Source: an uncultured Candidatus Binatia bacterium (GTDB lineage: Bacteria > Desulfobacterota > Binatia > HRBIN30). From it: a stretch of DNA of 64,000 bases. The notes beneath the pieces were generated by a model, which was given only the letters and a program-made list of their open reading frames with translations, was not told the origin of the DNA and did not search any database. Where the stretch lies: NCBI GenBank assembly GCA_964524885.1, contig CAZGEJ010000003.1, positions 97,994 through 161,993 on the forward strand, given 5' to 3'. Below, one piece after another: positions 1-64,000 of this stretch; within the stretch, counting starts at the first letter, position 1, and the number at the start of each line of letters is the position of its first letter. The position numbers and the translations under genes were made by a program.

Positions 1-1072
1 GCGGTACCGCATCGTCGATCCGAACATCCTGTTTCCGACGCTTCGCGTGTTTTGGGTGTTCGAGTTGATGCGCTTCGGCTACGGCACGATGGTCGACCTG
101 AGTCGCCAGTTGAGCGCCGTTGCGGCGGCGAGCGGCAACGCCGCTCAGCGCAGTCTGGCTGCGTCGATGGCCGGCACGACCGCCTGCTTTCAAGGAGACT
201 TGCGGCGAGCCCGCGAGAAGCTCGAGGAGAGTCTGCAACTCTGCGACGACCCGTACCAACTCCCGCCCGCGTCGGCCTGGCTCGTCGACCCGCGGGTCGA
301 GTCACGTTGCGTACTCGCCTGGGTACTCTGTCTCATGGGGCAACCACGGCAGAGCCGCGCGCGGCTGGAGGAAGCGCATCGACTGGCCGACACCGGTAGG
401 CACGAAAGCACGCGCGGCCTGGTGTTGTGGTTTCGCTCGTCCTTGGCGCAGCTCGACCACGATCTCGCCGGTACCCGCGCCGCGGCCGATGCGCTCGAGG
501 CGCTCGCCGTCGAGACCTCGATCCCCGCGTGGCTGCAGATCGCCACGATCGTGCGTGCCCTGGCCCGCCTGACCGAGGGTGATCCGACAGCGCTGGAACA
601 CGGCCTGGCGTCGCTCGCCGGTGGCGACGGCGACCCCACCATTTTGATCGCCCGGGCCTACCTCCTGGGCCAGCTCGCGCGGGCTTACGGCCCACGCGGC
701 GAAGCAGCACAGGGACTGGCGCTCGTCGACACGGCCCTGTCGCACATCCGCGGCAACTCGGCGCGTGTCAGCGAAGCCGATCTGTTGCGCATCCGCGGCG
801 AACTCCTCGAAGCCGCGGGTGATCCAGTGGCCGCCGATCATGCCTACGTCGAGGCCATGCGGGTCGCGCACGACCAAGGCGCTCGCCTGTTCGAACTGCG
901 CGCCGCCACGGCGCGGGTGCGGCTGCATCGTCGGCAGCGCAACCGCACCCGCCGCGAAGCAGCCGGTCCGCGGGAACGCGATCTACACGCCATCTGCCAA
1001 TCGTTGGGCGACGACGCCGACTGCCATGACGTGCGCATCGCCCGCGCCCTCCTCGACCGGGCGGGCGAGTGA
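1..1072 (+). CDS. C-terminal fragment of a large TPR-like/AAA-type transcriptional regulator; the gene starts upstream of the window
   Basis: ORF 47..1072 is open back to the window edge. The Ala/Leu/Arg-rich helical-repeat composition is typical of the C-terminal TPR-like part of LuxR/AfsR/MalT-class regulators. No credible start lies inside the window. Confidence 0.4.
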   Translation, partial: RYRIVDPNILFPTLRVFWVFELMRFGYGTMVDLSRQLSAVAAASGNAAQRSLAASMAGTTACFQGDLRRAREKLEESLQLCDDPYQLPPASAWLVDPRVESRCVLAWVLCLMGQPRQSRARLEEAHRLADTGRHESTRGLVLWFRSSLAQLDHDLAGTRAAADALEALAVETSIPAWLQIATIVRALARLTEGDPTALEHGLASLAGGDGDPTILIARAYLLGQLARAYGPRGEAAQGLALVDTALSHIRGNSARVSEADLLRIRGELLEAAGDPVAADHAYVEAMRVAHDQGARLFELRAATARVRLHRRQRNRTRREAAGPRERDLHAICQSLGDDADCHDVRIARALLDRAGE

Positions 1073-1094
1073 GACCGAGAGTGGCGCAGACCCC

Positions 1095-2369
1095 TCAAAG
1101 CGGGTGGAGGCGGACCGGCAGCGTGTGAAAGCCGCGAACGAAGTTCGAACGCACCCGTACGGGGGTACCGACGACTTCGACGTGGCGGAAGCGCTGCAAG
1201 ATTTCCTCCCACAGGATGCGCAGCTGCATTTCCGCCAGCCGACTTCCGACGCAGAAGTGGATGCCCCAACCGAACGACAGATGCTCGCGTGCGTCGGCGC
1301 GATCGATGAGAAACTCGTTGGCGCGCGGGATCGCCGTGTCGTCGCGATTGGCCGACACGTACCACATCACCACCTTGTCGCCCTGCGCGATGCGCTTGCC
1401 CCCCAACTCGGTATCGCAGGTCGCCGTGCGCCGCATGTGAGCCAGCGGCGTCTGCCAGCGAATCATCTCGCAGACCATGTTGGGAATCAGGCCGGCATTC
1501 TGCCGTAGCTTGTCGTACTCCGCGGGGTTCTCGTTGAGCGCCAGCACTCCTCCCGAAATCGAATTGCGCGTCGTATCGTTGCCGCCGACGATCAGCAGGA
1601 TCAGCGTGCCCAAGATCTCGATCGGCGACATCTCCTGCGTCGCCGGGCCGTTGGCCAAGGCGGTGACGAAGTCGAGCCGGTCGACGTCTCTGCCGACGCG
1701 CTCCTTCCACAACCCTTGGAACACCTCCAGACATTCCTCCAATGCCGCGCGCCGCTCCTCCTCGGTCGCACCGGTAGCGCCCACGAGCCCTGGGCTCGCC
1801 GTCGCCATGTCCGACCAATACGTCAGACGGCGGCGCTCGTCGTAGGGAAAGTCGAAGAGCGTCGCCAACATCGCCGTGGTCAGTTCGATCGACACCGCGT
1901 CGACCCAGTCGAACACCTCGCCGACGGGCAGACTGTCGAGAATCGCCACCGCCCGTTGGCGAATCAGTCCCTCCAGCCGCACCAGGTTACGCGGGCCGAG
2001 CACCGGAGAGATGGTCTTGCGGTGGGCCGTGTGGCGCGGATCGTCCATGGCGATGAAGCCAGGAGACAGTGCGAAGTCGTCCGGCAGGTCGCCGATGACG
2101 ATCGAGCGCTCCGACGAGTACGTCGCCGCGTCACGCTCGACGGTCATGACGTCGGCGTACTTGGTGATCGACCAATAGGGCCCGAAAGCGCTCGCCGGAC
2201 AGAAGTGCACCGGATCCTCGTGGCGCAAGCGGGCGAAGTAGCCCGCCTGCGTGTCGGTCTCGAACAGCTCCGAGTCGGAGACGTCGATGGCCGCGAGCGG
2301 GATCGCATACGGGTCGCGGTCGGCCTGACCCTTCGACGGAATGGGGTTGGCGGCAATCGTGTGGCTCAT
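1095..2369 (-). CDS. Cytochrome P450, CYP153-like (alkane/terminal hydroxylase type)
   Basis: Heme-thiolate loop FGWGIHFCVGSRLAEMQLRILWEEILQRF. I-helix LILLIVGGNDTTRNS. EMIRW (ExxR) motif. The start at Met54 of the ORF (MSHTIAANP) is preceded on the coding strand by GGAGGA. Confidence 0.9.
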   Translation of the reverse strand: MSHTIAANPIPSKGQADRDPYAIPLAAIDVSDSELFETDTQAGYFARLRHEDPVHFCPASAFGPYWSITKYADVMTVERDAATYSSERSIVIGDLPDDFALSPGFIAMDDPRHTAHRKTISPVLGPRNLVRLEGLIRQRAVAILDSLPVGEVFDWVDAVSIELTTAMLATLFDFPYDERRRLTYWSDMATASPGLVGATGATEEERRAALEECLEVFQGLWKERVGRDVDRLDFVTALANGPATQEMSPIEILGTLILLIVGGNDTTRNSISGGVLALNENPAEYDKLRQNAGLIPNMVCEMIRWQTPLAHMRRTATCDTELGGKRIAQGDKVVMWYVSANRDDTAIPRANEFLIDRADAREHLSFGWGIHFCVGSRLAEMQLRILWEEILQRFRHVEVVGTPVRVRSNFVRGFHTLPVRLHPL

Positions 2370-2521
2370 CGCATCCTCCGGCTCGAACGACCCGGTACCC
2401 GGGCGATCGTTGGTCCGTAGCAAGCCCGCGGCGATTCGCCAATCCGAGAAATGCACGATCGCATGGCGACCACACCCGTCCGCGTTGACACGCGGCGTCA
2501 AAGTCGTCAATCGACGCGCTG

Positions 2522-3418
2522 ATGGCACCAGCGTTGTCCGTCGTCGTCATGACGTTCAATCGTCCCGACGCCCTACTGCGTTGCCTGCACTCGCTCGCTC
2601 GTCAGTCCGTGAGCTCCGATGCCTTCGAGGTCGTCGTCGTCGACGTGTCCGATGCGCCGATCGACGACCTGGAGGCGCGCTTCGCCGGCCGCCTACAGCT
2701 ACGCCACCAGCGCGCTGCCAACCGCGGCGTCGCCGTCAACCGCAACGTCGGTGCGCGTGCGGCGCGCGGACGGTGGCTCGTCTACATCGACGATGACTGC
2801 GTCGCACAGCCCGATTGGCTCGCCAAACTGCACGAAACGATCGAGCGCTGCCCTGAGGCGATGATCGGTGGCGGCGTCATCAATCTGCTCGGCGACAACG
2901 TGATCGCCCTCGCCGGCCAGCTGATCACCGACGCGGTCGACCGCCACTTCAACCCGAATCCGCATGACGCGACCTTCGTGCCGGGATTGAACTTCGCCGT
3001 GCCGCGCGATGCCTACCTGGCCGACGGCGGCTGCGATGAAGGATTCGGCATGCTGGCCGCCGAGGATCGCGACCTGTGCCGGCGCTGGCGGCGTGATGGG
3101 CGTCGTATCGTCAAGGCTTCGTCTGCGATCGTGGCACACCAACACCGGGATGACCTCCGCGGCTTCGCCCGTCAGTATTTCAATTACGGACGCGGCGCGT
3201 GGGTCTATCACCGACGCATCGTCGGCGCGGGCGACCCGGCAGGGGAAACCGTCGTTGGCAGCCACCTCGAGCTGCTGCGTCACGTCGGTCGGGCGGTCGC
3301 GGCCCAACCGGCACGGCTCCGAGCCAAGCTACTCGCCCTGGTCGTGGTTTGGGAGGTAGCCAACGCTGCCGGCTTCCTGTGGCAAGCGTCGGTCGCGCGG
3401 CTGCGTCGTCGACGGTGA
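2522..3418 (+). CDS. Family 2 glycosyltransferase
   Basis: N-terminal VVVMTFNRPDALLRCLHSL, then DxD (YIDDDC) and the general GT-A fold layout. Confidence 0.75.
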   Translation: MAPALSVVVMTFNRPDALLRCLHSLARQSVSSDAFEVVVVDVSDAPIDDLEARFAGRLQLRHQRAANRGVAVNRNVGARAARGRWLVYIDDDCVAQPDWLAKLHETIERCPEAMIGGGVINLLGDNVIALAGQLITDAVDRHFNPNPHDATFVPGLNFAVPRDAYLADGGCDEGFGMLAAEDRDLCRRWRRDGRRIVKASSAIVAHQHRDDLRGFARQYFNYGRGAWVYHRRIVGAGDPAGETVVGSHLELLRHVGRAVAAQPARLRAKLLALVVVWEVANAAGFLWQASVARLRRRR

Positions 3419-3517
3419 GGTTGCCCCTTCCCCCGCTGCGCGTGCTCCTCGCTCGCATACGAGCCGCTCGCGTTTACACCGGCCATGCCGGAGAGAAGCA
3501 CACCCGGTAGCCGCCCC

Positions 3518-6500
3518 TTACGCCAGCGTAATGCGAAGCGCGTTGTCCGAGGCGCGCAGGCGAGACGCCAGACTCGCGCGGGCCACGCGCACTCCGCCAA
3601 CGCGATAGAGATGGGGAATTCGCTCGAAGGGAAGGTCGGCGCCATTGAGCCGAAGCGCCGTCGGGCCGCATCCCTGCGCGCCAACCTCATAGTGCAGCCG
3701 CAACGGCATCCCGTAGAGATCAACCGTCACCGCGAGTCCATCCAACGACTTCGGCATCACCGGGTCGATGTCGATCGTCGACTTCCGCCGCCGGATACCT
3801 AGCAAGCACTCGTGCACGAGCCGCAAGGCGATCCCGGCGCCACTGGAGTACACGCGCCAGCCGCCCTCGAAGTCGATCGTGCCGGCGCGCACACGCTCGT
3901 ACTCGGCTACGGCTTGGTAGCGGTCGGCGAACGCGGCGTCGGAACTCGAATAATAGCAATTGGCCTGGCGGCGACGGGCCGTGGGGATGACGCCGTCGAT
4001 GGCGATCGGGTTCATCTGCCGCAGGGCGAGAAAGAACGCCTCAGCCTCTCCCATGTGCGCCATGGCCTCGGCGTAACGCAGGTGGGCATGCATGTACATG
4101 ATGCCGATTTCACGCCCGAAGTGACTGCTCGTCTCGGCCCGTTGGAACTGTCGCTGCTCGCCGCCGCGGTACGTGAAGGGCCGATCGAAGAGCCGTGCGC
4201 CGTCGGCCCCGAGCAGGTGCTCGCGGATCAGCGTGAGGTGCTGTCGTGCCTGCTCCGGTGTCAGCAGATCGTTGAGGATCGCGTGGATCATCGGCAGTAG
4301 GCTGTAGCGAATCCCCGTCGATCGATCGCCGGGATGCAGCAAGTACTTCACCTCGTTCGCATCGCGAAAGTCGGCGTAGCCGGCGATGACTCCGTCGACG
4401 ATCAAGTGGTGCTGGAGCTCCGCACGGATCGCGTCGGCGCGCGCACGCCAGCGCCCCGCATCGGCGGCACGACCGATTCGGTCCAGAGCCGTCGCCATCG
4501 TCCGCAGAGTTTGACAGCACAGAGTGACCGTCCAGGCGCTGCATAGGCCCTCGCTCATCGCCGGATCGACCGGCTGAAGGGAATCGTTCCAGTCGCCATG
4601 GCCGTAAGCGGGCAACGACGTACCGGGAATGACGCGCCGCTCGATGAGCGAACGCGCGCGCTCGACGTGGGCCCAGAGGTCGGCCGTCTCCGCTGTTGCA
4701 TCGCCCTGCGCATCGAAGAACGGAATCACCTCGTCTAGGATCGACGCGTCCTCGCTCGCTTGCAGGTAGCTGGCCAGGGCGAGCACCGGCCAGAAGACGA
4801 TGTCCCCGTGCGACTCTGCCGGACGAATGTTGCGTTCGCGTTCGAAGAACATGAACCACTGGGGCCAATCGCCGTCGGGGTTCTGTTGGCGAAAGACGCG
4901 GACGAGAATGTCGCGCACCGGTTCCCAGGCACCGAGTGCCAGCAGCATCTCGACCGGCCCTTGGCAGACATCGCGCGTCCCCCAGCCGCCTCCGGAGAAC
5001 TGCTCCAACCCGCGCGGCGCGAGGTAATGGACCATGGCGTCGTGCGCCAACCACGGCAACAAGGCGTGCAACTCGCCGGCGGCCTCGCCCGCCGGCGGCA
5101 CCTGCCATGCGGACACCCCAACGAGCTGCTGCTGAAACGCAGCGGCCCGCGCCGCATCGGTGTCGCCTTCATGCGTCGCAAGCGGAACCTCGGGCACCAG
5201 ATGGCCACGAAGGCGCAGCGACAGCCGTGTCGCCGGCGCCGCACGTACACAGAGGAACGGCTGCCCGCGCGTTGCGCCGTCGAGGAACAGCAGTTCGTCG
5301 CCGCCGACTTCCTCGACCGGTGTCTCGCCGTCGAACGTCAAGCGGAAGTACCCTTCGGGAAACCGCCGTCGAATGTCGCCGTCGACGCTCGCTCGCACGT
5401 CGATGTGCCGTCCTTCGCGCCGGAAGGCGACGGGAACGGCCTCCGCGCCGTCGTCGCCGTCGAGTGCCACATGATGCGATAGCAGCCAACGACAGGCGCC
5501 GCCGCTGATCACCGCAACCTCGAGTCCCAACTCGTGCCGCGTCGCCGAAGCGGTCGCACGCACTTCGATGACACCCGCGGCGTGCTTGTAGACCCAGCGG
5601 CAGCCGAGGGGACTCATGGCAAAAGCCGAGGGGACGTCGAGCAGGTGCCAAACCCCGTCGAGTTCGACGAACAGTCGCTGGCCACCGCTACGATGCAGGC
5701 CGAGATAACTGCGACTGGTCGAAAGGAAACGATTGATGTTGACGTGCCCCTGCGTGACCATCGAGTGAAACACGCCATGCATCCATACGGTCGACGTCAA
5801 CGAGGCTTCGTCCGGCGTCCGATGATCGCCACTGCGAAGCAGGTGTCCGTGCGGTCGCAGGACTTGCCTCTCTTTGGCCGCAAGAACCACATGGGTGTCG
5901 GCGCCGACGAAGAACGACAGTAAGCGCGTATCGTCGCGCTCGACGTGGCGCCATTCGCCACCGAACCGTGCGACGAGTTCGGCTTCATCGAGCTCCTCAC
6001 AGCGTAGATTCGGCGCATGACGAAACACCGAGGCCGACACATCGATCGTAGCGCCACGCTCGGACCGTGGAGACCGATCGGGCAGCCTGCCGAGGCGATC
6101 GACGTGGGTCAGGTCGGACGACGACGTGGCCACTGGATGGTGCGGCTCGAACGACCCGAAGAAGCCAAACGTCGCCGTACCACCCGGAGCGACGAGTTGC
6201 GCCTCGTCTTGCAGTACGGCCATCGAGTGCTCGTGCTGCAGTCGCGTCGACGGCAGATGCGACGCCAACAGCCCACGCGGCAACGACCCATCTCTCCCCA
6301 TCGGTCCGTGGAGCTGCAAAGCGTCCGTGGCGAAGGCGACGGCGCGGCGCAGGGAACCGATCAGCACCCATGGGTTGCGGCCACCCATCGCAAGATTTTG
6401 GCGCACGCCCAGCACCCAGCCACGCTCGCCATGCTGCATCGGCGTGAAGTCGACGTACTGGCTCACGTAGTACTCGTTCATGCGCACCGCACCGTAATGC

Positions 6501-6895
6501 GCCAGCGACACGTCCTGCGCGTACACGACATCCAGCCGCACCGCCTCTGGGCCGGTATGGCGCAGGTGTCCCTGCCAAAACCAACGTGCTTCGTGCTCGT
6601 CGAGATGTAAGCGCAACGTGTATTCGATGCCTCGCCACGCACCGGCGAGGCGCAGCCCGTCGTCGTCGACAGCGACGGTGGAAACGCTGCGCGGTCCGAG
6701 CAGTGGCATCACCTCGATCTCGCTGGCGTGCCGCCGCAGGTAGAGATTGGTCGGGCCGCCCTCGACTTCGTTGCCGATATAGGTGTTGACCAGGATGTCG
6801 TGGTGATCGAGGCGACGCAGGGAGCCGTTGGCGTTCACCTGCACGCGCAGCCCTGCAGCGTTGGCGAACGAGAAGGGAAAGCGAGACTGCTTCAT
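3518..6895 (-). CDS. GH94-like glycoside phosphorylase or glycosyltransferase-36 family protein, 1125 aa (cellobiose/beta-glucan phosphorylase-like or NdvB-like catalytic region)
   Basis: Long uninterrupted ORF. Contains the motif AYGHGDWNDSLQPVDP, which I recall as characteristic of the GH94 (alpha/alpha)6 catalytic domain. Size fits a multidomain GH94 enzyme. Confidence 0.55.
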   Translation of the reverse strand: MKQSRFPFSFANAAGLRVQVNANGSLRRLDHHDILVNTYIGNEVEGGPTNLYLRRHASEIEVMPLLGPRSVSTVAVDDDGLRLAGAWRGIEYTLRLHLDEHEARWFWQGHLRHTGPEAVRLDVVYAQDVSLAHYGAVRMNEYYVSQYVDFTPMQHGERGWVLGVRQNLAMGGRNPWVLIGSLRRAVAFATDALQLHGPMGRDGSLPRGLLASHLPSTRLQHEHSMAVLQDEAQLVAPGGTATFGFFGSFEPHHPVATSSSDLTHVDRLGRLPDRSPRSERGATIDVSASVFRHAPNLRCEELDEAELVARFGGEWRHVERDDTRLLSFFVGADTHVVLAAKERQVLRPHGHLLRSGDHRTPDEASLTSTVWMHGVFHSMVTQGHVNINRFLSTSRSYLGLHRSGGQRLFVELDGVWHLLDVPSAFAMSPLGCRWVYKHAAGVIEVRATASATRHELGLEVAVISGGACRWLLSHHVALDGDDGAEAVPVAFRREGRHIDVRASVDGDIRRRFPEGYFRLTFDGETPVEEVGGDELLFLDGATRGQPFLCVRAAPATRLSLRLRGHLVPEVPLATHEGDTDAARAAAFQQQLVGVSAWQVPPAGEAAGELHALLPWLAHDAMVHYLAPRGLEQFSGGGWGTRDVCQGPVEMLLALGAWEPVRDILVRVFRQQNPDGDWPQWFMFFERERNIRPAESHGDIVFWPVLALASYLQASEDASILDEVIPFFDAQGDATAETADLWAHVERARSLIERRVIPGTSLPAYGHGDWNDSLQPVDPAMSEGLCSAWTVTLCCQTLRTMATALDRIGRAADAGRWRARADAIRAELQHHLIVDGVIAGYADFRDANEVKYLLHPGDRSTGIRYSLLPMIHAILNDLLTPEQARQHLTLIREHLLGADGARLFDRPFTYRGGEQRQFQRAETSSHFGREIGIMYMHAHLRYAEAMAHMGEAEAFFLALRQMNPIAIDGVIPTARRRQANCYYSSSDAAFADRYQAVAEYERVRAGTIDFEGGWRVYSSGAGIALRLVHECLLGIRRRKSTIDIDPVMPKSLDGLAVTVDLYGMPLRLHYEVGAQGCGPTALRLNGADLPFERIPHLYRVGGVRVARASLASRLRASDNALRITLA

Positions 6896-6906
6896 GGTGC
6901 TGATCC

Positions 6907-9900
6907 GTGGGCCTTACCTTGCACGTCCGGCTGTCGCATGCACGCGTCGCACCCCTGCCGTGGCGCGTCGGCTCGGGCTTCGCTAAGAGCCACGCCATGA
7001 GCGACGGCCTCGATGTTTGGATCGGCGATGCGGCAAGCTTCGACGAGTGGCGCACCGCCGCCGCCGACGGGTCGCGGGCGGATCTCGCGCTCGCGGGCCG
7101 GGCGCTACGATTTTCGTTCGAATTGGCGGGACCGACGAGTTGGGTCATTGCTCGGCGCGACATCGCCGCCGAATTGCCACCGCATTACGCGATTCTCTTG
7201 CGGCTCCGCGGCGCGGCACCGCCGAATCAGCTGCAATGCAAATTGGTCGATCCGAGCGGGCAGAATGTCTGGTGGTGGCGTATCGCCGACTTCGAACCGA
7301 CCGCCGACGGCCGAACGCTGATCCTGCGTCGGGCAGCGCTCGAGTTCGCCTGGGGACCACGCAGCGGCGGCATGCCCGAGCGCATCGGCGCGATCGAGCT
7401 CGCCTGGGCGGCAGGCAGTGGCGGCACCGGTACGGTGTACATCGACGAGGTGCGCCTGGAGGCCCGGCCCGCACCCGCCAACGAGCCGAAGATCGTCGGC
7501 ATCCGCGCCTCGAGCGACGGAGGCGACAGAGCGATCGAGAGTCTCCTCGGCGACGTTGGGCATTGGCAGCCGAACCCATCCGACGAACGCCCCTACCTCG
7601 AACTCGACCTCGGCGGCCCCGGCGAGTGGGGCGGCGTCATCGTCGACTTCGCCAGCGAGCCGGCGATCGCCTGCCGCCTGAGCGCATCGCACGACGGAGC
7701 ATCCTGGACACCACTGGCCAACGCCGACGGCGGGGCTGGCAAACGACGCTGGTTACGCACCCCCGCCGGCGACGGTCGCTTCGCCCGGCTCGACTTCGCG
7801 CCTGGCACACGCCCCGTGATCACGCGCCTTCGGATGGTCGCACTCGAGCAAGCCGTCGCGCCGGCACGCCATTTGGCCGCGCGCGCGGCTCAGGCTCGAC
7901 GCGGCTCGTTCCCGCGCCATCTGCTCGGCGAGCAAACGTACTGGGCCTTGGTCGGAGGCGACGGGGAGCGTCGCAAGGGACTATTGAGCGAATCGGGTGC
8001 CGTCGAGATCGAGGCCGAAGGCTTCACCCTCGAGCCGTTTCTGTGGGTGAACGACCGTCTCATCACGTGGGCCGACGTCGAGCCAGAGCTGCACCTGGCC
8101 GATGGGCACCTACCGCTGCCGAGCGTGCGCTGGCGGATCGATGCACTGCAGCTGGAAATCCGTCCCTTCGCCGCGGGCGAGGTCGAACGCAGTGCGCTGA
8201 TCGTCCAGTACGAACTCGCGAACCGCGGAGCAAACCCGGCGCGGCTCCGACTGTTCGTCGCGGTGCGCCCGTTTCAGGTGAATCCGACGTGGCAGAGTCT
8301 CAACATGAAGGGCGGCATCGCGCCGCTGACGCGCCTCGAAAACGATCACCGCGTGGTTCGTGTCAATCGCGAACGCCAGGTGGTGTGTGTCTCGCCGCCC
8401 GACGGCTGCGGCGCGGCGCCCTCGGAGGAGGGCTTGCGGGCGTTATACGAAGGTGCGCTGCCGGGCCTCGCGGTCGTCGACGACCCGGTCGGCTTCGCCG
8501 AGGCGGCGCTCGCCTACGACGTCGAGCTGGCACCTGGGGAAAAGGTCGCCCTGGGTGTCGCCGTTCCCTGGTACGACGCTACGCCGCCGCTGCCGACGCC
8601 GCCGGATCGGTCGACGGCGGCCCATTGGTTGGAAGGACGCCGGCACGAGAGCCTGACGTACTGGCGCCGCCGGCTGCAGCACGTGCCGATCGAATTGCCG
8701 GCGTGTGCGCGCGACTTTTCGGACAGCCTGCGGGCCTCGCTCGCGTGGATCCTCGTCAACCGCGAGGGTCCTCGCATTCAACCCGGCCCGCGCTGTTACC
8801 GGCGCTCGTGGATCCGCGACGGCACGCTGACGGGGACGGCACTGGCCGAGATGGGCTTCGCGGACGAGGCACGCGCCTTCTTGCGCTGGTATGCACCGTA
8901 CCAACGCGACGACGGGCAAGTACCGTGCGCCGTCGACCGTCATGGCGTCGACCCGGTCGACGAACACGACAGCCATGGGCAGCTGATCTGGGGTGTCGTC
9001 GAGGTGTACCGCCTGACTGGGGATCGCGCTTTCCTCGCCGAGCTGTGGCCGCGCGTCTTGCGGGCAGCGGACGCCATCGCCGCGTTGCGTGCACGACGCA
9101 CCACGGCGGCCCATCGCGGCAAGCCGTCGTTCGGCCTCTTGCCGGAGTCGATCAGCCACGAGGGATACGCCTCACAGCCGGTGCATTCCTACTGGGACGA
9201 TTTTTTCGCCGTGCGCGGGCTCGCCGACGCGGCCTTCGCGGCGAACGTGTTGGGCGACCCGGCGGCGGCGCGTCTGACGGCATGGCGCGACGCGATGCGC
9301 GTCGACCTGCACGCCTCGATCGCGCAAGTGCTGGCCGAGCAGCACCTCGATTTCCTTCCGGGTTCCGTCGAGTTGGGCGACTTCGACCCGACGTCGACGG
9401 CGATCGCCCTCGACCCCGGCGGCGAAGGGGCGCGCTTACCCGCGACGGCGCTGGCGCGGACGTTCGCGCGATACTGGGAAGAGTTCGACCAACGGCGACG
9501 CGGCATCATGCACAACGAGTCCTATACCGCGTACGAGGTGCGCAACGCACCGGCACTGGTGTTGCTCGGACAGCGTCAGCGAGCCGTCGAGCTGTTGCAG
9601 TGGTTGATGGACGATCAACGCCCGCCGGCGTGGCGGCAATGGCCGGAAGTGAGCACCCGCGACCCACGAGTGGCCCGCTTTCTCGGCGATCTGCCACATG
9701 GATGGATCGCCTCGAGCTTCGCCCGCGCCGTGCGCCGGATGCTGGCCTACGAACGCGCGGACGACGGCGTCTTGGTACTGGCCGCCGGAGTGCCCGAGGC
9801 TTGGGTGCGCCAGGCGCCGGGCGTGCGGGTACGTCAGCTGCCGACGCATTACGGCCGCCTCGACTTGCACCTACAGGCCGTAGGCGAACACCGCATCGTC

Positions 9901-10074
9901 GTGCACTGTGGCGGCGCCCTGTCGCCGGCGATGCCTGGAATCGTCCTCCATGCGCCGTGCGAGCAACCGCTCCGGCGTGTCCAGGTGGATGGGCGAGTCC
10001 ATCCCGTCGACGCACCGGACCGCGTGCACCTGACGGCGCTGCCCCGAGAGGTGGTCTTGCACTACGACGACTGA
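6907..10074 (+). CDS. GH15-like (alpha/alpha)6-barrel glycoside hydrolase (glucoamylase/glucodextranase-like), about 1025-1055 aa
   Basis: CYRRSWIRDGTLT resembles the GH15 Y-x-W-x-RD signature. A six-hairpin-like helical region follows (FLRWYAPYQRDDGQVPC...HGQLIWGVVEVYRLTGD). An alternative ATG start at 6997 (MSDGLDVW) is possible. Divergent from the GH94-like gene. Confidence 0.5.
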   Translation: MGLTLHVRLSHARVAPLPWRVGSGFAKSHAMSDGLDVWIGDAASFDEWRTAAADGSRADLALAGRALRFSFELAGPTSWVIARRDIAAELPPHYAILLRLRGAAPPNQLQCKLVDPSGQNVWWWRIADFEPTADGRTLILRRAALEFAWGPRSGGMPERIGAIELAWAAGSGGTGTVYIDEVRLEARPAPANEPKIVGIRASSDGGDRAIESLLGDVGHWQPNPSDERPYLELDLGGPGEWGGVIVDFASEPAIACRLSASHDGASWTPLANADGGAGKRRWLRTPAGDGRFARLDFAPGTRPVITRLRMVALEQAVAPARHLAARAAQARRGSFPRHLLGEQTYWALVGGDGERRKGLLSESGAVEIEAEGFTLEPFLWVNDRLITWADVEPELHLADGHLPLPSVRWRIDALQLEIRPFAAGEVERSALIVQYELANRGANPARLRLFVAVRPFQVNPTWQSLNMKGGIAPLTRLENDHRVVRVNRERQVVCVSPPDGCGAAPSEEGLRALYEGALPGLAVVDDPVGFAEAALAYDVELAPGEKVALGVAVPWYDATPPLPTPPDRSTAAHWLEGRRHESLTYWRRRLQHVPIELPACARDFSDSLRASLAWILVNREGPRIQPGPRCYRRSWIRDGTLTGTALAEMGFADEARAFLRWYAPYQRDDGQVPCAVDRHGVDPVDEHDSHGQLIWGVVEVYRLTGDRAFLAELWPRVLRAADAIAALRARRTTAAHRGKPSFGLLPESISHEGYASQPVHSYWDDFFAVRGLADAAFAANVLGDPAAARLTAWRDAMRVDLHASIAQVLAEQHLDFLPGSVELGDFDPTSTAIALDPGGEGARLPATALARTFARYWEEFDQRRRGIMHNESYTAYEVRNAPALVLLGQRQRAVELLQWLMDDQRPPAWRQWPEVSTRDPRVARFLGDLPHGWIASSFARAVRRMLAYERADDGVLVLAAGVPEAWVRQAPGVRVRQLPTHYGRLDLHLQAVGEHRIVVHCGGALSPAMPGIVLHAPCEQPLRRVQVDGRVHPVDAPDRVHLTALPREVVLHYDD

Positions 10075-10356
10075 GGTGACGGCGCCCGACGGCCATCGCC
10101 GAGGTGGTCATGGATGCGCCAGCCAGCCCGCAACCCCCTCCGAGCCCTGGTGCGGGAGCGGGTCACCCCAACGTAGCGAGCTTGAGCCGCTCGCCGCTTG
10201 CCCTACGCCCGGCTACAGGCACCGTCGGTCGGGGGCGCAGCCTGGTTGGATGAATCCGCGCGCACGGAGACGGGGACAGTCCTCGTGCGGGGGCCGTCCC
10301 CCATGCTGTGCAACCATTCGTCCGCCGCACCAATCAGCGCCCGCGATCGCGCCGGC

Positions 10357-11442
10357 TCAAGCGTCGGCGGCTTGATGTTCGTCGCGCGTGGCATCGTCGG
10401 CCGCCACCCATTGGCTGAGAAGTGTGTAGGCGATGGCGAGGATCACCGGGCCGAGGAAGAGGCCGATGACCCCGAGCGCCAGCAAGCCGCCGATGACGCC
10501 CGAAAAGATCAGCAGCAACGGCAGGTCGGCGCCGCGTCGGATCAACACCGGTCGAACGACGTTGTCGATGAAACCGCAGAGCAACGACCACAACAGGAAC
10601 GCCCCACCCCACCCGGCGCCGTGGCCGAGCCAGACCCAGACCGTCGTCGGCAGCATCACCAAGTGCGGGCCGACCTGCGCCACGCAGAGCACGAAAGCCA
10701 GGGCGATGAGGAATGCAGCGAAGGGAACGTCGACCACCGCCAAGCCGATGGCCACCAAGGTGGTCTGCAGCACGGCGGTGACGATCACGCCGAGGGCTAC
10801 GCCGCGGATCGCTTGCGCCGCCAGGACGGCAGCATCAGCGCCGGAAGCGCCGGCCAGACGGCGCGCGAACGCCGTGACACCGCCGGCAGCCACCTCGCCA
10901 TTGGCGTAGAGGATGCCGCTGATCACCACCGTCAGGAGAAACTGCACCAGCAGCATACCCAAACTGCCGACCTGCTGCACGATCCACAGGGCCGCATTCT
11001 GAGCGTGTGGCGCCAGCCGTGCGGCCAACTCCTCCGGCGGCAGTGCCGCCAGCTCGTGCCACCGCGCCACGGCCGTATCGCCGACCATCGGCAGCGACGC
11101 GAGCCAGGCCGGCGGTTGCGGGATCGACATCGTCGCCAGCTGCCGCGACCAGCTGACGATGTCGTCGGTGCTGCCGACGATCGCGTCGATCCCCCACGAA
11201 ACCGGACCGATGAGGAGCAGCAACAACGCCATCGTCAGCGTCGCCACCGCCGGCGCACGGCGGCCGCCGTAGATCCGCTGCAACGCCAACATCACCGGCC
11301 AGGTGGAGATGACGATCGTCGTCGCCCATGCCAGCGCCGTGAGAAAGGGCTGCACGATCCAGACGCTGGCGGCGATGAGTATCCCCAGCGCCAACACTTG
11401 CAGCAGGACGCGCGGCAGGTCGAAGGCAGTCGACGCGTTCAT
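10357..11442 (-). CDS. AI-2E family transporter (PerM/YhhT-like permease)
   Basis: Eight predicted TM helices. The layout and the GxxDNxxRP-like motif (FIDNVVRPVLIRR) are typical of AI-2E/UPF0118 permeases. Confidence 0.8.
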   Translation of the reverse strand: MNASTAFDLPRVLLQVLALGILIAASVWIVQPFLTALAWATTIVISTWPVMLALQRIYGGRRAPAVATLTMALLLLLIGPVSWGIDAIVGSTDDIVSWSRQLATMSIPQPPAWLASLPMVGDTAVARWHELAALPPEELAARLAPHAQNAALWIVQQVGSLGMLLVQFLLTVVISGILYANGEVAAGGVTAFARRLAGASGADAAVLAAQAIRGVALGVIVTAVLQTTLVAIGLAVVDVPFAAFLIALAFVLCVAQVGPHLVMLPTTVWVWLGHGAGWGGAFLLWSLLCGFIDNVVRPVLIRRGADLPLLLIFSGVIGGLLALGVIGLFLGPVILAIAYTLLSQWVAADDATRDEHQAADA

Positions 11443-11553
11443 CGGAAGTTCCTCCTCTCGACGCGGGCGCGGGTGCCGCGCGCCGGGTACCTGCCTCGTA
11501 GCAGATACGAACGCCGGCGTAGAGGAAAAGGGCCCCCCCGGCCAGCGCTGGCG

Positions 11554-12381
11554 CTATCGCGGATCGTGCGGGCGAGCCCCGCGGCCGGGACTGGGCGCCA
11601 CGTGGTGCGGCGCATCGAGTTGGGCCAACCTTCTTTCGATGCCATGCCGGTAGCGACGCGCCGTTTCGGCATCGGCCGCGGCCATGACCGCCTCGATCCG
11701 TGCGGCCATGTCGTCGCCGCCCTCGAACAACGCCGCGAGCGTCGCTTGCATCGATTCCAACACGCGAGCGCGGTCGGCATACATCGCCTCGACGAGGATC
11801 GGATGCTCCTCGAGCACCTTGGCCATGGTGCTCAGCAAGACGGCGAAAATTCCGTTGCCGGTGGCGCGCACGAGCTTCTTCGAGAACTCGATCTCGGCCC
11901 GCCAAAAGGCGTGATTGTGGGCATCCTCGAAGGCTGCGACCTCCTCCAGCAGCGAGGGCAAGACCTCGAGGATGCGCTCGCGGTGGCGCACCATCAGCCG
12001 AACGGCCAAGGTGCGCCGCACCTCGCCGAGTTCGATGATGAGCGCCGTCGCCCGCTCCGGGTCGTCGGCACAGGCCGCCAGCCAGTCGGCGATCAGCGAC
12101 AAGTCGGCGATGTCGTGCGGGTCGTTGACGCGCAGGCCGCTGCCTTGGCGGGCGGTGACCAGGCCACGCGCCTCGAGGCGAGCCAGCGCCCGCTGCATGG
12201 TCGAGGGGTCGACGCCGTATTGCTGGGCGAGTTCGCGCAGCGTCGGCAAGCGCGTGCCGGGACGATGTTCGCCCCGCAGGATGGCCCGCGTCAGGTCGCG
12301 ATCGATGCGTTCCGCAGCGTTGACAGTGCTCAGAGCCGGTTCACTCACGCTCTCCCCATAGCCAGCCGGCGCAGCGCACAC
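11554..12381 (-). CDS. GntR-family transcriptional regulator (FadR-type C-terminal domain)
   Basis: N-terminal winged HTH (RLPTLRELAQQYGVDPSTMQRALARLEARGLV) with an all-helical C-terminal domain. The exact start is uncertain (possibly GTG at VSEPAL). Confidence 0.7.
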   Translation of the reverse strand: MCAAPAGYGESVSEPALSTVNAAERIDRDLTRAILRGEHRPGTRLPTLRELAQQYGVDPSTMQRALARLEARGLVTARQGSGLRVNDPHDIADLSLIADWLAACADDPERATALIIELGEVRRTLAVRLMVRHRERILEVLPSLLEEVAAFEDAHNHAFWRAEIEFSKKLVRATGNGIFAVLLSTMAKVLEEHPILVEAMYADRARVLESMQATLAALFEGGDDMAARIEAVMAAADAETARRYRHGIERRLAQLDAPHHVAPSPGRGARPHDPR

Positions 12382-12459
12382 AACCGCACGCCCCGTGGTG
12401 CCCTCTCGGCGTCGCTGCGCCGCAACGGGAGGTCGTGCCGGCAGCGCGTGGTTGGGCCC

Positions 12460-13998
12460 TCATAGGACGGCGCGGGCGAGGGTCGGCCAGGGATGCGCCT
12501 CTTCGATTTGCAGCGCCAGTTCCAGCAACAGCGCTTCGTCGCCGAGAGCGGCACTGAACATCATGCCCACCGGTAGGTGATTCGTCTCATCGAAACCGAG
12601 CGGCAGGCTGATCGCCGGCGCGCCCGTGGCGTTCGCCAACGGGGTGTAGCCTGTCCACTGGACGATGCGCGGGAACAACACGTCGAACGGCAACACAGGG
12701 CTCAAGTAACCCAGGGGCGGCGCGACGTGCGTCAGCGTCGGCGACAGGAATACGTCGAATTGTTGGAACAACTCGGCATAGCGCTGATGCGATCGACGCA
12801 GGCGGTAAATGGCCGCCGGCGCCTTGTGCAGATTGCGGCGAAACGTCTCGGCGAGGCCACGACTCAGATCCGTCATCTGCCCGGGGTCGAAGCTGCGGTC
12901 GAAGAGCTTGTCCCCGAGCCGCCGCACCAGATAACCGTAACATCCGTAGAGCAAGACGAAGTCGTCGGCGAAACGCGAATCGATCGGCGCCGTGCTCGGC
13001 TCGACCGCGTGACCGAGACTTTCGAGCAGTGCGACGGTCGACTCGAAGGCACTGCGGGTCGCCGCGTCGTTCGGGTGCCCGACGGGCGAGGCGAGCATGG
13101 CGCCGATCCGCAACCGACGGCGTAGCGGCGAGGTGACGTGCCCGATCGGCTTCAGGCGCGGGTTGCGGTAGCGCTTCTCCGCCTCGGCGTAAAACAGAGC
13201 GGTATCGCGAACGCTGCGGGTCACGACACCATGGACGGTCGTCTGGCCCGGCTCGAGATTGGGACCGGGCGGGCCGATGAGACGACCGCGCGAAGGCTTG
13301 AGCCCGACGAGTCCGCAGACCACGGCGGGGATCCGGATGGAGCCGCCGCCGTCGGCGGCATGGGCGATCGGCACCGCGCCGGCGGCGACGAGGGCGGCGG
13401 CACCGCCGGAGGAGCCGCCGCTGCTGCGACCGAGGTTCCACGGATTGCAGGTCGGTTCGCGGTGGGTGAACTCGGTCGACGGCGAGAAACCGATTTCGGG
13501 CATCGTCGACTTGCCGAGCGAGATCAGGCCCATGTCGAACATCTGCGCCGCGAGCCGATCGGTACTTTTCTTGGCCGCCGCCTCCGCCAGTGCCTGCGTG
13601 CCCCAGCGGGTCGGCAAGCCGGCGACGTCGATCATGTCCTTGATCAGCGTCGGCACGCCGGCGAAAGGGGTATCGCCGGTCGCCCGGTCGGCGGCGGCGA
13701 GGGCACGCTCGTAGTCGGCCATTTCCAGAGCGTGGAGATGCGGCTCGAGCGCGTCGATGCGGGCAATGGCGCGCTCGACGACCTCGCGCGGCCGCAGTTC
13801 GCGGCGGCGGACGAGTTCGGCGGTCGCCACGGCATCGAGCCGAGCCCAGGCGTCGTCGAAGGCGTGTGCGGAGCGCGGCGCCGGCGTGGCGGCAGCATCG
13901 TCGGAGGGAGGCAACATCATCGGCGGGACTCTCGGGTTGAGATCATTGTCGTCGCGGCAGGGTCCGGTCGTCGGGCGGGTCGGCGCACCCTGCCTCAT
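12460..13998 (-). CDS. Amidase (amidase-signature family)
   Basis: GGSSGGAAALVAAG signature, with the catalytic K in TLIKDM and S-cis-S arrangement. Met75 of the ORF (MRQGAP) is preceded on the coding strand by GAGGAGGG, so I start there rather than at 14220. A start at 13920 is also possible. Confidence 0.85.
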   Translation of the reverse strand: MRQGAPTRPTTGPCRDDNDLNPRVPPMMLPPSDDAAATPAPRSAHAFDDAWARLDAVATAELVRRRELRPREVVERAIARIDALEPHLHALEMADYERALAAADRATGDTPFAGVPTLIKDMIDVAGLPTRWGTQALAEAAAKKSTDRLAAQMFDMGLISLGKSTMPEIGFSPSTEFTHREPTCNPWNLGRSSGGSSGGAAALVAAGAVPIAHAADGGGSIRIPAVVCGLVGLKPSRGRLIGPPGPNLEPGQTTVHGVVTRSVRDTALFYAEAEKRYRNPRLKPIGHVTSPLRRRLRIGAMLASPVGHPNDAATRSAFESTVALLESLGHAVEPSTAPIDSRFADDFVLLYGCYGYLVRRLGDKLFDRSFDPGQMTDLSRGLAETFRRNLHKAPAAIYRLRRSHQRYAELFQQFDVFLSPTLTHVAPPLGYLSPVLPFDVLFPRIVQWTGYTPLANATGAPAISLPLGFDETNHLPVGMMFSAALGDEALLLELALQIEEAHPWPTLARAVL

Positions 13999-14011
13999 CC
14001 GGCCCTCCTCG

Positions 14012-14036
14012 GCATGTATACGATACAATTGTGTCG
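14012..14036. promoter_or_regulatory. AT-rich partially palindromic element (gcatgtatacgatacaattgtgtcg) in the divergent promoter region between the amidase gene and the PhaC-like/acyl-CoA-synthetase fusion gene
   Basis: This is the only markedly AT-rich 25-mer in an otherwise roughly 70% GC intergenic region. It contains ACAATTGT. It lies just upstream of the amidase RBS, and a GntR/FadR-type regulator gene sits next to the amidase gene. Confidence 0.3.
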
Positions 14037-14174
14037 CGCAACGCTCCGACGGTCGCGCACGCCGCAGAAAGCCCTGGTCGGACGGCGGGCTCGGCCGTCG
14101 ACCGCACCGCACGCCGATGATTCCCCCGGCGCCACTTCCAGGGCATAACCACGGCGGCAACGGAGGAGACGCGC

Positions 14175-17100
14175 ATGGCCGACAACGAAGTTCGCGGACC
14201 GAGCGGCGACAACGAATCAACCGCAGGCCTGCTTGGCCTGCCGGCCCAGTTCGTCGCCGCGGTGCGCAACGCCATGGACATCGCCCGCATGGGCCAGGTC
14301 GAATCGGACACCAAGACCCCGTACGAGGTGGTGCACCGCGAGCCGACCTTCGCCCTCCGGCGCTATGGCGCCGGCGAAGCCCACGGCGCTCGCGGCGCCC
14401 GCCCGGTCGTCCTGCTCGTGCCGCCCCTGATGATCACCTCCGAGGTCTACGACATCAGCTCCGATGCCAGCGCCGTGCGCTTCCTGCTCGATCGCGGCAT
14501 CGACCCCTGGGTCGTCGACTTCGGCGCCCCCGAACGCCAAGAAGGCGCCCTGCAGCGCACCCTCACGGATCACGTCCTCGCCTGCAGCAAAGCCGTCGAT
14601 CGCGCCTGCGCCGCGACGGGCCGCAAGGTCCACATCGCCGGCTACAGCCAAGGTGGCATCTTCGCCTACCTCGCGGCGGCCTTTCGTCGCGGCGACGGCC
14701 TCGCCTCGATCATCACCTTCGGCAGCCCGGTCAACGTGCATAGCCAGGTGCTGCCGGGCGTCCCCGACGAGGTCTTGGTGCCGATCATCGAAAGCCTCGG
14801 GCCGGTGCTCGCCACCGGCTTTTCGCGCTCGGCCGTGCCGGCGTGGTTGACGCGCAACACCTTCCGCCTGCTCAGCCCGACCAAGGCGATTCAGAACCAG
14901 ATCGACTTCCTGCGCTCGCTCAGCGACCGCGACGCCCTGGCGCGCAAGGAGGGGCAGCGCCGCTTCCTCGGCGGCGAGGGCTTCGTCGCCTGGCCGGGTC
15001 CGGCCTTCGGCGAGTTCATCGAGCAGATGATCATGGGCAACCGGCTGTTCTCCGGCGGTTTCGTCGTCGAGGGGCAGACCGTCACCATGGCGGACATCAC
15101 CTGCCCGGTGCTCGCCTTCAGCGGCGAGAACGACGACATCGCGCGACCGCCGACGGTGCGGTCGGTGGCGGACGCTGCGCCGCGCGCCGAACTCTGGGAG
15201 GCGAGCATCGTCGCCGGGCACATGGGCCTGGTCGTCGGCAGTCGCGCCATGCGCCAGACGTGGCCCACCGTGGCCGAGTGGATCTTCTGGCGTGAAGGCC
15301 AGGGCGAACGGCCGCGCCTCGTCCATCCTCTCGGCAGCGACGAGGCCGAAGCGGCAGCACCGGAGGGTGAGGACCCGACCCCCTCGGGTTGGCTCGGCAC
15401 TGCCGAGGCCGTCAGTCGCGATGCCCTGAGTCTCTTCTTCGGCGCCGCCAGCGAGGGTGCCGAAGCGGTCGTGCGCTTGGGCAACAACCTCACGCGCCAG
15501 CTACCGCGCCTCGTCCGCCTCGAGGGCCTGCGGCGTGACACGCGCGTCGGCTTGGCACTGACCCTCGCCGAACAGGCCAAGGCCAACCCGGACGACACCT
15601 TCTTCCTGTACGAAGGACGGGCCCATTCCTTTGCCGACGCCGACCGGCGCGTCGACGCCATCGTACGCGGGCTCATCCACATCGGCGTGCGCGCCGGCGA
15701 TCACGTCGGCGTCTTCATGCTGACCCGGCCGACGGCGCTCGCCGTCGTCGCGGCGATCAACCGGCTCGGCGCCATCGCCGTGTTGTTGCGCCCGGAAGGC
15801 GATCTCTCCGCCGAGCTGCAGGTCGGCGGTGTCGAACACCTGATCGCCGACCCGGAAAACGCCGGCGCCGCGGCAACCGAATGGTCCGGCACGGTTTACG
15901 TGCTCGGGGGCGTCAACACGCGCCACGGCGCCTTGCCGCCGAGCGCCGTCGACATGGAGAAGATCGACCCCGCCGCGGTCGCGGTGCCCGACTGGTATAC
16001 CCCCTCGCCTGGGCGCGCCGAGGAGGTGGCGTTCCTGTTCTTCGCCGGCCACGGCGAGAACCTGCGCGCCAACCGCATCACCAACCGCCGCTGGGCGTTG
16101 TCGGCATACGGCACCGCCTCCGCCGCCGCACTGACCTCGGCCGATACCGTCTATTCGTGGACCTCGCTGCAACATCCGACCGGCCTGCTGGTTTCGGTCA
16201 GCGGCGCGCTCGCCGGCGGCGCCCGCCTGGCGATGGCGCACGGCTTCGACGCGCCGGCCTTTTGGGGCGAGATCCGTCGCTACGGCGCGACCGTCGTCTT
16301 CTACGCCGGCATCATGCTGCGCGAACTCGTCGACGCGCCGCATGATGTCGCCGAGCGCAAACACCCGGTGCGCCTGTTCGCCGGCTCGGGCATGCCGCGC
16401 CCGTTGTGGCGTCGTGTCGTCGAGCGGTTCGGCCCCGTCGACGTGCTCGAGTTTTATGCCACCACCGAGGGCAACGCGATTCTCGCCAACGTCTCCGGCA
16501 AGAAGGTCGGCTCCTGCGGCCGCCCCATCCCCGGCAGCGCCGCGGTGCGTGTCGCCGCCTGGGATCTGGCCACGGGCGGACCGGTCTACGACGCCGCGGG
16601 CTACGTGCGGGCCGCCGAGCCCGGCGAGCCGGGGATGTTGCTCGCCGAAGTCGAACGCGAGCGGGGCGCGCTCGCGGGTAAACCGATGCGCAACGCCTTC
16701 ACCCGCGGCGACGCATGGAGCGCCAGCGGCAGTTTGTGTGTCGCCGACGCCGACGGCGACCACTGGCTGCGCGACCAAATCAGCGACGTCATCCGCCATC
16801 GACGCGGCGTCTTGCTCGCTGCGCCGATCGAGGAGGCGCTGTGGGAGTTGCCCTTCGTCGGTGCGGCGGCGGCCTACGGGCTGCGCTTGCTCGGCGTCGA
16901 GCACGAGGTCGTCGCCGTCGCCTTGTTGCTGCGGCGCGAGGGTCTCGACCCCGAAGCCGTCACACAAGTCCTCATCGACCGGCTCGACGACGCCGCGCGC
17001 CCGGTGGTGTTGCGGCTGGTCGACGAATTGCCGCTGACGGCCGGCTACCGCGTCGTCAAGTCGGCCTTGCGGGAGCAAGGCCTGCCGCGCAACGAAATCG

Positions 17101-17231
17101 CCGCCGGGCGGATCTGGGTCCGGCATCCGGACAGCCTGCGTTTCGAGCCGCTCACGGCCAAGAAACAAGCGAGTTGGATTCGCGCCCAGTCGCCGCAAAG
17201 CGTCGCGCGCCCGGCGAAGCGTCGCCGCTGA
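14175..17231 (+). CDS. Fusion protein: PHA-synthase-like alpha/beta hydrolase domain with Ser nucleophile, joined to a FATP/very-long-chain-type acyl-CoA synthetase domain, 1018 aa
   Basis: N-terminal half resembles PhaC (VVLLVPPLMITSEVYDIS...DPWVVDFGAP...). Its lipase box is GYSQGG, not the PhaC G-x-C-x-GG. C-terminal half has AMP-binding motifs (LTRPTALAVVAAINRLGAIAV; FYATTEGNAILANVSGKKVGSCGRPIPG; ligase motif near HWLRDQISDV). GGAGGAG RBS before the ATG. Confidence 0.8.
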   Translation: MADNEVRGPSGDNESTAGLLGLPAQFVAAVRNAMDIARMGQVESDTKTPYEVVHREPTFALRRYGAGEAHGARGARPVVLLVPPLMITSEVYDISSDASAVRFLLDRGIDPWVVDFGAPERQEGALQRTLTDHVLACSKAVDRACAATGRKVHIAGYSQGGIFAYLAAAFRRGDGLASIITFGSPVNVHSQVLPGVPDEVLVPIIESLGPVLATGFSRSAVPAWLTRNTFRLLSPTKAIQNQIDFLRSLSDRDALARKEGQRRFLGGEGFVAWPGPAFGEFIEQMIMGNRLFSGGFVVEGQTVTMADITCPVLAFSGENDDIARPPTVRSVADAAPRAELWEASIVAGHMGLVVGSRAMRQTWPTVAEWIFWREGQGERPRLVHPLGSDEAEAAAPEGEDPTPSGWLGTAEAVSRDALSLFFGAASEGAEAVVRLGNNLTRQLPRLVRLEGLRRDTRVGLALTLAEQAKANPDDTFFLYEGRAHSFADADRRVDAIVRGLIHIGVRAGDHVGVFMLTRPTALAVVAAINRLGAIAVLLRPEGDLSAELQVGGVEHLIADPENAGAAATEWSGTVYVLGGVNTRHGALPPSAVDMEKIDPAAVAVPDWYTPSPGRAEEVAFLFFAGHGENLRANRITNRRWALSAYGTASAAALTSADTVYSWTSLQHPTGLLVSVSGALAGGARLAMAHGFDAPAFWGEIRRYGATVVFYAGIMLRELVDAPHDVAERKHPVRLFAGSGMPRPLWRRVVERFGPVDVLEFYATTEGNAILANVSGKKVGSCGRPIPGSAAVRVAAWDLATGGPVYDAAGYVRAAEPGEPGMLLAEVERERGALAGKPMRNAFTRGDAWSASGSLCVADADGDHWLRDQISDVIRHRRGVLLAAPIEEALWELPFVGAAAAYGLRLLGVEHEVVAVALLLRREGLDPEAVTQVLIDRLDDAARPVVLRLVDELPLTAGYRVVKSALREQGLPRNEIAAGRIWVRHPDSLRFEPLTAKKQASWIRAQSPQSVARPAKRRR

Positions 17232-17260
17232 CGCGCGCCACGACGGACGAGCCGCGCCCC

Positions 17261-17950
17261 ATGCCCGCGGAAGGCACGCTGCTGCTGTCGCCGCACGCCG
17301 ACGACGCGGCCTTCTCCTTGGGCGGCGCCATCGCCGCCGGCTTGCTGCCGAGGCCGATCACCTTGCTCACCGTGTTCGGCCGTTCGACGTTCAGCCACGG
17401 CACGGGCCCCAACGGCGATGTCGACGCCGTCACGCGCCAGCGCCGCGCCGAAGACGAAGCCTACGCACGGCGGCGTGGTCTGCAGTGGATTTGGTTGGAG
17501 CACGAGGATGCGGTGGTGCGTCTCGGCTGGGACGCGATCTTCCGTGGCGATGCGCCGCGGCCGGACTGTACTCACGCGATCATCGCGGCCGCGCGTGACG
17601 TCGGCGCGGCTCTCGTGCTGGCACCCCTCGGGCTCGGCAACCACGTCGACCACTGCTTGTTACGCGACCTCGCGGTGGAGATGACGAACGATGGCGACCT
17701 CGCCTTCTACGAAGACCTACCCTATGCCGCGACCCTTGCGCCGAACCGCATCGCGACGCACGTGCAAGCCTTCGAAAAGACATTGCAACCCACCGAGCTG
17801 CCTCTCGACCAAGCGGCGCTCGATGCCAAGCAGGCCGACGTCGAAACCTATGTCAGCCAAGTCGACTTTTGGATCCGCCGTTCCCTGCGGCGCCATGCCC
17901 GGCGTGGGCGAGAGCGCCTCTGGAGTCGAGAGAGCCTGAAGCTGGGATGA
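17261..17950 (+). CDS. PIG-L/LmbE-family N-deacetylase
   Basis: LLLSPHADDAAFSLGGAIA matches the PIG-L S-P-H-x-D-D motif. A second His/Asp motif (NHVDH) is present. The start sits 30 nt after the stop of the upstream fusion gene. Confidence 0.7.
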   Translation: MPAEGTLLLSPHADDAAFSLGGAIAAGLLPRPITLLTVFGRSTFSHGTGPNGDVDAVTRQRRAEDEAYARRRGLQWIWLEHEDAVVRLGWDAIFRGDAPRPDCTHAIIAAARDVGAALVLAPLGLGNHVDHCLLRDLAVEMTNDGDLAFYEDLPYAATLAPNRIATHVQAFEKTLQPTELPLDQAALDAKQADVETYVSQVDFWIRRSLRRHARRGRERLWSRESLKLG

Positions 17951-18033
17951 GCCTGGCGCGCGCCGAGGCATCTCTGCCGAGCCTCGGTTTCTCACCACGG
18001 ACGGAAATGAAGAGTTGCCGTGAGACGGCCAGG

Positions 18034-19308
18034 CTAGCGCCGACGGCGGGCTTCGACCAGCGCCAGATACCGCTCGACGAAACGTTCCTCGCTGTAATCG
18101 GTGGTGTACGCCTGCCGCGCCTGCTCGGCCAACTGCCGGCGTGTCGTCGGCTCGTCCCGTAAGCGATCGACGGCTGCGGCGAGTTGCGACTCGTGGCGAA
18201 ACGTCAGGCCTCCACCGTGATCCTCGATGAACTCGGCGAGCCCGCTGTGGTCACGAACGATCACGGGTGTGCCGGCGGCGAACGATTCGATCACGACCAG
18301 GCCGAAGGTCTCGAAGCAACGCGACGGCACGATGGTCGCGACTGCCCCGGCATACCAGGGCGCCAGGGCGTTAGCGTCGAGTAACCCGAGCATCCGGACA
18401 TTGGGCGTGCGCCGCGCCTCGTCCGCCAGCCGATCGCCCAAGCGACCCGCGCCGGCGATGACCAAGTCGATGTCGCGCCGCTGGCGAAACACCGACAGCA
18501 AGTCCTCGACTCCCTTTTCGGGTTCGAGGCGGCCGGCGAAGAGGAAGTAGGGTCGGTCGGCAGCGCGACGGACGCTGGGCGCTTGAGGATCGAGCGGATC
18601 GGCATCACAGAAGAGAGGCAGATGGACGATGTCGCCAGCGAGGCCGCGCCGGCGATGCTCCGCCGCGGTGGCACGGCTCGGGGCCAGGAACACGTCGACG
18701 GGTTCGCAGGCGCGCTGCAGCCGACCGACGGAGCGCCACAGCTGCGGCGGCCGCCCGGCATGCAAGGTACAGGCGGCACACGTGGGACGGGTGCAGGCCT
18801 CACGTCCAAAGCGCCAGAGGTCGTGGCGCGGACAGACGAGCCAATGATCACTGAGCGTGCACAACTTGAGAGCGCGGCCGAAGCGAAACGCCTCCAGGCC
18901 GCCCATCATCGAGGGGTTGTTGAAGTGGATGACGTCGTAGTTCTCCGCATCGAGCCAACGGCGCAGCGCCGAGCGCAGCGGCGCAGCGGTTCCGGCCTGG
19001 TGCATCCACAACAGGCCGAGGGCCCCGCCCGTGGCGTCGAGCGGCACGACGTCGATGTTGGGGTGGCGGCGCACCGCACCCATGGGGGGATGCCGGGCGA
19101 GAACGGAAAAGGCGGTACGATCGTGCAGCACGCGCACGAAGTGGCCACGCGCGGCGAGAGCGTGCGCCAGGCGTTCGGCGAAGATGGCATCGCCGCCGAA
19201 GTGGTACGGTGGGTAGAAGGTCGTGACGATACAGACGCGCAAGCAAGGCCGAGCGCCCACCGCGCCGACGTCCCCGGCCGTCGCACCGATCGCTTCGCTC
19301 GTCCGCAT
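18034..19308 (-). CDS. GT4-family (GT-B) glycosyltransferase with a Cys-cluster insertion
   Basis: N-terminal VCIVTTFYPPYHFGGDAIFAERLAHALAARGH is typical of GT4 (MshA/BshA-like). C-terminal E-x7-E region (FETFGLVVIESFAAGTPVI). The insertion CPRHDLWRFGREACTRPTCAACTLH carries four Cys. Confidence 0.75.
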   Translation of the reverse strand: MRTSEAIGATAGDVGAVGARPCLRVCIVTTFYPPYHFGGDAIFAERLAHALAARGHFVRVLHDRTAFSVLARHPPMGAVRRHPNIDVVPLDATGGALGLLWMHQAGTAAPLRSALRRWLDAENYDVIHFNNPSMMGGLEAFRFGRALKLCTLSDHWLVCPRHDLWRFGREACTRPTCAACTLHAGRPPQLWRSVGRLQRACEPVDVFLAPSRATAAEHRRRGLAGDIVHLPLFCDADPLDPQAPSVRRAADRPYFLFAGRLEPEKGVEDLLSVFRQRRDIDLVIAGAGRLGDRLADEARRTPNVRMLGLLDANALAPWYAGAVATIVPSRCFETFGLVVIESFAAGTPVIVRDHSGLAEFIEDHGGGLTFRHESQLAAAVDRLRDEPTTRRQLAEQARQAYTTDYSEERFVERYLALVEARRRR

Positions 19309-19491
19309 GATTCGTTCGAGTCTGGTCGACCCTCGTCGCGATGGCAACCACGTACCGCGCGCAGCGAACGCGACGGCGCGCCATCCCCGAAAGGCCAGCG
19401 ATGTAGGCGAGCGACCCGCCACGGCTTCGCCGCGAAATAGCCATTGACTTCGCTGCCCTCGGGCGGTCTGTTGAGGCACAGCCAGGTTGCC

Positions 19492-21624
19492 ATGTCGAAT
19501 TCGCTGCGTTCGTACCTCACGTCGGTCCCCCTCCTTGCCGTGCTCGTGGGCCTCGGCCAAGCGCCTCCTTCATTGGCGGCACCTTGGCTCGCCGTCGGCC
19601 CGGAGGGCGCACCCGTCTTGTCGATCGGAATCGAGAGCGGCAGCAACACCAACCTCGTCGCCACGGTGCGCGATCGCGGCCTACTCCGCAGTGTCGATGG
19701 TGGCGCGTCGTGGCAGGAGGTAGTCAGCAGTCCGTCGCCGGCACTGCGCGTCGCGGTGCATCCGAGCAATGCGGCGCTGGCGGTGAGTACCGCGTCACAG
19801 GTGTGGTTTCGCCTCGCCGGCGACAGCCGCTGGCTGGCGTCGAAACTGAGCCCCGCCGACGTGATCGCCATCGGGCCGGGCGAGCCGGTCAGCGTGTACG
19901 GCGCGCGCGGCAGCTCGATCCAGCGCGCCATCGGCGAAGGGGCGGCGGTTTCCATCGCCGACGGACTGGCTGGCGCGCGCGTGCGCACGCTGCGGTTCGA
20001 CCCCATTCGCCCGACACGCCTGTACGCCGGGACCAACGACGGGCTGTTCCTTTCGCAGGATCGAGGCACGAACTGGTCCCGCGCCGGCAACGCCCTGGCG
20101 GGCGTCGACATCGTCGCGGTCGCCACCGATCCCCGCCAAGCGAGCCGGCTGTTCGCCGGCGGCAGCGACAGCGGCGTGTGGCGCAGCAGCGACTCGGGGG
20201 CGACGTGGGTTCGCATCAACGACGGGTTGGCCGACCTGCGCATCCGCGACCTGGCGGTCGACGGCAGCGTCGCCGGTCGAGTGTGGGCGGGCACCGAGGA
20301 CGGCATCTTCGTTTCGAACGATCACGGCGCTTCGTGGAGCCGTGCCGACCTCGAGCCGCGAGCGCCGGTCCTCGGCGTGGTCGCCGGCGCAGCGGGCGGT
20401 CTAGCGTACGTCGCCACCAGCACGGGCCTGGTGGTCACCGACGATGCCGGAGCGAGTTGGCAGCCGGCCAACGGCGGCTTGCTGGCGACGACGGTCACGG
20501 CTCTGCAGATGCTCGGCGACGACCCGCGCGAGGTCGTCGCCGGCACCTCCGGCGGAGTCTTCGTCAGCTTCGACGCGGGCGGGCAGTGGTCTAGCTTGAA
20601 CGAAGGCCTACGCAGCCCGCTGGTGCAGGATCTCGCCATGGTCGGCACGGACCTGTTCGCCGCCACGCTGGCCGGGGCGTGGCGCCTGCCCGGCTTGGGG
20701 CAGGCGTGGTCGCGCTTGAACGGCATCACCAATCCGGCGGTGACCTCGGTGGTGGCCGACGGGGCGCTGGCGGATCGGCTCTACGCCGCGACCGCCGGTG
20801 GGGGGATTTTCCGCAGTAGCGACGCCGGTGCCACCTGGCGCGCGGCCAATACCGGCGTCAGCAGCCTGTTCCTCACCCGACTGGCAGCCGTGCCGGGGGT
20901 CCCAGGAGAAATCTACGCCCTCGCCGCCAACCAGGTGATCGTCACCCGCAACGGCGGCGACAGCTGGACGGTCGCCGGCCCTCTGCCCGCAGGGACGATC
21001 GCGGACTTGGTCGTGTCGCCGCACGCGGCGTCACTCTTGTTCCTCGCCACCTCGACCGGCGTGCGTCGCAGCCGCGACGCTGGACAGAGCTGGCAAGAAA
21101 CCGGCTTGAGCGGGCTGAGCGTCGAGTCGCTGCTCGCCTCGGCACGTGCGCCTGGACTGGTGTACGCCGGCCTGCGCGGCGGCAGCATCCGCGTCAGCTT
21201 CGACGACGGCACCAACTGGCAGAGGCTGGGTGGGGCCGGACCGTTGGGTTCAGTTCTCACCATGGCCGAGGCCGCGGACGGCAGCCAATTCTTCGCCGGG
21301 ACGCGCGACGCCGGCGCCTGGGTCGCGCAGCAACTCTGCGGCGACGGTGAACTCGACCCCGGCGAGACCTGCGACGATGGCGGCAACGGCAGTTGCCCCG
21401 CCGGCTGCGGCGCGACGAGCCGCTGCGTCGGCGACTGCAACGGCAGCGGCGACGTCACCGTCGACGAGATCGTCCGCGGGGTGTCGATCGGCTTGGGCAT
21501 CGCCGAAGTCGGGGGCTGCACGGCGATGGATCGAAACGGCGACCGACTCGTCACCGTCGACGAGATCATCGCCGCCGTAGCCAACGCCTTGGGCGGCTGT
21601 CGCGACGCGACGTTGGCGAACTGA
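19492..21624 (+). CDS. Secreted BNR/Asp-box beta-propeller protein (about 10 repeats) with a C-terminal dockerin-like double EF-hand module
   Basis: Signal peptide (MSNSLRSYLTSVPLLAVLVGLGQAPPSLAAP). Ten S-x-D-x-G-x-[ST]-W repeats (SVDGGASW, SQDRGTNW, SSDSGATW, SNDHGASW, TDDAGASW, SFDAGGQW, SSDAGATW, TRNGGDSW, SRDAGQSW, SFDDGTNW). C-terminal GDCNGSGDVTVDEIV...DRNGDRLVTVDEII. Confidence 0.7.
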   Translation: MSNSLRSYLTSVPLLAVLVGLGQAPPSLAAPWLAVGPEGAPVLSIGIESGSNTNLVATVRDRGLLRSVDGGASWQEVVSSPSPALRVAVHPSNAALAVSTASQVWFRLAGDSRWLASKLSPADVIAIGPGEPVSVYGARGSSIQRAIGEGAAVSIADGLAGARVRTLRFDPIRPTRLYAGTNDGLFLSQDRGTNWSRAGNALAGVDIVAVATDPRQASRLFAGGSDSGVWRSSDSGATWVRINDGLADLRIRDLAVDGSVAGRVWAGTEDGIFVSNDHGASWSRADLEPRAPVLGVVAGAAGGLAYVATSTGLVVTDDAGASWQPANGGLLATTVTALQMLGDDPREVVAGTSGGVFVSFDAGGQWSSLNEGLRSPLVQDLAMVGTDLFAATLAGAWRLPGLGQAWSRLNGITNPAVTSVVADGALADRLYAATAGGGIFRSSDAGATWRAANTGVSSLFLTRLAAVPGVPGEIYALAANQVIVTRNGGDSWTVAGPLPAGTIADLVVSPHAASLLFLATSTGVRRSRDAGQSWQETGLSGLSVESLLASARAPGLVYAGLRGGSIRVSFDDGTNWQRLGGAGPLGSVLTMAEAADGSQFFAGTRDAGAWVAQQLCGDGELDPGETCDDGGNGSCPAGCGATSRCVGDCNGSGDVTVDEIVRGVSIGLGIAEVGGCTAMDRNGDRLVTVDEIIAAVANALGGCRDATLAN

Positions 21625-21734
21625 CGCGGCCGCCCGGTCGGGCGGATCATTCGACCGTTGGCGCACAAAAGCATTGCGTTCCGGCCCGATCCTGCCAAGG
21701 CTGCCGATCGATACCGATCCAACTGGGAGTAGCG

Positions 21735-23729
21735 ATGCGACGATTGGGAGCCGTGCGCGGCTGGAAGTTCGTGTTGGTTATGAGCGTCGCCCTGGCGCTG
21801 CCGGTCGCGGCCGGTGCGGAGGACTGCGGCGAGGGTAGCTACGACAGCACCTTCGAGCTGATCCAAGACGTCGTCTTCGAGAAATACGGCTGCACGACCG
21901 CGGTCTGTCACGGGGTTTACGCGGCCGGCGGACTCGACCTGTCGCCGGCCGTGGCCTACCGCAACCTCGTCGACCAAGTGGCGACGACGGTTCCGGGCAT
22001 CAGCCGCCTGTTGCCCGGACAGAAGGACCAGAGCCTGCTGTGGCTCAACCTCGCGGCCAAGACGCTGCCGGAGGAAGTGCATGCGCCGCTGCGCCCCATG
22101 CCCCTCGATCCGGTGCCGGCACTGACGCCGGACCATCTGGAGTTGATGCGCGCCTGGATCGAATCCGGCGCCCCGGAAACCGGCACCGTCGCCGCGGCGG
22201 TCGGCCTGGTCGACGCCTGCCTACCGGCGCCCGAGCCGCTCACCGTAGAGCCGTTGCCGCCGCCCGCCCCGGGCAAGGGCGTGCAGGTGCGCATGCCTCC
22301 CTACGAACTGGGGCCGCAGAGCGAGCGCGAAACCTGCTTTGCCAGCTGGATCGACCTCACCGACCAGGTGCCGGAACAATATCGCGGCGCCGACGGCAGC
22401 ACCTTCCGCTTCAAGCTCAACCGCGTGCGGCAGACGCCGATGAGCCATCACCTGATCGTCAGCATGTACGAGGGCACAGCCTCGCCCGACGATGACCGGT
22501 GGGGCGAGTTCTTCTGCGCCGGCGGCGACAAACATGGCCAGCGATGTGCGCCGACCGACCTCGACTTTTGCGGCGACGGACTGTGCTCGACCATCCCGTC
22601 GAACAGCATTGCCTGCACCGGCTTCGGCCCCGGCGACTCCGGCCTCGGCATCGCCTCCTCGGGCTTCAGCGGCACCCAGGAGACGGCCTCGGAATTCCGC
22701 TTCGCCGAAGGGGTCTACGGCGAGTTGCCGATGCGCGGCATGGTCTTGTGGAACTCGCACGTCTTCAACCTCACGGACAAACCCGGCACCCTCGAGGCCT
22801 GGCTCAACTTCGAGTTCGCCGAACCGGAAGAACAGTTGTACCCGGCCCGCACGATCTTCGACGCCAAGGACATTTTCGCCACCAACGCGCCCGCCTTCTC
22901 CACCGACGAACCGTGCAGCCTGCACGAGTTGCCGCGCAACGCGCACCTGTTCGAGCTGAGTTCGCACGGCCATCGCCACATGAAGCGCTGGCGCACCTAC
23001 ATCGGGGCGTTCACCTGCCAAGGCGGCCCAGCCGTCGGCCAGGCCTGTTCCCCCCTCGGCTACGACTTCGATAGCCGCGACGTCTGCGAAGGGTTCCCCT
23101 GCGCGGCGCCCGAACGCGCCCACGTCGGCGACTGCGACGCCAGCGGCGACGTCACCGTCGACGAGGTGCTCACGGCGGCCAACATCGCCCTCGGCAGCAG
23201 CCCGATCGGCCGCTGCGTCGACGCCGACCGCGACTTCGACGACGTCATCACCGTCGATGAGCTGCTGACGGCAGTCAGCGCGGCGCTGACCGGCGTGCCG
23301 GCGACGACGCTGCGGGATGCCTCGGACAGCTTGGTGTACACCAGCCTGATCTACAACGACCCGGTGGTGCTGCGTTTCGACGACACGCCGCTGGTGTTCG
23401 CCTCGCACTTCCCTGAGGAACGAACCCTCACCTATTGCGCTCTCTTCGACAACGGACGGATCGATCCGACCGAGGTGAAGCGGCGCAGCACGTCACCGCC
23501 ACCGCCGGCCGACGTGCTGCCGGTCGGAGGCCCGTGTGACGAACCGACCCACTGTACGGACGGCAAGGTCGGCGAACCCTGCGTCGGACGCACCGAGCGG
23601 GCCCGCCACGCCTCGTGCGACAGCACTCCGGGCGCCGGTGACGGCATGTGCGACGCCTGCACCCTGACGGGCGGGGTGACGACGGAGGACGAGATGTTCA
23701 TTCTGATGGGGCAGTATTACGTGCCGTAG
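21735..23729 (+). CDS. Secreted His-rich monooxygenase-like protein, paralog 1 (tentatively PHM/DBH-like copper enzyme), with CX4CH motif and an internal dockerin-like module
   Basis: Signal peptide; YGCTTAVCHG; MSHHLIV (HH); NSHVFN; SSHGHRHMKRW (HxH...M). GDCDASGDVTVDEVL...DADRDFDDVITVDELL inserted before a Cys-rich C-terminal domain. 60-70% identical by eye to the downstream paralog. Confidence 0.55.
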   Translation: MRRLGAVRGWKFVLVMSVALALPVAAGAEDCGEGSYDSTFELIQDVVFEKYGCTTAVCHGVYAAGGLDLSPAVAYRNLVDQVATTVPGISRLLPGQKDQSLLWLNLAAKTLPEEVHAPLRPMPLDPVPALTPDHLELMRAWIESGAPETGTVAAAVGLVDACLPAPEPLTVEPLPPPAPGKGVQVRMPPYELGPQSERETCFASWIDLTDQVPEQYRGADGSTFRFKLNRVRQTPMSHHLIVSMYEGTASPDDDRWGEFFCAGGDKHGQRCAPTDLDFCGDGLCSTIPSNSIACTGFGPGDSGLGIASSGFSGTQETASEFRFAEGVYGELPMRGMVLWNSHVFNLTDKPGTLEAWLNFEFAEPEEQLYPARTIFDAKDIFATNAPAFSTDEPCSLHELPRNAHLFELSSHGHRHMKRWRTYIGAFTCQGGPAVGQACSPLGYDFDSRDVCEGFPCAAPERAHVGDCDASGDVTVDEVLTAANIALGSSPIGRCVDADRDFDDVITVDELLTAVSAALTGVPATTLRDASDSLVYTSLIYNDPVVLRFDDTPLVFASHFPEERTLTYCALFDNGRIDPTEVKRRSTSPPPPADVLPVGGPCDEPTHCTDGKVGEPCVGRTERARHASCDSTPGAGDGMCDACTLTGGVTTEDEMFILMGQYYVP

Positions 23730-23731
23730 AG

Positions 23732-23770
23732 AGGCTTAGGCTTAGGCTGAGGCTTAGGCTGAGGCTGAGG
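23732..23770. repeat. Tandem hexamer array (GGCTTA/GGCTGA), about 6.5 copies, immediately 3' of monooxygenase-like paralog 1
   Basis: The sequence directly after the TAG stop reads gaggcttaggcttaggctgaggcttaggctgaggctgagg. Confidence 0.9.
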
Positions 23771-23840
23771 GGCGTTGATCGGGTGGGACTTCTGGGTCAA
23801 CATCCGAGATCATTCACGTTCGTTGGACCAAGGAGATTCC

Positions 23841-25829
23841 ATGCGGATTCGCGACTTCGCGGTAGGGGCGATGGCCGCGGTCCTGCTCGGCACTGGGCCA
23901 GTCCTCGCCGAGGACTGTGACCCGGAGAGCGCCGGCAGTACCTGGCAGCTCATCCAGAGCGCCATTTTCGAGAAGAACGGCTGCACCACGGCCATCTGCC
24001 ACGGCAGCGTCGCCGCCGGCGGCGGCTTGGACCTGTCGCCCGCGGTGGCTTACGACAACCTCGTCGACGTCATGGGCGGCAGCGTGCCGACCATCCGTCG
24101 CGTCTTCCCCGGTGAGAAGGACCGCAGCTTGTTGTGGCTCAACCTCGCCGCCAAAACGCTGCCCGACGAATACACCGCGCCGCTGCGACCGATGCCGGCT
24201 GATCCGCTGCCGGCACTGACCGAAGACGAGCTCGAACTCGTGCGCCTGTGGATCGAGGGCGGCGCCCCGGAAGAGGGGACTGTGCGCGGCACCGAGGACT
24301 TCGATCCCTGCCTCCCCGAGCCCGAACCGATCCCCGTCAAGCCGCTGCCGCCGCCGGCCCCCGACGAGGGCTTCCAAATCCGCATGCCCCCCCGGCCATT
24401 GCCGCCGAACAGCGAGAGTGAAGTCTGCTACGCCACCTACTACGACGTCAGCGCCCAGGTGCCGGAGAAGTTCCGCGGCCCGGACGGCACGACCGTGCGC
24501 TACAAGCGCAATTCGATCCGCCAGGACAGCTCGAGCCACCACCTCATCGTCAACCTGTACGAGGGCAGTTCCGGCGTCGACGACCCCGAGTGGGGCGCCT
24601 GGAAATGCCGCGGCGGAGCGCGCGAAGGCCAGGCCTGCAACCCGCTGGACCTAGGCGTGTGCGGTGAGGGCGGCGAGTGCGCCACGCCCGTCGTGTCGGG
24701 GGTGGCCTGCATCGGCTACGGCCCGCCGGACGCCGGCACCGGCCTGATGAACGCCGGACTCTCCGGCTTGCAGGAGTCCGCCGGCACCTTCGAGTTCGCG
24801 CCGGGCGTGTTCCGCGAGATGCCGCTGAAGGGCATCATCCTGTGGAACTCGCACGCCTTCAATCTCGACGCTCAGCCGAGCAAGGTCGAAGCCTGGCTCA
24901 ACTTCGAGTTCGCCCAACCCGAAGAACAAGAGGCCGAGGCGATGCAGATCTTCGGGGCCGACGAAATCTTCAAGATGAACGCGGAGCCGTTCCAAACCGA
25001 CGAGCCGTGCAACATCGAGATCCTGCCGCCCAAGGCACAACTCTTCGAACTCAGCTCCCACATGCACCAGCGCGGCAAACGCTGGCGCACCTTCCTCGGC
25101 GCCTTCCGCTGCGAGGGTGGACGCAACACCGGAGCCCCGTGCTCGCCGCTGGGCTACGACTTCAGCAGCCGCAATCCCTGCGGCAACAACGGCCGCTGCG
25201 TCTCGCGCGTGCGCAGCCGCGCCGGCGACTGTAACCGCAGCGGCGACGTCACCGTCGATGAGGTCATCACCGGGGTCAACATCGCCCTGGGCACCGCCTC
25301 GGTCGACACCTGCTTCGACGCCGACCGCGACTACAGCGAGTCCGTCTCGGTCGACGAGGTCGTGACCTCGGTCACGGCCGCCCTGCAAGGCGTGCCGCCG
25401 GCGGTCGAGCGCAACCCCGAGGAAAGCCTGCTGTACACGAGTTTCGTCTACAATGACCCGGTTTACGTCCGGTACGACCCACCGATGGCGTTCCCCGGCC
25501 GCGGTTCGGAGGCGGACGAACGCGCCCTCACGTACTGCGCCCTGTACGACAACGGGCACACCGACCCGGCGACGGTAAAGCGCAAGTCGACCTCGCCGAA
25601 TCCGCCAGTGAGCTTCCCCGGCATCGGCGGCCCCTGCGATACCCCGAGCCACTGCACCGAGGGCAAGGTCGGGGCCGAGTGCAACGGCCGCACCGAGCGG
25701 GCGCGCGATGCCTCGTGCGACAGCACCACCGGCGCGGGCGATGGCCGCTGCGACGCGTGTACGCTCACCGGCGGCGTGACGACCGAGGACGAGATGCTGC
25801 TGCTCCTCGGCCAGTACTTCGTGCGCTGA
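23841..25829 (+). CDS. Secreted His-rich monooxygenase-like protein, paralog 2
   Basis: Same architecture: NGCTTAICHG, SSHHLIV, SSHMHQRGKRW, GDCNRSGDVTVDEVI...DADRDYSESVSVDEVV, and the same C-terminal Cys pattern (CTEGKVGAECNGRTERARDASCDSTTGAGDGRCDACTLTGG). AAGGAGA RBS before the ATG. Confidence 0.55.
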   Translation: MRIRDFAVGAMAAVLLGTGPVLAEDCDPESAGSTWQLIQSAIFEKNGCTTAICHGSVAAGGGLDLSPAVAYDNLVDVMGGSVPTIRRVFPGEKDRSLLWLNLAAKTLPDEYTAPLRPMPADPLPALTEDELELVRLWIEGGAPEEGTVRGTEDFDPCLPEPEPIPVKPLPPPAPDEGFQIRMPPRPLPPNSESEVCYATYYDVSAQVPEKFRGPDGTTVRYKRNSIRQDSSSHHLIVNLYEGSSGVDDPEWGAWKCRGGAREGQACNPLDLGVCGEGGECATPVVSGVACIGYGPPDAGTGLMNAGLSGLQESAGTFEFAPGVFREMPLKGIILWNSHAFNLDAQPSKVEAWLNFEFAQPEEQEAEAMQIFGADEIFKMNAEPFQTDEPCNIEILPPKAQLFELSSHMHQRGKRWRTFLGAFRCEGGRNTGAPCSPLGYDFSSRNPCGNNGRCVSRVRSRAGDCNRSGDVTVDEVITGVNIALGTASVDTCFDADRDYSESVSVDEVVTSVTAALQGVPPAVERNPEESLLYTSFVYNDPVYVRYDPPMAFPGRGSEADERALTYCALYDNGHTDPATVKRKSTSPNPPVSFPGIGGPCDTPSHCTEGKVGAECNGRTERARDASCDSTTGAGDGRCDACTLTGGVTTEDEMLLLLGQYFVR

Positions 25830-25830
25830 C

Positions 25831-25922
25831 GCGAAGGCTGAGCCAAAGTCCAAGGCTGAGGCTGAGTTCGGAGAGCGGTTTCCGAACCTCAGCCTCAGCC
25901 TCAGCCTCAGCCTCAGCCTAAG
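25831..25922. repeat. Inverted hexamer arrays: (GGCTGA)x2, spacer, (TCAGCC)x5, forming a long hairpin 3' of paralog 2
   Basis: The sequence reads aaggctgag...caaggctgaggctgagttcggagagcggtttccgaacctcagcctcagcctcagcctcagcctcagcctaagcc. The stem has at least 20 bp. It is the same hexamer family as 23732-23770. Confidence 0.9.
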
Positions 25923-26027
25923 CCTTTGCCCCGACCAATTCTGTCGAAATTCTGATTGCCTCGCCCCCCGGCGCTGGCGTAGAACGTAGCGTCGTCTCGA
26001 TCTACGCCGGAACCGAAGGGGGCCTTG

Positions 26028-29000
26028 ATGTTGCTGAACCGACTCCGGTTGGGTTTGCTCGCCACGTGTGTTGCCATTTCCTGGACTGCCCTCGCCGAGG
26101 CGCAGACCCTGACCAAGGGCGACGAATCGTGCCGCTCGACGCTCGCCAAGAGCGTGCTCAAACTCACCCGAACCTCCCTCCGAGAACAGGCCCAGTGCCA
26201 CCGCCTGCGCATGCTCGCGGCCCTGCCCTCCTCGGTAGAATGCAACGACTTCGATAGTTTGCCGGAGAATTCACGCGACAAGATCGAGGGCGTCGTCGCC
26301 AAGCTACGCAGCAAGGCGGCGCGCGGCTGCCGCGCCGCTTCCTTGCCGGCGGGCAACGGCTACACCACCTGCCCGGCGCCCTGCGACGGCATCGCCGTCA
26401 CCAACTACGACGGGGTCGGCTCCTGCCTCGCTTGCCTCGTGCGCGACCGCGTCGACGCCACCGGCGTCATCATTTACGGCACGCCGCCGACGCCGGGCAC
26501 CGAAACCGACGAACAAAGCTGCCAGAACAGCCTCGCCGCCGCCCTCGAGACGCATTTCAAGGGCCGCTTCGGCGAACAGATCCGCTGCCAGAAGAAGCAG
26601 GACAAAGGCAAGCTCGCGGCGGGCATCGACTGCAAAACCTATGACCCCAAAGGCAAGCTGGCGCGCAAACGGGAACAGGGCGAGGCGCAGGTCGACCGCT
26701 GCGTCCTCGACTCCATCGTCGCCCAACTCGACAGCTGCGCCAGCACCCTCCCCGGCGAACGCGCCTGTCTCGGCGATGCCGTCGAGGAGTACTCCGACAC
26801 CCTCTTCGACTACGTCTTCCCGCCCGAGCCCACGCCGACGCCCACTCCTTCGCCTACCCCCGCGCCTCTCGACTGCCGGGACGGCAACGAATGCGTACTC
26901 ATGGAAGTGCAGCCCGGCCCGAGTGAACTCGGACCGACCGACGACGGACGGTCCAGTTGGTACAAGATCACCAACATCGTCGCCTTCCTGGGATTCAACG
27001 CCAACAACGGCTCGAAGGGCAATTTCGAGGTCGGCCCACTGATCTTGGAAAAGGGCCTCAGCCTCGACGGCGACGGACGCACGAGCCTCGTCTTGGCGGA
27101 GCCCGCCATCCTCGGCGCCTCCTTCCCCGCCGCCTCCGGCCGCCCCGGACGCGTGTGCTTCGAAATCACCCAGGTCAGCGGCCAGCCCGGCTGGGTCGAC
27201 TGCAACGGCGGCTCCAACGCCGACGTCAGCCTCAGCATCGACAGCAACGGTACCGCCGCCGCGTCGCCCTCCTCGATCCTCGTCGCCTCCGGCGCGAGCG
27301 ACTCCGGTCCAGGGGCCGCGCTGCTCCACGTCGACATCCGCATCAGCGCAACCACCAACGCGATCGACCCTTGCTCGGCCGCCAATTTCACCAATGCGCC
27401 GGTCGTCCGCACGGCCCTGACGACGGCCACCGCGGTCAGTAGCGTCAGCGAAACGCGCCAAAACGTCGAATCGCCGACGTTCCACCCGAACGCCACGGTC
27501 GACGTCACTCTCACCGGACAGCCCCTCGATTGCGCCAACTTTGGCCCTGGGATGCGCAGCAGCTTCGTCGCTCCGGTCTACGAGCTGGATACGACCCCCG
27601 GGGTCGTCGCCGGCCGTTTCGACCTGGCGGACGTGCTGCGCCTCGACATGATCGCCGCCAATACTGAACCGGGCGCGCCGACGTCGACGCCGACCGAAAC
27701 GCCGACCGAACCGGCTCCCACGCCGACCCCGACGCCCGCCGCGCCCACGCCGACGCCTGAGCCCGTCCTCTGCCCCCCTGGCCTCACCTGCGCCGCCTTC
27801 GACATCCTCCCCGGCTCCGGCGCACTCCTGCCCGTCGACGACGGCGTCTCGACTTGGCTGCGCATCTTCGACTTCACCGGCGGCAGCCTGTTCGCCAATG
27901 CCACCAACGGCGCCTTCGGACCGGGTCCGGTCATCTTCGGCCTGGGCGCCACCGACGGCAACGGCATCGCCCCGCTGCGGTTGGTCGGCACCACCTACCT
28001 CGGCGCCAACTTCGTCAGCGCGGCGCAGGATCTGGGCCAGCAAGGCACGATCTGCGTCAAGCTCGAACCCGATCCCGTCAACGAGGGCTGGATCGACTGC
28101 GACGGCGGTACCAACGGCAGCGCCAGTCTGGCGGTCGACAGCAACCTGTCGAACCCGCCGCCACCCAACCCGGTGCCACTGCTCGACGTGCCCGCCGCCG
28201 CCGACGGCGGCGCCGCCGCGGGCACGGGCGTCGCCCGCATTCTGGCGTCGTTCGTCGTCGCGCCGGCGAATGACGCCGCTTGCAATACCCTCGACTATTC
28301 CAGCTCACCGGTCATCGCTACGGCCCTCACCACCGGCCAGGCCACCAGCTTGGTGACCAACGACGTCATCGACGGCAACGGCCCCGCCTCCGCCGGCGTC
28401 AACCAAACCTCACTCTCCGGTAGCCCCTTCTCCTGTGCCGCATGGGGCGACCCGAATGGAGCCTCGGCCAGCGTCGTCGCCCCGCTCTTCGCCCTCGACT
28501 TCGTCGCCCCGGTGCTCAACCTCACCGTCGACGTGTCGCAGGCCTTCCGCCTACAGCTCGACCCCGTGAATCTGCCGACCGGCGACGAAACGCCGACGCC
28601 GACGCGCACCGACACCCCGACCACGACGCCGACGGAAACGCCGACACGCACGCCGACGCGCACCGTCACCCCGACGCGTACCCCGACGTTCACCCCGACC
28701 GACACGCCGACGGTCACCCCGACCGCCACGCCCACCGAGACACCGACCGAGACGGCGACGCCGACGATCACGCCGACGCCGACGAACACCGCGACGCCGA
28801 CCGCGACCTTCACGCCCTTCGGCCCGCCGGTGCGCAACGTCACCATCATCGACAACACCAGCCAACTGGAACGTGGCACCCAAGCCCTCGGCAACTGCTT
28901 CCGCCGCGGCCAGACCAGTTCTTCCGTCCTATCCTCGACCGGCACCAGCTTCTCGACGCAGTTCCGCTCCAACGTCACCACCGACTGCGAGGCCGTGCCC

Positions 29001-30530
29001 ACCGGCGGCGGCAGCTTCACCGGCAACCTGACGCCGAACTACACGATCCAGTTCGACATCGCCTGCCCGGCCGGCGCTGCCTATACGCTCACCGTCAACA
29101 CCTCCTCGGGCGGTGCCTTGACCGTCAACCGCGACAACGGCGACGGCTGCGATCTGCCCTTCTTCGGCACCACCGACCAGTCGACCGCCTTCATGTCGGC
29201 CATCAGCGGCAGCAATAGCGGCGGGACACTGCAAAGCGCCGGCACGCTCAACCTCGACGCACCGGGTTCGCTGGTCTCCAGTAACGACAGCAACACCGCC
29301 TTCAGCGACAGCAACAGCGCCGTCATCACCGGCGTCGGCACCGGCGCCCCGGTCGCCCACTCGCTCACCTTCAACTGGTCGACCTCCTGCGTCAGCAGCG
29401 GCAATAGCCTCGACACCGGAGCCGAGTGCAGCGTCCGCTTCGGACGTGACTCCGACCTCGAGCCGAACGGCATCTCCGGCTGCATGACGGCCGACGACTA
29501 CCCCGGCGTCGGCAGCCGCTCGACCGCCAGCGACGGCCATATCGTCAGCTTGTCGGCAAGCTGCGGCGCCACGCCCACGCCGACGATCACCCACACCCCG
29601 ACGATCACGCCGACGCCGACGGTCACGCCGACCAACACGCCGACGATCACCCCCGGTGGCCCAACCCTGACACCGACACCGTTGGCCACCGCCACAGCGA
29701 CGGCCACGGCGACCGCCGAACCGCTGGGCACTCTCAACTTCAGCGTCGTCACCGGCCCCGGCGGCAGCGATACCGCCCCCGGCTGCCCAGGTGAGCCTTC
29801 CAACGGCTCGCTCCTCAAGACCCAGGGCAATCCGACCGGCGGCATCCCGGGCACCATCTGCAACGGCACCAAGGGCGACTTCTACATGCTCGGCGGACCC
29901 ATGCAGCTGAGCGGCGGCTCCCCCGACGCCAACGGCATCGCCGATCTCAGCATCGTCGCCCCCGTCGTCGTCGGCGCCAGCCTCCCCGGCTCGACCCCCA
30001 ATTGCAGCAACTGCGACGCTTGCTGGCGCATCGAACAGGATGCCACCGTCGGCTTCGTCGACTGCGACGGCGGCTCCAACGCCAGCGTCTCGGTGACCAT
30101 CGACAGCAACGGCTCCAGTGCCCCGCCCGCCCCCGCCAATGGTCCGTACCTCCTCGGCAGCGGCAATACCGGCAGCGGCGCCGCCGTGCTGAATGCGATC
30201 ATCAAGCGCAAAACCGTCACCGGTTCGTGCCCCGGACCGTCCGACTCGTCCTGGAACTCGCCCGACAGCACCGTGTCGGCGTACCTGGTCACCGGCAGCG
30301 CCACCTCGACGATCGACGACCGCCGCCAGTGCAGCGGCAGCACCTTCGGCACGGCCTGTCCCTCGAACAACCCGTATACGGTGACGCTCAGCGGCACTAA
30401 CCTGAACTGCAACACCTGGGCCGAGAACACCGGTGCACGCTTCGTCGTGCCGTTCCAGAATCTCGACCAGGTCATCGGCGGCAGCTTCGGCAACGGCGAC
30501 ATCGCCCAAGTCCTGCGCCTGAACGACTGA
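26028..30530 (+). CDS. Giant secreted modular protein, 1501 aa, with Thr/Pro-rich linkers and three homologous modules (scaffoldin-like architecture)
   Basis: Signal peptide ([28 protein letters not shown]). Four (TP)n linkers, up to about 75 aa ([23 protein letters not shown]...). Three homologous modules carry the conserved core [VI]C..[IL]...[GW][WF][VI]DC[ND]GG[ST]N[AG][SD][VA]SL[SAT][IV]DSN. They are separated by a distinct Ser/Thr/Asn-rich module. Cys-rich N-terminal domain. Confidence 0.7.
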
Positions 30531-30639
30531 TCTCCGGCCAAGCCTTCGCTACCCAGCGGCCACCGTCAACGACCGTGGCCGCTGGGTGGCGGGGCCCGTG
30601 CGCGTTGACTCGCGCCTCTCGCCGCCACTACAGAGCGGT

Positions 30640-31827
30640 ATGGCCAGCCACAGCTCGAATCGCCAACGCCTGTTCGCCCCCGCCCGCCTCGGGCCGGTCG
30701 AGCTGCGCAACCGTTTCGTCAAGTGCGCCACCTACGAGACGCGCGGCAAAACGGGCCTCGTGACCGACGACCTCATCGCCTGGCATCGCCAATTCGCCCG
30801 CGGCGGCGTCGGCATGACCACCCTCGCCTATTGCGCCGTCGCCGACGACGGCAAGACCTTCCCCGACCAGATCAGCGTCAAGCCCGCAGCCGTTCCCGGC
30901 CTGCGACGCTTCACCGACGCCATCCACGCCGAAGGCGCGGCCGCAGCGATTCAGCTCGGGCATGCCGGTTGGTTCGCCGACCCGTCGGCCACCGGCACCC
31001 GCCCTCTCGGGCCGAGCGCCATGTTCGCGCCCAAGGGCATGACCTGGTCGCGTGCCCTGACGTCGAGCGATCTGGCGCGCCTCACCGACGACTTCGCGCG
31101 CGCCGCGCAGCTCGCCGTCGATGCCGGCTTCGACGCCCTCGAAGTCCACGTCGGCCACGGCTACCTGCTCAGCCAGTTTCTCAGCCCCTACAACAACCGG
31201 CGCCAAGACGAGTTCGGCGGCAGCATCGAAAACCGCGCCCGCTTCCCGCGCCAAGTCGTGCAGGCGGTGCGCCAAGCCGTCGGCAAGCGCGCCGCGGTCT
31301 ACATCAAGCTCAACATGGAGGACGGCTTTCGCGGCGGCCTGACGCGGGACGACGGACTGGAGGTGGCGCGTCTGTTCGAGGCCGACGCCTGCCTCGACGC
31401 GATCCAGCTCACCGGCGGTCACACGACGAAAACACCGATGTTCCTGATGCGCGGCGAGACACCGACGCGCGAATTGGTGCAGATCCAACCGACGCGACTG
31501 AAGCGCTGGATCATGGGTTTCGTCCTGCCCAGGGTGATCCGCAGCTATCGCTTCGAGGAGGCCTTCTTCGAGCCGACCGCGCGCCAGTTCCGCGCCGCCG
31601 TCGGCTTACCCTTGATGCTCCTCGGTGGCGTGACGCAGCTCGCCTCGATGGAACGTGCCATGGATGCCGGCTTCGACTTCATCGCCATGGGGCGCGCCCT
31701 GATCCGCAACCCCGATCTGGTGCGCCGCATGGAAGCCGGCAACCTCGCCGGTAGCACCTGCGTGCCGTGCAACCAGTGCATGGCCTACGTCGGCATCCGC
31801 CCGACCGTGTGCTACCGCGCGCACTGA
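30640..31827 (+). CDS. NADH:flavin oxidoreductase (Old Yellow Enzyme family)
   Basis: HGAHGYLLSQFLSP-type motif (HVGHGYLLSQFLSPYNNRRQDEFGGSIENR) and a TIM-barrel OYE layout. Confidence 0.85.
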   Translation: MASHSSNRQRLFAPARLGPVELRNRFVKCATYETRGKTGLVTDDLIAWHRQFARGGVGMTTLAYCAVADDGKTFPDQISVKPAAVPGLRRFTDAIHAEGAAAAIQLGHAGWFADPSATGTRPLGPSAMFAPKGMTWSRALTSSDLARLTDDFARAAQLAVDAGFDALEVHVGHGYLLSQFLSPYNNRRQDEFGGSIENRARFPRQVVQAVRQAVGKRAAVYIKLNMEDGFRGGLTRDDGLEVARLFEADACLDAIQLTGGHTTKTPMFLMRGETPTRELVQIQPTRLKRWIMGFVLPRVIRSYRFEEAFFEPTARQFRAAVGLPLMLLGGVTQLASMERAMDAGFDFIAMGRALIRNPDLVRRMEAGNLAGSTCVPCNQCMAYVGIRPTVCYRAH

Positions 31828-31832
31828 CGCGG

Positions 31833-32249
31833 CTATTGCAGGACGTGCAGTAGGTTGGCGCGCGTCGCCACACTGGACAGCGGCGTGCGATAGATGGGCA
31901 ACATCGCCAACGCGAACGCGACGACGATCGCCGCCCACACCCACACGCGCAGCCGCGCCGCGCCGAGGCGCGCCCGCCCCCACCGCACCAGGCGACGGAT
32001 GACCAAGGCCAGCAGCCCGGCGTAGAGCAACCCGGGGAGCAAGCTGAAGGCGACGATCAGCCCCGGCACCAGATCGCCCTCGGCCCACCACACCGCCGCG
32101 GTGGCGCCGCCCAGAGCCCCCATGCGCAGCACCGGGGCGAACTCCCACTCGAAGACGAAATAAGGCAACGGAACGGTGAGCAACGCCGTCAGCCACAGGG
32201 CAAAGGTCAAGGCACGCCCTCCCGCGGATGCGTCGCGCGCCGTCATCAT
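31833..32249 (-). CDS. Small integral membrane protein (about 138 aa), translationally coupled to the upstream DUF3604 gene
   Basis: Four hydrophobic segments (ALTFALWLTALLTVPLPYFVF; LIVAFSLLPGLLYAGLLALVI; WVWAAIVVAFALAML). Its ATG overlaps the stop of the preceding gene (ATGA) at 32246-32249. Confidence 0.5.
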   Translation of the reverse strand: MMTARDASAGGRALTFALWLTALLTVPLPYFVFEWEFAPVLRMGALGGATAAVWWAEGDLVPGLIVAFSLLPGLLYAGLLALVIRRLVRWGRARLGAARLRVWVWAAIVVAFALAMLPIYRTPLSSVATRANLLHVLQ

Positions 32250-34168
32250 GGTTGCCCCCCCGAGCCCCGCGGCGCCTGCCACCAGATCGGCGAGGTCCAC
32301 GCCCGCTCCTGGATCACCCGCGGGTAACGCGGGTCGCAGCAGGCGGCGAAGTCGTCGGCAATGGTTTCCGGACGGTCGCAGTCGACCCCGGCCGCGTTGC
32401 ACAAATAGGTGCTCCACCGGCACGACGGGTTCTCGACGACGCGGGCATAATAGAATGCGGGCTGTGCCGAATCGAAGCTCGGATCGCGCCACACCCGACA
32501 TAGCCGGTCGAAGCCGCCGCCGCGCGCTTCGCAGGTGCGTGGATCCACCGACGCGCCGTTGTCCGGATCGCCGGCCACCTCGAACACGCGCTCGTGGGTC
32601 GCGCCGCCGGCATCGACCCAGCCCTTGACGATTTGCACGCGCTGCAGCGGCATCCCGGGACCGTCGGTACCGCCGAGATCGCGCAAAGCCGAGACCAGGA
32701 ACGTGGGGGCCGCGGCGGTGGCCGGCGGCAGCACGCCGCCCATCGGCACGCCGCCGGCATAGCCCTTTTCGATCCAGGCGGGATCGTCGCACAGCGCATC
32801 GGGATACTCCCAGCCGCCGAAGAAGCGCACCACCAGGCGTGGCCCACTGGTGCCGTACGCCTCGCGCCGACGCATGGCGGCGAACAACGCCGGGCGCGAG
32901 TTTTCCTCGGCCCACAGTACGGCCAAGCCGCCGGCGTTGAACTCGATGTCGTCGGGAAGGCCGCGCGGCAATTCTCCCGGCGCGCCGGTGCCCGCACCGC
33001 CGTGGCCGAGATGCGCCGCCTCACGCACGTAGCCACTGGTGCCGAGATGCGTGTCCGTGCTGGCGATCAGACCGAAGGCGAACGGATTGACGCCCACCTC
33101 GCGTTCGAGACGCAGTCCTTCCTTGAGCACGTTGCGAACGAAGCCGATCGCCGGCGGCGCCTCGGCGAGCAAGCCGACGAACTTCCCCTGAAAGTTGTCG
33201 TAGGGCAGCTTCTCGAAACCGCAGAGTTCGTCTTCCGTCTCCGGACCGAGGCGACATTCCGAATCGCCCTTGTGTTGCATCACCTCGACCAGCGGCTCGT
33301 TGGTGATACGTTCGGCAGCCGTCGCCGCCGTCAACGGGCGACCGGCCGCATCGACGCTTTCGAACATGATGCCGCCGCTGAGATTGCTGTTGTGCGGGAT
33401 GCTGACGAAATCACAACCGGCGATGGCATCGTTGCAGGTGGCGCGCAAGCGTCGCCACAGCCCCTCCGGCGTCGGCTCGTCCATGTAGCTCACCGGCAAC
33501 TCGGGCACGGCGGCGTCATTGAATAGGATGTTGCGGTGGATGTTGTTGGTGTCCGGTCCGCCGGTCCATTCGTAGCCGACGAACGAAGTGAAGCGGCACG
33601 CTTCGCTGCGATCGTAGGCGTCCTCGGCGGCTTCGCGCACCTCGCGCCAGGGCGTCCGCGCCGCAGCGAGACAATCCCGTCCTTCCGGCCCGCAAAACGA
33701 GAAGCGTTCCGGCTGGCGCGAGCGCGTCGAACGCGCATTCATGAAGAAGAACGCCAGCCGCGGCCACCAGCGATAGACCCGACAGGTCGCCGAGTCGTAG
33801 CCCGGGCTGCCCGGCGTGCGGCAGAGTTCCAGTTCGCCGAAGAGTTCGGCGTGGTCGGTGACCGCGGCGAAATCGAGAGGGCGATCGAGACGGACGCTGC
33901 GTCGCGGCGTGCCGTCGGCCGCATACGGTTGCAGGCCGATCGTCTCGCCCCGCGCGAACCGGTAGGCGTCGCGCGGCAAATTGCGCGTCCCCTGGGTATT
34001 GGCATCGAGCGAGAGGGCGGTGTGCACGTGCAGGTCGCCGAAGAACGGACGTCGCAGAGCCGTGTGCTCGCGGCACGGAGCGCGCTCCTCGGCGTGCGCC
34101 GACGCGGCGAGGACGAGTGCCGCGAGGGTCGCGCCGAGATGCAGCCGACGGCGAAACGTACGATTCAC
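32246..34168 (-). CDS. Secreted DUF3604-family protein (PHP-like metal-dependent hydrolase-like)
   Basis: Signal peptide (MNRTFRRRLHLGATLAALVLAASAHA), then the GDLHVHTALSLD motif that I recall as the hallmark of DUF3604. About 640 aa. Confidence 0.65.
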   Translation of the reverse strand: MNRTFRRRLHLGATLAALVLAASAHAEERAPCREHTALRRPFFGDLHVHTALSLDANTQGTRNLPRDAYRFARGETIGLQPYAADGTPRRSVRLDRPLDFAAVTDHAELFGELELCRTPGSPGYDSATCRVYRWWPRLAFFFMNARSTRSRQPERFSFCGPEGRDCLAAARTPWREVREAAEDAYDRSEACRFTSFVGYEWTGGPDTNNIHRNILFNDAAVPELPVSYMDEPTPEGLWRRLRATCNDAIAGCDFVSIPHNSNLSGGIMFESVDAAGRPLTAATAAERITNEPLVEVMQHKGDSECRLGPETEDELCGFEKLPYDNFQGKFVGLLAEAPPAIGFVRNVLKEGLRLEREVGVNPFAFGLIASTDTHLGTSGYVREAAHLGHGGAGTGAPGELPRGLPDDIEFNAGGLAVLWAEENSRPALFAAMRRREAYGTSGPRLVVRFFGGWEYPDALCDDPAWIEKGYAGGVPMGGVLPPATAAAPTFLVSALRDLGGTDGPGMPLQRVQIVKGWVDAGGATHERVFEVAGDPDNGASVDPRTCEARGGGFDRLCRVWRDPSFDSAQPAFYYARVVENPSCRWSTYLCNAAGVDCDRPETIADDFAACCDPRYPRVIQERAWTSPIWWQAPRGSGGQP

Positions 34169-34224
34169 ACCGGCCCTTTAGCCGGTTGACCGACCGCCGC
34201 GCAAAGGCGAGGATCGCCCTCCGC

Positions 34225-35142
34225 ATGGCAACCAAGGTCGTCGCACTCGAGCACGTGACCAAGCACTTCGGCGACAAGCGTGTCGTCGACGACGTGTCGT
34301 TGGAGATCGAGGCGGGCGAGTGTTTCGGCCTGCTCGGTCCCAACGGTGCCGGCAAGACGACCACGCTGCGCATGATCTACGGGGTGACCCGACCGACCAC
34401 CGGCAGCGTGCGCGTCTTCGACCTCGACGTCGGCCAGCGAGCCCGCGAGGTGCGGGCACGTCTTGGCGTCACCTTGCAGGAGAACGTCTTCGTCGAGGCG
34501 CTGTCGCCGATCGAGAATTTGCGGGTGTTCGGGCGCTACCATCGATTGCGCGAACCGGAGCTGTCGCGGCGCGTCGACGAACTGATCGACTTCCTCGAAC
34601 TGCGTTCGCACGCGACGATGCCGGTGAAGGTGCTGTCGGGCGGCTTTCAGCGACGCTTGGCCATCGCCATGTCGCTCATGAACCGTCCGGCGCTGTTGAT
34701 TCTCGACGAGCCCACCACTGGCCTCGACCCGGCGGTGCGTTTGGCCCTTTGGGGGCGGGTGCGCGAACTGCAGCGGCAGGGGACGACCTTGCTGCTGACG
34801 ACGCATTACATGGACGAAGCCGAACGCCTGTGCGACCGCATCGCCATCCTCAGCGACGGCAAGGTCATCGACCGCGGCTCGCCGGCGGAACTGATCCGGC
34901 GCAACGTCGAACCGATGGCCGTCGAGCTGACGTGCACGGCCGCCGAGGAGCGGCAATGGCTCGGCGAGCAAGCGATCGGACGCAGTGTGCGTTCGGGCGA
35001 CCGCTTGCTCGTGTACCTGGCCGACGCCGAGCCCTTGTTGGCGCGGGTCGGACCGGAAGTCGCCGCCACCCGCAACCTCGTCGTCCGCGCCGCCAACCTG
35101 GAAGACGTCTTTCTCTCCCTGACCGGCACCCAGCTCGAATAA
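34225..35142 (+). CDS. ABC transporter ATP-binding protein (ABC-2/DrrA-NodI type)
   Basis: Walker A GPNGAGKTT, signature LSGGFQRRLAIA, Walker B LILDEPTTGLD, H-loop. Confidence 0.9.
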   Translation: MATKVVALEHVTKHFGDKRVVDDVSLEIEAGECFGLLGPNGAGKTTTLRMIYGVTRPTTGSVRVFDLDVGQRAREVRARLGVTLQENVFVEALSPIENLRVFGRYHRLREPELSRRVDELIDFLELRSHATMPVKVLSGGFQRRLAIAMSLMNRPALLILDEPTTGLDPAVRLALWGRVRELQRQGTTLLLTTHYMDEAERLCDRIAILSDGKVIDRGSPAELIRRNVEPMAVELTCTAAEERQWLGEQAIGRSVRSGDRLLVYLADAEPLLARVGPEVAATRNLVVRAANLEDVFLSLTGTQLE

Positions 35143-35159
35143 CCGACGTCATCACGCCC

Positions 35160-35921
35160 ATGTCCCTGACCCACGCCTTCGCCGTCTGGCAACGCAACGC
35201 CGCCATGTACCGCCGTACGTGGATGTGGAACCTACTGCCCAACTTCTTCGAGCCGGTGCTCTACCTGATGTCGATCGGCATCGGCGTCGGCGCCTACATC
35301 ACGCACATGCGGGGCATGGCCTACGTCGACTTCATCGCGCCCGGCCTCTTGTGCGTCGCCGCGATGAACGGCGCCAGCTTCGAGGTCACCTACAACATCT
35401 ACGTCCGCATGCATTTCGAGAAGGCCTACGACGCGATGCTGACGACGCCGATCGAGCCGGACGACGTCCTTCTCGGCGAGTCGATGTGGGCCGTGACACG
35501 CGCCTGCATCTACGGCGGCTGTTTTTTCCTCGTGCTGGCGCTCGCCGGCCTCGTGCCCGGTGCAAGCGCGTGGCTGGCGTTGGCGGTGATCCCGCTGACC
35601 GGTCTACTCTTCGCCGCGATCGGCGTCGCCTTTTCGTTGCGCGTGCCCGGCATCGACCAGTTCAGCTTCTACTTCACCTTGTTTCTCACGCCCTTGTTTC
35701 TCTTTTCCGACATCTTCTTTCCGCTCGAGGAACGACTCGCGGGGGGATGGCTCTGGGTGGCCGAGGCCCTGCCCTTACTGCACCCCGTCCGCCTGGCACG
35801 CGCGGCGTTTGCGGGGGAGTTCGGTCTGATCTTGTTGTGGGACGTGCTCTACATCGCCACGGTCACGAGCGTGCTGATGATGAGTGCGCGTCGCGCGATT
35901 CGCCGGCGTCTGACGAGCTAG
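35160..35921 (+). CDS. ABC-2 type transporter permease (NodJ/DrrB-like)
   Basis: Six predicted TM helices. Starts 18 nt after the ATPase gene. Same layout as ABC-2 exporters. Confidence 0.8.
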   Translation: MSLTHAFAVWQRNAAMYRRTWMWNLLPNFFEPVLYLMSIGIGVGAYITHMRGMAYVDFIAPGLLCVAAMNGASFEVTYNIYVRMHFEKAYDAMLTTPIEPDDVLLGESMWAVTRACIYGGCFFLVLALAGLVPGASAWLALAVIPLTGLLFAAIGVAFSLRVPGIDQFSFYFTLFLTPLFLFSDIFFPLEERLAGGWLWVAEALPLLHPVRLARAAFAGEFGLILLWDVLYIATVTSVLMMSARRAIRRRLTS

Positions 35922-36030
35922 CGGGCTGCACCCAGCGTATCTTCTCCGGGCCGCCGAAAACTTGACGCAACGGAACCGACTTTGCCCGAACGATGGAATC
36001 CAGTGCACGAGACCGGGAGTACGCGAGAGG

Positions 36031-36972
36031 ATGACCTACGCCGTTGCATTCGCCGATGTTGAGGCAGCTGCCCGACGCCTCGCGGGCAAGGTGCATCGGA
36101 CGCCGGTGCAGACCTGCGCGACGCTCGATCGACTCGCCGGCGGCCGACTCTTCTTCAAGTGCGAGCATCTGCAGAAAGTCGGCGCCTTCAAGTTTCGCGG
36201 CGCGACCAACGCGGTGCTCCAGTTGGACGACGAAGAGGCCCGGCGCGGGGTGCTGACGCACAGCTCGGGCAATCACGCGCAGGCCCTTGCCCTCGCGGCG
36301 CGCCAACGCGGCATCCCCGCGTTCATCGTCATGCCGAGCAACGCCCCGGCGGTGAAGCGGGCCGCCGTCGAGGACTACGGGGCGCGAGTCTTCGCCTGCG
36401 AGCCGACGCTCGCCGCGCGTGAGGCGGAGGCCGCACGCATCGCCGCCGACACCGGTGCCGCCTTCATCCACCCCTATGACGACGATGCCGTGATTGCCGG
36501 TCAGGGCACGGCAGCTCTCGAGCTGCTCACCGACGTGCCCGACCTGGACACGCTCATCGCGCCGGTGGGCGGCGGTGGCTTGATGGCCGGAAGCTGCATC
36601 GCCGCACACCACCTGCGACCGGCCATGCGCATCATCGGCGCCGAGCCGGCGGGCGCCGATGATGCGGCGCGCTCGTTGGCGACGGGCTCCCTCGTGCCGC
36701 AAACGAGCCCACGCACCATCGCCGACGGCTTATTGACGAGTCTCGGCACGCGCAACTGGCCGATCCTGCGCGACCACCTGGCGGCGATCGAAACCGTCGA
36801 GGAAGGAGCCATCGTCGACGCGATGCGCCTGGCTTGGCAACGAGCCAAGCTGCTCATCGAGCCGAGCGCGGCCGTCGCGGTCGCCGTCGCCCTTGCCGGG
36901 GTCGCCGCCGGACGGCGCGTCGGCGTCATCCTCAGCGGCGGCAACGTCGATCTGGCGCGCTTACCCTTCTGA
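36031..36972 (+). CDS. PLP-dependent serine/threonine dehydratase family enzyme (fold type II)
   Basis: The catalytic Lys sits in KFRGA of FKCEHLQKVGAFKFRGATNAV. Other motifs: SSGNHAQALA; the GGGG loop (APVGGGGLMAG); ILSGGN near the C-terminus. Confidence 0.85.
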   Translation: MTYAVAFADVEAAARRLAGKVHRTPVQTCATLDRLAGGRLFFKCEHLQKVGAFKFRGATNAVLQLDDEEARRGVLTHSSGNHAQALALAARQRGIPAFIVMPSNAPAVKRAAVEDYGARVFACEPTLAAREAEAARIAADTGAAFIHPYDDDAVIAGQGTAALELLTDVPDLDTLIAPVGGGGLMAGSCIAAHHLRPAMRIIGAEPAGADDAARSLATGSLVPQTSPRTIADGLLTSLGTRNWPILRDHLAAIETVEEGAIVDAMRLAWQRAKLLIEPSAAVAVAVALAGVAAGRRVGVILSGGNVDLARLPF

Positions 36973-38901
36973 CGAAGGCGCGGGAGCAGCGCCGGGAACG
37001 AAGCGCGGCAACGAGACGCGAAACGTCGAGCCGTGTCCGAGCTCACTATCGACGTCGATCGTTCCGCCAATCAATTCGAGCAGGCGGTGGACGATATGCA
37101 GCCCGAGGCCGGCGCCGCCGTAATGGGCGCCGATACTCGCATCCGCTTGGCGAAACGCGTCGAAGATGCGGCGATGGGCTTCCGGAGCGATGCCGATGCC
37201 GTCGTCTCGTACCGCGATCTCGATGCCGTCGGCGACGGTGCGAGCGATGACGACGACCTGGCAGCGTGCGAACTTGGCCGCATTCGACAGTAGGTTGTGC
37301 AGTATCACCTTGAGCTTGATCGGGTCCGACTCGATCACGCCCAGGTCCTGTGCCACCTTCCATTCGAACGCGAGCCGCGGCGAAGCATGGGCCTCCGCCG
37401 CTTCGCGCTCGACGGCCGCCAGCAACTCCGCCAGATCGACAGGCTGCAGCTCGACGTTGACCCGTCCGGATTCCAGACGGCTGAGGTCCAGCATCGCGTT
37501 GATCAAATCGAGGAGCTGCGTCGAGTTCTGCTGCAAGCGCAGGAGGGTATCCCGCTGCTCCTGGCTCAGGGGGCCGAAGTCCTCTTCGAGGAGCAGCTCG
37601 TGGTAGCCGATGATGACGTTCATCGGCGTGCGCAGTTCGTGGGAGATGGAAGCAACGAACTCGGACTTGATGCGGTTGGCGCGGTCGAGCTGACTGAACA
37701 ACTCGGCGTTCACCAGCGCCAACGAAGCCAACTGGGCGATCCCGGTGGCGAGCTTCACTTCGCCCGCACCGAGCGGCTCGCGCCGTCCGCGAAAGCCGCT
37801 CGCCAACACGCCGACGATCCGCCCGTCGCGATGCACCGGCGCGAACAGCGTCAGCGTCACGCCGTACGGAATTTGCAGTTCGAGGGGCAACAGACCAGGG
37901 TCCACATCGACTCCGGTCTGCACGAAGCCGTCGACCTCCAATCGTTCGATCACCCGCGCCACCGTAGCCATGGGCAAGGGCAAGACGCGCACCACGGCTT
38001 GGGTTTCGCTCGGGCCGCCGACCAGCGCTGCGGCAGTGAACTGCTGTTGCTCGGCATTCCAAAGGAAGAGGTCGGCAAAGTCAGTCCGCAACTCGCGCTG
38101 CGTGACCTCGCAAAGACGTTCGACCAGTCGTGGCGTATTGAGCGCCGACACCAGGTCCTGGCCAACGCGCGCCAGCCCCTCGGCGACGCGTGCATCGCGT
38201 TCGCGTTCTTCGAGCAGCGAGCGCAGGCGCGACTCGGACTGGCGCAGGATCTGATTGGAAGCGAACAAGGAGGAGCGAGCGCGTTCGAGGATCGAGACGC
38301 CGGCGATCGACAGTGCCGCCGCCAATAGAGGGCCGACCGCCTGATGCGCTTCGAGCGGCGCGTCGAAGGCACGCAGACGCAGCGCCACCATGCTCGCGTA
38401 GATCGAAATGGTCACCGCCGCCGATGCCACTTGCATGGTTGGAGACCAGGGCAACAGCAAGGCGGTGCCGAGCATTTTGAGGGAGAGCACCAAGGCCGTG
38501 CCGGAAACGGTGGTCGACTCGGACAGAGCGAGTCGCATCGCCACGACGAGCGTCATGATGCCATCGATCGGCAAGAAGGTGACGCCGATGGCGTCGTGCC
38601 GTGTCAGCCCGAGCAACGCGAAGGCCGACATCAGGAAGACCGACAACGTACCGTAGTAGAGGGCATCGTCCGGCTGCAGGCCGTCGAAACCGACATCGGC
38701 GATGAAGTAGAGAACGAGAACAGCGAACAGCACCGCCAGTCCGCGCAAGACGGCGACGCGCAGGATCTTGTGCCGGTGGAGATCGTACTCCTGGCGCGCC
38801 GCGGCACCCGGCGCGTCCTTGCCTCCCTGCGGCATCATCCGCTCCGTGCCGTCATTCGGCGCGCGTGGGTGACCCGGCGAATCGTCCATGGCGCCCGGCA
38901 C
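36961..38901 (-). CDS. Membrane-bound sensor histidine kinase with GAF-like domain
   Basis: Six N-terminal TM helices and a central sensor domain. H-box SHELRTPMNVIIGY. N, G1 and G2 boxes present (HNLLSNAAKF; DDGIGI; GGAGLGL). Confidence 0.8.
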   Translation of the reverse strand: MPGAMDDSPGHPRAPNDGTERMMPQGGKDAPGAAARQEYDLHRHKILRVAVLRGLAVLFAVLVLYFIADVGFDGLQPDDALYYGTLSVFLMSAFALLGLTRHDAIGVTFLPIDGIMTLVVAMRLALSESTTVSGTALVLSLKMLGTALLLPWSPTMQVASAAVTISIYASMVALRLRAFDAPLEAHQAVGPLLAAALSIAGVSILERARSSLFASNQILRQSESRLRSLLEERERDARVAEGLARVGQDLVSALNTPRLVERLCEVTQRELRTDFADLFLWNAEQQQFTAAALVGGPSETQAVVRVLPLPMATVARVIERLEVDGFVQTGVDVDPGLLPLELQIPYGVTLTLFAPVHRDGRIVGVLASGFRGRREPLGAGEVKLATGIAQLASLALVNAELFSQLDRANRIKSEFVASISHELRTPMNVIIGYHELLLEEDFGPLSQEQRDTLLRLQQNSTQLLDLINAMLDLSRLESGRVNVELQPVDLAELLAAVEREAAEAHASPRLAFEWKVAQDLGVIESDPIKLKVILHNLLSNAAKFARCQVVVIARTVADGIEIAVRDDGIGIAPEAHRRIFDAFRQADASIGAHYGGAGLGLHIVHRLLELIGGTIDVDSELGHGSTFRVSLPRFVPGAAPAPSSEG

Positions 38902-39640
38902 CAGCGGTGAACCGGCGTGCCCCTTCCGCCGTCTCGCCGGAGCGGATCACCTGCAGCCCCAGACGCGTCTCCTGCGCCAAGGCAGCGGCTTCCGACTGCC
39001 CCCATTGCGCATAGGCGGACAGGCGATCGTGACGCAGGCAGAGTTGCGGAAAGGCCGCGAGTTGTTCCGCCAAGGCACGCGCCGCGGCCAAGGCCGTACC
39101 CTGCGGTACGAGTCGGTTGACCAGGCCCATGCGCAGCGCCTCCTCGCCCTGCACGCCCCGCCCCGTGAGAATCAGGTCGAGCGCATGACTGTGGCCGATC
39201 AGCCGCGGCAGGCGGACACTGCCGCCATCGACGAGCGGCACCCCCCAGCGCCGGCAGTACACGCCGAACACCGCGTCTTGCGCGGCAACGCGCAGATCGC
39301 ACCACAGGGCCAGTTCGAGACCACCCGCAACCGCATGCCCCTCGACGGCGGCGATCACCGGTTTGCTGAGGAACATGCGGGTCGGCCCAAGCGGACCGTC
39401 CCCGTCTTCTTGCACACGATTGCCGCGCCGTTCGGCAATCGCTTTCAGGTCGGCACCGGCACAAAAGGTGCCGCCGGCGCCGGTGAGGATCGCTACGCTG
39501 GCGGACGGATCGGCGTCGAAGCGGCGAAAGGCAGCGGCGAGTGCGGCCGCGGTCGGACCGTCGATGGCGTTGCGCACGGCCGGGCGGTCGATGGTGACCA
39601 CGACCGTCGCCTGGTTTTGCTCGTATCCAACGGATCCCAT
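38852..39640 (-). CDS. Enoyl-CoA hydratase/isomerase (crotonase) family protein
   Basis: VAILTGAGGTFCAGADLK oxyanion-hole motif and AAVEGHAVAGGLELALWCD motif. Confidence 0.85.
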   Translation of the reverse strand: MGSVGYEQNQATVVVTIDRPAVRNAIDGPTAAALAAAFRRFDADPSASVAILTGAGGTFCAGADLKAIAERRGNRVQEDGDGPLGPTRMFLSKPVIAAVEGHAVAGGLELALWCDLRVAAQDAVFGVYCRRWGVPLVDGGSVRLPRLIGHSHALDLILTGRGVQGEEALRMGLVNRLVPQGTALAAARALAEQLAAFPQLCLRHDRLSAYAQWGQSEAAALAQETRLGLQVIRSGETAEGARRFTAGAGRHGRFAGSPTRAE

Positions 39641-39713
39641 GCCGTCCTCCTCACCACGATCGTCGCGGGCTTATCCTGACGCGCGGCGGCGCCGGGGACA
39701 AGCACCTTCGCGC

Positions 39714-40316
39714 TCAGGGGAGGATGGAGACGGGCGAGGAGACGAAGATCAGCGAAGCACCGGACTCACCGAGCAGCGCGACGTCGCCCTCGGCCAGCGG
39801 CGCCGCCGTCAGGTAAACCAGCACGGCCATCTGCAGTTCGCTGGCACCAGCGGGCACGCTCACCTCGACGACCATGTTCGGTTCGTAGGGTGGCGGCAAG
39901 GCCGAGGACACGTGCCACATGCCCGCGATCGCGGGGTTGCGCACCGCCACCTGCAGGAGGGCATGCGACGGCAGGCCGCTCGACGACAGTTCGAGTTCGA
40001 GTCGGCAGGGCGGTTCGGCGCACGAGAGCGAGTCGATGCCGGCCAGTCCGGTTTCCATCCGCACCTCGGCCCCTCCCGGATCCGGCAGGGTCGCCGTGGG
40101 CACGGGGAGCGGCTCGGCGTCGCTCGGGCACAGGACGGCGTCGCCCAGTTGTCGGCACTGCCGTCCTTCGAGGACGAGGTCGATGTGGCCGTCTTCGAGG
40201 CTCGGGCTCAGGTCGAAGCCGCTCGACCCGCTACCGCCGGCACAGCCGGAGAGCAGCGCGGCGACGAGCGCGAGCGTGGCGAGAAACGACGGGCGGGCGG
40301 CGGCGATGCGATTCAT
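39714..40316 (-). CDS. Lipoprotein of unknown function
   Basis: Signal peptide with lipobox LLSGC (MNRIAAARPSFLATLALVAALLSGCAGGS). Confidence 0.6.
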   Translation of the reverse strand: MNRIAAARPSFLATLALVAALLSGCAGGSGSSGFDLSPSLEDGHIDLVLEGRQCRQLGDAVLCPSDAEPLPVPTATLPDPGGAEVRMETGLAGIDSLSCAEPPCRLELELSSSGLPSHALLQVAVRNPAIAGMWHVSSALPPPYEPNMVVEVSVPAGASELQMAVLVYLTAAPLAEGDVALLGESGASLIFVSSPVSILP

Positions 40317-40326
40317 GCTCGGCTCA

Positions 40327-41136
40327 CTAGAGGGGAGTCGCGTTCACCAAGATGTTGAGGAAGCGCGTCTCCGTCCCCGGATCGGCGGCGTATTCCTCGG
40401 CGAGAGCGCGCACCGCGGCGTCGAGGCGAGCGTGGAACTCGGGCAGACGTGCCGCGTCGATGTTGAGGAAATGATTGCGCAGGTACGTGCCGGTTTCGGC
40501 ATCCGGCAGCGCCAACTTGTCGATCAAGCCCTTGATGAAGAGGGCGCAGAATTCGATGGCCAACGATTGCCGCTCGGCACCGTTGGAGGCGACGAAGTGC
40601 CGGCCCTTGCGGCGCACGTTGCGCCCGGAGAGCGCCACCAAGCCGCGCTCGATCAGGACTTGCTCGACGCGCTGGGCGAGATCCTCGTCGAGGGGTTCGC
40701 GTTGCGAGCGCTTGTCGCCGCCCTCGCGGAAGGCCTTGCGCCAACGGGCCAGCGGCATGTCGCTGCCGTCGTCGGGCAAGGCAGCGATCGCTTGGCTGAC
40801 GCGCACGGCGAGTTCGGCGTCTTCGACGCCTTCGACGGCACGCGGGGCGCGCAAGACGCGCTTCAACTCGCGGCCGAAGGCGTACACCATCCGGTCGCGC
40901 CACAGGAGCGCGAGCAATTCGTGGGCATCGCGCTTGGCGGCGACGGCGAGCCGACGCACGACGGCTTCGCTGGGGAGACGCTTCCCCTTTTCGATATAGC
41001 CGAGCATCACCGGGTCGATGCTGCCGCCGAGGACCTCCTCGGCGAATCGACGCAGGGTGTACTCGCGCCCCATGAGGACGCGCGTTTCGTAGAACACGTC
41101 CTTGATGCCGCGCAGGGCTCGGCTCGGACTCGCCAT
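40327..41136 (-). CDS. HTH (XRE-like) domain protein of unknown function
   Basis: Predicted N-terminal helix-turn-helix (YTLRRFAEEVLGGSIDPVMLGYIEKGKRLPS). Starts 11 nt after the stop of the preceding lipoprotein gene on the same strand. Confidence 0.5.
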   Translation of the reverse strand: MASPSRALRGIKDVFYETRVLMGREYTLRRFAEEVLGGSIDPVMLGYIEKGKRLPSEAVVRRLAVAAKRDAHELLALLWRDRMVYAFGRELKRVLRAPRAVEGVEDAELAVRVSQAIAALPDDGSDMPLARWRKAFREGGDKRSQREPLDEDLAQRVEQVLIERGLVALSGRNVRRKGRHFVASNGAERQSLAIEFCALFIKGLIDKLALPDAETGTYLRNHFLNIDAARLPEFHARLDAAVRALAEEYAADPGTETRFLNILVNATPL

Positions 41137-41214
41137 GCAGCAGAACTACCAAACAAAATCTCCATTGACAAGCAAACAATTCTTGTTCAGCCTGCAGTCA
41201 GGAAGGAGCTTCGC

Positions 41215-44200
41215 ATGCAACCCAAACGCCTCCCCCCTCTCATCCTCGCCTTCGCCCTGGCGCTCTCGGCCTTGTCCGGCTGCGGCGACTCGAACGACGG
41301 CCCCGACGCCACGCCGACGGTCGCCGCGACGCCGAGCCGCACTGCCACGGCGGTGCCACCGACCGCCACTCCCGTCGCGACTCCGACCACCGCCAGTGCC
41401 GCGTTGGCCGGGCTCGCCGTCGTCAGCAACCAAGTTGCCGCGGCGCCGGAGGATTCCCTCGGCGAACCGCCACCGGCGTGGCAACTTGCCCCCGAGGCGA
41501 CCTCCTTCCCGCACGCATTCTCCCATGCCGACTGGATCCTTCATGGCGTCGAAGGGCGCCGCGGCACCACCGCCGAGGACGGCACCTTCGTCATCGAGTC
41601 GCTGCCTCCGGGGCATTACGACCTCGAGCTGCGCCGCACCCTCAACGGCAACCTCGTCTCCCTCCTCGTGCCCGTCACCGTCGGCGACGACGGCGGCGCG
41701 CGCGTCGTCGTCGAACTCGACCAAGGGCGCGTGCGTTCGACGGTCGAGTACGTCGAAGACGGCACCGCGAAACGAGAGATCGTCGGGCCCGACGGCTCGC
41801 GCCTCGTCATCGCCGGCGACCAGGTCGGCGAACTCGGCGATCTGCACCGCCGCTGGCTCGACCCGGACGGTGACGGTCAGCTGACGTCGCCACACTGCGG
41901 CGAGCCCTTGTGGCGTTGTGAGGACGGTGCCGGATGCGGCGACGACCGCGCTTGTGTTTGCACCGCCAGCTGTCCGTTCTGCGAGGATTGCGGCCCGAAC
42001 GTATGTGCCAGCCCGAACCAGCCGACGCCCTACCGCTGCGAAGCCGACGGCGGCTGTGCCCAAGCGGGCGACGTCTGCACCTGCGTCTCCTCGTGCCCCG
42101 ACTGTGACGATTGCGCTCTGTCCGTCTGCGTGCCGAGCTGCGCTCCGACGAAGATCGAGGCGCTCACCGTGTTCGGACCGCCGCAGATCGTCGTCGGCCA
42201 ACCTGGGTGGTTCCGCGCCATAGCCCGCCTCGACGACGGCAGCGACGTCGACGTCACCTACCTCGCCACGTGGGAGTCGTCCGACGGAACGGTCGCCCGT
42301 ATCGACAGCTGGGGTACGGTGACGGCACAGGCGGTAGGCCAGGCGGAAATCGTCGCTCGCATCGGCGACATCCGCTCGGCGTCCAGCCCGGTCGAGGTCG
42401 CCGAACGGGCACGGGTGACCCAAGTCGACGTGCACGTGCTCGAATGCATCGCTCCTTTTGGACGACCGGACCCGGCGGATGTGATCGACGCGCCGGCCTT
42501 GCCCGGCGACATGTTGCCGCATCCCTACTGCCAAGAGGTCGTACGCGTCGGCCGCATGCTGTCGTTGGTCGCCTTCGTCACCTTCGCCGATGGCTCCATG
42601 CAGATCGTCACCGACGAAGCGACGTGGAGCAGCTCACCCGAGACGGTCGCCAGCATCGTGGGCGGCCGGCTCACGGCAATCAGCGCCGGAACCGCCGAGG
42701 TGCGCGCCACCGTCGACGGCGTCAGCAGCGCCCCACTCGCGATTCGGGTCGTCGACCAAGCCACCGTCGTCCAGCTCTCGATCTATCCCGAATACGGCTA
42801 CCGCGGGCCGATCTTCTTCCCGGCGCTGGCCAACGACCCCGTGATCGACGCCAGCCTGCCGTGCTTCGACTGTGGCTTCGGCCATACCGTCCTGATCGGC
42901 GACATCGTGCCCTTCCATGCCACCGCCCGCTACGACACGGGTGAATGGGAAGAAGTCACCACACGTGTCACGTGGAGCAGCACCGCGCCGGAGGTCGGCT
43001 CGGTCGACGCCACGGGCGCGTTCACGGCGTCCGCCGCCGGCAGCACCGAGGTGCAGGCACGTCTGGGCGAGGCGACGAGCAACCCCGTCGACGTGCGTGT
43101 CGTCGCCGAGGCGACGTTGATCGACCTGTCGATCTACCAGGACGGGCCCGACCGCGTCGTCGAAAAGGGCGCCCAAGCCTTCTTCCGCGCCCAGGCCTCG
43201 TACGACGTCGACCTCGGTCGCGATGCCACCGAGGAAGCGACGTGGTTCAGCAGCGACGAGACCATCGGCGGCTTCGATACCGCCGGAACCTTCACCGGAC
43301 GTGCCGCCGGCACCGTCGAAGTGTGGGCCGAGTTGGAAGGTCGCCCCAGCAACCGCCTGCGCCTGCAGGTCTTCGCCACCTCCAGCCTCGAGTACTGCGA
43401 CCCGAACGACGTCAATCGCGGCTACTGGTCGGACGCCTTCAACCGGGTCATCCTCGAGTCGAGCTGCCGCACCTACACGCCGCCCGAGGTGGCCGAGCTG
43501 CGCTTCACCGTCACCGAGCGTGAGCGACCGATCGGCATTTTCGATCCCTGCCTCGACCTGTACGTCTACCGCAACGGCACGAAGATCCGCACCATCCGCG
43601 AGCAGGGATGCGGCGAGCCGTTTCTCGCCCCCGGCGCGCCGCAGCTCGACGAGTTGGCGCCGCGCTACCAGACACGCGCCTTCTGGGATCTCAAGGACGA
43701 CGCCGGCGAGACGGTACCGCCGGGGGTCTACACCATCTACGGCCGCTTCTATCTGTACTTCGACCCGGTCGTGCAGATCGACGTAGCCGTCGCCGGCGAT
43801 GACGGCTCCGTCCCATGCACGGTGAACCAATGCGGCAACGGCTGTGGCTACGTGCGCGCCTGTGGCGACGACGGCGGCCCGGTGGCCTGCCCGGCGATTT
43901 GCCGTGAGATCTGCGACTGCCCGGAGGGCTGGGGCATCACCGAAGACGGAAACTGCGAGGTATGCCCGAAGACGTGCTGCGGCCCGAACGAAGAGTGCAT
44001 CGACGTCCTGCCCCCGTGCGAGGTGGAAGAGCCGCGCTGTTGCCCGACCGGCGAGGTGTGCGAGGGGCTGCCTCCGTGCGATCCGACGGCCTGCTGCCCG
44101 AAAGACGCCCTCTGCATCTTGCCGCTGCCGAGCTGCGAGTTGGAATGTTGCCCGCCCAATGCCCGTTGCACGGCGGACGTGCCGCCGTGTGTGGTCGAGA

Positions 44201-44700
44201 CGCTCGCCTGTTGCCCGGAGGGCGCATTCTGCGGCCCGATCGGCCTCCCTCCGTGCGGCCCGCCACTGTGTTGTCCGGAGGGCGCATTCTGCGGCGCCCG
44301 GGAATGGCCTACCTGCTCGCCGCGCTGTTGCCCCGAGGGAGACCTCGCCTGCGCCGACACCCTGTTTCCCTGCGAGTCCTGCTGCGACCCGAGCCGCGGC
44401 CCATGCATCCAAGGGATGCCGGCCTGTGAACGCGACGAACCGAAGTGCTGTGCGCCGGGCGAAACCTGCCCCGACGCCCTGCCGGCCTGCCCGCGGCCCG
44501 ACCCGGCGCCGCCGTGCCAGCGCACGGGATGCAGCGGCCAGATCTGCGCCAACGAGCCGGTCCCGACCACCTGCGAATTCCGGCCGGAATACGCGTGTTA
44601 TGCCGATGCTGCGTGCGAAGCGCAGGATGATGGCTCGTGTGGCTGGACCGAAACCGAGGAACTGCGCCGCTGCCTGAACGAGTTGGCACCGCCCAACTGA
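41215..44700 (+). CDS. Large lipoprotein with bacterial Ig-like (Big_2) domains and an extremely Cys-rich C-terminal repeat region
   Basis: GGAAGGAG RBS. Signal peptide plus lipobox LSGCG. At least three Big_2-like segments (ATWESSDGTVARIDSWGTVTAQAVGQAEIVA; ATWSSSPETVASIVGGRLTAISAGTAEVRA; TWSSTAPEVGSVDATGAFTASAAGSTEVQA). C-terminal about 330 aa of CCP-x-G repeats (CCPTGEVCEG; CCPKDALC; CCPPNARC; CCPEGAFCGP twice; CCPEGDLAC; CCAPGETCP). Confidence 0.75.
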   Translation: MQPKRLPPLILAFALALSALSGCGDSNDGPDATPTVAATPSRTATAVPPTATPVATPTTASAALAGLAVVSNQVAAAPEDSLGEPPPAWQLAPEATSFPHAFSHADWILHGVEGRRGTTAEDGTFVIESLPPGHYDLELRRTLNGNLVSLLVPVTVGDDGGARVVVELDQGRVRSTVEYVEDGTAKREIVGPDGSRLVIAGDQVGELGDLHRRWLDPDGDGQLTSPHCGEPLWRCEDGAGCGDDRACVCTASCPFCEDCGPNVCASPNQPTPYRCEADGGCAQAGDVCTCVSSCPDCDDCALSVCVPSCAPTKIEALTVFGPPQIVVGQPGWFRAIARLDDGSDVDVTYLATWESSDGTVARIDSWGTVTAQAVGQAEIVARIGDIRSASSPVEVAERARVTQVDVHVLECIAPFGRPDPADVIDAPALPGDMLPHPYCQEVVRVGRMLSLVAFVTFADGSMQIVTDEATWSSSPETVASIVGGRLTAISAGTAEVRATVDGVSSAPLAIRVVDQATVVQLSIYPEYGYRGPIFFPALANDPVIDASLPCFDCGFGHTVLIGDIVPFHATARYDTGEWEEVTTRVTWSSTAPEVGSVDATGAFTASAAGSTEVQARLGEATSNPVDVRVVAEATLIDLSIYQDGPDRVVEKGAQAFFRAQASYDVDLGRDATEEATWFSSDETIGGFDTAGTFTGRAAGTVEVWAELEGRPSNRLRLQVFATSSLEYCDPNDVNRGYWSDAFNRVILESSCRTYTPPEVAELRFTVTERERPIGIFDPCLDLYVYRNGTKIRTIREQGCGEPFLAPGAPQLDELAPRYQTRAFWDLKDDAGETVPPGVYTIYGRFYLYFDPVVQIDVAVAGDDGSVPCTVNQCGNGCGYVRACGDDGGPVACPAICREICDCPEGWGITEDGNCEVCPKTCCGPNEECIDVLPPCEVEEPRCCPTGEVCEGLPPCDPTACCPKDALCILPLPSCELECCPPNARCTADVPPCVVETLACCPEGAFCGPIGLPPCGPPLCCPEGAFCGAREWPTCSPRCCPEGDLACADTLFPCESCCDPSRGPCIQGMPACERDEPKCCAPGETCPDALPACPRPDPAPPCQRTGCSGQICANEPVPTTCEFRPEYACYADAACEAQDDGSCGWTETEELRRCLNELAPPN

Positions 44701-44827
44701 TGGCGAACGAACCCTTCGTTCGCCTCTGCCCCCGAGGCGAACGTCGGCACCGGCTGCCCCCGGTGCTACCCCCGACGCGGGCCGTCCCTCCCCAGGACGG
44801 CCCGCGTTGTGCTATCGGCCGTCCGCC

Positions 44828-46486
44828 ATGCTCGTCGCCAATCGCCCGTCCGACCGGTGGTCGGATCCGCAGCTCCTGGCCCACCGGGCGCGTCTACTGA
44901 CGATACTCGGCCTCGGGGCGGTCTTCCTGTTCGCCATCGCCGACCCGCTCCTCAGCCCCGGCATCGTCGCTACCTTGTGGAGCGTGAAGGCGGCGATGAG
45001 CCTCGCCTTCGGCGTTGCGCTGTGGGCGCTGCGAGATTCGCCGAGCGAGCGATGCAGTTGCTGGGCTGCGCTCGGCAGCATCGTGACGGCCTGCTTCGGC
45101 ACGGCGATCTCCGGGATACTCACCAACGACGAACTGACGACACAGATGATGTGCGTCACGGGCCTCCTGTTGGCCTCCCTGACGCTGCCTTGGGGCGTGC
45201 TCTGGCAGTCGATCGCAGCGGCCATCGCGGCGCTGGCCATCTCGATGAACGTCGTCGTCGTCGGTCGCTACGACTACCCGCTGGTCGCCTCGATGGTGCT
45301 GTTGGCGGCGTCGGCCTTCATCGCCGAGCGTCTGCGCGCACGCGAGGAGGCCGCAGCGCGGGTGCATGCCGCCATCGAGGCGAGCGAGCGCTTTTTGCGT
45401 CAGATGACCGACCAGCTCCCGGCGCTCATCGCGTATTTGGACACGGAAGAGCGCTACCGCTTCGTCAATCGAGCCTTGGCGCTGTGGGCGCGACGCAGCC
45501 CGGATGCGATGATCGGCGCGCGCTTGGAGGAACTCACCGAACCGATCTACCTCGACATCCTGCAGCCGCACGTCGCCGCTGCCCTCGCCGGAGAGCGGCG
45601 CGCCTTCGAAATCGAGGTTCCCGACCCGAACGACGAAATCCGTACCCTGGCGCACGTCCTCGAACCCGACTTCGACGAGAGCGGCAAGGTGCGCGGTTTC
45701 TTTTCGCTGGCGCGCGACGTCACCGACACCAAGCGCGCCGAGGAAGCCGTACGCCACCATCAGGCCGAGTTGGCCCACGTACAACGGTTGACCACGATGG
45801 GCGAAATGGCGGCGGCATTGGCGCACGAACTGAGCCAACCTCTCCAGGCCATAGCCGCGTACGCCGTCAGCTGCTCCGAAAGCCTGCCCGCCGACGTGCC
45901 TTATGCCGACCAGGTGCGGGCGATGGCGACGCAAGTGACGGAAGAGGCGCTGCGCGCGGGCGAGATCATCCGCCGATTGCAACGCTTGGCCCGCAAGGCC
46001 GACCCCAAGGTCGAAGCCGTCGACGCCAATGCCATCGTCCACAACGCGCTGCGCCTGGTGCGCGCCGAAGCGGAGCAACTGGGGATTCAACTCGAACTCG
46101 ACCTCGCCCCCGACCTGCCACCGGTCCGAGCCGACGGCATCCAGATCGAGCAGGTCCTCATGAACCTCCTGCTCAATGCCATCCAGGCGGTCGACCGCAG
46201 CGGTGCCCCGCAGCGCCGCATCCTCACGCGCACCGGGGCGGCCGACAATGGCGTCAGCTTTTCCGTCGAAGACAGCGGCCCCGGCGTCGCCCCCGACGAC
46301 CGACAGCGGATCTTCGAACCGTACTTCACCACCCGCGCCGAAGGACTCGGCATGGGACTCGCCATCAGCCGCTCGATCCTCGACGCGCACGAGGGCACGC
46401 TGACGCTGGTGGACCCGCCGGACGGACTCGGCGGCGCCTGTTTCCGCCTCTGGCTGCCCTCCATGACCCCGGCCCCCACCACCTAG
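44828..46486 (+). CDS. Membrane-bound PAS-domain sensor histidine kinase
   Basis: N-terminal TM helices and a PAS-like region (LIAYLDTEERYRFVNRALALWA). H-box AHELSQPLQAIAAYAV. N, G1 and G2 boxes present (LLNAIQA; DSGPGV; GLGMGL). Confidence 0.8.
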   Translation: MLVANRPSDRWSDPQLLAHRARLLTILGLGAVFLFAIADPLLSPGIVATLWSVKAAMSLAFGVALWALRDSPSERCSCWAALGSIVTACFGTAISGILTNDELTTQMMCVTGLLLASLTLPWGVLWQSIAAAIAALAISMNVVVVGRYDYPLVASMVLLAASAFIAERLRAREEAAARVHAAIEASERFLRQMTDQLPALIAYLDTEERYRFVNRALALWARRSPDAMIGARLEELTEPIYLDILQPHVAAALAGERRAFEIEVPDPNDEIRTLAHVLEPDFDESGKVRGFFSLARDVTDTKRAEEAVRHHQAELAHVQRLTTMGEMAAALAHELSQPLQAIAAYAVSCSESLPADVPYADQVRAMATQVTEEALRAGEIIRRLQRLARKADPKVEAVDANAIVHNALRLVRAEAEQLGIQLELDLAPDLPPVRADGIQIEQVLMNLLLNAIQAVDRSGAPQRRILTRTGAADNGVSFSVEDSGPGVAPDDRQRIFEPYFTTRAEGLGMGLAISRSILDAHEGTLTLVDPPDGLGGACFRLWLPSMTPAPTT

Positions 46487-46563
46487 CGGCGTACCCGCGC
46501 CTATGGTACGAGCGCCGACGTTCGCTACGATCGAGGTCGATCGAGCGACCGAGGAGAGTTGCG

Positions 46564-47703
46564 ATGCCCACATCCGCCGCCGAATCCACCGCCGAAGCGC
46601 GCCTGCGTGCCGTCCCGGCCGGGCCGCCGCCGCGCGAAACCCGCAACACCTGGGCCAACCTGGCGGCGGTCCTCGAACGCCACCGCGGCCAACGGCTGCT
46701 GGTGCTCCTCGTCGGCTACCCGGACCCCGACAACATCGGCTCGGGCTTGGCTTTGCAGTACCTGGCCGACCGCTTCGACATCGAAACGACCCTGCTGTCC
46801 TTCCACGAGGTCAGCCACCAGGAGAACCGCGCCCTCGTGAAGCGCCTCGCCGTCGACTTGCACCTGTACGACGACCGCTTCGACCTCGACGCCTTCGACG
46901 CCTACGCCATCGTCGACACGCCCAAACTGGAAACGCCGATCCACGACGAACTCGAAGGTAAGGCCTTTCTCGCCTTCGTCGACCACCACAAACGACCGAC
47001 CGAGGTCGATGCCGAGTTCGTCGACGTGCGCGAGGACGCCGGCTCGACCTGCGGCATCTTCGCCGACTACCTGCGCCAACTGCAGCCGCAAGGACTCGAC
47101 CCCAGTGACCCCGGCCAGGCACGGCTCGCCACCGCCCTGATGCACGGCATCCGCTCCGATACACGCCTACTGCTGCGCGCCTCGCAGCTCGACTTCGAGG
47201 CCTGCGCCTACCTCTGGAACGCCGTCGATCACGCCCTGCTCAAGCGCATCTCGGCCCAGTCGCTCAGCCCGGCGGTCATGGACATGATCCAGGCGGCTCT
47301 CGAGCGTAAAAAGGTCTACGACAACTTCCTCTTCAGCGACGTCGGCTTCGTCCGCCGTGAGCACCGCGACGGCATCCCGCAGGCCGCCGAGTTCCTCTTG
47401 TCGCGCGAGGGCATCGATACGGTGTTGGTGTTCGGCGTCGTCGACGGCCGCACCATCGACGGCTCGCTGCGTACCCGCAGCGACCAGATCAGCCCCGACT
47501 CGTTTTTGAAGAAAGCCTTCGGCATCGACGAGGAGCGCGGCCAGCACTACGGCGGCGGCAACCTGCGCGACAAGGGCGGCTTCCAGATCCCGCTAGGATT
47601 CCTCGCCCAGCACAAAGACCGCGAGCAGCTCTACCGCATGGCCTGGGAGGTCATCCACGGCAAGTTCCTCGAGGCGATCGGCCGCCTCGGCGAAAACGGC
47701 TGA
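46564..47703 (+). CDS. DHH/DHHA1-family phosphoesterase (NrnA-like)
   Basis: The family-defining DHH motif sits in FVDHHKRP. The overall size and the C-terminal G-rich segment (GGGNLRDKGG) fit a DHHA1 domain. Confidence 0.75.
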   Translation: MPTSAAESTAEARLRAVPAGPPPRETRNTWANLAAVLERHRGQRLLVLLVGYPDPDNIGSGLALQYLADRFDIETTLLSFHEVSHQENRALVKRLAVDLHLYDDRFDLDAFDAYAIVDTPKLETPIHDELEGKAFLAFVDHHKRPTEVDAEFVDVREDAGSTCGIFADYLRQLQPQGLDPSDPGQARLATALMHGIRSDTRLLLRASQLDFEACAYLWNAVDHALLKRISAQSLSPAVMDMIQAALERKKVYDNFLFSDVGFVRREHRDGIPQAAEFLLSREGIDTVLVFGVVDGRTIDGSLRTRSDQISPDSFLKKAFGIDEERGQHYGGGNLRDKGGFQIPLGFLAQHKDREQLYRMAWEVIHGKFLEAIGRLGENG

Positions 47704-47716
47704 GGGCGCCCGCCGC

Positions 47717-47956
47717 TCAGCCGCGCTTCGGGCGCAGGCCGATGCCGCGGTAGTCGACGTCGACCGCGTGCACCTCGTCGCCCTGCAGCATCGAGGCGAG
47801 ATGTGCCGCCTCGCAATGGACCTCGACCAGACGCGGGTTCTTGGCGATCCACTCGAGGAACACCTCCGTGCGCGCCAGCCAGCGCCGGGCTTCGTCGATT
47901 TCGGCTGCCTGCCCAGCAGCCTGGCTGGCCAAACTACGTTCGATGGTGCTCTTCAC
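47717..47956 (-). CDS. Possible small hypothetical protein (about 80 aa)
   Basis: The 3' portion of a long shadow ORF lies in the gap between the DHH gene and the molybdoenzyme gene. A GTG start is preceded by GGAGGG on the coding strand. No recognisable motif. Confidence 0.25.
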   Translation of the reverse strand: MKSTIERSLASQAAGQAAEIDEARRWLARTEVFLEWIAKNPRLVEVHCEAAHLASMLQGDEVHAVDVDYRGIGLRPKRG

Positions 47957-48067
47957 GGACACGTCTCCACCCTCCGCAATAAAGTCCCGACTTCCTACTG
48001 AAAATCGCCGGCACGCGCCAGTGACGCACGCCGCCACGCCTCGACATCGCCGGCGCGCTCTCGCATC

Positions 48068-50293
48068 ATGCCACGCATGAGTGACCGCCAAGCGTCGCGC
48101 CGCGGCGCCGCCGACTGGGTGCCGTTCGGTCTCGGGCAGCAGAAACCGCAGCACTACCGCGACATGCTGCGCGTCGTCTGGGACAACCGCGACAACCTCG
48201 GCCACGCCTGGCGCGTCCTCAGCCGCGGCGTCTGCGACGGCTGCGCCCTCGGCGTCGCCGGCTTCCGCGACTGGACGACCGACGGCACCCACCTCTGCAT
48301 GACGCGCCTCAACCTGCTGCGCCTCAACACCATGCCGGCCATGCCCGCGGAGCGCTTGGCCGACTGCGAGGCATTGCGCGGCCTCGACAATCAGCAACTG
48401 CGCGACCTCGGACGGCTCGCCTACCCCATGCTGCGGCAACGCGGCGACCGCGGCTTCCGCCGCATCCGCTGGGACGAGGCGCTCGCCCGCACGGCCGATC
48501 GCATTCGCGCCACGACGCCGGACCGGCTGGCCTTCTTCCTCACCTCGCGCGCCATCACCAACGAAACCTATTACGTGGCGCAGAAGGTCGCCCGCTTCCT
48601 CGGCACCAACAACATCGACAACGCCGCCCGCCTCTGCCACTCGCCGTCCACCGGGGCCATGAAAGGGGCTCTCGGCGTCGCCGCCTCGACCTGCAGTTAC
48701 CGCGACTGGTACGGCTCGGACCTCATCGTCTTCTTCGGCTCCAACCCGGCCAACGACCAGCCGGTGACGATGAAGTATCTCGACGAAGCCAAGCGGCTCG
48801 GCACGCGCGTCGCCGTCGTCAACCCCTACCGCGAGCCCGGCTTGGAGCGCTACTGGGTGCCGTCGGCGCCGCGTAGCGCCGTCTTCGGCACCGCCATCAC
48901 CGACCATTGGTTTCAAGTCACCGGTGGCGGTGACATCGCCTTCCTCTACGGCACTCTCAAGCACCTCATCGCCGAGGGCTGGCACGACCCCGCCTTCGTC
49001 GAGCGGCACAGCAGCGGCTTCGCCGAACTCGCCGCCACCGTCGCCGCCCTCGACTGGGAGACTCTCGAACGCGGCGCCGGCCTGTCGCGCCAACGCATGC
49101 ACGACATGGCGGTGCTGATCCGCGACGCGCGCACCGCCGTCTTCGTCTGGAGCATGGGCATCACCCAGCACGCCTTCGGCGGCCAGGCGGTGCAGATGAT
49201 TCTCAACCTCGCCCTCAGTAAGGGCTTCGTCGGACGCGAGCAGTGCGGCGTCATGCCGATCCGCGGCCACTCGGGCGTGCAAGGCGGCGCCGAAATGGGC
49301 GCCTATGCCACCGCCCTCCCCGGCGGCCTTCCCATCGACACGCCGCACGCCGAAGCCTTGTCGCAACAGTACGGCTTTACCGTGCCGGCCACCCCAGGGC
49401 TGCCGGCAACCGAAATGGTCGAAGCCGCGGCCCGCGGGCAGCTCGATTTGCTGTACTGCCTCGGCGGCAACTTCCTGCGCACCCTACCCGATCCGGAATA
49501 CGTCGCCGCCGCCATGAGCAACGTGCCGCTTCGGGTACACCAAGACATCATCGTCACCGACCAGATGCTGCTCGAACCGGGCGAAGAGGTGCTGCTGTTG
49601 CCGGCGAAGACACGCTACGAACAAGACGGCGGCGGCACCGAGACGACCACCGAACGCCGCATCCTGTTCGGTCCCGAAATTCCACGCCAAGTCGGCGAGG
49701 CGCGCGCCGAATGGCGCATCTTGCGCGACCTCGCCGTCGCCGTCGACGCCACGGCCAACATACGTCTCGGCTGTGACAGCGGCCAGGCGATTCGAGATGA
49801 GATCGCCCGCGTCGTGCCCATGTACGACGGCATCCAGCATCTGCGCCGTCTGGGCGACCAGGTTCAGTACGGCGGTGCGCACTTGTGTGCCGACTGGCGT
49901 TTCCCGACTGCTGACGGCAAGGCGCACTTCAGCACGCCGCCTCTACCCGCGCAGGACCGCCCGCGCGACGGCTTCAAGCTCAGCACCCGGCGCGGCAAGC
50001 AGTTCAACACCCTCGTGTACGCCGAGGTCGATCCGCTCACCGGCGCGCCACGCGATGCCTTGCTCATGAATCCCGACGACGCGGCTCGCTTGCACCTCGC
50101 CCACGGCGACCGCGTCGTCGTGCACAACGACCGCGGCCGCCTCGAAGCGCGCGTACAGCTGGCGCCGATTGCCCGCGGCAACGTGCAAGTGCATTGGCCC
50201 GAGGGCAACGTCTTGCTCGACCGCGGTGTCGTCGATTCGATGGGCGGCGTGCCCGACTACAACGCCTACGTGCGCATCGAAGCGGCGGCCTGA
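48068..50293 (+). CDS. Molybdopterin oxidoreductase of the FdhF/YdeP (formate-dehydrogenase-like) family
   Basis: N-terminal Cys cluster (CDGCALGVAG...C), molybdopterin-binding layout, and a C-terminal MopB_CT-like domain. No in-frame TGA, so there is no selenocysteine. Confidence 0.8.
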   Translation: MPRMSDRQASRRGAADWVPFGLGQQKPQHYRDMLRVVWDNRDNLGHAWRVLSRGVCDGCALGVAGFRDWTTDGTHLCMTRLNLLRLNTMPAMPAERLADCEALRGLDNQQLRDLGRLAYPMLRQRGDRGFRRIRWDEALARTADRIRATTPDRLAFFLTSRAITNETYYVAQKVARFLGTNNIDNAARLCHSPSTGAMKGALGVAASTCSYRDWYGSDLIVFFGSNPANDQPVTMKYLDEAKRLGTRVAVVNPYREPGLERYWVPSAPRSAVFGTAITDHWFQVTGGGDIAFLYGTLKHLIAEGWHDPAFVERHSSGFAELAATVAALDWETLERGAGLSRQRMHDMAVLIRDARTAVFVWSMGITQHAFGGQAVQMILNLALSKGFVGREQCGVMPIRGHSGVQGGAEMGAYATALPGGLPIDTPHAEALSQQYGFTVPATPGLPATEMVEAAARGQLDLLYCLGGNFLRTLPDPEYVAAAMSNVPLRVHQDIIVTDQMLLEPGEEVLLLPAKTRYEQDGGGTETTTERRILFGPEIPRQVGEARAEWRILRDLAVAVDATANIRLGCDSGQAIRDEIARVVPMYDGIQHLRRLGDQVQYGGAHLCADWRFPTADGKAHFSTPPLPAQDRPRDGFKLSTRRGKQFNTLVYAEVDPLTGAPRDALLMNPDDAARLHLAHGDRVVVHNDRGRLEARVQLAPIARGNVQVHWPEGNVLLDRGVVDSMGGVPDYNAYVRIEAAA

Positions 50294-50296
50294 GCC

Positions 50297-51160
50297 ATGC
50301 TCGACCGCCGCCGGAAACCAATCGTGCGCTGGCACCACGACACCGGCTGCACCGGCGACGTCGACGAAGTGGTGCGCGAGGAGCCACTCGAAATCTTCGT
50401 CGACGACGAGCCCGTCAGCGTCACCATGCGCACTCCGGGTGATGACGAAGCGCTCGCCGTCGGCTTCCTTCTCGGCGAAGGATTGCTGCAGACGAGAAGC
50501 CAGATCGCCGCCGTCGAAGGCGGCAGCGACGGCCTCGACTGCAACCGGGTGATCGTCCGCTTGAGCCCAGGCACGACGATCGACGTGCAGCGCTTGAGCC
50601 GACACGTCTTCGCCTCATCGAGTTGCGGCCTGTGCGGCAAGACGAGCATCGCCGCCATCCGGCAGAATCTGCCCGCCCTGGACAGCGATGTCGCCGTGCC
50701 GGCCGAGACCCTGTTACTGCTGCCGGAACGACTGCGCGCGGCGCAGGCCAACTTCGCCCGCACCGGCGGCGTGCACGCGGCCGGCATCTTCGACGCCACC
50801 GGCGAACCGATCGTCGTGAGGGAAGACGTCGGCCGCCACAACGCCGTCGACAAAGTCCTCGGCTACGGCTTGCTCAGCGAACGCGGCCCGTTCGACCGGC
50901 ACGTGTTGATGGTCAGCGGCCGCACCTCGTTCGAGATCGTACAAAAGGCCTTGGCGGCGCGGGTGCCGATCCTGGCGGCCGTATCCGCGCCATCGAGCCT
51001 AGCGATCGAACTGGCCCAAGAGGCCGGCATGACGCTGATCGGCTTCCTGCGCGGCGCCGGCATGAACATCTACTGCGGCCCGGAGAGAATTCCGACAAGT
51101 CCGACAGGTCCGACCGGTCAGACAGGTCAGACTTGTCAGACCTCTCCCGAATCACGATAA
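50297..51160 (+). CDS. fdhD: Formate dehydrogenase accessory sulfurtransferase FdhD
   Basis: Catalytic-loop SSCGLCGK motif, GGVHAAG, HNAVDK. Follows the molybdoenzyme gene 4 nt downstream. The C-terminal 20 aa (PTSPTGPTGQTGQTCQTSPESR) are encoded by a 9-bp tandem repeat array. Confidence 0.85.
   Translation: MLDRRRKPIVRWHHDTGCTGDVDEVVREEPLEIFVDDEPVSVTMRTPGDDEALAVGFLLGEGLLQTRSQIAAVEGGSDGLDCNRVIVRLSPGTTIDVQRLSRHVFASSSCGLCGKTSIAAIRQNLPALDSDVAVPAETLLLLPERLRAAQANFARTGGVHAAGIFDATGEPIVVREDVGRHNAVDKVLGYGLLSERGPFDRHVLMVSGRTSFEIVQKALAARVPILAAVSAPSSLAIELAQEAGMTLIGFLRGAGMNIYCGPERIPTSPTGPTGQTGQTCQTSPESR
51092..51142. repeat. 9-bp tandem repeat array (GACARGTCN, reverse orientation of the GTCTGACCT family), 5-6 copies, overlapping the fdhD 3' end
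   Basis: The sequence reads ccgacaagtccgacaggtccgaccggtcagacaggtcagacttgtcagacc. Confidence 0.9.
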
Positions 51161-51167
51161 GCCTCGG

Positions 51168-52550
51168 ATGGGAATCTTCCGCAGCTACGACATCCGCGGC
51201 ATCTTCGGCGCCGAAATCGACATCGCCTTCGCCCACAAGCTGGGCCTCGCCCTGGGCGAGCACTTCCGCACCCTCGAGCGCAATCGCGGCAAGGACTCCC
51301 TCCACTTCGTCGTCGGGCGCGACATGCGCGCCAGCGCCGCTGCCTGCGCCCCGGCCCTCATCGACGGCTTAGTCGCCGCCGGCCATCGGGTCACCGACAT
51401 CGGCATGGTGACGACACCGTGCGCCTACTTTGCGGTCCAACGCCTGGGTGCCGACGGCGGCGTCATCTGCACCGCGTCGCACAACCCGGCGCAGTACATC
51501 GGCTTCAAGGTGTGCCGCGAACTGGCGGTGCCGATGGGCCACGAAGCCGGCCTCAATGAAGTCGAGCGACGCATCGCCTCGGCGCGCCCGGCGGTCCGGC
51601 CCGGCCGTGTCGAGCACACCGACATCGACGCCGCCTACATCGACTTCCTCGTCGGCCAAAGCCGCGGCTTGCGACCGATCAAGATCGTCGTCGATGCCTC
51701 GAACGGCATGGCCGGCAAGTATCTCGCCCCATTGTTCGCCCGCTTCCCGATGCAGTTCGAAGGCATGTTCCTCGAACCCGACGGCACCTTTCCCAACCAC
51801 GAAGCCGACCCGTCGAAACCGGAGAATCTCGCGGCCCTCGCGGACCGCGTCCGCGCCACCGGCGCCGACGCCGGCTTCTCGCTCGACGGCGACGGCGACC
51901 GCCTCGGTGCCGTCGACGAAAACGGCAAGCCGATCCGCGGCGACATCCTCGCCGCCTTGCTCGTCGACGACATGCTCGCCGAGAGCCCCGGTCGCCCGAT
52001 CTGTTTCGACCTGCGTTCGAGCAAGATCCTCGAGGACGTCGTGCAAGCCCACGGCGGCGTCCCGGTGCGATCGCGCGTCGGTCACTCGCACATCAAGAAA
52101 CAGATGCGCGAACTCGGCTCGCCGTTCGGCAGCGAACTCTCCGGCCACTTCTACTTCGCCCTGCAAGGGAGGGAACTGTTCTACGCCGACTCCGGCCTAG
52201 TGGCTCTGGTGCGCATGCTCAACGTGCTCAGCGCCTCGTCCGAGCGGCTCTCGACGCGCATCGCCCCGCTCGAGAAGTACAGTCACTCCGGCGAGATCAA
52301 CTTCCGCGTCGAGGACCAAGAAGGCGCGATCGCGGCCATCCGCACGCACTTCGCCGACGGCAGACAAACCGAACTGGACGGCGTCAGCGTCGCCTACGAC
52401 GATTGGTGGTTCAACGTTCGTTCGAGCAACACCGAACCGCTGCTGCGCCTGACCCTGGAAGGAGACACGCCGTCGTTACGCGAGCGCGGCCTCGAGCGGG
52501 TACGGGCGGTACTGGCCAGCTTCGGTACGGAAATCGCGGGCGGCCACTGA
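51168..52550 (+). CDS. Phosphomannomutase/phosphoglucomutase (alpha-D-phosphohexomutase)
   Basis: Active-site TASHNP, metal-binding DGDGDR, sugar-binding GELSGH-like (GSELSGHF). Confidence 0.9.
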   Translation: MGIFRSYDIRGIFGAEIDIAFAHKLGLALGEHFRTLERNRGKDSLHFVVGRDMRASAAACAPALIDGLVAAGHRVTDIGMVTTPCAYFAVQRLGADGGVICTASHNPAQYIGFKVCRELAVPMGHEAGLNEVERRIASARPAVRPGRVEHTDIDAAYIDFLVGQSRGLRPIKIVVDASNGMAGKYLAPLFARFPMQFEGMFLEPDGTFPNHEADPSKPENLAALADRVRATGADAGFSLDGDGDRLGAVDENGKPIRGDILAALLVDDMLAESPGRPICFDLRSSKILEDVVQAHGGVPVRSRVGHSHIKKQMRELGSPFGSELSGHFYFALQGRELFYADSGLVALVRMLNVLSASSERLSTRIAPLEKYSHSGEINFRVEDQEGAIAAIRTHFADGRQTELDGVSVAYDDWWFNVRSSNTEPLLRLTLEGDTPSLRERGLERVRAVLASFGTEIAGGH

Positions 52551-52556
52551 GATACT

Positions 52557-52643
52557 CGAGGGCCAAGGTGCAAGGGCCAAGGGCCAAGAAACCCCGAGGT
52601 ACGAACGCAACTCTTGGCCCTCGTACCTTGGCCCTTGGCCCTC
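52557..52643. repeat. Imperfect inverted repeat built from GGGCCAAG octamers, between convergent manB and glmS
   Basis: gagggccaaggtgcaagggccaagggccaag ... cttggccctcgtaccttggcccttggccctc. Confidence 0.85.
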
Positions 52644-52666
52644 GACTGCGTCGCCCCGACGCAGTC
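52644..52666. terminator. Perfect 9-bp-stem hairpin (gactgcgtc-gcccc-gacgcagtc); candidate bidirectional terminator for manB and glmS, with no U-tract
   Basis: Seen directly. The hairpin sits between convergent genes, directly adjacent to the octamer palindrome. Confidence 0.5.
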
Positions 52667-52670
52667 GCCC

Positions 52671-54482
52671 TTACGGAACGGTCACCGACTTGGCGAGGGA
52701 GCGCGGCTTGTCGACGTTGCGCTTGAGGGCAGTGGCGGTGAAATAAGCCAGCAGCTGGCCACCGACGAGAGGTAGGAACGGCGCCACCAAGCGATCGGCT
52801 TGCGGAAACACGACCTTCTCGTCGTGCAGATCCTCGCCGCGGTCGAAGGTGAAGCCGAGGACGAAGCCGCCGCGCGCCTTGACCTCCTCGGCGCTCGACA
52901 TCGTCGCCGCGTGCAGGTCGCCCTGCTCGTGCGGCGGCACGAAGACGAGCGTATTGAAGCGATCGTCGACCAGCGACAGCGTGCCGTGCTTGAGGAAGCC
53001 ACCCGGCATGCCCTCGGCGTGCACGTAAGTCACTTCCTTCATCTTCAGGGCCGACTCGAGGGCAATCGGGTAGAAAATGCCGCGGCCGAGGAAGAGCCAA
53101 TTGTCTTTGCCGGCGTGGCCGTAGGCGGCGGCGCGAATGACGCCGGACCGCTCGTTCAACAGCGTCTCGATCAGGCCCGGCAGTTCCTCCAACGCCGCGT
53201 TGCCCTGGCGCCGACGCTCGGCGCTGATCACCCCGCGACGTTCACCGACGGCCAAGGCGACACGCGTCAACAACACCATTTGCACCAGCGCCGCCTTGGT
53301 GCTGACGACGCAGACCTCGGGCCCGGAAGCCTGCAACAGCACCCGATCGACGAGGCGGGCGATGGACGAGCCCATGACGTTGACGATGGCGGCGGTGGCG
53401 GCACCGCGCTCCTTGGCGTGGCGCAGCGCCATCACCGTGTCGTAGGTCTCGCCCGACTGCGACACCGCCAGCACCAGCGACTTGTCGTCGCTGGTATCGA
53501 GGTGGGTGAACTCGTCGGAGCTCACCAAGGTCACCGGGAGATTGGCCAGCTCGGCGAGCAGATACTGACCGTAGAGCGAGACGTAATACGTCGAGCCAAC
53601 GCCCATGAGGTAGACACGACCGGCATCGGCGATCATGCGCGCCAACGCATCAATCTCTTCCTCGTCGATGTGCAGGGCGCGGCGCACGGCTTGCGGCTGC
53701 TCGTGGATCTCCTTGAGCATGTAGTGCGGGTAGCCGCCCTTACCGCGCAACTCGGGATCCCACGGGACGACGGTGATCGTCTTGGCGATCGGATCGCCGG
53801 TGCGCAGGCTCTTCACCGAATAGCTGTCGCGGGTGACGACACCGTACTCGCCGTCGTCGAGGATGACGGTGTTCTTCGTGTGTTCGATGAAGGCGTTGAA
53901 GTCGGAGCCGATGTAGTTGGAGCCGCTGCCGAGGCCGATGATGAGCGGGCTCTCGTGGCGGGCGCAGTAGATGCGATCCGGCTCGTAGGTCGAGATCATC
54001 GCCAGCGCGAAGCTGCCTTCGAGGGCGCGCAGCGCCGCCACCCAGGCGCGCTCGACGTCTTGGCAATGGCGGTAGTTGTGGTCGATGAGGTGGGCGATGA
54101 CCTCGGTATCGGTCTCGGAGACGAAACTGAAGCCCTGCTCGGCGAGCTGGGCGCGCAGCATCTTGTAGTTGGCGATGATGCCGTTGTGGACGACGACGAA
54201 ATCGCCGCCCGAGCTACGGTGCGGGTGGGCGTTGTCGCGCGTCACCTTGCCGTGCGTCGCCCAGCGCGTATGGGCGATGCCGACGTAGCTATCGATGTTG
54301 CGCAGATTCTCCTTGCCGTGCACCTCGTCGACGGTGCCGACGTTCTTGCGGATCTCGATGTGGTCGTGGTTGTGGTAGGCGACGCCGCACGAGTCGTAGC
54401 CGCGATACTCGAGGTGATGGATGCCGTCGTAGAGCCGATCCTCGATCGGCTGGTAGCTGACGACGCCAGCAATGCCGCACAT
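52671..54482 (-). CDS. glmS: Glutamine--fructose-6-phosphate aminotransferase
   Basis: N-terminal MCGIAGVV (the Ntn Cys). The GATase-2 domain is followed by two SIS domains and a C-terminal ...SVTVP-type tail. Start set at the MCG Met inside the longer ORF. Confidence 0.95.
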   Translation of the reverse strand: MCGIAGVVSYQPIEDRLYDGIHHLEYRGYDSCGVAYHNHDHIEIRKNVGTVDEVHGKENLRNIDSYVGIAHTRWATHGKVTRDNAHPHRSSGGDFVVVHNGIIANYKMLRAQLAEQGFSFVSETDTEVIAHLIDHNYRHCQDVERAWVAALRALEGSFALAMISTYEPDRIYCARHESPLIIGLGSGSNYIGSDFNAFIEHTKNTVILDDGEYGVVTRDSYSVKSLRTGDPIAKTITVVPWDPELRGKGGYPHYMLKEIHEQPQAVRRALHIDEEEIDALARMIADAGRVYLMGVGSTYYVSLYGQYLLAELANLPVTLVSSDEFTHLDTSDDKSLVLAVSQSGETYDTVMALRHAKERGAATAAIVNVMGSSIARLVDRVLLQASGPEVCVVSTKAALVQMVLLTRVALAVGERRGVISAERRRQGNAALEELPGLIETLLNERSGVIRAAAYGHAGKDNWLFLGRGIFYPIALESALKMKEVTYVHAEGMPGGFLKHGTLSLVDDRFNTLVFVPPHEQGDLHAATMSSAEEVKARGGFVLGFTFDRGEDLHDEKVVFPQADRLVAPFLPLVGGQLLAYFTATALKRNVDKPRSLAKSVTVP

Positions 54483-54492
54483 GAAACGCTCC

Positions 54493-55707
54493 TCAACCGC
54501 GGGGGCGGCCGCCGACGCTGACGTTGTGCGGCACGCTCGAGCCGGCGGCAAGCACGGTGCCGGCGGCGATGGTATGGCCGGCGCCGACGCGCGCGCCGTC
54601 TCCAGCAAAGGTTCCCAGCTTGGTCCAGGCGGTGTGCAGCACCTCGCCGTGCAGGTCGACGCCGACGGGGCTGCGGTCGATGTTCTCGTTGACGGTCACG
54701 GTATTCGAGCCGAGGTAGACGCCCTCGCCGAGGACGCTGTCGCCGATGAACGACAATCGGCCGACGTCGGCCCGGCCGAACACGACGCTGTTCTTCAGTT
54801 CGGCGCCGTAGCCGATCATCGAACCGGGACCGAGCGACGTGTAGTTGCGCACCAGCGAGTTGGTGCCGACGTAACAATCGCGCCCGACATAACAAGGGCC
54901 GACGAGCACCGCACCCGACTTGATCTGCGAGCCGGCTTCGATGCGCACCGGGCCGGAGATGGTGACGTTGCCCTCGATGCGGGCATGCCGCGAGATGACC
55001 GCCTCTTCCCAGGTGTCCATGACCATCTGGTTGGCGGCTAGGATGTCCCAGGGGTACTCGACGTCGATCCAGCCCGACTCCCAAATCGAGGCGTGCAGGC
55101 CGAACCGTTCCATGATGCCGGCGAAGGCCGCTTCCATGTCGCCGTCGGCGCGATCGACGAGGTCGAAGACGTCCGTCGGCAACACGAAAAAGCCGGACAG
55201 CACGTAGTTGCCCAGATTCTCTTCCGTCGGCTTCTCGACGATGCGGGTGATGCGCGTGCCGCTGAAGTAGACGTTGCCGTAGCGACCGGTCGGCGGCCCC
55301 GGCAGGCAGACGCCGGCGATCGGGCCCTTGAACGAGTTGAACGACTGCAGCAGCTGCGGAAACGGGCTGTCGGAGGTGACGACGTCGCCGTAGGCCAAGA
55401 CGAAGTACTCACCCGGGTTGAAACGCGCGCGCGCCGCGCCGAGGGCGCCGCCGATGCCGCTGCGCTGGCCCTGCTCGACGTAGGCTACATTGATGCCGAG
55501 AGCGGTGCCGTCGCCGAAGTCCTGCCGCAGCTTGCTGCCATGCTGGCCGGTGACGACGACGACATCGGTGATGCCCGCCGAGCGCAGATGGGTCAGCGTC
55601 CGCCGCAGCAACGAGCCGCCGGCGACCACGGTCATCGCCTTCGAACGAGTGGCCGAGAAGGGAACGAGATTGCGTCCGGCGCCGCCGGTCAAAACGAGTG
55701 CCTTCAT
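54493..55707 (-). CDS. Sugar-phosphate nucleotidyltransferase with C-terminal left-handed beta-helix (GlmU/RmlA-like)
   Basis: MKALVLTGGAGRNL resembles the G-x-G-T-R-L nucleotidyltransferase motif. C-terminal hexapeptide repeats (ISGPVRIEAGSQI...VGTNSLV...). Start set at the MKALVL Met. Confidence 0.75.
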   Translation of the reverse strand: MKALVLTGGAGRNLVPFSATRSKAMTVVAGGSLLRRTLTHLRSAGITDVVVVTGQHGSKLRQDFGDGTALGINVAYVEQGQRSGIGGALGAARARFNPGEYFVLAYGDVVTSDSPFPQLLQSFNSFKGPIAGVCLPGPPTGRYGNVYFSGTRITRIVEKPTEENLGNYVLSGFFVLPTDVFDLVDRADGDMEAAFAGIMERFGLHASIWESGWIDVEYPWDILAANQMVMDTWEEAVISRHARIEGNVTISGPVRIEAGSQIKSGAVLVGPCYVGRDCYVGTNSLVRNYTSLGPGSMIGYGAELKNSVVFGRADVGRLSFIGDSVLGEGVYLGSNTVTVNENIDRSPVGVDLHGEVLHTAWTKLGTFAGDGARVGAGHTIAAGTVLAAGSSVPHNVSVGGRPRG

Positions 55708-55735
55708 GAGTCGGGCGCCACTGTCAACAAATCCG

Positions 55736-56755
55736 TCAAGCTTTGGCAAGCGACGATTGGCGGCGTCGCTGTGCCAGATCGGCGGCCATGAGGATGGCTG
55801 CGGCCATGCTGCTGGGGTCGGCGACGCCGCGGCCGGCGAGGTCGAAGGCGGTGCCATGATCGGGCGAGGTGCGGACGAACGGCAGTCCGAGGGTGACGTT
55901 CACCCCGTCGGCGAAATGCAGCAGCTTGAACGGCCCGAGGCCTTGGTCGTGGTACATGCAGACCACGGCGTCGTAGGTGCCGGACATGGCGTGAGCAAAG
56001 ACGCCGTCGGCGGCGGCCGGGCCGTCCGCCTGCATCCCGGCGCGGCGCGCTCGGCGCAGCGCCGGCGCGATGACGCGGATCTCCTCGTCGCCGAAGAGGC
56101 CGCCTTCGCCGGCGTGCGGGTTGAGCCCGGTGACGGCGATGCGTGGGCGGGCGATGCCGAAGTCGCGGCGCAGGGCGTGCTCGGTGATGCGCAGCGTCTC
56201 GAGAACGAGCGGCGCGTCGATGCGCCGCGGCACCTCGGCGAGAGCCATGTGAATGGTGGCCAGTACGACCCGTAGCTTGGGGCCGGCGAGCATCATGCGC
56301 ACCGGGACATCGCCGGCGAGCTGAGCGAGCAGCTCCGTGTGGCCCGGAATGTCGTGGCCGGCAAGGGCGACGTGCTCTTTGCTGATGGGCGCGGTGACCA
56401 GCGCTTCGGCATGGCCTTCCTGCACCAGGCGGGCGGCCGCCAAGATCGCGGCATACGCCGCGCTGCCGCAGGCAGCCTTGGCGCGGCGCGTCCGCGGTAG
56501 ACCATGGGACCCATAGGACTCATGGGTCCTATGGGTCCCATCCTCGATCGAAAGGGTCTGCAGGCGATCGCCGAGCTTGAGCCCGAGGCGCTCGGCAGTG
56601 GCGTGAAACACTTGCGGCAGGCCCACCAGGATCGGCGTGACGGCGCGCCGGACCTTGGGCTGGGCCAGTGCCTTGAGAGTCACCTCCGGGCCGATGCCGG
56701 CCGGGTCGCCCATACTGATGGCCAGCACCGGGCGGGAACTGCGGGCCGGCGGCAT
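55736..56755 (-). CDS. pdxA: 4-hydroxythreonine-4-phosphate dehydrogenase
   Basis: VLAISMGDPAGIGPEV N-terminus. Conserved segments include ALVTAPISKE and the GTNxxPHAGE-like GLNPHAGEGG. The ATG overlaps the surA stop (TGATG). Confidence 0.9.
   Translation of the reverse strand: MPPARSSRPVLAISMGDPAGIGPEVTLKALAQPKVRRAVTPILVGLPQVFHATAERLGLKLGDRLQTLSIEDGTHRTHESYGSHGLPRTRRAKAACGSAAYAAILAAARLVQEGHAEALVTAPISKEHVALAGHDIPGHTELLAQLAGDVPVRMMLAGPKLRVVLATIHMALAEVPRRIDAPLVLETLRITEHALRRDFGIARPRIAVTGLNPHAGEGGLFGDEEIRVIAPALRRARRAGMQADGPAAADGVFAHAMSGTYDAVVCMYHDQGLGPFKLLHFADGVNVTLGLPFVRTSPDHGTAFDLAGRGVADPSSMAAAILMAADLAQRRRQSSLAKA
56505..56538. repeat. Perfect 13-bp inverted repeat with 8-nt loop, inside the pdxA coding sequence
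   Basis: The sequence is gggacccatagga-ctcatggg-tcctatgggtccc. It is flanked by direct catgggwcc copies. It encodes ...EDGTHRTHESYGSHG... in the pdxA frame. Confidence 0.8.
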
Positions 56756-57693
56756 CAGTGGATGTCCACGTGATGGCGGTTGCGCAGCTCTTCGCGTAGC
56801 CACTTTTCGTAACGCTCTTCGAGCGCGGCCTGGTAGAGCTTCTGCTTGATCTCGTCCGCCTGCCCTTCGAGAGGCTCGTACTTCTCGCCCTTGCGCTCGA
56901 CCAGTTCGACGATGTGCAAGCCCAACGGCCCACGCACCGGACGGCTGAACTCCCCCGGCTCCAATTTGGCGGCAGCCTCTTCCAGGCTGTCGATGAGTTC
57001 GCCGCTCTTGAACCAGCCGAGATTGCCGCCGTCCTTGCCGCTCGAGTCTTCGGAATACTTCTCCGCCATTTCGGCGAAGTCGGCACCGTCGACGAGTTGT
57101 TCGTAGACGGCTTCTGCCTTGGCGCGTACCGCGACTTCCTCCGCCGCCGGCGCATCTTCGTCGAGGCGGAAGACGATGTGCGCGACGCGGATTTCCGACG
57201 GCTGCGTGTACTTCGATAGATTGGCCTTGTAGTAGCGTTCGACCTCTTCCGGAGTGATGTTGACCTTGCCGCTGATCTCGCGGGCGATCAGACGCTGGCG
57301 CTGGACCTCGTCGCGAATCTGCTCACGGTAAGCGGCGAAGTCGATGCCCTGCTGCTGCAGGACGACCGCCAGCTGCGCGTCGTCGATGCGGTTGCGCTGC
57401 TTGATGTCGTTGATGAACAGGTCGATCTCGGCGTCTTCGACGACGATACCGGCGGCGGCCGCTTCTTTGTCGATGATCTTGTTGAGGATGAGAGCGTCGA
57501 GCGCTTCGCCCTCGGCGGCTTGGTCGCGGCCGCGGATGGTTTCGGAAAACTTGGCGACTTCGTACTGGGTGATCGGGTCGCCGTCGATCGTCGCGACGAT
57601 GCGATTGATCACCTCGGCCGACGCCGGCAGGGCAGCCAGCGTCAGCGCCAGCGTCAAGCCACGCGCGAAGCCGCGCACCGGGCGGATATTCAT
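56755..57693 (-). CDS. surA: SurA-like periplasmic chaperone/peptidyl-prolyl isomerase (SurA N-domain plus one parvulin domain)
   Basis: Signal peptide. SurA_N-like region (INRIVATIDGDPITQYEV). Parvulin PPIase core (VRVAHIVFRLD...GGNLGWFKSGEL). Confidence 0.8.
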   Translation of the reverse strand: MNIRPVRGFARGLTLALTLAALPASAEVINRIVATIDGDPITQYEVAKFSETIRGRDQAAEGEALDALILNKIIDKEAAAAGIVVEDAEIDLFINDIKQRNRIDDAQLAVVLQQQGIDFAAYREQIRDEVQRQRLIAREISGKVNITPEEVERYYKANLSKYTQPSEIRVAHIVFRLDEDAPAAEEVAVRAKAEAVYEQLVDGADFAEMAEKYSEDSSGKDGGNLGWFKSGELIDSLEEAAAKLEPGEFSRPVRGPLGLHIVELVERKGEKYEPLEGQADEIKQKLYQAALEERYEKWLREELRNRHHVDIH

Positions 57694-60600
57694 CGCAGGG
57701 GAGTCTCCTCTCTCTTGCGCAACTGCAACAACACGGACTTGGTCTCCTCGACGATGCCGTCCCAGTCGGTGGCGTCCAGATCGAAGCTGAGCTGGAAGTC
57801 GGTCGACAGGCGGAAGCGTCCACCTCCCTTTTGCACCATCTCGACCAAGCGGTCGACCGACACGGGGGCCTCGGGATGGAATTGGAGAGAAACGACGCCT
57901 TGGCGCAGCGCGGCACGCGTGACCATCTCCGTCTTGAGGTAGCGCCGCAGGTCCATCAAGCGCAAGAAGCTGTCGGCGATCGGCGGGATGGGACCGAAGC
58001 GGTCGCGCAGTTCGTCGGCGATTTCCGCCAGCTCCTGGGCGCTCTTGGCGTCGGCCAGGCGGCGGTACAGCGCCAGCCGCTGCCCTTCGTCGGGGATGTA
58101 GCTTTCGGGGACGTAGGCCGGGATGCCGAGCTGGATCTCCGGCTCGACGACGCGGTGCACCTGCTGGCCGCGCAGCTCGTGCACGGCGTCTTCCATCATC
58201 TGCTGGTACAGCTCGAAGCCGACGGCGGTGATCTGGCCCGACTGCTGTTTGCCGAGCAGGTTGCCGGCGCCGCGGATCTCGAGGTCGTGCGCCGCCAGCT
58301 TGAAGCCGCCGCCGAGTTCGTCGAGTTCCTGCAGCGCCCGCAGCCGCATCTGCGCGTCCTTCGAGATCACCTGCTCGCCGGGAATCATCAGATAGGCGTA
58401 GGCGCGTTCGTGCGAGCGGCCGACGCGGCCGCGCAGCTGGTAGAGCTGGGCCAGGCCGAAGTGGTCGGCACGGTCGATGAGGATGGTATTGGCCTTGGGC
58501 ACGTCGATGCCCGACTCGATGATCGCCGAGCAGATGAGGACGTTGACCTTCTTCTCGAAGAAGTCGCGCATCACCTCTTCGAGCTTGCCCTCGCCCATCT
58601 GGCCGTGGGCGACGGCGAACTTGGCCTCGGGCACGAGCTGGCGTAGACGCTGCGCCATGATCTCGATCGTCTCGACGCGGTTGTAGACGTAGAACACCTG
58701 GCCGTCGCGCTCGAGTTCGCGCAGGATCGACTCGCGGATCAGGCCTTCGTCGTGACGCGTGACGTAGGTGCGGATCGCCAATCGGTCGATCGGCGGTGTC
58801 TCGATGACGCTCAGGTCGCGGATGCCGAGCAGCGACATCTGCAACGTGCGCGGGATCGGCGTCGCCGTCAGCGTCAGTACGTGCACCAGCTTGCGCATCT
58901 GCTTGATGCGCTCCTTGTGCTTGACGCCGAAGCGGTGCTCCTCGTCGATGACGAGCAAGCCGAGATCCTTGAACTCGATGTCCTTCTGCAGCAGGCGGTG
59001 CGTGCCGATGACGATGTCGACGGTACCGGCCTTGATCGCCTTGACGGTGTCGCGGATCTGCTCTTTGTCACAAAAACGCGACAGCGGCGCCACCCGCACG
59101 GGGTAGCCTTCGAGGCGGCGGCGGAAGGTGTCGTAGTGCTGCTGCGCCAACACGGTGGTCGGCACCAAGACGGCCACCTGATGCCCCGACAAGGCCGCGA
59201 GGAAGGCGGCGCGCACGGCGACCTCCGTCTTGCCGAAGCCGACGTCGCCGCAGATGAGGCGATCCATCGGCTTCTTCTGCTGCATGTCATGCACCACCTC
59301 GTCGATGGCGCGCTGCTGGTCGGGGGTCTCTTCGAAGGGGAAGGACGCCTCGAATTGGGCGAAGACTTCGTCGGGCGCCGACATCGGCTTGCCGTCGTTG
59401 ATCTCGCGCGCGGCGTAGATCTCGAGCAGCTCGTGCGCCATGGCGAGGATCGACTCGCGAGTCTGCCGTTTGACCTTCTCCCAGTTGGAGCTACCGAGCT
59501 TGTCGAGCGTCGGCGCGGCACCGTCGGAGCCGGTGTAACGCTGCACCAAGCTGATGCGGTCGACCGGTAGATACAAACGGTCGCCACCGGCGTACTCGAG
59601 GTGGAGGTAGTCGCCTTCGACGTTGGCGACGGAGAGGTGCTTGAGGCCGCGGAACTGGCCGACGCCGTGGTCGATGTGGACGACGTAATCGTCGGGCTTG
59701 AGCTGGCTCAGGTTCTTGAGCAGCTGCTGCACTTCGACGCGTTTCTGGCGCCGCCGCTGGCGTGCTTCGCCGAAGATGTCCGCCTCGGTCGCCAGCACCA
59801 GCCGATCGCCGGGCAGGCGGAAGCCGTTGGCGAGTTGGCCGACGAGCAAGAATGGGCCGGTGGCGCCGCTGCTCAGGCGGGTGGCCAGGCTCGTGTTCGG
59901 GTCGCCGAGGTCGACGTCGTGGTTGGCGAAGAGGCGGGTCAGACGTTGGGCATGGCCATCGGAGCGGGCGACGAGCATGACCCGCAGCCCGTCGCGTTTC
60001 CAGGCGCGGACCTTGTCGACGACCGGGGCGAACGACACGGCGTGGGCGCCGCCGACTTGTTCGATCTTGAGGTCGCGCGTGGCGAAGGAGTGGATGGTGG
60101 CGGTCGGTTTCTCGTCGGGCGCGACGAGCATTTCGAGCGGTTCGAGTTCGACCGAGGGCCAGCGCTTGGCGGCGGCGCGCCACTCGGAAGCGGACAGGAA
60201 CAACTTGTCGGGCTGCGGGAAGTAGCGGTGTTCGGCAGCGCGTTCGGCGGCGCGGCGTTCGACGGTCGCCCAAGCCTTGCTCAAGCCGGCCTCGACGTCG
60301 GCGGGGTTGTCGACCCACAGCACGCAGTCGCCCGGCAGGTGATCGAGCAAGGTATCGAGCTGCTCGTGGAAGAACGGCAGAAAGAACTCGACGCCGGGCA
60401 CCACCAAGCCGTTGCCGAGGGCATCGAGCAGTTGATTGCGCTCGTCGCGCGCCAGCTCGAGATCGTGCAGGCGCAACTCGATGGCGTAGAGATTGTCGCG
60501 GTCGGTCTGTGCCGTCAGGTCGAACTCGCGCACCGGCAGCAACAGGGCTTCGGCCTGGGTTTCGCCGGAGCGTTGGGTGACCGGGTCGAACTCGCGGATC

Positions 60601-61259
60601 GCCTCGATCATGTCGCCGAACAGCTCGATGCGCAGCGGCTGCCCGTGGGCCGGTGGAAAGACGTCGAGGATGCCGCCGCGGATGCTGAACTCGCCGCGGT
60701 CCTCGACCAAGCCGATGCGGCGGTAGCCCCAGGCGTCGAGGTCGCGGGCGATACGTTCGAGGTCGACCTCGCCGCCTTCGACGAGGTAGTGCATGCGGCC
60801 GGCGAAGCCCGTCTTGGGCGGCACCCGCTGCAGCAGGGCGTCGGGGGTGGTGACGAGGATCGGATTCTTGCTCTGATGCAGGTGGAAGAGGCCTTCGATG
60901 CGGGCGGCCACCACCTCGGGGGTCGGGGAGATGTCTTCGAAGGGAACCACGTCCCAGGCGGGGAAGAGGTGCACCCGGCGGGCCAAGGGCGGGGTCGACT
61001 CGGTTTCGCCGAAGAAGAAGCGCAGATCGTCGACCAGAGCCTCGGCCTCTTGGGCGTTGGCGGCGACGATTAGGTAGGGGCGCGGCAGACGCGCGGCGGC
61101 GCGCCAGAGGAAGTAGGCGCGGGCGCCGCCGTGGAGGCCTTGGAGCTGAAACGGACGGCGGTCGTCGGCGCGCTGCAGGTGCGCCAGGAGGCGTTCGAGA
61201 GCCTTTTCGACCTCGGCCCCGGAGGTCGAGCGGGAACGAGCGGGTTCGGCGGTGGACAT
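57690..61259 (-). CDS. mfd: Transcription-repair coupling factor
   Basis: UvrB-homology N-terminus. Superfamily-2 helicase motifs ([12 protein letters not shown]; DEEHRFGV; TATPIPRT). The TRG motif lies in [21 protein letters not shown]-terminal domain. Start set at MSTAEPA. Confidence 0.95.
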
Positions 61260-61362
61260 GGGCGTCGGAGGATAGCAGGCGGAAACGGCGTGCATAGCAA
61301 TCGCCCCGGGGGTGAACAAACCGCGCGTTGAGGCGCCGGGGTGGATTCGCTAGGTTCGCCGC

Positions 61363-61695
61363 ATGCCCACTCCCGACGAGTTGTATGATCAAGCGGTCGA
61401 CGCGATCGCCGACGGCGACGTGCCGGCGGCGGTCGGACATTACCAAGCGGCACTGGAGCTCGACCCGAACTTCGCCGACGCCTGGGAGGGGTTGTCGATG
61501 GCGTTGGCGGATCTGGAGCGCTGGCCCGAGGCGATCGCGGCGGCTCTCAAGGTGGTGGAGCTGACGCCCGAGGAGCAGCTGGCGTACACGAACGTATCGC
61601 GCATCTACCAGCGCGCCGGCGACGTACCCGAGGCGGAAGCTTGGGCGGCCAAAGCGCGCGTCCTGGATTGGAAGCAGCAGATCAAGAAAGTCTGA
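61363..61695 (+). CDS. Small TPR-repeat protein (110 aa)
   Basis: Two to three TPR-like helix pairs (AVGHYQAALELDPNFADAWEGLSMAL...WPEAIAAALKVVELTPE). Confidence 0.6.
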   Translation: MPTPDELYDQAVDAIADGDVPAAVGHYQAALELDPNFADAWEGLSMALADLERWPEAIAAALKVVELTPEEQLAYTNVSRIYQRAGDVPEAEAWAAKARVLDWKQQIKKV

Positions 61696-61776
61696 CAAGT
61701 CCGACCTGTCTGACCTGTCTGACCTGTCTGACCTGTCTGATCTGTCTGACTTATCAGACTTGTCGGACTTGTCAGA
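61690..61776. repeat. 9-bp tandem repeat array (GTCTGACCT and variants), about 9-10 copies, filling the whole intergenic space between the TPR gene stop and the GNAT gene stop
   Basis: gtctgacaagtccgacctgtctgacctgtctgacctgtctgacctgtctgatctgtctgacttatcagacttgtcggacttgtcaga. Confidence 0.9.
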
Positions 61777-62740
61777 AGCGGTCGGACAGCCAGTAGACGC
61801 TGGCGTCGGGCGGCAGGGCTCGCAGCCAGAAATCCGGCGCCTCGACCTCGGCCGCGGGGCAGCCTAGGCGGCGCGCCAACGCCGCGGCGTCGACGACGCG
61901 CCACATCCAGAAATAATCGTCGACCATCTGCACCGTCGCGCCGGCTCGCGTCAGGCAGGCCAACACCTCGGGGAAGGTCCCAAGTTGGGTGGCCACGCCC
62001 GCTTCGCCGGCCGCCTCGACCGTCGCCAGGCGCTGCACCAGCGCCGCCAGGTCGGCGGCATGCCCGAGAGCGTGGGCCGATTCGATGAGCACGTACAGTC
62101 CATAGAGGCGGGTACCGCGGACGTAAGCGACGATGCGCCCGCCGCGGCGCGCCACGAGGAAGTCTTCGGTCAGCTGCCCGGCGGTATGCAACTGGCCGAG
62201 CCAATAAGCGCGGTCGCGTACCGTCGTGCCGGTCGTCGTCGCGTAGGCCGCATCATACATCGACCGCACCGCCTCCAGGTCGTCGAGCTCGAACGGCGCG
62301 ATCGTCGTATCGCCGGCGAGCTGCGTCGGCGCCGGTACGACGTAGGCCCAGCGGCGTGCATGGGATTGCCAACCCAAGCGACCGTAGAACTCCAGCCGGG
62401 TAGCGAACAGCAGGCTGACCTCGAAGCCGTGCCGCGGCATCGCCGCCAGCGCCGTCTCCAGCAACGCGGTCGAGATGCCGCGCTCGCGGTAGGCGGCGTC
62501 GGTGAAGACATTTCCCACCCCGGCCACCTCGACCACTGCTTCACCGAAGCGGACCTGTTTGCGCAGCACCTGCAGCGTCGCCACCAAGCGACCGCCCTCT
62601 TCCGCGACGAAGCAGAGGTCGTCGCGGAAGGTGGGGTCGTAGGCGAAGTAACGGGCGAAGTGGGCGCGGCTTTCGCCCTCCCAGTGGCCCAGCAGGTCGA
62701 GCACCGCCTCGCGCTCGCCGGTGTGGATCGTGCGGATCAT
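61772..62740 (-). CDS. GNAT-family N-acetyltransferase (Eis-like two-domain architecture)
   Basis: GNAT motif A region (GISTALLETALAAMPRHGFEVSLLF; Q/R-x-x-G-x-G/A-like ERGISTAL) and a C-terminal extension. Bracketed on both sides by 9-bp tandem repeat arrays. Confidence 0.8.
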   Translation of the reverse strand: MIRTIHTGEREAVLDLLGHWEGESRAHFARYFAYDPTFRDDLCFVAEEGGRLVATLQVLRKQVRFGEAVVEVAGVGNVFTDAAYRERGISTALLETALAAMPRHGFEVSLLFATRLEFYGRLGWQSHARRWAYVVPAPTQLAGDTTIAPFELDDLEAVRSMYDAAYATTTGTTVRDRAYWLGQLHTAGQLTEDFLVARRGGRIVAYVRGTRLYGLYVLIESAHALGHAADLAALVQRLATVEAAGEAGVATQLGTFPEVLACLTRAGATVQMVDDYFWMWRVVDAAALARRLGCPAAEVEAPDFWLRALPPDASVYWLSDRF

Positions 62741-62744
62741 GGGA

Positions 62745-62813
62745 GTCTGACTTGTCTGACCTGTCTGACTTGTCGGACTTGTCGGACCTGTCGGACGTGT
62801 CGGACGTGTCGGA

Positions 62814-62815
<2 letters not shown>
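62745..62815. repeat. 9-bp tandem repeat array (GTCTGACTT / GTCGGACNT), about 8 copies, filling the whole intergenic space between the GNAT start and the NMO stop
   Basis: The sequence reads gtctgacttgtctgacctgtctgacttgtcggacttgtcggacctgtcggacgtgtcggacgtgtcggacta. It has the same orientation as the 61690 array. Confidence 0.9.

Positions 62816-64000
<1,185 letters not shown>

Follow-up and report, generated by a model that had tools for sequence, protein, structure and literature searches.

A two-domain member of the Rv1683/BCG1721 family pairs a PhaC-like serine hydrolase with a FATP-like half bearing non-canonical ligase motifs

BCG1721 is reported to be a lipid-droplet triacylglycerol (TAG) lipase of Mycobacterium with a catalytic Ser150; in the S150A mutant, TAG lipolysis is lost. 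A table in one review also lists the protein as positive for in vitro TAG hydrolysis. Overexpression of BCG1721 is reported to raise TAG in non-replicating cells; ACSL activity is credited to the protein in one review, whereas another says no more than that it is "thought to" exist. Rv1683, a member of the same family, is reported to be relevant to growth and to provide a route to benzoxaborole resistance. It and just one other lipase have been linked to the breakdown of lipid inclusions. Outside this family, the N-terminal domain is closest, by sequence as well as by fold, to the PHA synthases, PhaC (class III, TIGR01836; class I, 5hz2, 5t6o, 5xav and 9knj), and the best solved relative of the C-terminal half is human FATP2 (9vzp; 4.7e-51, query residues 444-971). 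Here, we describe a protein of this architecture encoded in a 64,000-nucleotide stretch of DNA (the window) from an uncultured high-GC bacterium, and we compare each of its halves with these systems.

The open reading frame begins with ATG, is uninterrupted over 1018 codons for amino acids and has a codon-position GC content typical of coding sequence (0.72/0.52/0.88); its features are collected in Table 1. By its profile match the product is a member of the Rv1683/BCG1721 family, scoring 1037.7 bits against NCBIfam NF005898 (PRK07868), for which the curated equivalog cut-off is 925, with residues 25-1001 aligned to positions 14-985 of the 994-position profile. The window protein and the Rv1683/BCG1721 family are alike in their two-domain architecture, length, GYSQGG nucleophile, Asp, His and non-Lys A10 position, but against the Mycobacteriales members the former reaches only about 45-50 % identity (a per-domain median of 0.48). 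The Mycobacterium orthologues that we compared are from species other than M. tuberculosis, and the link to Rv1683 rests on these sequences together with published residue numbers: when the nucleophilic Ser is numbered 150, Ala201 and Leu341, the residues published for Rv1683, are each found in 22/22 orthologues.

Table 1. Features of the gene and its immediate surroundings, in window coordinates
Feature	Position	Strand	Basis
Ribosome-binding site GGAGGA, 7 nt 5' of ATG	14162..14167	+	Read from sequence
Whole gene, 1018-aa two-domain protein	14175..17231	+	ORF list and translation; NCBIfam NF005898 (PRK07868) member
Conserved N-terminal helix, aa 21-40	14235..14294	+	Alignment A1 conservation; AF2 model, low pLDDT
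PhaC-like alpha/beta-hydrolase domain, aa 46-370	14310..15284	+	TIGR01836 profile, PDB profile, Foldseek
Ser158 codon AGC, nucleophile of G-Y-S-Q-G-G	14646..14648	+	Aligned to PhaC catalytic Cys and Ser150 of Rv1683
Helical lid/cap insertion, aa 190-289	14742..15041	+	Helices at pLDDT <50 in both AF2 models
Asp320 codon, triad acid; aligned to Asp of PhaC D-H-I motif (DHIA/DHIV)	15132..15134	+	
His349 codon, triad base in G-H-M-G-L; aligned to PhaC GHI motif	15219..15221	+	
Variable inter-domain linker, aa 390-439	15342..15491	+	Low identity; pLDDT <50
FATP/ACSVL-type ANL (AMP-binding) domain, aa 444-971	15504..17087	+	PF00501; FATP2 9vzp; AF2 model
Non-canonical A3 "P-loop" F-F-A-G-H-G-E-N-L-R-A	16038..16070	+	Aligned to FATP2, FadD5; ANL ligases have Y-T-S-G-T-T-G-x-P-K-G/A
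A5 motif E-F-Y-A-T-T-E-G-N, retained	16449..16475	+	FATP2 has EFYAATEGN
A7 motif S-G-S-L, Ser853 replacing ribose-binding Asp	16725..16736	+	Aligned to SGDL of FATP2, FadD5
A10 motif T-A-G-Y-R-V-V-K, Arg959 where catalytic Lys expected	17037..17060	+	Pairwise alignments
PIG-L family deacetylase (context)	17261..17950	+	PF02585 at 8.7e-9; 30 nt downstream
Amidase NF005899, divergent (context)	12463..13902	-	571 bits vs cut-off 418

Each homology search returned over 4,400 homologues of this two-domain architecture, and a member is present in at least 570 species genomes. Beyond the actinobacteria the family extends to Myxococcota, Binatia, gammaproteobacterial MAGs and the lineage of the window itself. 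The fusion is thus already catalogued and widespread, is covered by a curated NCBI model, and is not new. It has reportedly been annotated ever since publication of the M. tuberculosis genome. An assembly or frameshift artefact uniting two separate genes was considered as the origin of the fusion and rejected, its probability being practically negligible: the same layout, at about 970-1150 aa, recurs in thousands of independent assemblies, complete genomes included, a single curated full-length model, NF005898, spans both halves, and we found no point in its support. The original prediction, made from the sequence of the window, had read the gene as a genuine fusion of a PhaC-like hydrolase carrying Ser in place of Cys to a FATP-type ANL domain, and profiles and fold comparisons bear out that reading. 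Its further proposal of a new dedicated lipid pathway does not stand, as the protein belongs to NF005898, a family tied experimentally to TAG hydrolysis and build-up on lipid droplets.

That pathway had been argued in part from a cluster of neighbouring genes. The neighbours are those originally listed, namely a GntR/FCD regulator, a divergent amidase, the PIG-L gene and a convergent GT4 glycosyltransferase. PIG-L begins 30 nt past the stop codon and may be co-transcribed here; the intervening gap contains no terminator-like site. GT4 and the amidase are adjacent, and the intergenic region between the divergent genes contains a palindrome that is a candidate GntR operator. These features would suit a role for the gene alongside its four neighbours in a pathway dedicated to acyl-sugars or amide-lipids. 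The arrangement, however, is not conserved. At the locus of an 85 %-identical relative (L081) all four genes are absent despite conserved flanking backbone genes, PIG-L is absent beside each of the relatives L081-L084 and is not a conserved partner, and the neighbours of the 72 % and 65 % relatives are unrelated. Within 6 kb of 80 reference-genome homologues none of the four genes was found, save for one weak GT4 match. Because synteny is lacking, a pathway shared with these neighbours is largely refuted, and we regard it as very improbable.

The N-terminal half matches TIGR01836, the class III PHA synthase model, at 3.9e-32 over profile positions 35-347 of 350, and TIGR01838, the class I model, at 3e-11; the class II PHA synthase model (4e-6) and the PHA depolymerase PhaZ (2e-5) follow. 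Apart from the model of its own family, PHA synthases and PhaZ are the only significant curated relatives of this half, and a PDB search with the domain profile returned nothing but PHA synthases at E < 1e-8. In the PDB profile alignment VVLLVPPLM falls on P(V/L)L(I/M)VPP, WVVDFGAP on FMISWRNP, and G-Y-S-Q-G-G on G-Y-C-I-G-G / G-F-C-V-G-G, so placing Ser158 opposite the Cys of 9knj and 5hz2 and confirming the substitution at the nucleophile. A Foldseek search of the PDB with the AF2 model gave PhaC for all of the best 14 matches (E 1e-13 to 1e-11), and the PhaC-type alpha/beta fold, the Asp-His pair and the cap are all present. Besides the P-x-L-x-V-P-P motif and the G-x-Nuc-x-G-G box, PhaC shares an Asp-His pair and a cap domain with this domain, which is not a generic esterase without PhaC kinship. 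Nor is it a classical PHA synthase, as the original prediction had also held: its scores fall short of the cut-off of every PhaC model (111.6 bits against 365.3 for TIGR01836; 42.5 against 622.65 for TIGR01838), and it lacks the catalytic Cys. Unlike PhaC, the window protein carries a Ser nucleophile and an ANL fusion and has no PhaE or PHA genes nearby, and experiments link its family to TAG and not to polyester.

Conservation across the family was counted in 241 homologous sequences. The triad residues Asp320 and His349 are invariant (241/241 in each case), and the nucleophile is Ser in 232/241 and Cys in the remaining 9/241, which fall in at least three lineages. The fold neighbours ranking directly after PhaC in the Foldseek search are the gastric and lysosomal acid lipases (1hlg, 1k8q, 6v7n). 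Like the window hydrolase they possess a Ser-Asp-His triad and a helical cap, the cap insertion lying at the same position in PhaC, gastric lipase and the window protein, and the likeness is cited in the Rv1683 literature. In contrast to the window protein, these lipases are eukaryotic and secreted or lysosomal; identity to the window domain is just 12-15 %, and the PDB profile search gave no significant sequence-profile match between them. RhlA, a dual thioesterase/acyltransferase, is also among the fold neighbours.

The PhaC kinship bears on the model originally put forward, in which acyl-CoA is provided or bound by the ANL half, and the PhaC-like half takes the acyl group from the thioester as an acyl-Ser (in some homologues acyl-Cys) intermediate and hands it on to a hydroxyl, yielding TAG, a wax ester or another ester. 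PhaC chemistry is acyl transfer from CoA thioesters via a covalent nucleophile, and the domain is PhaC-like in sequence and fold. The recurrence of a Cys nucleophile in several lineages implies that a thioester-type intermediate is tolerated, and both the presence of RhlA among the fold neighbours and the higher TAG reported on BCG1721 overexpression are in keeping with synthesis. Against this, the sole activity tied experimentally to the serine, through S150A, is lipolysis; in fold, the gastric and lysosomal acid lipases lie almost as near as PhaC; formation of acyl-CoA is itself in doubt; and no acceptor-specific partner gene is conserved nearby. We therefore consider this synthetic direction improbable.

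Two further segments frame the domains. In the N-terminal helix, modelled by AF2 as a helix over residues 21-40 with low pLDDT, N32, A37, R38 and G40 are nearly invariant in the alignment, and one may guess that the helix contacts a lipid surface or the other domain. The inter-domain linker shows a median identity to homologues of 0.11-0.19, against about 0.5 in the domains.

The C-terminal half retains the ANL fold. Pfam PF00501 (AMP-binding) matches at 4.8e-34 and 118.2 bits, well above the gathering score of 29.9, and pLDDT in the AF2 model is mostly 85-95. In an alignment to FATP2 (9vzp) of approximately 530 residues, the domain keeps the A4, A5 and A6 regions, as well as the overall fold, of FATP/ACSVL and of bacterial FadD6/PRK08279, but the cut-offs of the corresponding ligase models are not reached (NF006134, PRK08279, 260.8 bits against 625; NF038342, FadD6, 197.1 against 975). 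The FATP-like domain is kept under strong purifying selection. Its large ANL subdomain matches the hydrolase in conservation (median identity 0.58 vs 0.54).

Within this conserved fold, the motifs that distinguish the window protein from FATP/ACSVL are FAGHGENLR for TSGTTGLPK, SGS for SGD, an unrecognisable A8 and Arg for the A10 Lys. Three independent pairwise alignments (FATP2, FadD5 and Acs) agree in equating FFAGHGENLRA with the P-loop, Ser853 with the A7 Asp and Arg959 with the A10 Lys. The loop F-A-G-H-G-E-N-L-R has a Glu and neither Ser nor Thr; it is matched with T-S-G-T-T-G-L-P-K in FATP2 and with T-S-G-T-T-G-R-P-K in FadD5 and departs from the pattern [ST][ST]G[ST][ST]GxPK. In FATP2 (where PDB entry 20zn has Ala), FadD5 and acetyl-CoA synthetase, the catalytic Lys aligns with Arg959. 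The changes extend across the family: none of the 241 sequences has a canonical P-loop, the canonical A3 Lys occurs in one and the Pro in five, and the A10 position is Arg in 219, Gln in 22 and Lys in none. The A5 Glu, which contacts Mg/ATP, is kept in 202/241 and the A7 Asp in 124/241. Further losses differ by clade, the window's clade lacking the A7 Asp (its nearest homologues, P0001-P0028, have S/N/T/G/V there) and a gammaproteobacterial group the A5 Thr-Glu. The P-loop of the window's clade (AGHGENLR) is also more degenerate than the S-T-T-G-G-R-R of the Mycobacterium orthologues, which is closer to a P-loop. Thus, of the complete acyl-CoA synthetase first proposed, the intact and conserved FATP-type fold stands, whereas the P-loop, A7 Asp and A10 Lys are non-canonical. 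Without a canonical phosphate-binding loop, A7 Asp or A10 Lys, the domain probably does not carry out a standard adenylation/thioesterification cycle at a normal rate, and fatty-acid activation by the C-terminal half is, judged from these residues, doubtful. The new point is this absence, from a FATP-like half, of residues normally needed by acyl-CoA synthetases.

These substitutions weigh on the annotated function, according to which the protein is bifunctional: a lipase frees fatty acids and an unusual but active long-chain acyl-CoA synthetase converts them to acyl-CoA for beta-oxidation or re-esterification. The complete ANL fold under purifying selection, the retained A5 and the replacement of the Lys positions mostly by charge-conserving Arg are consistent with such activity, as are the ACSL activity with which one review credits BCG1721 and the TAG increase reported on its overexpression. 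The universal absence of the A10 Lys and canonical P-loop, the Glu-containing loop, the Ser at A7 and the unrecognisable A8 of the window protein argue against it, together with a PF13193 (AMP-binding_C) score of 23.7 bits, just under the Pfam gathering score of 24.5, and the more reserved wording of the second review. On balance we find an active ligase in this half unlikely.

Taking the architecture, family membership, triad conservation and motif substitutions as observed, we favour as most likely an esterase of neutral lipids with a FATP-like half that serves a divergent role, possibly not that of a ligase, and hold this with somewhat better than even confidence. Ser158, Asp320 and His349 of the PhaC-fold hydrolase would attack an ester substrate to form an acyl-serine intermediate, the substrate being most likely, by analogy with BCG1721, TAG or another neutral lipid of intracellular inclusions. 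The acyl group would then be freed by hydrolysis, its transfer to another acceptor being chemically possible. More likely, the FATP-like domain would bind fatty-acyl groups or lipid, handle substrate or partner the hydrolase in some other divergent way. The lipase activity and the association with lipid droplets are carried over from the literature on the mycobacterial orthologue BCG1721 and would apply here by analogy; we infer both what the substrate is in this organism and that the ANL domain has a non-ligase role.

Several observations run counter to parts of this esterase reading. The Lys-to-Arg changes at A3 and A10 might still support catalysis, the loop of the Mycobacterium orthologues is the more P-loop-like, and retention of A5, and of A7 in half of the family, would be unexpected if the ANL domain were purely structural. 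Simple hydrolysis leaves unexplained the TAG rise reported on overexpression of BCG1721. For the family as a whole, Rv1683 included, we tentatively raise the possibility that the ANL half is a repurposed pseudo-ligase of FATP fold that has ceased to adenylate fatty acids and instead attaches to acyl chains, to acyl-CoA or to the surface of lipid droplets, and that the PhaC-like Ser/Cys domain performs reversible acyl transfer. If true, reversible transfer at one active site would account for both the build-up and the breakdown of TAG reported for BCG1721.

As a genome-scan finding the protein is mostly ordinary, being an annotated fusion with a curated model and relatives in hundreds of species. 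Its interest lies in the label "bifunctional acyl-CoA synthase/lipase", of which the synthetase part rests on homology to enzymes whose A10 Lys and canonical P-loop this half never has. If the ANL domain is a non-ligase, mycobacterial models of fatty-acid channelling from lipid droplets would need revision. Finally, since the family is spread far outside the actinobacteria, turnover of stored lipid may be a widespread role of Rv1683-like proteins.

The fusion gene is an uninterrupted open reading frame of 1018 codons with an ATG start and a GGAGGA sequence 7 nt upstream. The window has a mean GC content of ~68 %, so that long spurious reading frames are common in it; a chance frame on a high-GC strand is ruled out in this case by the codon-position GC content of 0.72/0.52/0.88 (positions 1/2/3), a coding signature, and by thousands of homologues. 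The encoded protein matches the NCBIfam model NF005898 (PRK07868, an equivalog named 'acyl-CoA synthetase') from end to end, scoring 1037.7 bits where the curated cut-off is 925, and homology searches returned 4,436, 4,791 and 4,513 proteins, mostly of 970-1150 aa. The full-length match to a curated model and the thousands of homologues of the same size bear out the original prediction that the fusion is genuine. An assembly chimera was considered and rejected, and we give very little weight to any reading of the gene as an artefact. The joining of a hydrolase to an ANL domain is common and already catalogued.

When one genome was scanned for each species, at least 570 relatives were confirmed. 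The best 80 of these fall in Actinomadura/Spirillospora, Solirubrobacterales, Acidimicrobiia, Myxococcota, Binatia and unplaced metagenome-assembled genomes (MAGs), with no Mycobacterium among these 80 loci. The closest species-level genome among the matches listed, from an uncultured bacterium, is only 72 % identical, and the lineage of the window is therefore poorly sampled. A second homology search reached the Mycobacteriales, with matches in Mycobacterium europaeum, M. simiae, M. kubicae and M. gordonae, as well as in Rhodococcus opacus, Prescottella equi, Dietzia and Corynebacterium. In this search, a further one and a look-up of clusters, numerous species of Mycobacterium came up but no M. 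tuberculosis record.

The GntR, amidase, PIG-L and GT4 genes originally listed as neighbors are present, but they do not form the conserved cluster that had been proposed. When the neighbor proteins were searched by tblastn against 80 genome loci with 6 kb flanks, none was found except for one weak GT4 match. A contig carrying an 85 %-identical relative (L081) shares with the window an upstream backbone, the C-terminal part of the ORF at 6907-10074, and a downstream backbone comprising the BNR protein and the next two ORFs. Upstream of the fusion gene, however, L081 encodes a pseudouridine synthase, a P450 and a small ORF, whereas the window encodes an AI-2E transporter, GntR and the amidase; in L081 the fusion and BNR genes have no gene between them, making PIG-L and GT4 a ~2.3 kb insertion in the window (17261-19560, versus 7128-7299 in L081). 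The neighbors of the 72 % and 65 % identical relatives are unrelated to those of the window. With no conserved neighborhood found at any of these loci, the cluster hypothesis was rejected and a gene-cluster reading retains hardly any credibility. PIG-L may be co-transcribed with the fusion gene, since the 30-nt gap between them holds no terminator-like site; by the comparison with L081, it is a lineage-specific insertion and not a conserved partner. A promoter and terminator scan of 13800-18200 gave no signal above the shuffled background. The accession matched by the amidase, NF005899, adjoins that of the fusion protein, NF005898; the two genes were adjacent in none of the 80 genomes examined, and despite their numbering the accessions look to be neighbors by coincidence. 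An AT-rich patch of the divergent intergenic region between the amidase and fusion genes contains the palindrome CGATACAATTGTGTCG, which could be an operator of the adjacent GntR/FCD regulator.

Coordinates of the fusion gene and other features of the window
Feature	Position	Strand	Remark
GH94-type (SOGP) glycoside phosphorylase	3518-6913	-	
GntR/FCD regulator	11554-12381	-	
Amidase	12463-13902	-	NF005899 (PRK07869), 571 bits (cut-off 418); divergent from fusion gene
Palindrome	14021-14036		
Fusion gene	14175-17231	+	1018 codons
PIG-L	17261-17950	+	
GT4	18034-19560	-	
BNR/sortilin-like protein	19444-21624	+	
1515-aa ORF	25983-30530	+	
DUF3604 protein	32246-34177	-	3e-170
Mfd/TRCF	57690-61349	-	
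tRNA-Cys (GCA), ARAGORN	61145-61212	+	probably false positive

The wider context is ordinary chromosomal, and the other genes include no members of lipid metabolism; two histidine kinases, a molybdopterin oxidoreductase and a 1603-aa Big_2-domain protein are also encoded. The 1515-aa ORF, which matches no Pfam family, has an N-terminal signal-peptide-like segment followed by several modules of ~300 aa that look mutually related and are separated by Thr/Pro-rich linkers (TPTPTPT...); nowhere in the window is the GC skew more negative than in the DNA of this ORF (about -0.2). The tRNA-Cys call is wholly enclosed by the Mfd/TRCF ORF, which runs on the other strand.

The relationship of the N-terminal half to PHA synthases (PhaC), with serine in place of the catalytic cysteine, is upheld by both profiles and fold. 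Pfam gave only weak alpha/beta-hydrolase and PHB-depolymerase matches to the first 400 residues. Against NCBIfam, the top match of these residues alone was the model of their own family, and the others below 1e-3 were the class III (3.9e-32, profile positions 35-347 of 350), class I (3e-11) and class II (4e-6) PHA synthases and the PHA depolymerase PhaZ (2e-5). A profile built from 16 N-domain sequences, searched against all PDB sequences, matched five PHA synthases (1e-15 to 5e-9) and nothing else better than E = 0.004. This alignment pairs VVLLVPPLM with P-(V/L)-L-(I/M)-V-P-P, WVVDFGAP with F-M-I-S-W-R-N-P, G-Y-S-Q-G-G with G-Y-C-I-G-G or G-F-C-V-G-G (G-F-A-V-G-G in 5t6o, a deposited C. necator mutant), D-D/E-I-A with D-H-I-A/V, and G-H with G-H-I. 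For the domain as modelled by AF2 (pTM 0.74, core pLDDT > 85), the best 14 Foldseek matches in the PDB were all PhaC, followed by lysosomal acid lipase and gastric lipases. The fold of the domain is thus of the PhaC/gastric-lipase type and includes a helical cap; its Ser158-Asp320-His349 triad is invariant across the family, save for the Ser/Cys interchange described below. Because all three lines of evidence lead to PhaC, the domain is not a generic esterase lacking that relationship. With scores well under all PhaC cut-offs and no cysteine, the fusion protein itself is not a PhaC. Among 1.84 billion representatives searched with the N-domain profile, the short matches, which would be the candidates for a stand-alone form of the domain, were indistinguishable from gene fragments.

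Cysteine replaces the nucleophilic serine (G-Y-C-Q-G-G) in nine of 241 aligned homologues (P0053, P0057, P0062, P0086, P0088, P0092, P0137, P0141 and P0161), which represent at least three separate lineages. Some of these are closely related to serine-bearing sequences, and at the nucleophile codon of the window a single substitution, AGC to TGC, would suffice. Given this interchange and the PhaC ancestry of the domain, acyl-transfer (synthetic) activity is conceivable; the synthetic direction originally proposed, in which the PhaC-like half acts as an acyltransferase, nonetheless seems to us improbable.

The C-terminal half contains a Pfam AMP-binding domain (residues 465-805, 4.8e-34). Among solved structures, human FATP2 (9vzp, 4.7e-51, query residues 444-971) is its best relative, followed by Mtb FadD5 and acetyl-CoA synthetases. 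Motif states were read from three concordant pairwise alignments (FATP2, FadD5 and acetyl-CoA synthetase) and a census was taken over the 241-sequence family alignment.

Core ANL motifs in the window protein and in its family
Motif	Canonical	Window protein	Residue kept in family
A3 P-loop	Y-T-S-G-T-T-G-(L/R)-P-K	F-F-A-G-H-G-E-N-L-R	Lys 1/241; Pro 5/241
A5		E-F-Y-A-T-T-E-G-N (intact)	Glu 202/241
A7	S-G-D	S-G-S853	Asp 124/241
A8	D-R-x-x-D-x-x-(R/K)-x-x-G-E-N	D-Q-I-S-D-V-I-R-H-R-R-G-V	Arg 27/241
A10	Lys (Ala in second FATP2 entry, 20zn)	Arg959	Lys 0/241 (Arg 219, Gln 22)

The motif losses recur in the best 80 of the at least 570 species-level genomes, and further losses differ between clades: the A7 aspartate is missing from the nearest homologues of the window protein, and a gammaproteobacterial group has F-V-A-R-G-S-N at A5. 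In a subgroup of gammaproteobacterial MAGs (P0057, P0062, P0064, P0069, P0086 and P0093) the A5 Thr-Glu is gone (E-I-F-V-A-R-G-S-N), A10 reads Gln-Gln, and the C-terminal tails are 100-150 aa long and rich in Lys, Pro and Ala. Mycobacterium orthologues have a more P-loop-like S-T-T-G-G-R-R at A3, and the degree of departure from the P-loop thus varies within the family. The large ANL subdomain is still no less conserved than the hydrolase (median identity to the window protein 0.58 versus 0.54), whereas the linker is not conserved (0.19); in the full-length AF2 model (pTM 0.74) both domains fold confidently. The original description, a complete AMP-forming acyl-CoA synthetase, therefore holds for the fold of this half and is wrong for its inventory of active-site residues. 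The conventional reading of the protein, an active acyl-CoA synthetase plus a lipase, agrees with the fold and not with the active-site inventory, and we consider it rather unlikely.

The link to mycobacterial Rv1683/BCG1721 was tested indirectly, by comparing published residue numbers with 22 Mycobacterium orthologues from other species in which the G-Y-S-Q-G-G serine was numbered 150. S150 of Rv1683/BCG1721 is catalytic and lies within a GXSXG box (PMC10699116), and the Rv1683 substitutions conferring benzoxaborole resistance are M200I, A201T and L341P (PMC5571309). Position 201 is Ala and position 341 Leu in all 22 orthologues, the latter within G-H-F-G-L, three residues past the triad His; position 200, the site of M200I, is Val, Ile or Leu. 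Judged by these correspondences, the family is that of Rv1683/BCG1721, of which the window protein is a fairly divergent new member. L352 of the window protein (nt 15228-15230) is the counterpart of L341 (G-H-x-G-L), and M200I and A201T map close to where the cap region begins; with one site near the catalytic His and the others near the cap, both routes to resistance strike the hydrolase and not the ANL domain.

Lipid droplets isolated from hypoxic BCG carried BCG1721 (PMC6333902), which is listed as positive for TAG hydrolysis in vitro in a review table (PMC3503283). When overexpressed, it increases TAG in non-replicating cells and speeds up lipolysis upon reactivation, the latter effect being abolished by S150A, and only BCG1721 and LipY are lipases tied to the breakdown of lipid inclusions. 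One review states that BCG1721 is believed to have acyl-CoA synthetase activity, another describes it as 'exhibiting' it.

By analogy with BCG1721, the hydrolase half would attack stored neutral lipid (TAG) at its ester bonds, with an acyl-serine as the intermediate. The motif census suggests that the FATP-like domain is kept for a role other than the canonical two-step ligase reaction, or at least far removed from it; it might handle or bind the acyl chain once released, bind acyl-CoA, or make contact with the lipid surface. We regard this composite, a Ser-triad neutral-lipid esterase with a FATP-like half in a non-canonical role, as probable. That the A10 lysine and a canonical P-loop are missing throughout the family was not found discussed in the literature searched. 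This point, a deduction from sequence, bears on a tuberculosis protein and can be tested directly.

Follow-up and report, generated by a model that had tools for sequence, protein, structure and literature searches.

Non-cellulosomal dockerin-like modules were reportedly described by Peer et al. in 2009, a study cited in PMC13487519 and PMC8542988. In the scaffoldin CipA of C. thermocellum, cohesins 3-8 share more than 94% mutual identity (bioRxiv 10.64898/2026.01.19.700288), and a cellulosome-like system has been inferred for Ca. Stygibacter (Cloacimonadota), in which dockerin proteins occur together with a large scaffoldin-like protein with tandem cohesins recognizable by Pfam (PMC8542988). 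The Binatia are a widespread uncultured phylum with predicted capacity for methylotrophy and alkane degradation (PMC8262859). Our literature searches yielded no paper connecting Binatota with dockerins, and dockerin, cohesin and EF-hand are all absent from the text of the Binatota genome paper.

Here, we analyze four consecutive genes within a 64,000-nt stretch of a Candidatus Binatia contig (the window), in which three putatively secreted proteins share a short dockerin-like module and are followed by a 1501-aa multi-module protein. The preliminary description took this arrangement for a cellulosome-like assembly; in our assessment, the locus is probably a run of secreted-protein genes in a Candidatus Binatia genome, and not a cohesin-dockerin operon.

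The shared module and its carriers

The four ORFs, confirmed by ORF calling and all located on the forward strand (Table 1), are separated by gaps of 110-195 bp. No terminator-like site was found in these gaps by a promoter/terminator scan, which is uninformative with regard to operon structure; adjacency on the same strand in one genome remains compatible with co-expression. Signal peptides of the locus proteins were assigned by eye, and point to probable secretion.

Table 1. Features of the four-gene locus, in window coordinates
Feature	Position	Strand	Basis or remarks
Putatively secreted BNR/Sortilin-Vps10-type propeller protein, 710 aa	19492..21624	+	Pfam, NCBIfam, Asp-boxes
Dockerin-like two-loop putative Ca module, C-terminus of BNR protein	21427..21600	+	Profile match 1.1e-22
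Paralog 1, 664 aa, signal peptide, predicted PHM/DBH-fold copper monooxygenase core, internal module	21735..23729	+	
Dockerin-like module inserted in paralog 1, aa ~463-521	23121..23297	+	Motif scan and profile scan
Paralog 2, 662 aa, architecture as in paralog 1	23841..25829	+	
Dockerin-like module inserted in paralog 2	25218..25394	+	Profile match 2e-28
Putatively secreted non-catalytic multi-module protein, 1501 aa	26025..30530	+	ORF; no Pfam family
Predicted beta-barrel module A, aa 282-548	26868..27668	+	
Predicted beta-barrel module B, aa 581-855	27765..28589	+	30-34% identical to A and C
Distinct middle domain, aa ~932-1185, without homology to A-C	28818..29579	+	Conserved 59-63% in orthologues
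Predicted beta-barrel module C, aa 1230-1501, protein C-terminus (…AQVLRLND)	29712..30527	+	

The propeller protein has Pfam matches to PF15902 (Sortilin-Vps10; 1.9e-21) and BNR (4.5e-15), an NCBIfam match exceeding the family cut-off (F510_1955 family, 3e-53), and 10 Asp-box motifs; it also contains a Cys-rich acidic stretch and ends in the dockerin-like module. The next two genes code for paralogs with 59% end-to-end identity that do not match any Pfam or NCBIfam family, Cu2_monooxygen included. When the locus proteins were compared with the PDB by phmmer, all matches were attributable to chance or low complexity. Their core is predicted to form a two-domain beta-sandwich as in the copper type II ascorbate-dependent monooxygenases peptidylglycine alpha-hydroxylating monooxygenase (PHM) and dopamine beta-hydroxylase (DBH), and in an alignment of 59 sequences six candidate ligand residues (H238, H239, H342, H411, H413 and M654) are invariant and follow the order expected for the CuH (His, His, His) and CuM (His, His, Met) sets. 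In paralog 1, the core is preceded by a cytochrome c-like N-terminal domain (about aa 30-145) with a CX4CH motif. At least 367 proteins belong to this unannotated PHM-fold family with a cytochrome c-like domain, which might supply electrons from within the same protein.

The module spans about 59 aa and consists of two 12-residue loops, putatively Ca-binding, with a helix after each. Motif and profile scans of the six-frame translation place a single copy in each of these three proteins, with no further copy in the window, and the BNR copy is 47% identical to those of the paralogs (BLASTP, E ~1e-14, far above chance). The initial claim of a module common to three consecutive secreted proteins is therefore borne out by motif scan, profile scan and BLASTP alike. 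Its placement differs, being C-terminal only in the BNR protein and an internal insertion in the paralogs (approximately aa 463-521 of 664). This insertion, located in the second, beta-sandwich domain, is present in all 120 homologues among the matches listed, and is ancestral to the paralog family.

The loops of the BNR module read DCNGSGDVTVDE and DRNGDRLVTVDE. The two loops span residues 4-15 and 36-47 of the module; Asp at loop position 1 and Glu at position 12 are invariant, position 3 is Asp or Asn, and position 5 is Ser or Asp. Val/Ile-Asp is found at positions 10-11 of both loops in 28-30 of 32 members of the module family. The offset between the first Asp residues is 32, as counted in the CelS dockerin (2mte_A/1daq_A). 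The type I dockerin pattern originally ascribed to the loops holds at positions 1, 3 and 5, but Gly at position 6 is confined to the first loop, and Glu at position 12 is typical of canonical EF-hands, as opposed to Asp in the CelS and CelD dockerin sequences retrieved by PDB search. Each module also has two to four conserved cysteines, some of which are invariant.

The AF2 model of the paralog 1 module (pLDDT ~90) consists of a loop-helix unit, short helices, and another loop-helix unit, with helices at residues 475-485 and 507-519 following the loops and coil ahead of loop 1. This predicted fold fits solved dockerins better than four-helix EF-hand pairs, and supports a dockerin-like architecture for the shared module as far as structure prediction can be relied upon. 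Sequence comparison, in contrast, places it nearer to EF-hands than to dockerins. Dockerin_1 (PF00404) matched neither the three whole proteins at E <= 1 nor the isolated modules at E <= 10, and the only Pfam matches of the three modules were sub-threshold ones to EF-hands (a weak EF-hand_1 match of 7.6e-5 for the BNR copy); calmodulins ranked first when the module profile was compared with the PDB, and hhalign assigned 45% probability to calmodulin versus 13% to two C. thermocellum dockerins (CelS/CelD). The proposed dockerin identity thus stands with respect to architecture and predicted fold, but lacks the profile match. It may be added that a few relatives do have precomputed PF00404 matches, and that some Binatia records bear the title “dockerin type I domain-containing protein” (P0307).

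The 1501-aa protein and its barrel domain

The product of the fourth gene begins with a Cys-rich N-terminal domain, followed by modules A and B, the distinct middle domain, and module C, with Thr/Pro linkers in between. As the preliminary description had noted, three of its modules are homologous (about 265 aa each, 30-34% mutual identity), and in being non-catalytic and composed of several linker-joined homologous modules the protein does display a scaffoldin trait. The resemblance does not extend to the fold: modules A, B and C are predicted to be closed beta-barrels, unlike the nine-stranded beta-sandwich (jelly-roll) of cohesins, and no cohesin appears among their structural matches. The protein has no significant match to Pfam or NCBIfam families, including cohesin; its sequence matches in the PDB are limited to low-complexity Thr/Pro linkers, and no cohesin family was found among Pfam matches of the large proteins in the window. 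The scaffoldin interpretation of the repeated modules is accordingly not supported.

Only about 13 true homologues of the 1501-aa protein were found. Every domain is conserved position by position in the orthologues, with orthologous B modules being 67-70% identical. The barrel domain itself forms 258 clusters among 1.84 billion representatives, mostly as a single copy. In 114 of 160 proteins it makes up the very end of the chain, and it is found in combination with GH5, S8, lysyl oxidase, BNR and DUF4215 domains. It constitutes an undescribed, unannotated family without a close solved structure, which outside of the 1501-aa protein is mostly found as a single C-terminal appendage of enzymes. 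PF00404 is matched by two of 64 barrel proteins. The barrel and the dockerin-like module share a chain in 25 of the 160, in one case together with a BNR propeller; such fusions could suggest that the two domains are connected in function.

We also looked at the genomic surroundings of these genes. At three loci (L001, L004 and L125), independent orthologues of the 1501-aa gene have unrelated neighbors and no module gene in their flanks; conversely, PHM-like genes elsewhere have no neighbor of the 1501-aa type, and the 0.76 Mb of sequence surrounding 126 dockerin-like modules was found to be free of barrel modules. The order BNR-paralog 1-paralog 2 is retained in only one relative, at 83% identity. 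In L124, a close relative, the following gene is truncated where the contig ends, and its 481 aa share 87.5% identity with paralog 2. The neighborhood is therefore not conserved as a unit, with the 1501-aa orthologues residing elsewhere, and the 1501-aa protein is likely to be unrelated to the module carriers and not to serve as a scaffold for the module; any role assigned to it can only be putative. The occurrence of three carriers in a row is probably explained by tandem paralogs with an ancestral insertion, one additional common carrier, and clustering of carriers.

It could still be argued that the barrels are non-cohesin receptors for the module, and that the four genes specify a scaffolded extracellular enzyme assembly, functioning as a cellulosome would but with no cohesins. 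The genes are closely spaced on one strand with no intervening terminator-like site, the barrels are repeated and separated by linkers, the barrel-module fusions include the propeller-containing chain, and a dockerin-like predicted fold implies some partner. We nevertheless consider this very unlikely, given that the barrel fold is unrelated to that of cohesins, that barrels and modules do not co-occur either around the three orthologues or around the 126 modules, that the barrel appears much rarer than the module, and that its usual position as a single C-terminal appendage of enzymes is more cargo- or anchor-like. The fusion argument is weak, since the module has fusion partners from at least 75 families, and barrels that are only 30-34% alike yet conserved by position differ from the near-identical cohesins 3-8 of CipA. 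The broader proposition, in which the barrel would be the non-cohesin receptor of a Binatia-wide non-cellulosomal docking system and the locus a new scaffold-plus-enzymes unit, is less probable still.

Distribution and possible role of the module in Binatia

Representative genomes were scanned with a degenerate DNA pattern for the module, which uncovered at least 115 loci, nearly all from Binatia-type MAGs, each MAG contributing 4-10 among the matches listed. Two or more modules are present in 10 of the 115 loci listed, and one locus (L006) has three carriers inside 12 kb. Among the 117 carrier ORFs listed, about five are PHM-like, and the module is placed C-terminally in 54, N-terminally in 33 and internally in 25, with Thr/Pro linkers ahead of many C-terminal copies. 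Eighty carriers match 75 Pfam families, the 25 commonest of which do not include Dockerin_1; carriers comprise propellers, proteases, outer-membrane-type (MtrC-type) cytochromes, beta-helix proteins and PHM-like monooxygenases. Modules of unrelated carriers from different genomes are 45-65% identical. A profile search of 5.8 billion proteins with the module listed only entries of 60-104 aa, eight of which were examined and proved to be mostly fragments consisting of a Thr/Pro linker plus the module, so that this search says little about carrier diversity.

Overall, the module can be described as an accessory domain that is specific to this lineage and common in it, probably present on dozens of unrelated secreted proteins per Binatia genome, with the carrier number of the source genome being extrapolated from related MAGs. 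Such a distribution, together with a neighbor unlike a cohesin scaffold and three orthologue loci devoid of carriers, argues against a dedicated cohesin-dockerin gene cluster. The preliminary description had named beforehand what would count against its assembly hypothesis, namely repeats neither cohesin-like in fold nor binding the module, or a generic Ca-binding module scattered over unrelated proteins without a partner; in fold and distribution, this is largely what we observed.

We favor, at about even chances, a reading in which the module folds with Ca2+ and docks its carriers to a putative common partner. It would represent a lineage-expanded accessory domain, joined to secreted proteins at the N-terminus, at the C-terminus or internally; Ca2+-dependent folding would yield a rigid helical surface, and this surface would dock the carrier to a common partner in the envelope or outside the cell. 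Sequence features, predicted folds, the spread of the module and the absence of conserved synteny are what the analysis shows, while Ca binding, secretion and docking are inferred.

The module might instead be a partner-less structural element, i.e. a disulfide-stapled EF-hand pair stabilizing or folding secreted proteins in the oxidizing, Ca-containing periplasm or exterior. Canonical EF-hand ligands in both loops, including Glu at position 12, fit this possibility, as do the invariant cysteines, EF-hand families as sole Pfam matches, a profile nearest to calmodulin, the insertion conserved in every listed PHM-like homologue, and the failure to find a cohesin or any other partner. A stabilizer would not, however, be expected to form autonomous terminal modules behind flexible Thr/Pro linkers at either end of members of at least 75 families; the identity maintained across unrelated carriers and genomes suggests a shared external constraint, and the predicted fold is closer to a dockerin than to a four-helix EF-hand pair. 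We regard this explanation as the main alternative, albeit less likely than docking. The least probable of all is a sorting or secretion signal, akin to the T9SS C-terminal domain or PEP-CTERM, that an export or attachment machinery would recognize: the carriers all have signal-peptide-like N-termini, are numerous in each genome and often have the module at the extreme C-terminus, but the N-terminal and internal copies, including the one buried in the PHM-like proteins, are a poor fit to a terminal tag, and a sorting machinery was not observed in the vicinity.

Should docking prove true, numerous secreted enzymes of Binatia, putative copper monooxygenases and MtrC-type cytochromes among them, would be assembled or tethered by a dockerin-type interaction without a recognizable cohesin, and in a context other than plant cell-wall degradation. 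For the locus itself, the result mainly corrects an over-reading of a shared module next to a repeat protein.

Comparison with known systems

Comparison with type I dockerins (PF00404; Xyn10B 2CCL_B, CelS 1DAQ/2MTE) shows that both they and the module are built of two loop-helix units without an entering helix, that the 32-residue loop register is the same as in CelS, and that both occur on a variety of unrelated secreted proteins within a single organism, often via Thr/Pro linkers. The module differs in having Glu instead of Asp at position 12, Val-Asp instead of a Ser/Thr pair at positions 10-11, and two to four conserved cysteines, and its three copies at this locus do not match PF00404. 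It is frequently N-terminal or internal, its host is uncultured and lies outside Firmicutes, no cohesin was found, and its carriers are redox enzymes, propellers and proteases, while clostridial dockerins are carried mainly by carbohydrate-active enzymes. In residing on non-cellulolytic secreted proteins outside clostridia, it resembles the non-cellulosomal dockerin-like modules and the Ca. Stygibacter system; the latter, however, has a cohesin protein, whereas none was found at the Binatia locus, where the predicted fold of the candidate scaffold is not that of cohesins.

The 1501-aa protein is similar to CipA-type scaffoldins in being large, non-catalytic, presumably secreted, and composed of repeated modules with Thr/Pro-rich linkers. 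Scaffoldin cohesins, in contrast, are nine-stranded sandwiches of ~150 aa, as opposed to predicted closed barrels of ~265 aa without a Pfam cohesin match; CipA cohesins 3-8 are much more alike than the barrels, and the 1501-aa gene is unlinked to carrier genes in other genomes. The barrel matches, which align over only about half of the module (~120-147 of 267 residues), are YceI-like polyisoprenoid-binding proteins (including S. degradans X158 domain 2x34), PsbO, and the eight-stranded outer-membrane barrels NspA/OmpW/OmpA. Identity to these small closed beta-barrels is 5-13%, and the module is distinguished from them by conserved cysteines, many polar residues, and tandem arrangement in a soluble-looking protein. 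Finally, the paralogs are about 14% identical to PHM/DBH, from which they differ in being bacterial and in having the N-terminal cytochrome c-like domain and the dockerin-like insertion in the second domain.

The four-gene run and its surroundings

The four consecutive plus-strand ORFs in which the preliminary description had proposed a cellulosome-like assembly were found in place at 19492-30530: a BNR propeller protein, in which we counted ten Asp-box motifs, two PHM-like paralogs (cytochrome c-like domain and PHM/DBH-fold core), and a 1501-aa protein, the candidate scaffoldin. Read by eye, the N-terminus of each of the four resembles a signal peptide. The paralogs are 59% identical to each other and match no family in Pfam or NCBIfam. 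The order AMP-binding protein, BNR protein, paralog 1, paralog 2 is retained in a relative with 83% identity, the contig of which stops short of where the 1501-aa gene would lie. Upstream of the BNR gene lies a 1018-aa ORF, whose counterpart in a close relative (L124) has an AMP-binding domain and is likewise located beside the BNR gene; a glycosyltransferase-like ORF occupies the space between this ORF and the BNR gene.

A DUF3604 protein is encoded just downstream of the run; DUF3604 is cargo of the dockerin-like module in 2 of 80 carriers (module-bearing proteins) from other Binatia genomes, and the copy in the window is without the module. GC skew at 26000-32000 is strongly negative (-0.12 to -0.22), coinciding with the Thr/Pro-linker-rich 1501-aa gene, and is probably a codon-composition effect of its ACC/CCG-rich linkers. 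No cohesin or dockerin-like domain was found in any of four other large genes of the window (the first and the last three in the table).

Features of the window and their positions
Feature	Position	Strand	Length (aa)	Family match
SOGP/GH94-type glycoside phosphorylase	3518-6895	-		
ORF upstream of the BNR gene	14175-17231	+	1018	
Glycosyltransferase-like ORF	18034-19560	-		
BNR protein (first ORF of the run)	19492-21624	+	710	Pfam Sortilin-Vps10 and BNR; NCBIfam F510_1955
Paralog 1	21735-23729	+	664	
Paralog 2	23841-25829	+	662	
1501-aa protein	26025-30530	+	1501	
DUF3604 protein	32246-34168	-	640	Pfam DUF3604, 3e-170
Protein with Big_2 domains	39919-44700	+	1593	
Molybdopterin oxidoreductase	48068-50293	+		
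Transcription-repair coupling factor	57690-61319	-		

The predicted calcium-binding module and its carriers

As had been proposed, the BNR protein and both paralogs share a module of about 59 aa with two 12-residue acidic loops, one copy in each, and the six-frame translation of the 64-kb window yielded no further copies outside these three proteins. The BNR module is 47% identical to those of the paralogs (E about 1e-14). The proposed loop pattern D-[DN]-[SD]-G-E stands except that Gly at position 6 is restricted to loop 1, and the likening of position 12 to type I dockerins does not hold: Glu in this position is EF-hand-like, while the CelS and CelD dockerins (PDB search sequences) have Asp. 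Additional cysteines are conserved in the module as well (consensus C-x-GDC…C…GC).

Even as isolated modules, the sequences gave no match to Dockerin_1, and matches to EF-hand profiles were sub-threshold only. Searched against PDB, a single module matched calcyphosin at 2e-4 and, at E 0.21, a single dockerin (2y3n_B); with a 32-sequence profile, calmodulins ranked first (E 0.003-0.2). In hhalign, the probability was 45% for calmodulin and 13% for the CelS and CelD dockerins, which were entered as an alignment and matched the module with both loops in register. Weak as it is, the evidence from sequence leans to the EF-hand side, and on two sequence criteria the module fails as a type I dockerin. 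Structure prediction points the other way. In the AlphaFold model of paralog 1 (59 homologues as input; pLDDT 89.6, pTM 0.82), the module, with a confidence of about 90, consists of a loop, a helix at 475-485, short helices, a second loop and a helix at 507-519, with no helix ahead of loop 1. The loop-to-loop spacing of 32 residues equals that counted in the CelS dockerin sequence; some close relatives of the module are already named [quoted passage not shown] in public records, and a few match PF00404. We conclude that the module, as modeled, represents a variant of the EF-hand loop-helix pair that has the dockerin fold and extra conserved cysteines.

At least 367 proteins make up the paralog family; those with names come from Candidatus Binatia and similar MAGs. 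In both paralogs of the window the module lies within the chain rather than at an end (about aa 463-521); it occupies the identical position in all 120 family members listed, and is therefore an old insertion in this family. A scan of one genome per species with a degenerate DNA pattern for GDC[DN]xxxxVTVDE matched at least 115 loci, nearly all of them in MAGs of Binatia type, where the matches listed number 4-10 per MAG. Only about five of the 117 carrier ORFs listed are PHM-like, and the remainder are alike in the module alone. Among the matches listed, 80 carriers hit 75 Pfam families, including FG-GAP, NHL and lactonase propellers, matrixins, MtrC/MtrF cytochromes, beta-helices, cytochrome P460, DUF3604, kumamolisin, trypsin and NosD. 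Many public “proteins” of 60-104 aa (P0288-P0407; e.g., P0372 and P0314) are made up of a Thr/Pro linker and the module behind it; they are probably pieces that gene calling split off from larger proteins with C-terminal modules, and as such would inflate the apparent count of stand-alone EF-hand or dockerin proteins.

Carrier genes cluster elsewhere too, with different cargo: at 10 of the 115 listed loci, stretches of no more than 8 kb contain two or three modules, and in Ca. Binatia GCA_026004215.1 (locus L006) three module genes lie within 12 kb (modules at 1130-1303, 4921-5094 and 11372-11548), those for a BACON_2-like 402-aa protein and a 1253-aa DUF7619-like protein being located just upstream of a PHM-like gene. 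A run of three carriers that includes two tandem paralogs is therefore not unusual in this lineage.

The module may, with about even probability, dock its carriers to a common partner in a calcium-dependent manner. Such docking is favored because the module behaves autonomously and is joined by flexible linkers to the N- or C-terminus of many unrelated proteins, because it is 45-65% identical across carriers and genomes, and because its predicted fold is that of a dockerin. The main alternative, a partner-less stabiliser, agrees with the canonical EF-hand chemistry, the cysteines and the insertion buried in the PHM-like family; it is somewhat less probable as a role for the module considered by itself, and rather unlikely as a separate rival to our reading of the locus. 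Among the 117 carrier ORFs listed, 54 have the module at the C-terminus, 33 at the N-terminus and 25 at an internal position; a function as a sorting tag is the least probable of the readings weighed.

The barrel domain of the supposed scaffold

The 1501-aa protein does contain three homologous modules separated by long Thr/Pro linkers (A, B and C, at aa 282-548, 581-855 and 1230-1501; mutual identity 30-34%), along with a Cys-rich N-domain and a distinct middle domain, and has no Pfam family. The model of module A (23 module copies as input) is all-beta, with pLDDT 93.6 and pTM 0.91; Foldseek against PDB returned nothing at E ≤ 0.001, with PsbO and YceI at the top of the list. A profile of this barrel domain found only 258 clusters among 1.84 billion representative proteins. 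In 129 of 160 retrieved proteins it is present in one copy, and in 114 of 160 it forms the extreme C-terminus, ending, for example, in …RLND or …LNDD. The domain follows GH5, subtilase, lysyl oxidase, BNR propeller, DUF4215 and other catalytic or non-catalytic domains. It therefore behaves as an enzyme accessory domain rather than a scaffold-dedicated repeat. In P0184 (3034 aa), 30 partial matches cover barrel-profile positions 89-136, the GW[VI]DCDGG region, which suggests that this segment can occur as an independent repeat.

The sole observation keeping the scaffold idea alive is that 25 of the 160 barrel proteins also carry the dockerin-like module. Typically these are small proteins (about 20 of them, about 315-350 aa) composed of signal peptide, module and barrel; the 818-aa P0264 combines a BNR propeller 29% identical to that of the window with a module (aa 467-523) and a barrel (aa 583-783). 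Since at least 75 other families also occur fused to the module, we read the barrel here as one more cargo. That the barrels are non-cohesin receptors for the modules is quite improbable, if less so than a sorting tag.

Genomic context also argues against a scaffold-module system. In three contexts (L001, L004 and L125), full-length orthologues, 52-57% identical to the 1501-aa protein, adjoin unrelated genes, with no dockerin-like module in their flanks; PHM-like genes at L006, L007 and L008 have no barrel-domain neighbor, and a tblastn search of 0.76 Mb around 126 modules, with all parts of the 1501-aa protein as queries, gave no match. Cohesins 3-8 of C. thermocellum CipA are >94% identical to each other (bioRxiv 10.64898/2026.01.19.700288), whereas the barrels are only about 30% identical to each other and are conserved position by position in orthologues (A, 49-53%; B, 67-70%; C, 74-81%).

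The locus and known dockerin systems

The cellulosome-like assembly is not supported, with the fold, domain distribution and genomic context of the 1501-aa protein all against it. Rather than a cohesin-dockerin operon, the locus is likely to represent three neighbors sharing a promiscuous dockerin-fold calcium module typical of the Binatia secretome, next to an unrelated multi-barrel protein. Some interest is added by the new barrel domain, by the question of the module receptor, and by the unannotated cytochrome-PHM fusion family; our literature search found no description of bacterial enzymes like paralogs 1 and 2.

Dockerin-like modules outside cellulosomes, reportedly described by Peer et al. 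in 2009 (a study cited in PMC13487519 and PMC8542988), are a known phenomenon. In Cloacimonadota, a cellulosome-like system with real cohesins was inferred (PMC8542988). Compared with type I dockerins, the Binatia module forms a subtype in sequence, marked by Glu at position 12, Val-Asp at positions 10-11 and the conserved cysteines; strong expansion in Binatia, non-carbohydrate cargo and often N-terminal or internal placement set it apart further.

Follow-up and report, generated by a model that had tools for sequence, protein, structure and literature searches.

Two tandem genes, here called A and B, of an uncultured bacterium from soil (Binatia) probably encode secreted two-copper monooxygenases related to peptidylglycine alpha-hydroxylating monooxygenase (PHM) and dopamine beta-monooxygenase (DBH), in which the copper would be reduced via a fused heme c. 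The evidence for this assignment is entirely computational. PHM (the catalytic core of PAM; PDB 1PHM and 4E4Z) and DBH (4ZEL) are copper type II ascorbate-dependent monooxygenases (PF01082 and PF03712). Neither A nor B is recognized by any Pfam, NCBIfam or PDB sequence model, and their sequence similarity to PHM and DBH falls under every detection threshold.

The two genes lie on the same strand of the window, which is the whole 64,000-nucleotide stretch of DNA that was analysed, and GGGAG and AAGGAG are found 6-8 nt upstream of their respective ATGs. An earlier note had placed tandem paralogs of about 660 aa here; open reading frames are present at exactly these positions, and the encoded proteins are 59% identical across 641 aligned residues. 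Both carry a signal peptide, which in A overlaps a helix modelled with low confidence by AF2 (residues 5-21), and 24 Cys residues align between the two proteins. All of the motifs that had been listed occur in both proteins and in the claimed order: CTTA[VI]CHG (residues 53-60 of A), SHHLIV (237-242), NSH[VA]FN (340-345), SSHxHxxxKRWRT (409-421), the dockerin-like insert and TEDEM (650-654). Of the proposed C-terminal signature TEDEM[FL][IL]LMGQYY, the TEDEM near the C-terminus stands, but the tail of B is TEDEMLLLLGQYF and does not end in LMGQYY. The description of the proteins as His-rich was wrong, as A has only 16 His and B only eight, six of which are predicted ligands. The observation on the gene pair itself is confirmed.

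Table. Positions of the features of genes A and B in the window.
Feature	Position (nt)	Strand	Residues	Description or basis
Gene A	21735..23729	+	664 aa	Signal peptide, then cytochrome c domain, then PHM/DBH-like core of two domains carrying inserts; ORF and RBS, AF2, Foldseek
Signal peptide of A	21735..21818	+	1-28	MRRLGAVRGWKFVLVMSVALALPVAAGA, cleaved before ED; basic n-region, hydrophobic core, A-x-A cleavage site, read from sequence
Class I cytochrome c-like domain of A	21822..22199	+	30-155	Helical in AF2 models; domain profile against PDB; homolog matches
CX4CH of A	21891..21911	+	C53-T-T-A-V-C58-H59	Predicted site of covalent heme c attachment, with proximal His
M122 of A	22098..22100	+	M122 (in APLRPMP)	Predicted axial ligand of heme, distal side
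PHM N-domain-like beta-sandwich of A	22275..22829	+	about 181-365	All-beta in model
Predicted CuH-type ligands of A	22446-22451; 22758-22760	+	H238, H239; H342	
PHM C-domain-like beta-sandwich of A	22830..23726	+	about 366-664	
Predicted CuM-type ligands of A	22965-22973; 23694-23696	+	H411, H413; M654	
Dockerin-like/EF-hand-pair insert of A	23121..23294	+	about 463-520	Within larger Cys-rich insertion, aa 425-527
Hexamer array 3' of A	23731..23770	+		GAGGCT/TAGGCT, 6.7 copies; no significant fold
Gene B	23841..25829	+	662 aa	Paralog of A
CX4CH of B	23982-24002	+		
HH of B	24537-24542	+		
H338 of B	24852-24854	+	H338	
HxH of B	25059-25067	+		
M652 of B	25794-25796	+	M652	
Hexamer arrays 3' of B	25838..25930	+		GGCTGA/TCAGCC; long inverted-repeat hairpin

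Of the checks set beforehand, the two computational ones, on fold and on conservation, were both passed and support the copper-monooxygenase interpretation. The structural check used a model of A made with AF2 (pLDDT 90.1, pTM 0.83), in which the 10-residue blocks with ligand residues have a mean pLDDT of at least 88. A Foldseek search of the whole PDB returned human DBH (4zel) as the top match (E 5.5e-8, probability 1.00) and about 13 entries of rat PHM (E 6e-7 to 3e-4, all with probability 1.00), with target TM values reaching 0.56. Viral double-jelly-roll capsids and PNGase F follow, at probabilities below 0.45 and target TM values no higher than 0.23. Like PHM and DBH, the proteins are secreted and disulfide-rich, and their two beta-sandwich domains divide the six ligands three and three, with HH...H in one and HxH...M in the other.

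Conservation of these ligands was examined in 149 distant representatives of the family that are at most 50% identical to each other, counting for each site only those that cover it. In the N-domain, H238 (116/120), H239 (115/120) and H342 (116/120) are nearly always retained, as are H411 (114/116), H413 (110/115) and the E653-M654 pair (77/78) in the C-domain; sequences missed by hmmalign still end in GGxTTE[DN]EM. Roughly 95-99% of representatives keep the seven His/Met positions singled out in the earlier note, as well as the His of CX4CH and one more Met, in a family that is otherwise only 15-34% identical by column. In one paralog, P0140, the six ligands have all been lost together. That copper occupies these sites is inferred.

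The ligand order HH...H...HxH...M, which had been compared with that of the PHM/DBH copper sites, is conserved, and its HH, HxH and M align with PHM H107/H108, H242/H244 and M314. With hhalign, RMP falls on RMP, SHH on VHH (H107/H108) and DEM on D-E-M314, while each of three independent runs pairs HxH with H242/H244. The motifs RMP, (S/V)HH, HxH-x3-K and GGxxx(D/E)EMxxxxxYY are collinear in the two systems, and the portion comprising RMP, HH and the TYC/ARC strand aligns over 248-278 columns (E 0.005-0.008). Matching domains also score higher than mismatched ones (N-N 19.2 versus N-C 15.3; C-C 28.6 versus C-N 11.6). H342 lies on the equivalent strand, 4-5 residues out of register with PHM H172. 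No sequence method gave a significant match to PHM (hhalign probability 0.3-7%), and when PHM columns were shuffled in blocks of 8, the observed score was reached in 10 of 100 shuffles, so the sequence signal consists mostly of local motifs. Formal membership of PF01082 or PF03712 is not supported, since neither finds A or B with the cutoff relaxed to E <= 10; among 61 members, three give a sub-threshold Cu2_monoox_C match around HxH, an example being the weak one in P0166.

Several features set A and B apart from their counterparts, which come from animal or algal rather than bacterial hosts. A cytochrome c domain occupies the N-terminal position where DBH has a DOMON domain and PHM has none. 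Large insertions are also present: HH and H stand about 40 residues further apart, HxH is followed by a 100-aa insert that is Cys-rich and dockerin-like, and a Cys-rich loop of 60 aa precedes DEM. The partner for the PHM C293-C315 disulfide is missing. The substrate-anchoring residues that bind peptide in PHM, R240, N316 and Y318, correspond in the hhalign alignments to S409, I656 and M658 of A.

The N-terminal domain is most plausibly a class I cytochrome c, an assignment that is supported by profile comparisons; its heme content is inferred. A search of the PDB with the domain profile yielded c-type cytochromes for 15-16 of 17 matches, with FoxE as the best (E 0.0031) and cytochromes c6, c551 and c552 and a cbb3 subunit among the others. 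The CX4CH aligns with the CXXCH of FoxE and cytochrome c6 by means of a two-residue gap, and the segment around M122 aligns with the 'MP' that holds the axial Met in cytochromes c6 and c551. CX4CH is an uncommon heme attachment motif. Its reported invariance holds within the close family but not beyond, as 101 distant representatives covering the site comprise 91 with CX4CH, nine with CXXCH and one with CX6CH. Even so, the Cys/Cys/His triplet is retained in 100 of the 101, and M122 in 101 of 106. Three of the nine CXXCH homologs (P0158, P0192 and P0198) were scanned and score 19.4-21.9 bits on PSCyt1 (cutoff 22); P0198 also matches Cytochrome_CBB3 (E 0.0014), for which the family best is P0155 (E 6.5e-6), and the domain of some homologs matches the CTI N-terminus as well. 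These matches and the PDB profile support the suggestion of a PSCyt-like heme c site. A and B themselves have no canonical CXXCH and no Pfam cytochrome match. Foldseek found nothing significant for the isolated domain (best, hydrazine synthase alpha, E 0.75), and the CX4CH loop has the lowest pLDDT (63-66) in the folded part of the full model.

The family has in common with PSCyt1 (PF07635), the N-terminal heme domain of fatty-acid cis/trans isomerase (PF06934) and FoxE (5MAB) the signature I-F-x-x-x-C-x-x-C-H-G ... G-G-L-D-L ... P-G ... S-x-L ... M-P ... L-x-x-W-I-x-x-G-A, and its domain, too, is the N-terminal part of a large secreted protein with several domains. In A, B and about 90% of the family, however, two extra residues lie between the Cys, and known PSCyt1 proteins are partnered with DUF1549/DUF1553-type domains, not with a PHM-like core. 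Tethered heme donors occur in cytochrome c-fused copper nitrite reductases and in cellobiose dehydrogenase, whose cytochrome domain reduces LPMOs. The logic is the same, with heme giving single electrons to mononuclear copper in secreted or periplasmic proteins, although the copper folds (cupredoxin, LPMO) are unrelated to those of A and B and the chemistry is different.

The insert of A contains two D-x-D-x-x-G-x-V-T-V-D-E loops, each followed by a modelled helix (475-485 and 507-519), as in the two tandem Ca-loop-plus-helix repeats of a type I dockerin or EF-hand pair. Unlike type I dockerins, which are appended C-terminally, it is Cys-flanked and lies inside the catalytic domain. It matches the calerythrin EF-hand weakly, some family members match Dockerin_1 and EF-hand models, and many distant homologs lack the insert; no cohesin partner was identified. 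The product of the gene upstream ends with the same type of module. Accessory modules in the family also include PEP-CTERM motifs and DUF4215 repeats. The GGCTGA-type array noted 3' of each gene is real (11 matches against 0.08 expected, found only at 23733-23768 and 25848-25930), and the hairpin after B has a predicted RNA fold of -59.2 kcal/mol (z -6.2). A gene-specific role for these arrays is unsupported; such arrays are a genome-wide intergenic habit.

We propose that each gene would yield a Sec-exported, disulfide-rich enzyme of two redox modules. Heme would be held covalently by C53 and C58 of the expanded motif, with H59 and M122 as axial ligands. The first sandwich would carry a three-His, CuH-like electron-transfer site, and the second a His-His-Met, CuM-like site for oxygen activation. 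Single electrons may then pass from a periplasmic or extracellular donor to heme, to CuH and on to CuM, where O2 would be activated and a C-H bond of the bound substrate hydroxylated. If heme feeds CuH, the fused cytochrome would stand in for the ascorbate (or cytochrome b561/DOMON) that supplies electrons to the animal enzymes. The monooxygenase chemistry, the activity, the substrate class and the direction in which electrons flow are all inferred. The substrate is presumably not a glycine-extended peptide, because the carboxylate-binding residues of PHM are not kept. The gene neighbourhood of the family is not conserved, and thus gives no clue to substrate or partner.

The same fold and cofactors could instead serve an extracellular heme-copper oxidase or electron-transfer protein that hydroxylates no C-H bond, which we consider unlikely. 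Electrons would then run in the opposite direction, from copper to heme; such a protein might, for example, oxidise Fe(II), Mn(II), phenols or humic quinols, or reduce O2 or H2O2. FoxE, to which the cytochrome domain is closest by sequence in the PDB, is an iron-oxidising diheme cytochrome, the replacement of R240, N316 and Y318 means that no known monooxygenase substrate site is kept, and the accessory modules found in the family suggest a place outside the cell or on its surface. However, the His2Met site with invariant Met, a hallmark of the O2-activating CuM site of PHM, DBH and TBH, is retained, and simple electron-transfer and metal-oxidase roles usually belong to cupredoxin folds.

It is more doubtful still that the copper core is real while the N-terminal domain is free of heme, with CX4CH forming a disulfide or another metal site and the reductant being a diffusible small molecule or protein, as in the animal enzymes. 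The missing CXXCH and Pfam match, the failure of the isolated domain in Foldseek and the weakly modelled loop fit this reading, but low pLDDT at a cofactor-binding loop is expected of an apo model. The near-universal triplet with its downstream Met-Pro, the CXXCH at the homologous position in nine members (with cytochrome c family matches in the three scanned) and the PDB profile matches, in which CH and MP are aligned, also weigh against it. Very improbable, in our judgement, is a non-catalytic secreted or surface protein whose double beta-sandwich is a PNGase F-like or carbohydrate- or protein-binding module with structural metal at the His/Met positions. PNGase F and viral jelly-roll proteins do appear in the Foldseek list, disulfides are many, relatives have adhesin-like accessory domains, and P0140, at least, persists as a paralog although it has none of the ligands. 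These folds nevertheless score far below DBH and PHM, six ligands divided as in PHM are near-invariant in an otherwise divergent family, and a binding protein has no obvious use for a fused cytochrome.

The family to which these probable monooxygenases belong is greatly expanded in Binatia, and the large number of paralogs in each genome suggests that their substrates have diversified. Our findings suggest a bacterial version of the animal copper enzymes of noradrenaline and amidated peptide hormones, with an electron supply built in.

Genes A and B, tandem paralogs on one strand of chromosomal DNA of ~68% G+C, lie where the earlier note placed them and encode proteins that are 59% identical over 641 residues. 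The N-terminus of each reads as a Sec-type signal peptide with an A-x-A site (in A, cleavage is placed after AAGA, residue 28), and 24 cysteines occupy aligned positions in both, which together fit an extracytoplasmic, disulfide-rich protein. All of the motifs listed for the pair in the earlier note were found in both proteins in the order claimed, although the tail given for B was misread and is in fact TEDEMLLLLGQYF. The label ‘His-rich’ does not suit them, since A contains 16 histidines and B only 8. Six of the eight in B are exactly the conserved motif positions. An NCBI contig of 251 kb encodes unnamed copies of both proteins that are identical in sequence. Neither protein has a match in Pfam or NCBIfam at E ≤ 10, and PDB sequence searches, whether run with A by itself or with a profile of the family, returned only a nanobody and the EF-hand protein calerythrin, at chance level (E > 0.5).

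Features of the window and of the A protein. Residue numbers are those of A; for single residues, the remarks give how often each is kept among aligned family representatives.
Feature	Position	Strand	Remarks
1055-aa open reading frame	6907-10074	+	no Pfam match at thresholds used
755-aa open reading frame	10198-12465	+	no Pfam match at thresholds used
BNR/Asp-box, sortilin-Vps10-type beta-propeller protein	19444-21624	+	726 aa; upstream of A
Gene A	21735-23729	+	664 aa; GGAG Shine-Dalgarno-like sequence upstream
Hexamer array 3′ of A	23731-23770		GGCTGA-type
Gene B	23841-25829	+	662 aa; GGAG Shine-Dalgarno-like sequence upstream
Hexamer array 3′ of B	25838-25930		GGCTGA-type
1501-aa secreted protein	26025-30530	+	directly downstream
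Old-Yellow-Enzyme-type flavin oxidoreductase	30586-31827	+	
DUF3604 protein	32246-34168	-	
9-mer array TCCGACAGG	51091-51141		intergenic
7-mers AGGGCCA and CTTGGCC	52559-52588 and 52613-52642		intergenic; inverted pair
9-mer array GTCTGACCT	61690-61773		intergenic; 9.3 copies
9-mer array GTCGGACTT	62745-62815		intergenic; 7.9 copies
Helical domain	A aa 39-143		AlphaFold2 model
All-beta structure	A aa 182-423		AlphaFold2 model
Two helices (dockerin/EF-hand insert)	A aa 475-519		AlphaFold2 model
Beta structure interrupted by a Cys-rich loop	A aa 533-662		AlphaFold2 model
C53, C58, H59			100/101 each
M122			101/106
H238			116/120
H239			115/120
H342			116/120
H411			114/116
H413			110/115
E653, M654			77/78

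An AlphaFold2 model of A, built from a 61-sequence alignment, has a mean pLDDT of 90.1 and a pTM of 0.83, and the 10-residue blocks that hold its putative ligand residues have a mean pLDDT of at least 88. When this model was compared by Foldseek with 350,542 PDB chains, the top match was human dopamine beta-hydroxylase (DBH; 4zel_B, E 5.5e-8, probability 1.00). About 13 entries for the peptidylglycine enzyme PHM ranked after it (E 6e-7 to 3e-4, probability 1.00 throughout); when normalised to PHM, their TM scores are 0.36-0.56. Viral double-jelly-roll capsid proteins and PNGase F came next, at a probability below 0.45 and a target TM of no more than 0.23. Structural similarity to PHM and DBH, whose absence would have counted against the proposal in the earlier note, is therefore present, and the fold predicted for A is that of PHM/DBH, with a two-domain antiparallel beta-sandwich core.

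For comparison of residues, the rat PHM core sequence was confirmed to be identical to PDB 4e4z_A, and a 28-member PHM alignment was built. Alignment of the family with PHM by hhalign gave the same collinear solution every time, in which LFELSSHGHRHMKR pairs with VFAYRVHTHHLGK and H411/H413 fall on PHM H242/H244. With inserts removed and greedy extension, GVQVRMP/ALDIRMP, SHHLIV/VHHMLL and TYCALxDNG/AARCVFTGEG were paired over 248-278 columns, placing H238/H239 on PHM H107/H108, and GGVTTEDEMFILMGQYY was paired with IGGTSSDEMCNLYIMYY, placing M654 of the DEM motif on PHM M314. The predicted set corresponding to CuM, the His-His-Met copper site of PHM and DBH, is thus present as an H-x-H and a distal Met in the C-terminal domain and is aligned to PHM, in the absence of copper-binding data. 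For the set corresponding to CuH, the three-His site, the HH pair is aligned with PHM and all three histidines are kept in 115-116 of 120 sequences, but the third is off-register and the geometry is unseen: H342 lies 4-5 residues away from PHM H172 in the profile alignment. The spacing from H342 to H411 is 69 residues, compared with 70 in PHM, while that from HH to H342 is 103 rather than 64. Between H413 and M654 the gap widens to 241 residues in A (PHM has 70), but P0200, the minimal member of the family, has only 98; two insertions account for the excess in A.

Chance resemblance has to be weighed against this register. Domain-matched hhalign scores exceed mismatched ones (19.2 versus 15.3 for the N-domain, 28.6 versus 11.6 for the C-domain), and free shuffles of the columns never reach the observed score (maximum 22.7 versus 29.0). 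Shuffles that keep 8-column blocks, in turn, reach it in 10 of 100 cases, and the alignments with PHM are not significant (E 0.005-0.18, probability ≤ 7%; E 0.005-0.07 against the 28-sequence PHM alignment). Because of this control and these E values, homology is not claimed from sequence alone; the sequence evidence corroborates the PHM/DBH fold result and would not stand without it. Membership at the curated thresholds of PF01082 and PF03712 is not reached by A or B (nothing at E ≤ 10). Of 61 members, 3 match PF03712 (Cu2_monoox_C) around the HxH motif without reaching its threshold, the best being P0166 with 15.3 bits against a cutoff of 23.

Orthology with PHM itself is contradicted by the substrate site. 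Residues R240, N316 and Y318 of PHM, which we take from established structural work to bind the peptidyl-glycine carboxylate and backbone, are not kept in the HxH and DEM alignments, where A has S409, I656 and M658. Where PHM has a Cys directly after M314, A has a Phe. Since the anchors are missing, A is not a peptidylglycine hydroxylase ortholog, and its substrate is not a glycine-extended peptide held in the PHM manner. What A has in common with PHM and DBH is the predicted fold and a predicted 3+3 ligand set whose third His is out of register; it differs in failing formal Pfam membership and in lacking the PHM substrate site.

Conservation of the putative ligands was assessed in 149 representatives with a mutual identity of at most 50%, aligned to the family HMM. 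The expectation that the His and Met positions would persist among homologs was met, with retention between 110/115 and 77/78, and sequences whose C-termini were missed by the HMM alignment also end in GGxTTE[DN]EM. Mean column identity in broad alignments is just 15-34%, so that conservation of the ligands is selective. In one member of 1458 aa (P0140), the six His/Met residues are replaced by Q, R, L, F, T and F, while the scaffold and the C-terminal GGVTTED are retained; no cytochrome domain is present in its aligned region. Such a coordinated loss is what six positions acting as a single functional unit would be expected to show, and P0140 is probably a pseudoenzyme paralog.

The N-terminal region of A and B carries a CX4CH sequence and no canonical CXXCH heme motif. 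Described previously as invariant, CX4CH is so within the close family only; the 101 distant relatives that cover the site include 91 with CX4CH, 9 with CXXCH (for example NCIGCH, ECVGCH and NCVACH) and 1 with CX6CH. Judged by sequence, CX4CH is best described as a variant of the motif and not as canonical CXXCH. Of the CXXCH-bearing members, the three that were scanned (P0158, P0192 and P0198) match PSCyt1 (PF07635) over its whole length with 19.4-21.9 bits against a cutoff of 22. Among 61 members scanned, the heme-binding N-terminus of fatty-acid cis/trans isomerase was matched in 7, PSCyt1 in 5, Cytochrom_C in 4, Cytochrome_CBB3 in 3 (best E 6.5e-6) and PccH in 1; A and B themselves match none of the Pfam cytochrome models.

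A profile of this domain only, made from 24 sequences, was searched against PDB sequences and retrieved 17 at E ≤ 10, of which 15-16 are c-type cytochromes. FoxE was matched at E 0.0031, followed by cytochromes c6, c551 and c552 and a subunit of cbb3 oxidase. In every alignment printed, CX4CH lines up with CXXCH through a gap opposite its two additional residues. The axial-Met ‘MP...Lsdeei’ segment of c6, c551 and FoxE has its counterpart in M122-P123 and the helix LExxRxWIxxGA. The model of A likewise has a helix (residues 132-143) after M122-P123, so a cytochrome-type feature, a Met-Pro segment C-terminal to the heme motif and then a C-terminal helix, is present in A. With the domain profile reaching c-type cytochromes and relatives scoring on PSCyt1 and Cytochrome_CBB3, the suggested kinship with PSCyt-type domains gains support, short of a significant match for A and B themselves. 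The N-terminal domain is accordingly described here as a putative PSCyt1/class I cytochrome c that would work like its counterparts but has an expanded heme motif; heme occupancy is inferred. The signal peptides of A and B would take them to the compartment in which heme c is attached.

A separate model of the domain (A aa 28-165) has a pLDDT of 93.5, and Foldseek returned nothing significant for it in isolation (best E 0.75); with small helical apo-cytochrome models being hard targets, this weighs neither for nor against a cytochrome fold. The best of these non-significant matches was hydrazine synthase alpha (5c2v_A), a heme c protein of the planctomycete Kuenenia, with 22% identity over 130 columns. 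If heme is attached at CX4CH, as we infer, the domain adds a natural example of this spacing, here with only one heme and with CXXCH in close relatives. A review of cytochrome c maturation gives CX15CH as the sole variant motif and leaves CX4CH unmentioned.

The family is large and unnamed. A word-indexed search found 367 relatives of ~660 aa, all annotated as ‘hypothetical’, with Candidatus Binatia or bacterium HR30 as the named sources, and no protein family model in Pfam or NCBIfam annotates them. When 1.84 billion cluster representatives were searched exhaustively, 4737 matched with E ≤ 0.001, among them 533 with E ≤ 1e-10 and 165 with E ≤ 1e-30. Scanning one genome per species yielded 396 family loci, and almost every one is in a MAG that bears the label Binatia or an older one such as ‘Deltaproteobacteria’ or ‘Myxococcales’. 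Single MAGs hold at least 9 loci among the top 80, and one 11.5-kb JGI contig carries three members. More distant members are without the dockerin-like insert and have other extracellular accessories: DUF4215 Cys-rich repeats at the N-terminus, PEP-CTERM motifs, PQQ propellers and TIG domains. Beyond the Binatia-type subfamily, the core acts as a mobile cassette, inferred to be catalytic, in proteins that are secreted or on the surface. Members including P0122, P0127, P0133, P0173 and P0196 join the cytochrome and PHM-like core to DUF4215 (myxococcal Cys-rich) repeats, PEP-CTERM, PQQ/BamB-type propellers or TIG.

In A, the insert is formed by two D-x-D-x-x-G-x-V-T-V-D-E loops, each with a helix after it, and is bracketed by cysteines. 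Only the Binatia-type subfamily has it; in many relatives the HxH strand leads straight to the LYxSxxYNDP strand. Its matches to EF-hand and dockerin are weak: among 61 members, Pfam Dockerin_1 finds just 2 (E 3e-4). No cohesin was found for the module. The upstream propeller protein ends in a Cys-flanked dockerin-like/EF-hand pair like that of A and B (47% over 73 aa, E 1.7e-13). Downstream, the 1501-aa protein contains three ~270-aa modules (aa 285-555, 581-860 and 1234-1501) that share 30-35% identity (E 1e-20 to 1e-39), and a Pro/Thr-rich linker stands before each one; neither the protein nor its repeated modules have a Pfam or PDB match. This layout, right after three genes for proteins that contain the dockerin-like module, is scaffoldin-like. 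A cellulosome-like assembly on the 1501-aa protein would be consistent with the repeats and linkers, but there is no conserved linkage, and a related ~270-aa module occurs near just 1 of 83 homologous loci.

The GGCTGA-type arrays that follow A and B, reported in the earlier note, are real and in the window were found at those two spacers only, and the one 3′ of B forms a 106-nt hairpin (-59.2 kcal/mol) that is possibly a terminator or REP-like element. Unrelated 7- and 9-mer arrays occupy other spacers of the window, and a 6-9-mer array is found 3′ of the family gene in 11 of 81 homologous loci, with unrelated units. On these observations, the arrays are regarded as a habit of the genome and not as part of the enzyme system; short arrays of this kind seem to be spread through the intergenic DNA of this lineage's genomes.

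Other neighbours in the window include, besides the propeller, repeat, flavoprotein and DUF3604 genes, a GT4 glycosyltransferase and, farther away, a P450, a glycoside phosphorylase, mfd and glmS, among others. Three long contigs bearing homologs have no flanking genes in common, and no second copy lies near the family gene in 83 other loci, within the flanking DNA covered (up to 6-8 kb on each side). These neighbours are unremarkable, they are not conserved, and no operon logic was found. The DUF3604 and Old-Yellow-Enzyme-type genes lie within ~8 kb of a family gene both here and on one unrelated Binatia contig (locus L002; 4331-6661 and 14819-16828), which may reflect chance or a remnant of synteny.

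The neuroendocrine enzymes PHM, DBH and tyramine beta-monooxygenase are textbook examples whose mechanism is still debated, both in how electrons travel ~11 Å between uncoupled coppers and in how the reductant feeds CuH. To our knowledge, they are regarded as essentially eukaryotic and ascorbate-dependent. Binatia are a globally distributed, uncultured lineage of soils and sediments. In the literature searched, no enzyme of the PHM/DBH type is described that is bacterial or fused to a cytochrome c, although this search was limited and is not proof of absence. The family described here keeps the predicted PHM/DBH fold and six predicted ligands and carries its own putative heme c, with heme, copper and activity inferred.

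We tentatively propose, with a confidence that falls somewhat short of even, that these proteins are self-sufficient, ascorbate-independent copper monooxygenases of the PHM/DBH type, in which the fused CX4CH heme c wires CuH directly to an extracytoplasmic electron-transfer chain, and that the family has radiated in Binatia, to at least 9 paralogs per genome, as a toolkit that oxidises C-H bonds of recalcitrant organic substrates outside the cell. If true, noncoupled binuclear copper monooxygenases would be an ancient bacterial invention, not an animal or algal one, and the family would offer a natural system for following electron entry into CuH optically via the heme. Confirmation would explain how bacteria run PHM/DBH chemistry without ascorbate and would open electron entry at the copper sites to spectroscopy. 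The PHM/DBH fold would also gain a longer evolutionary history, and the result would point to an unrecognised oxidative capacity in Binatia.
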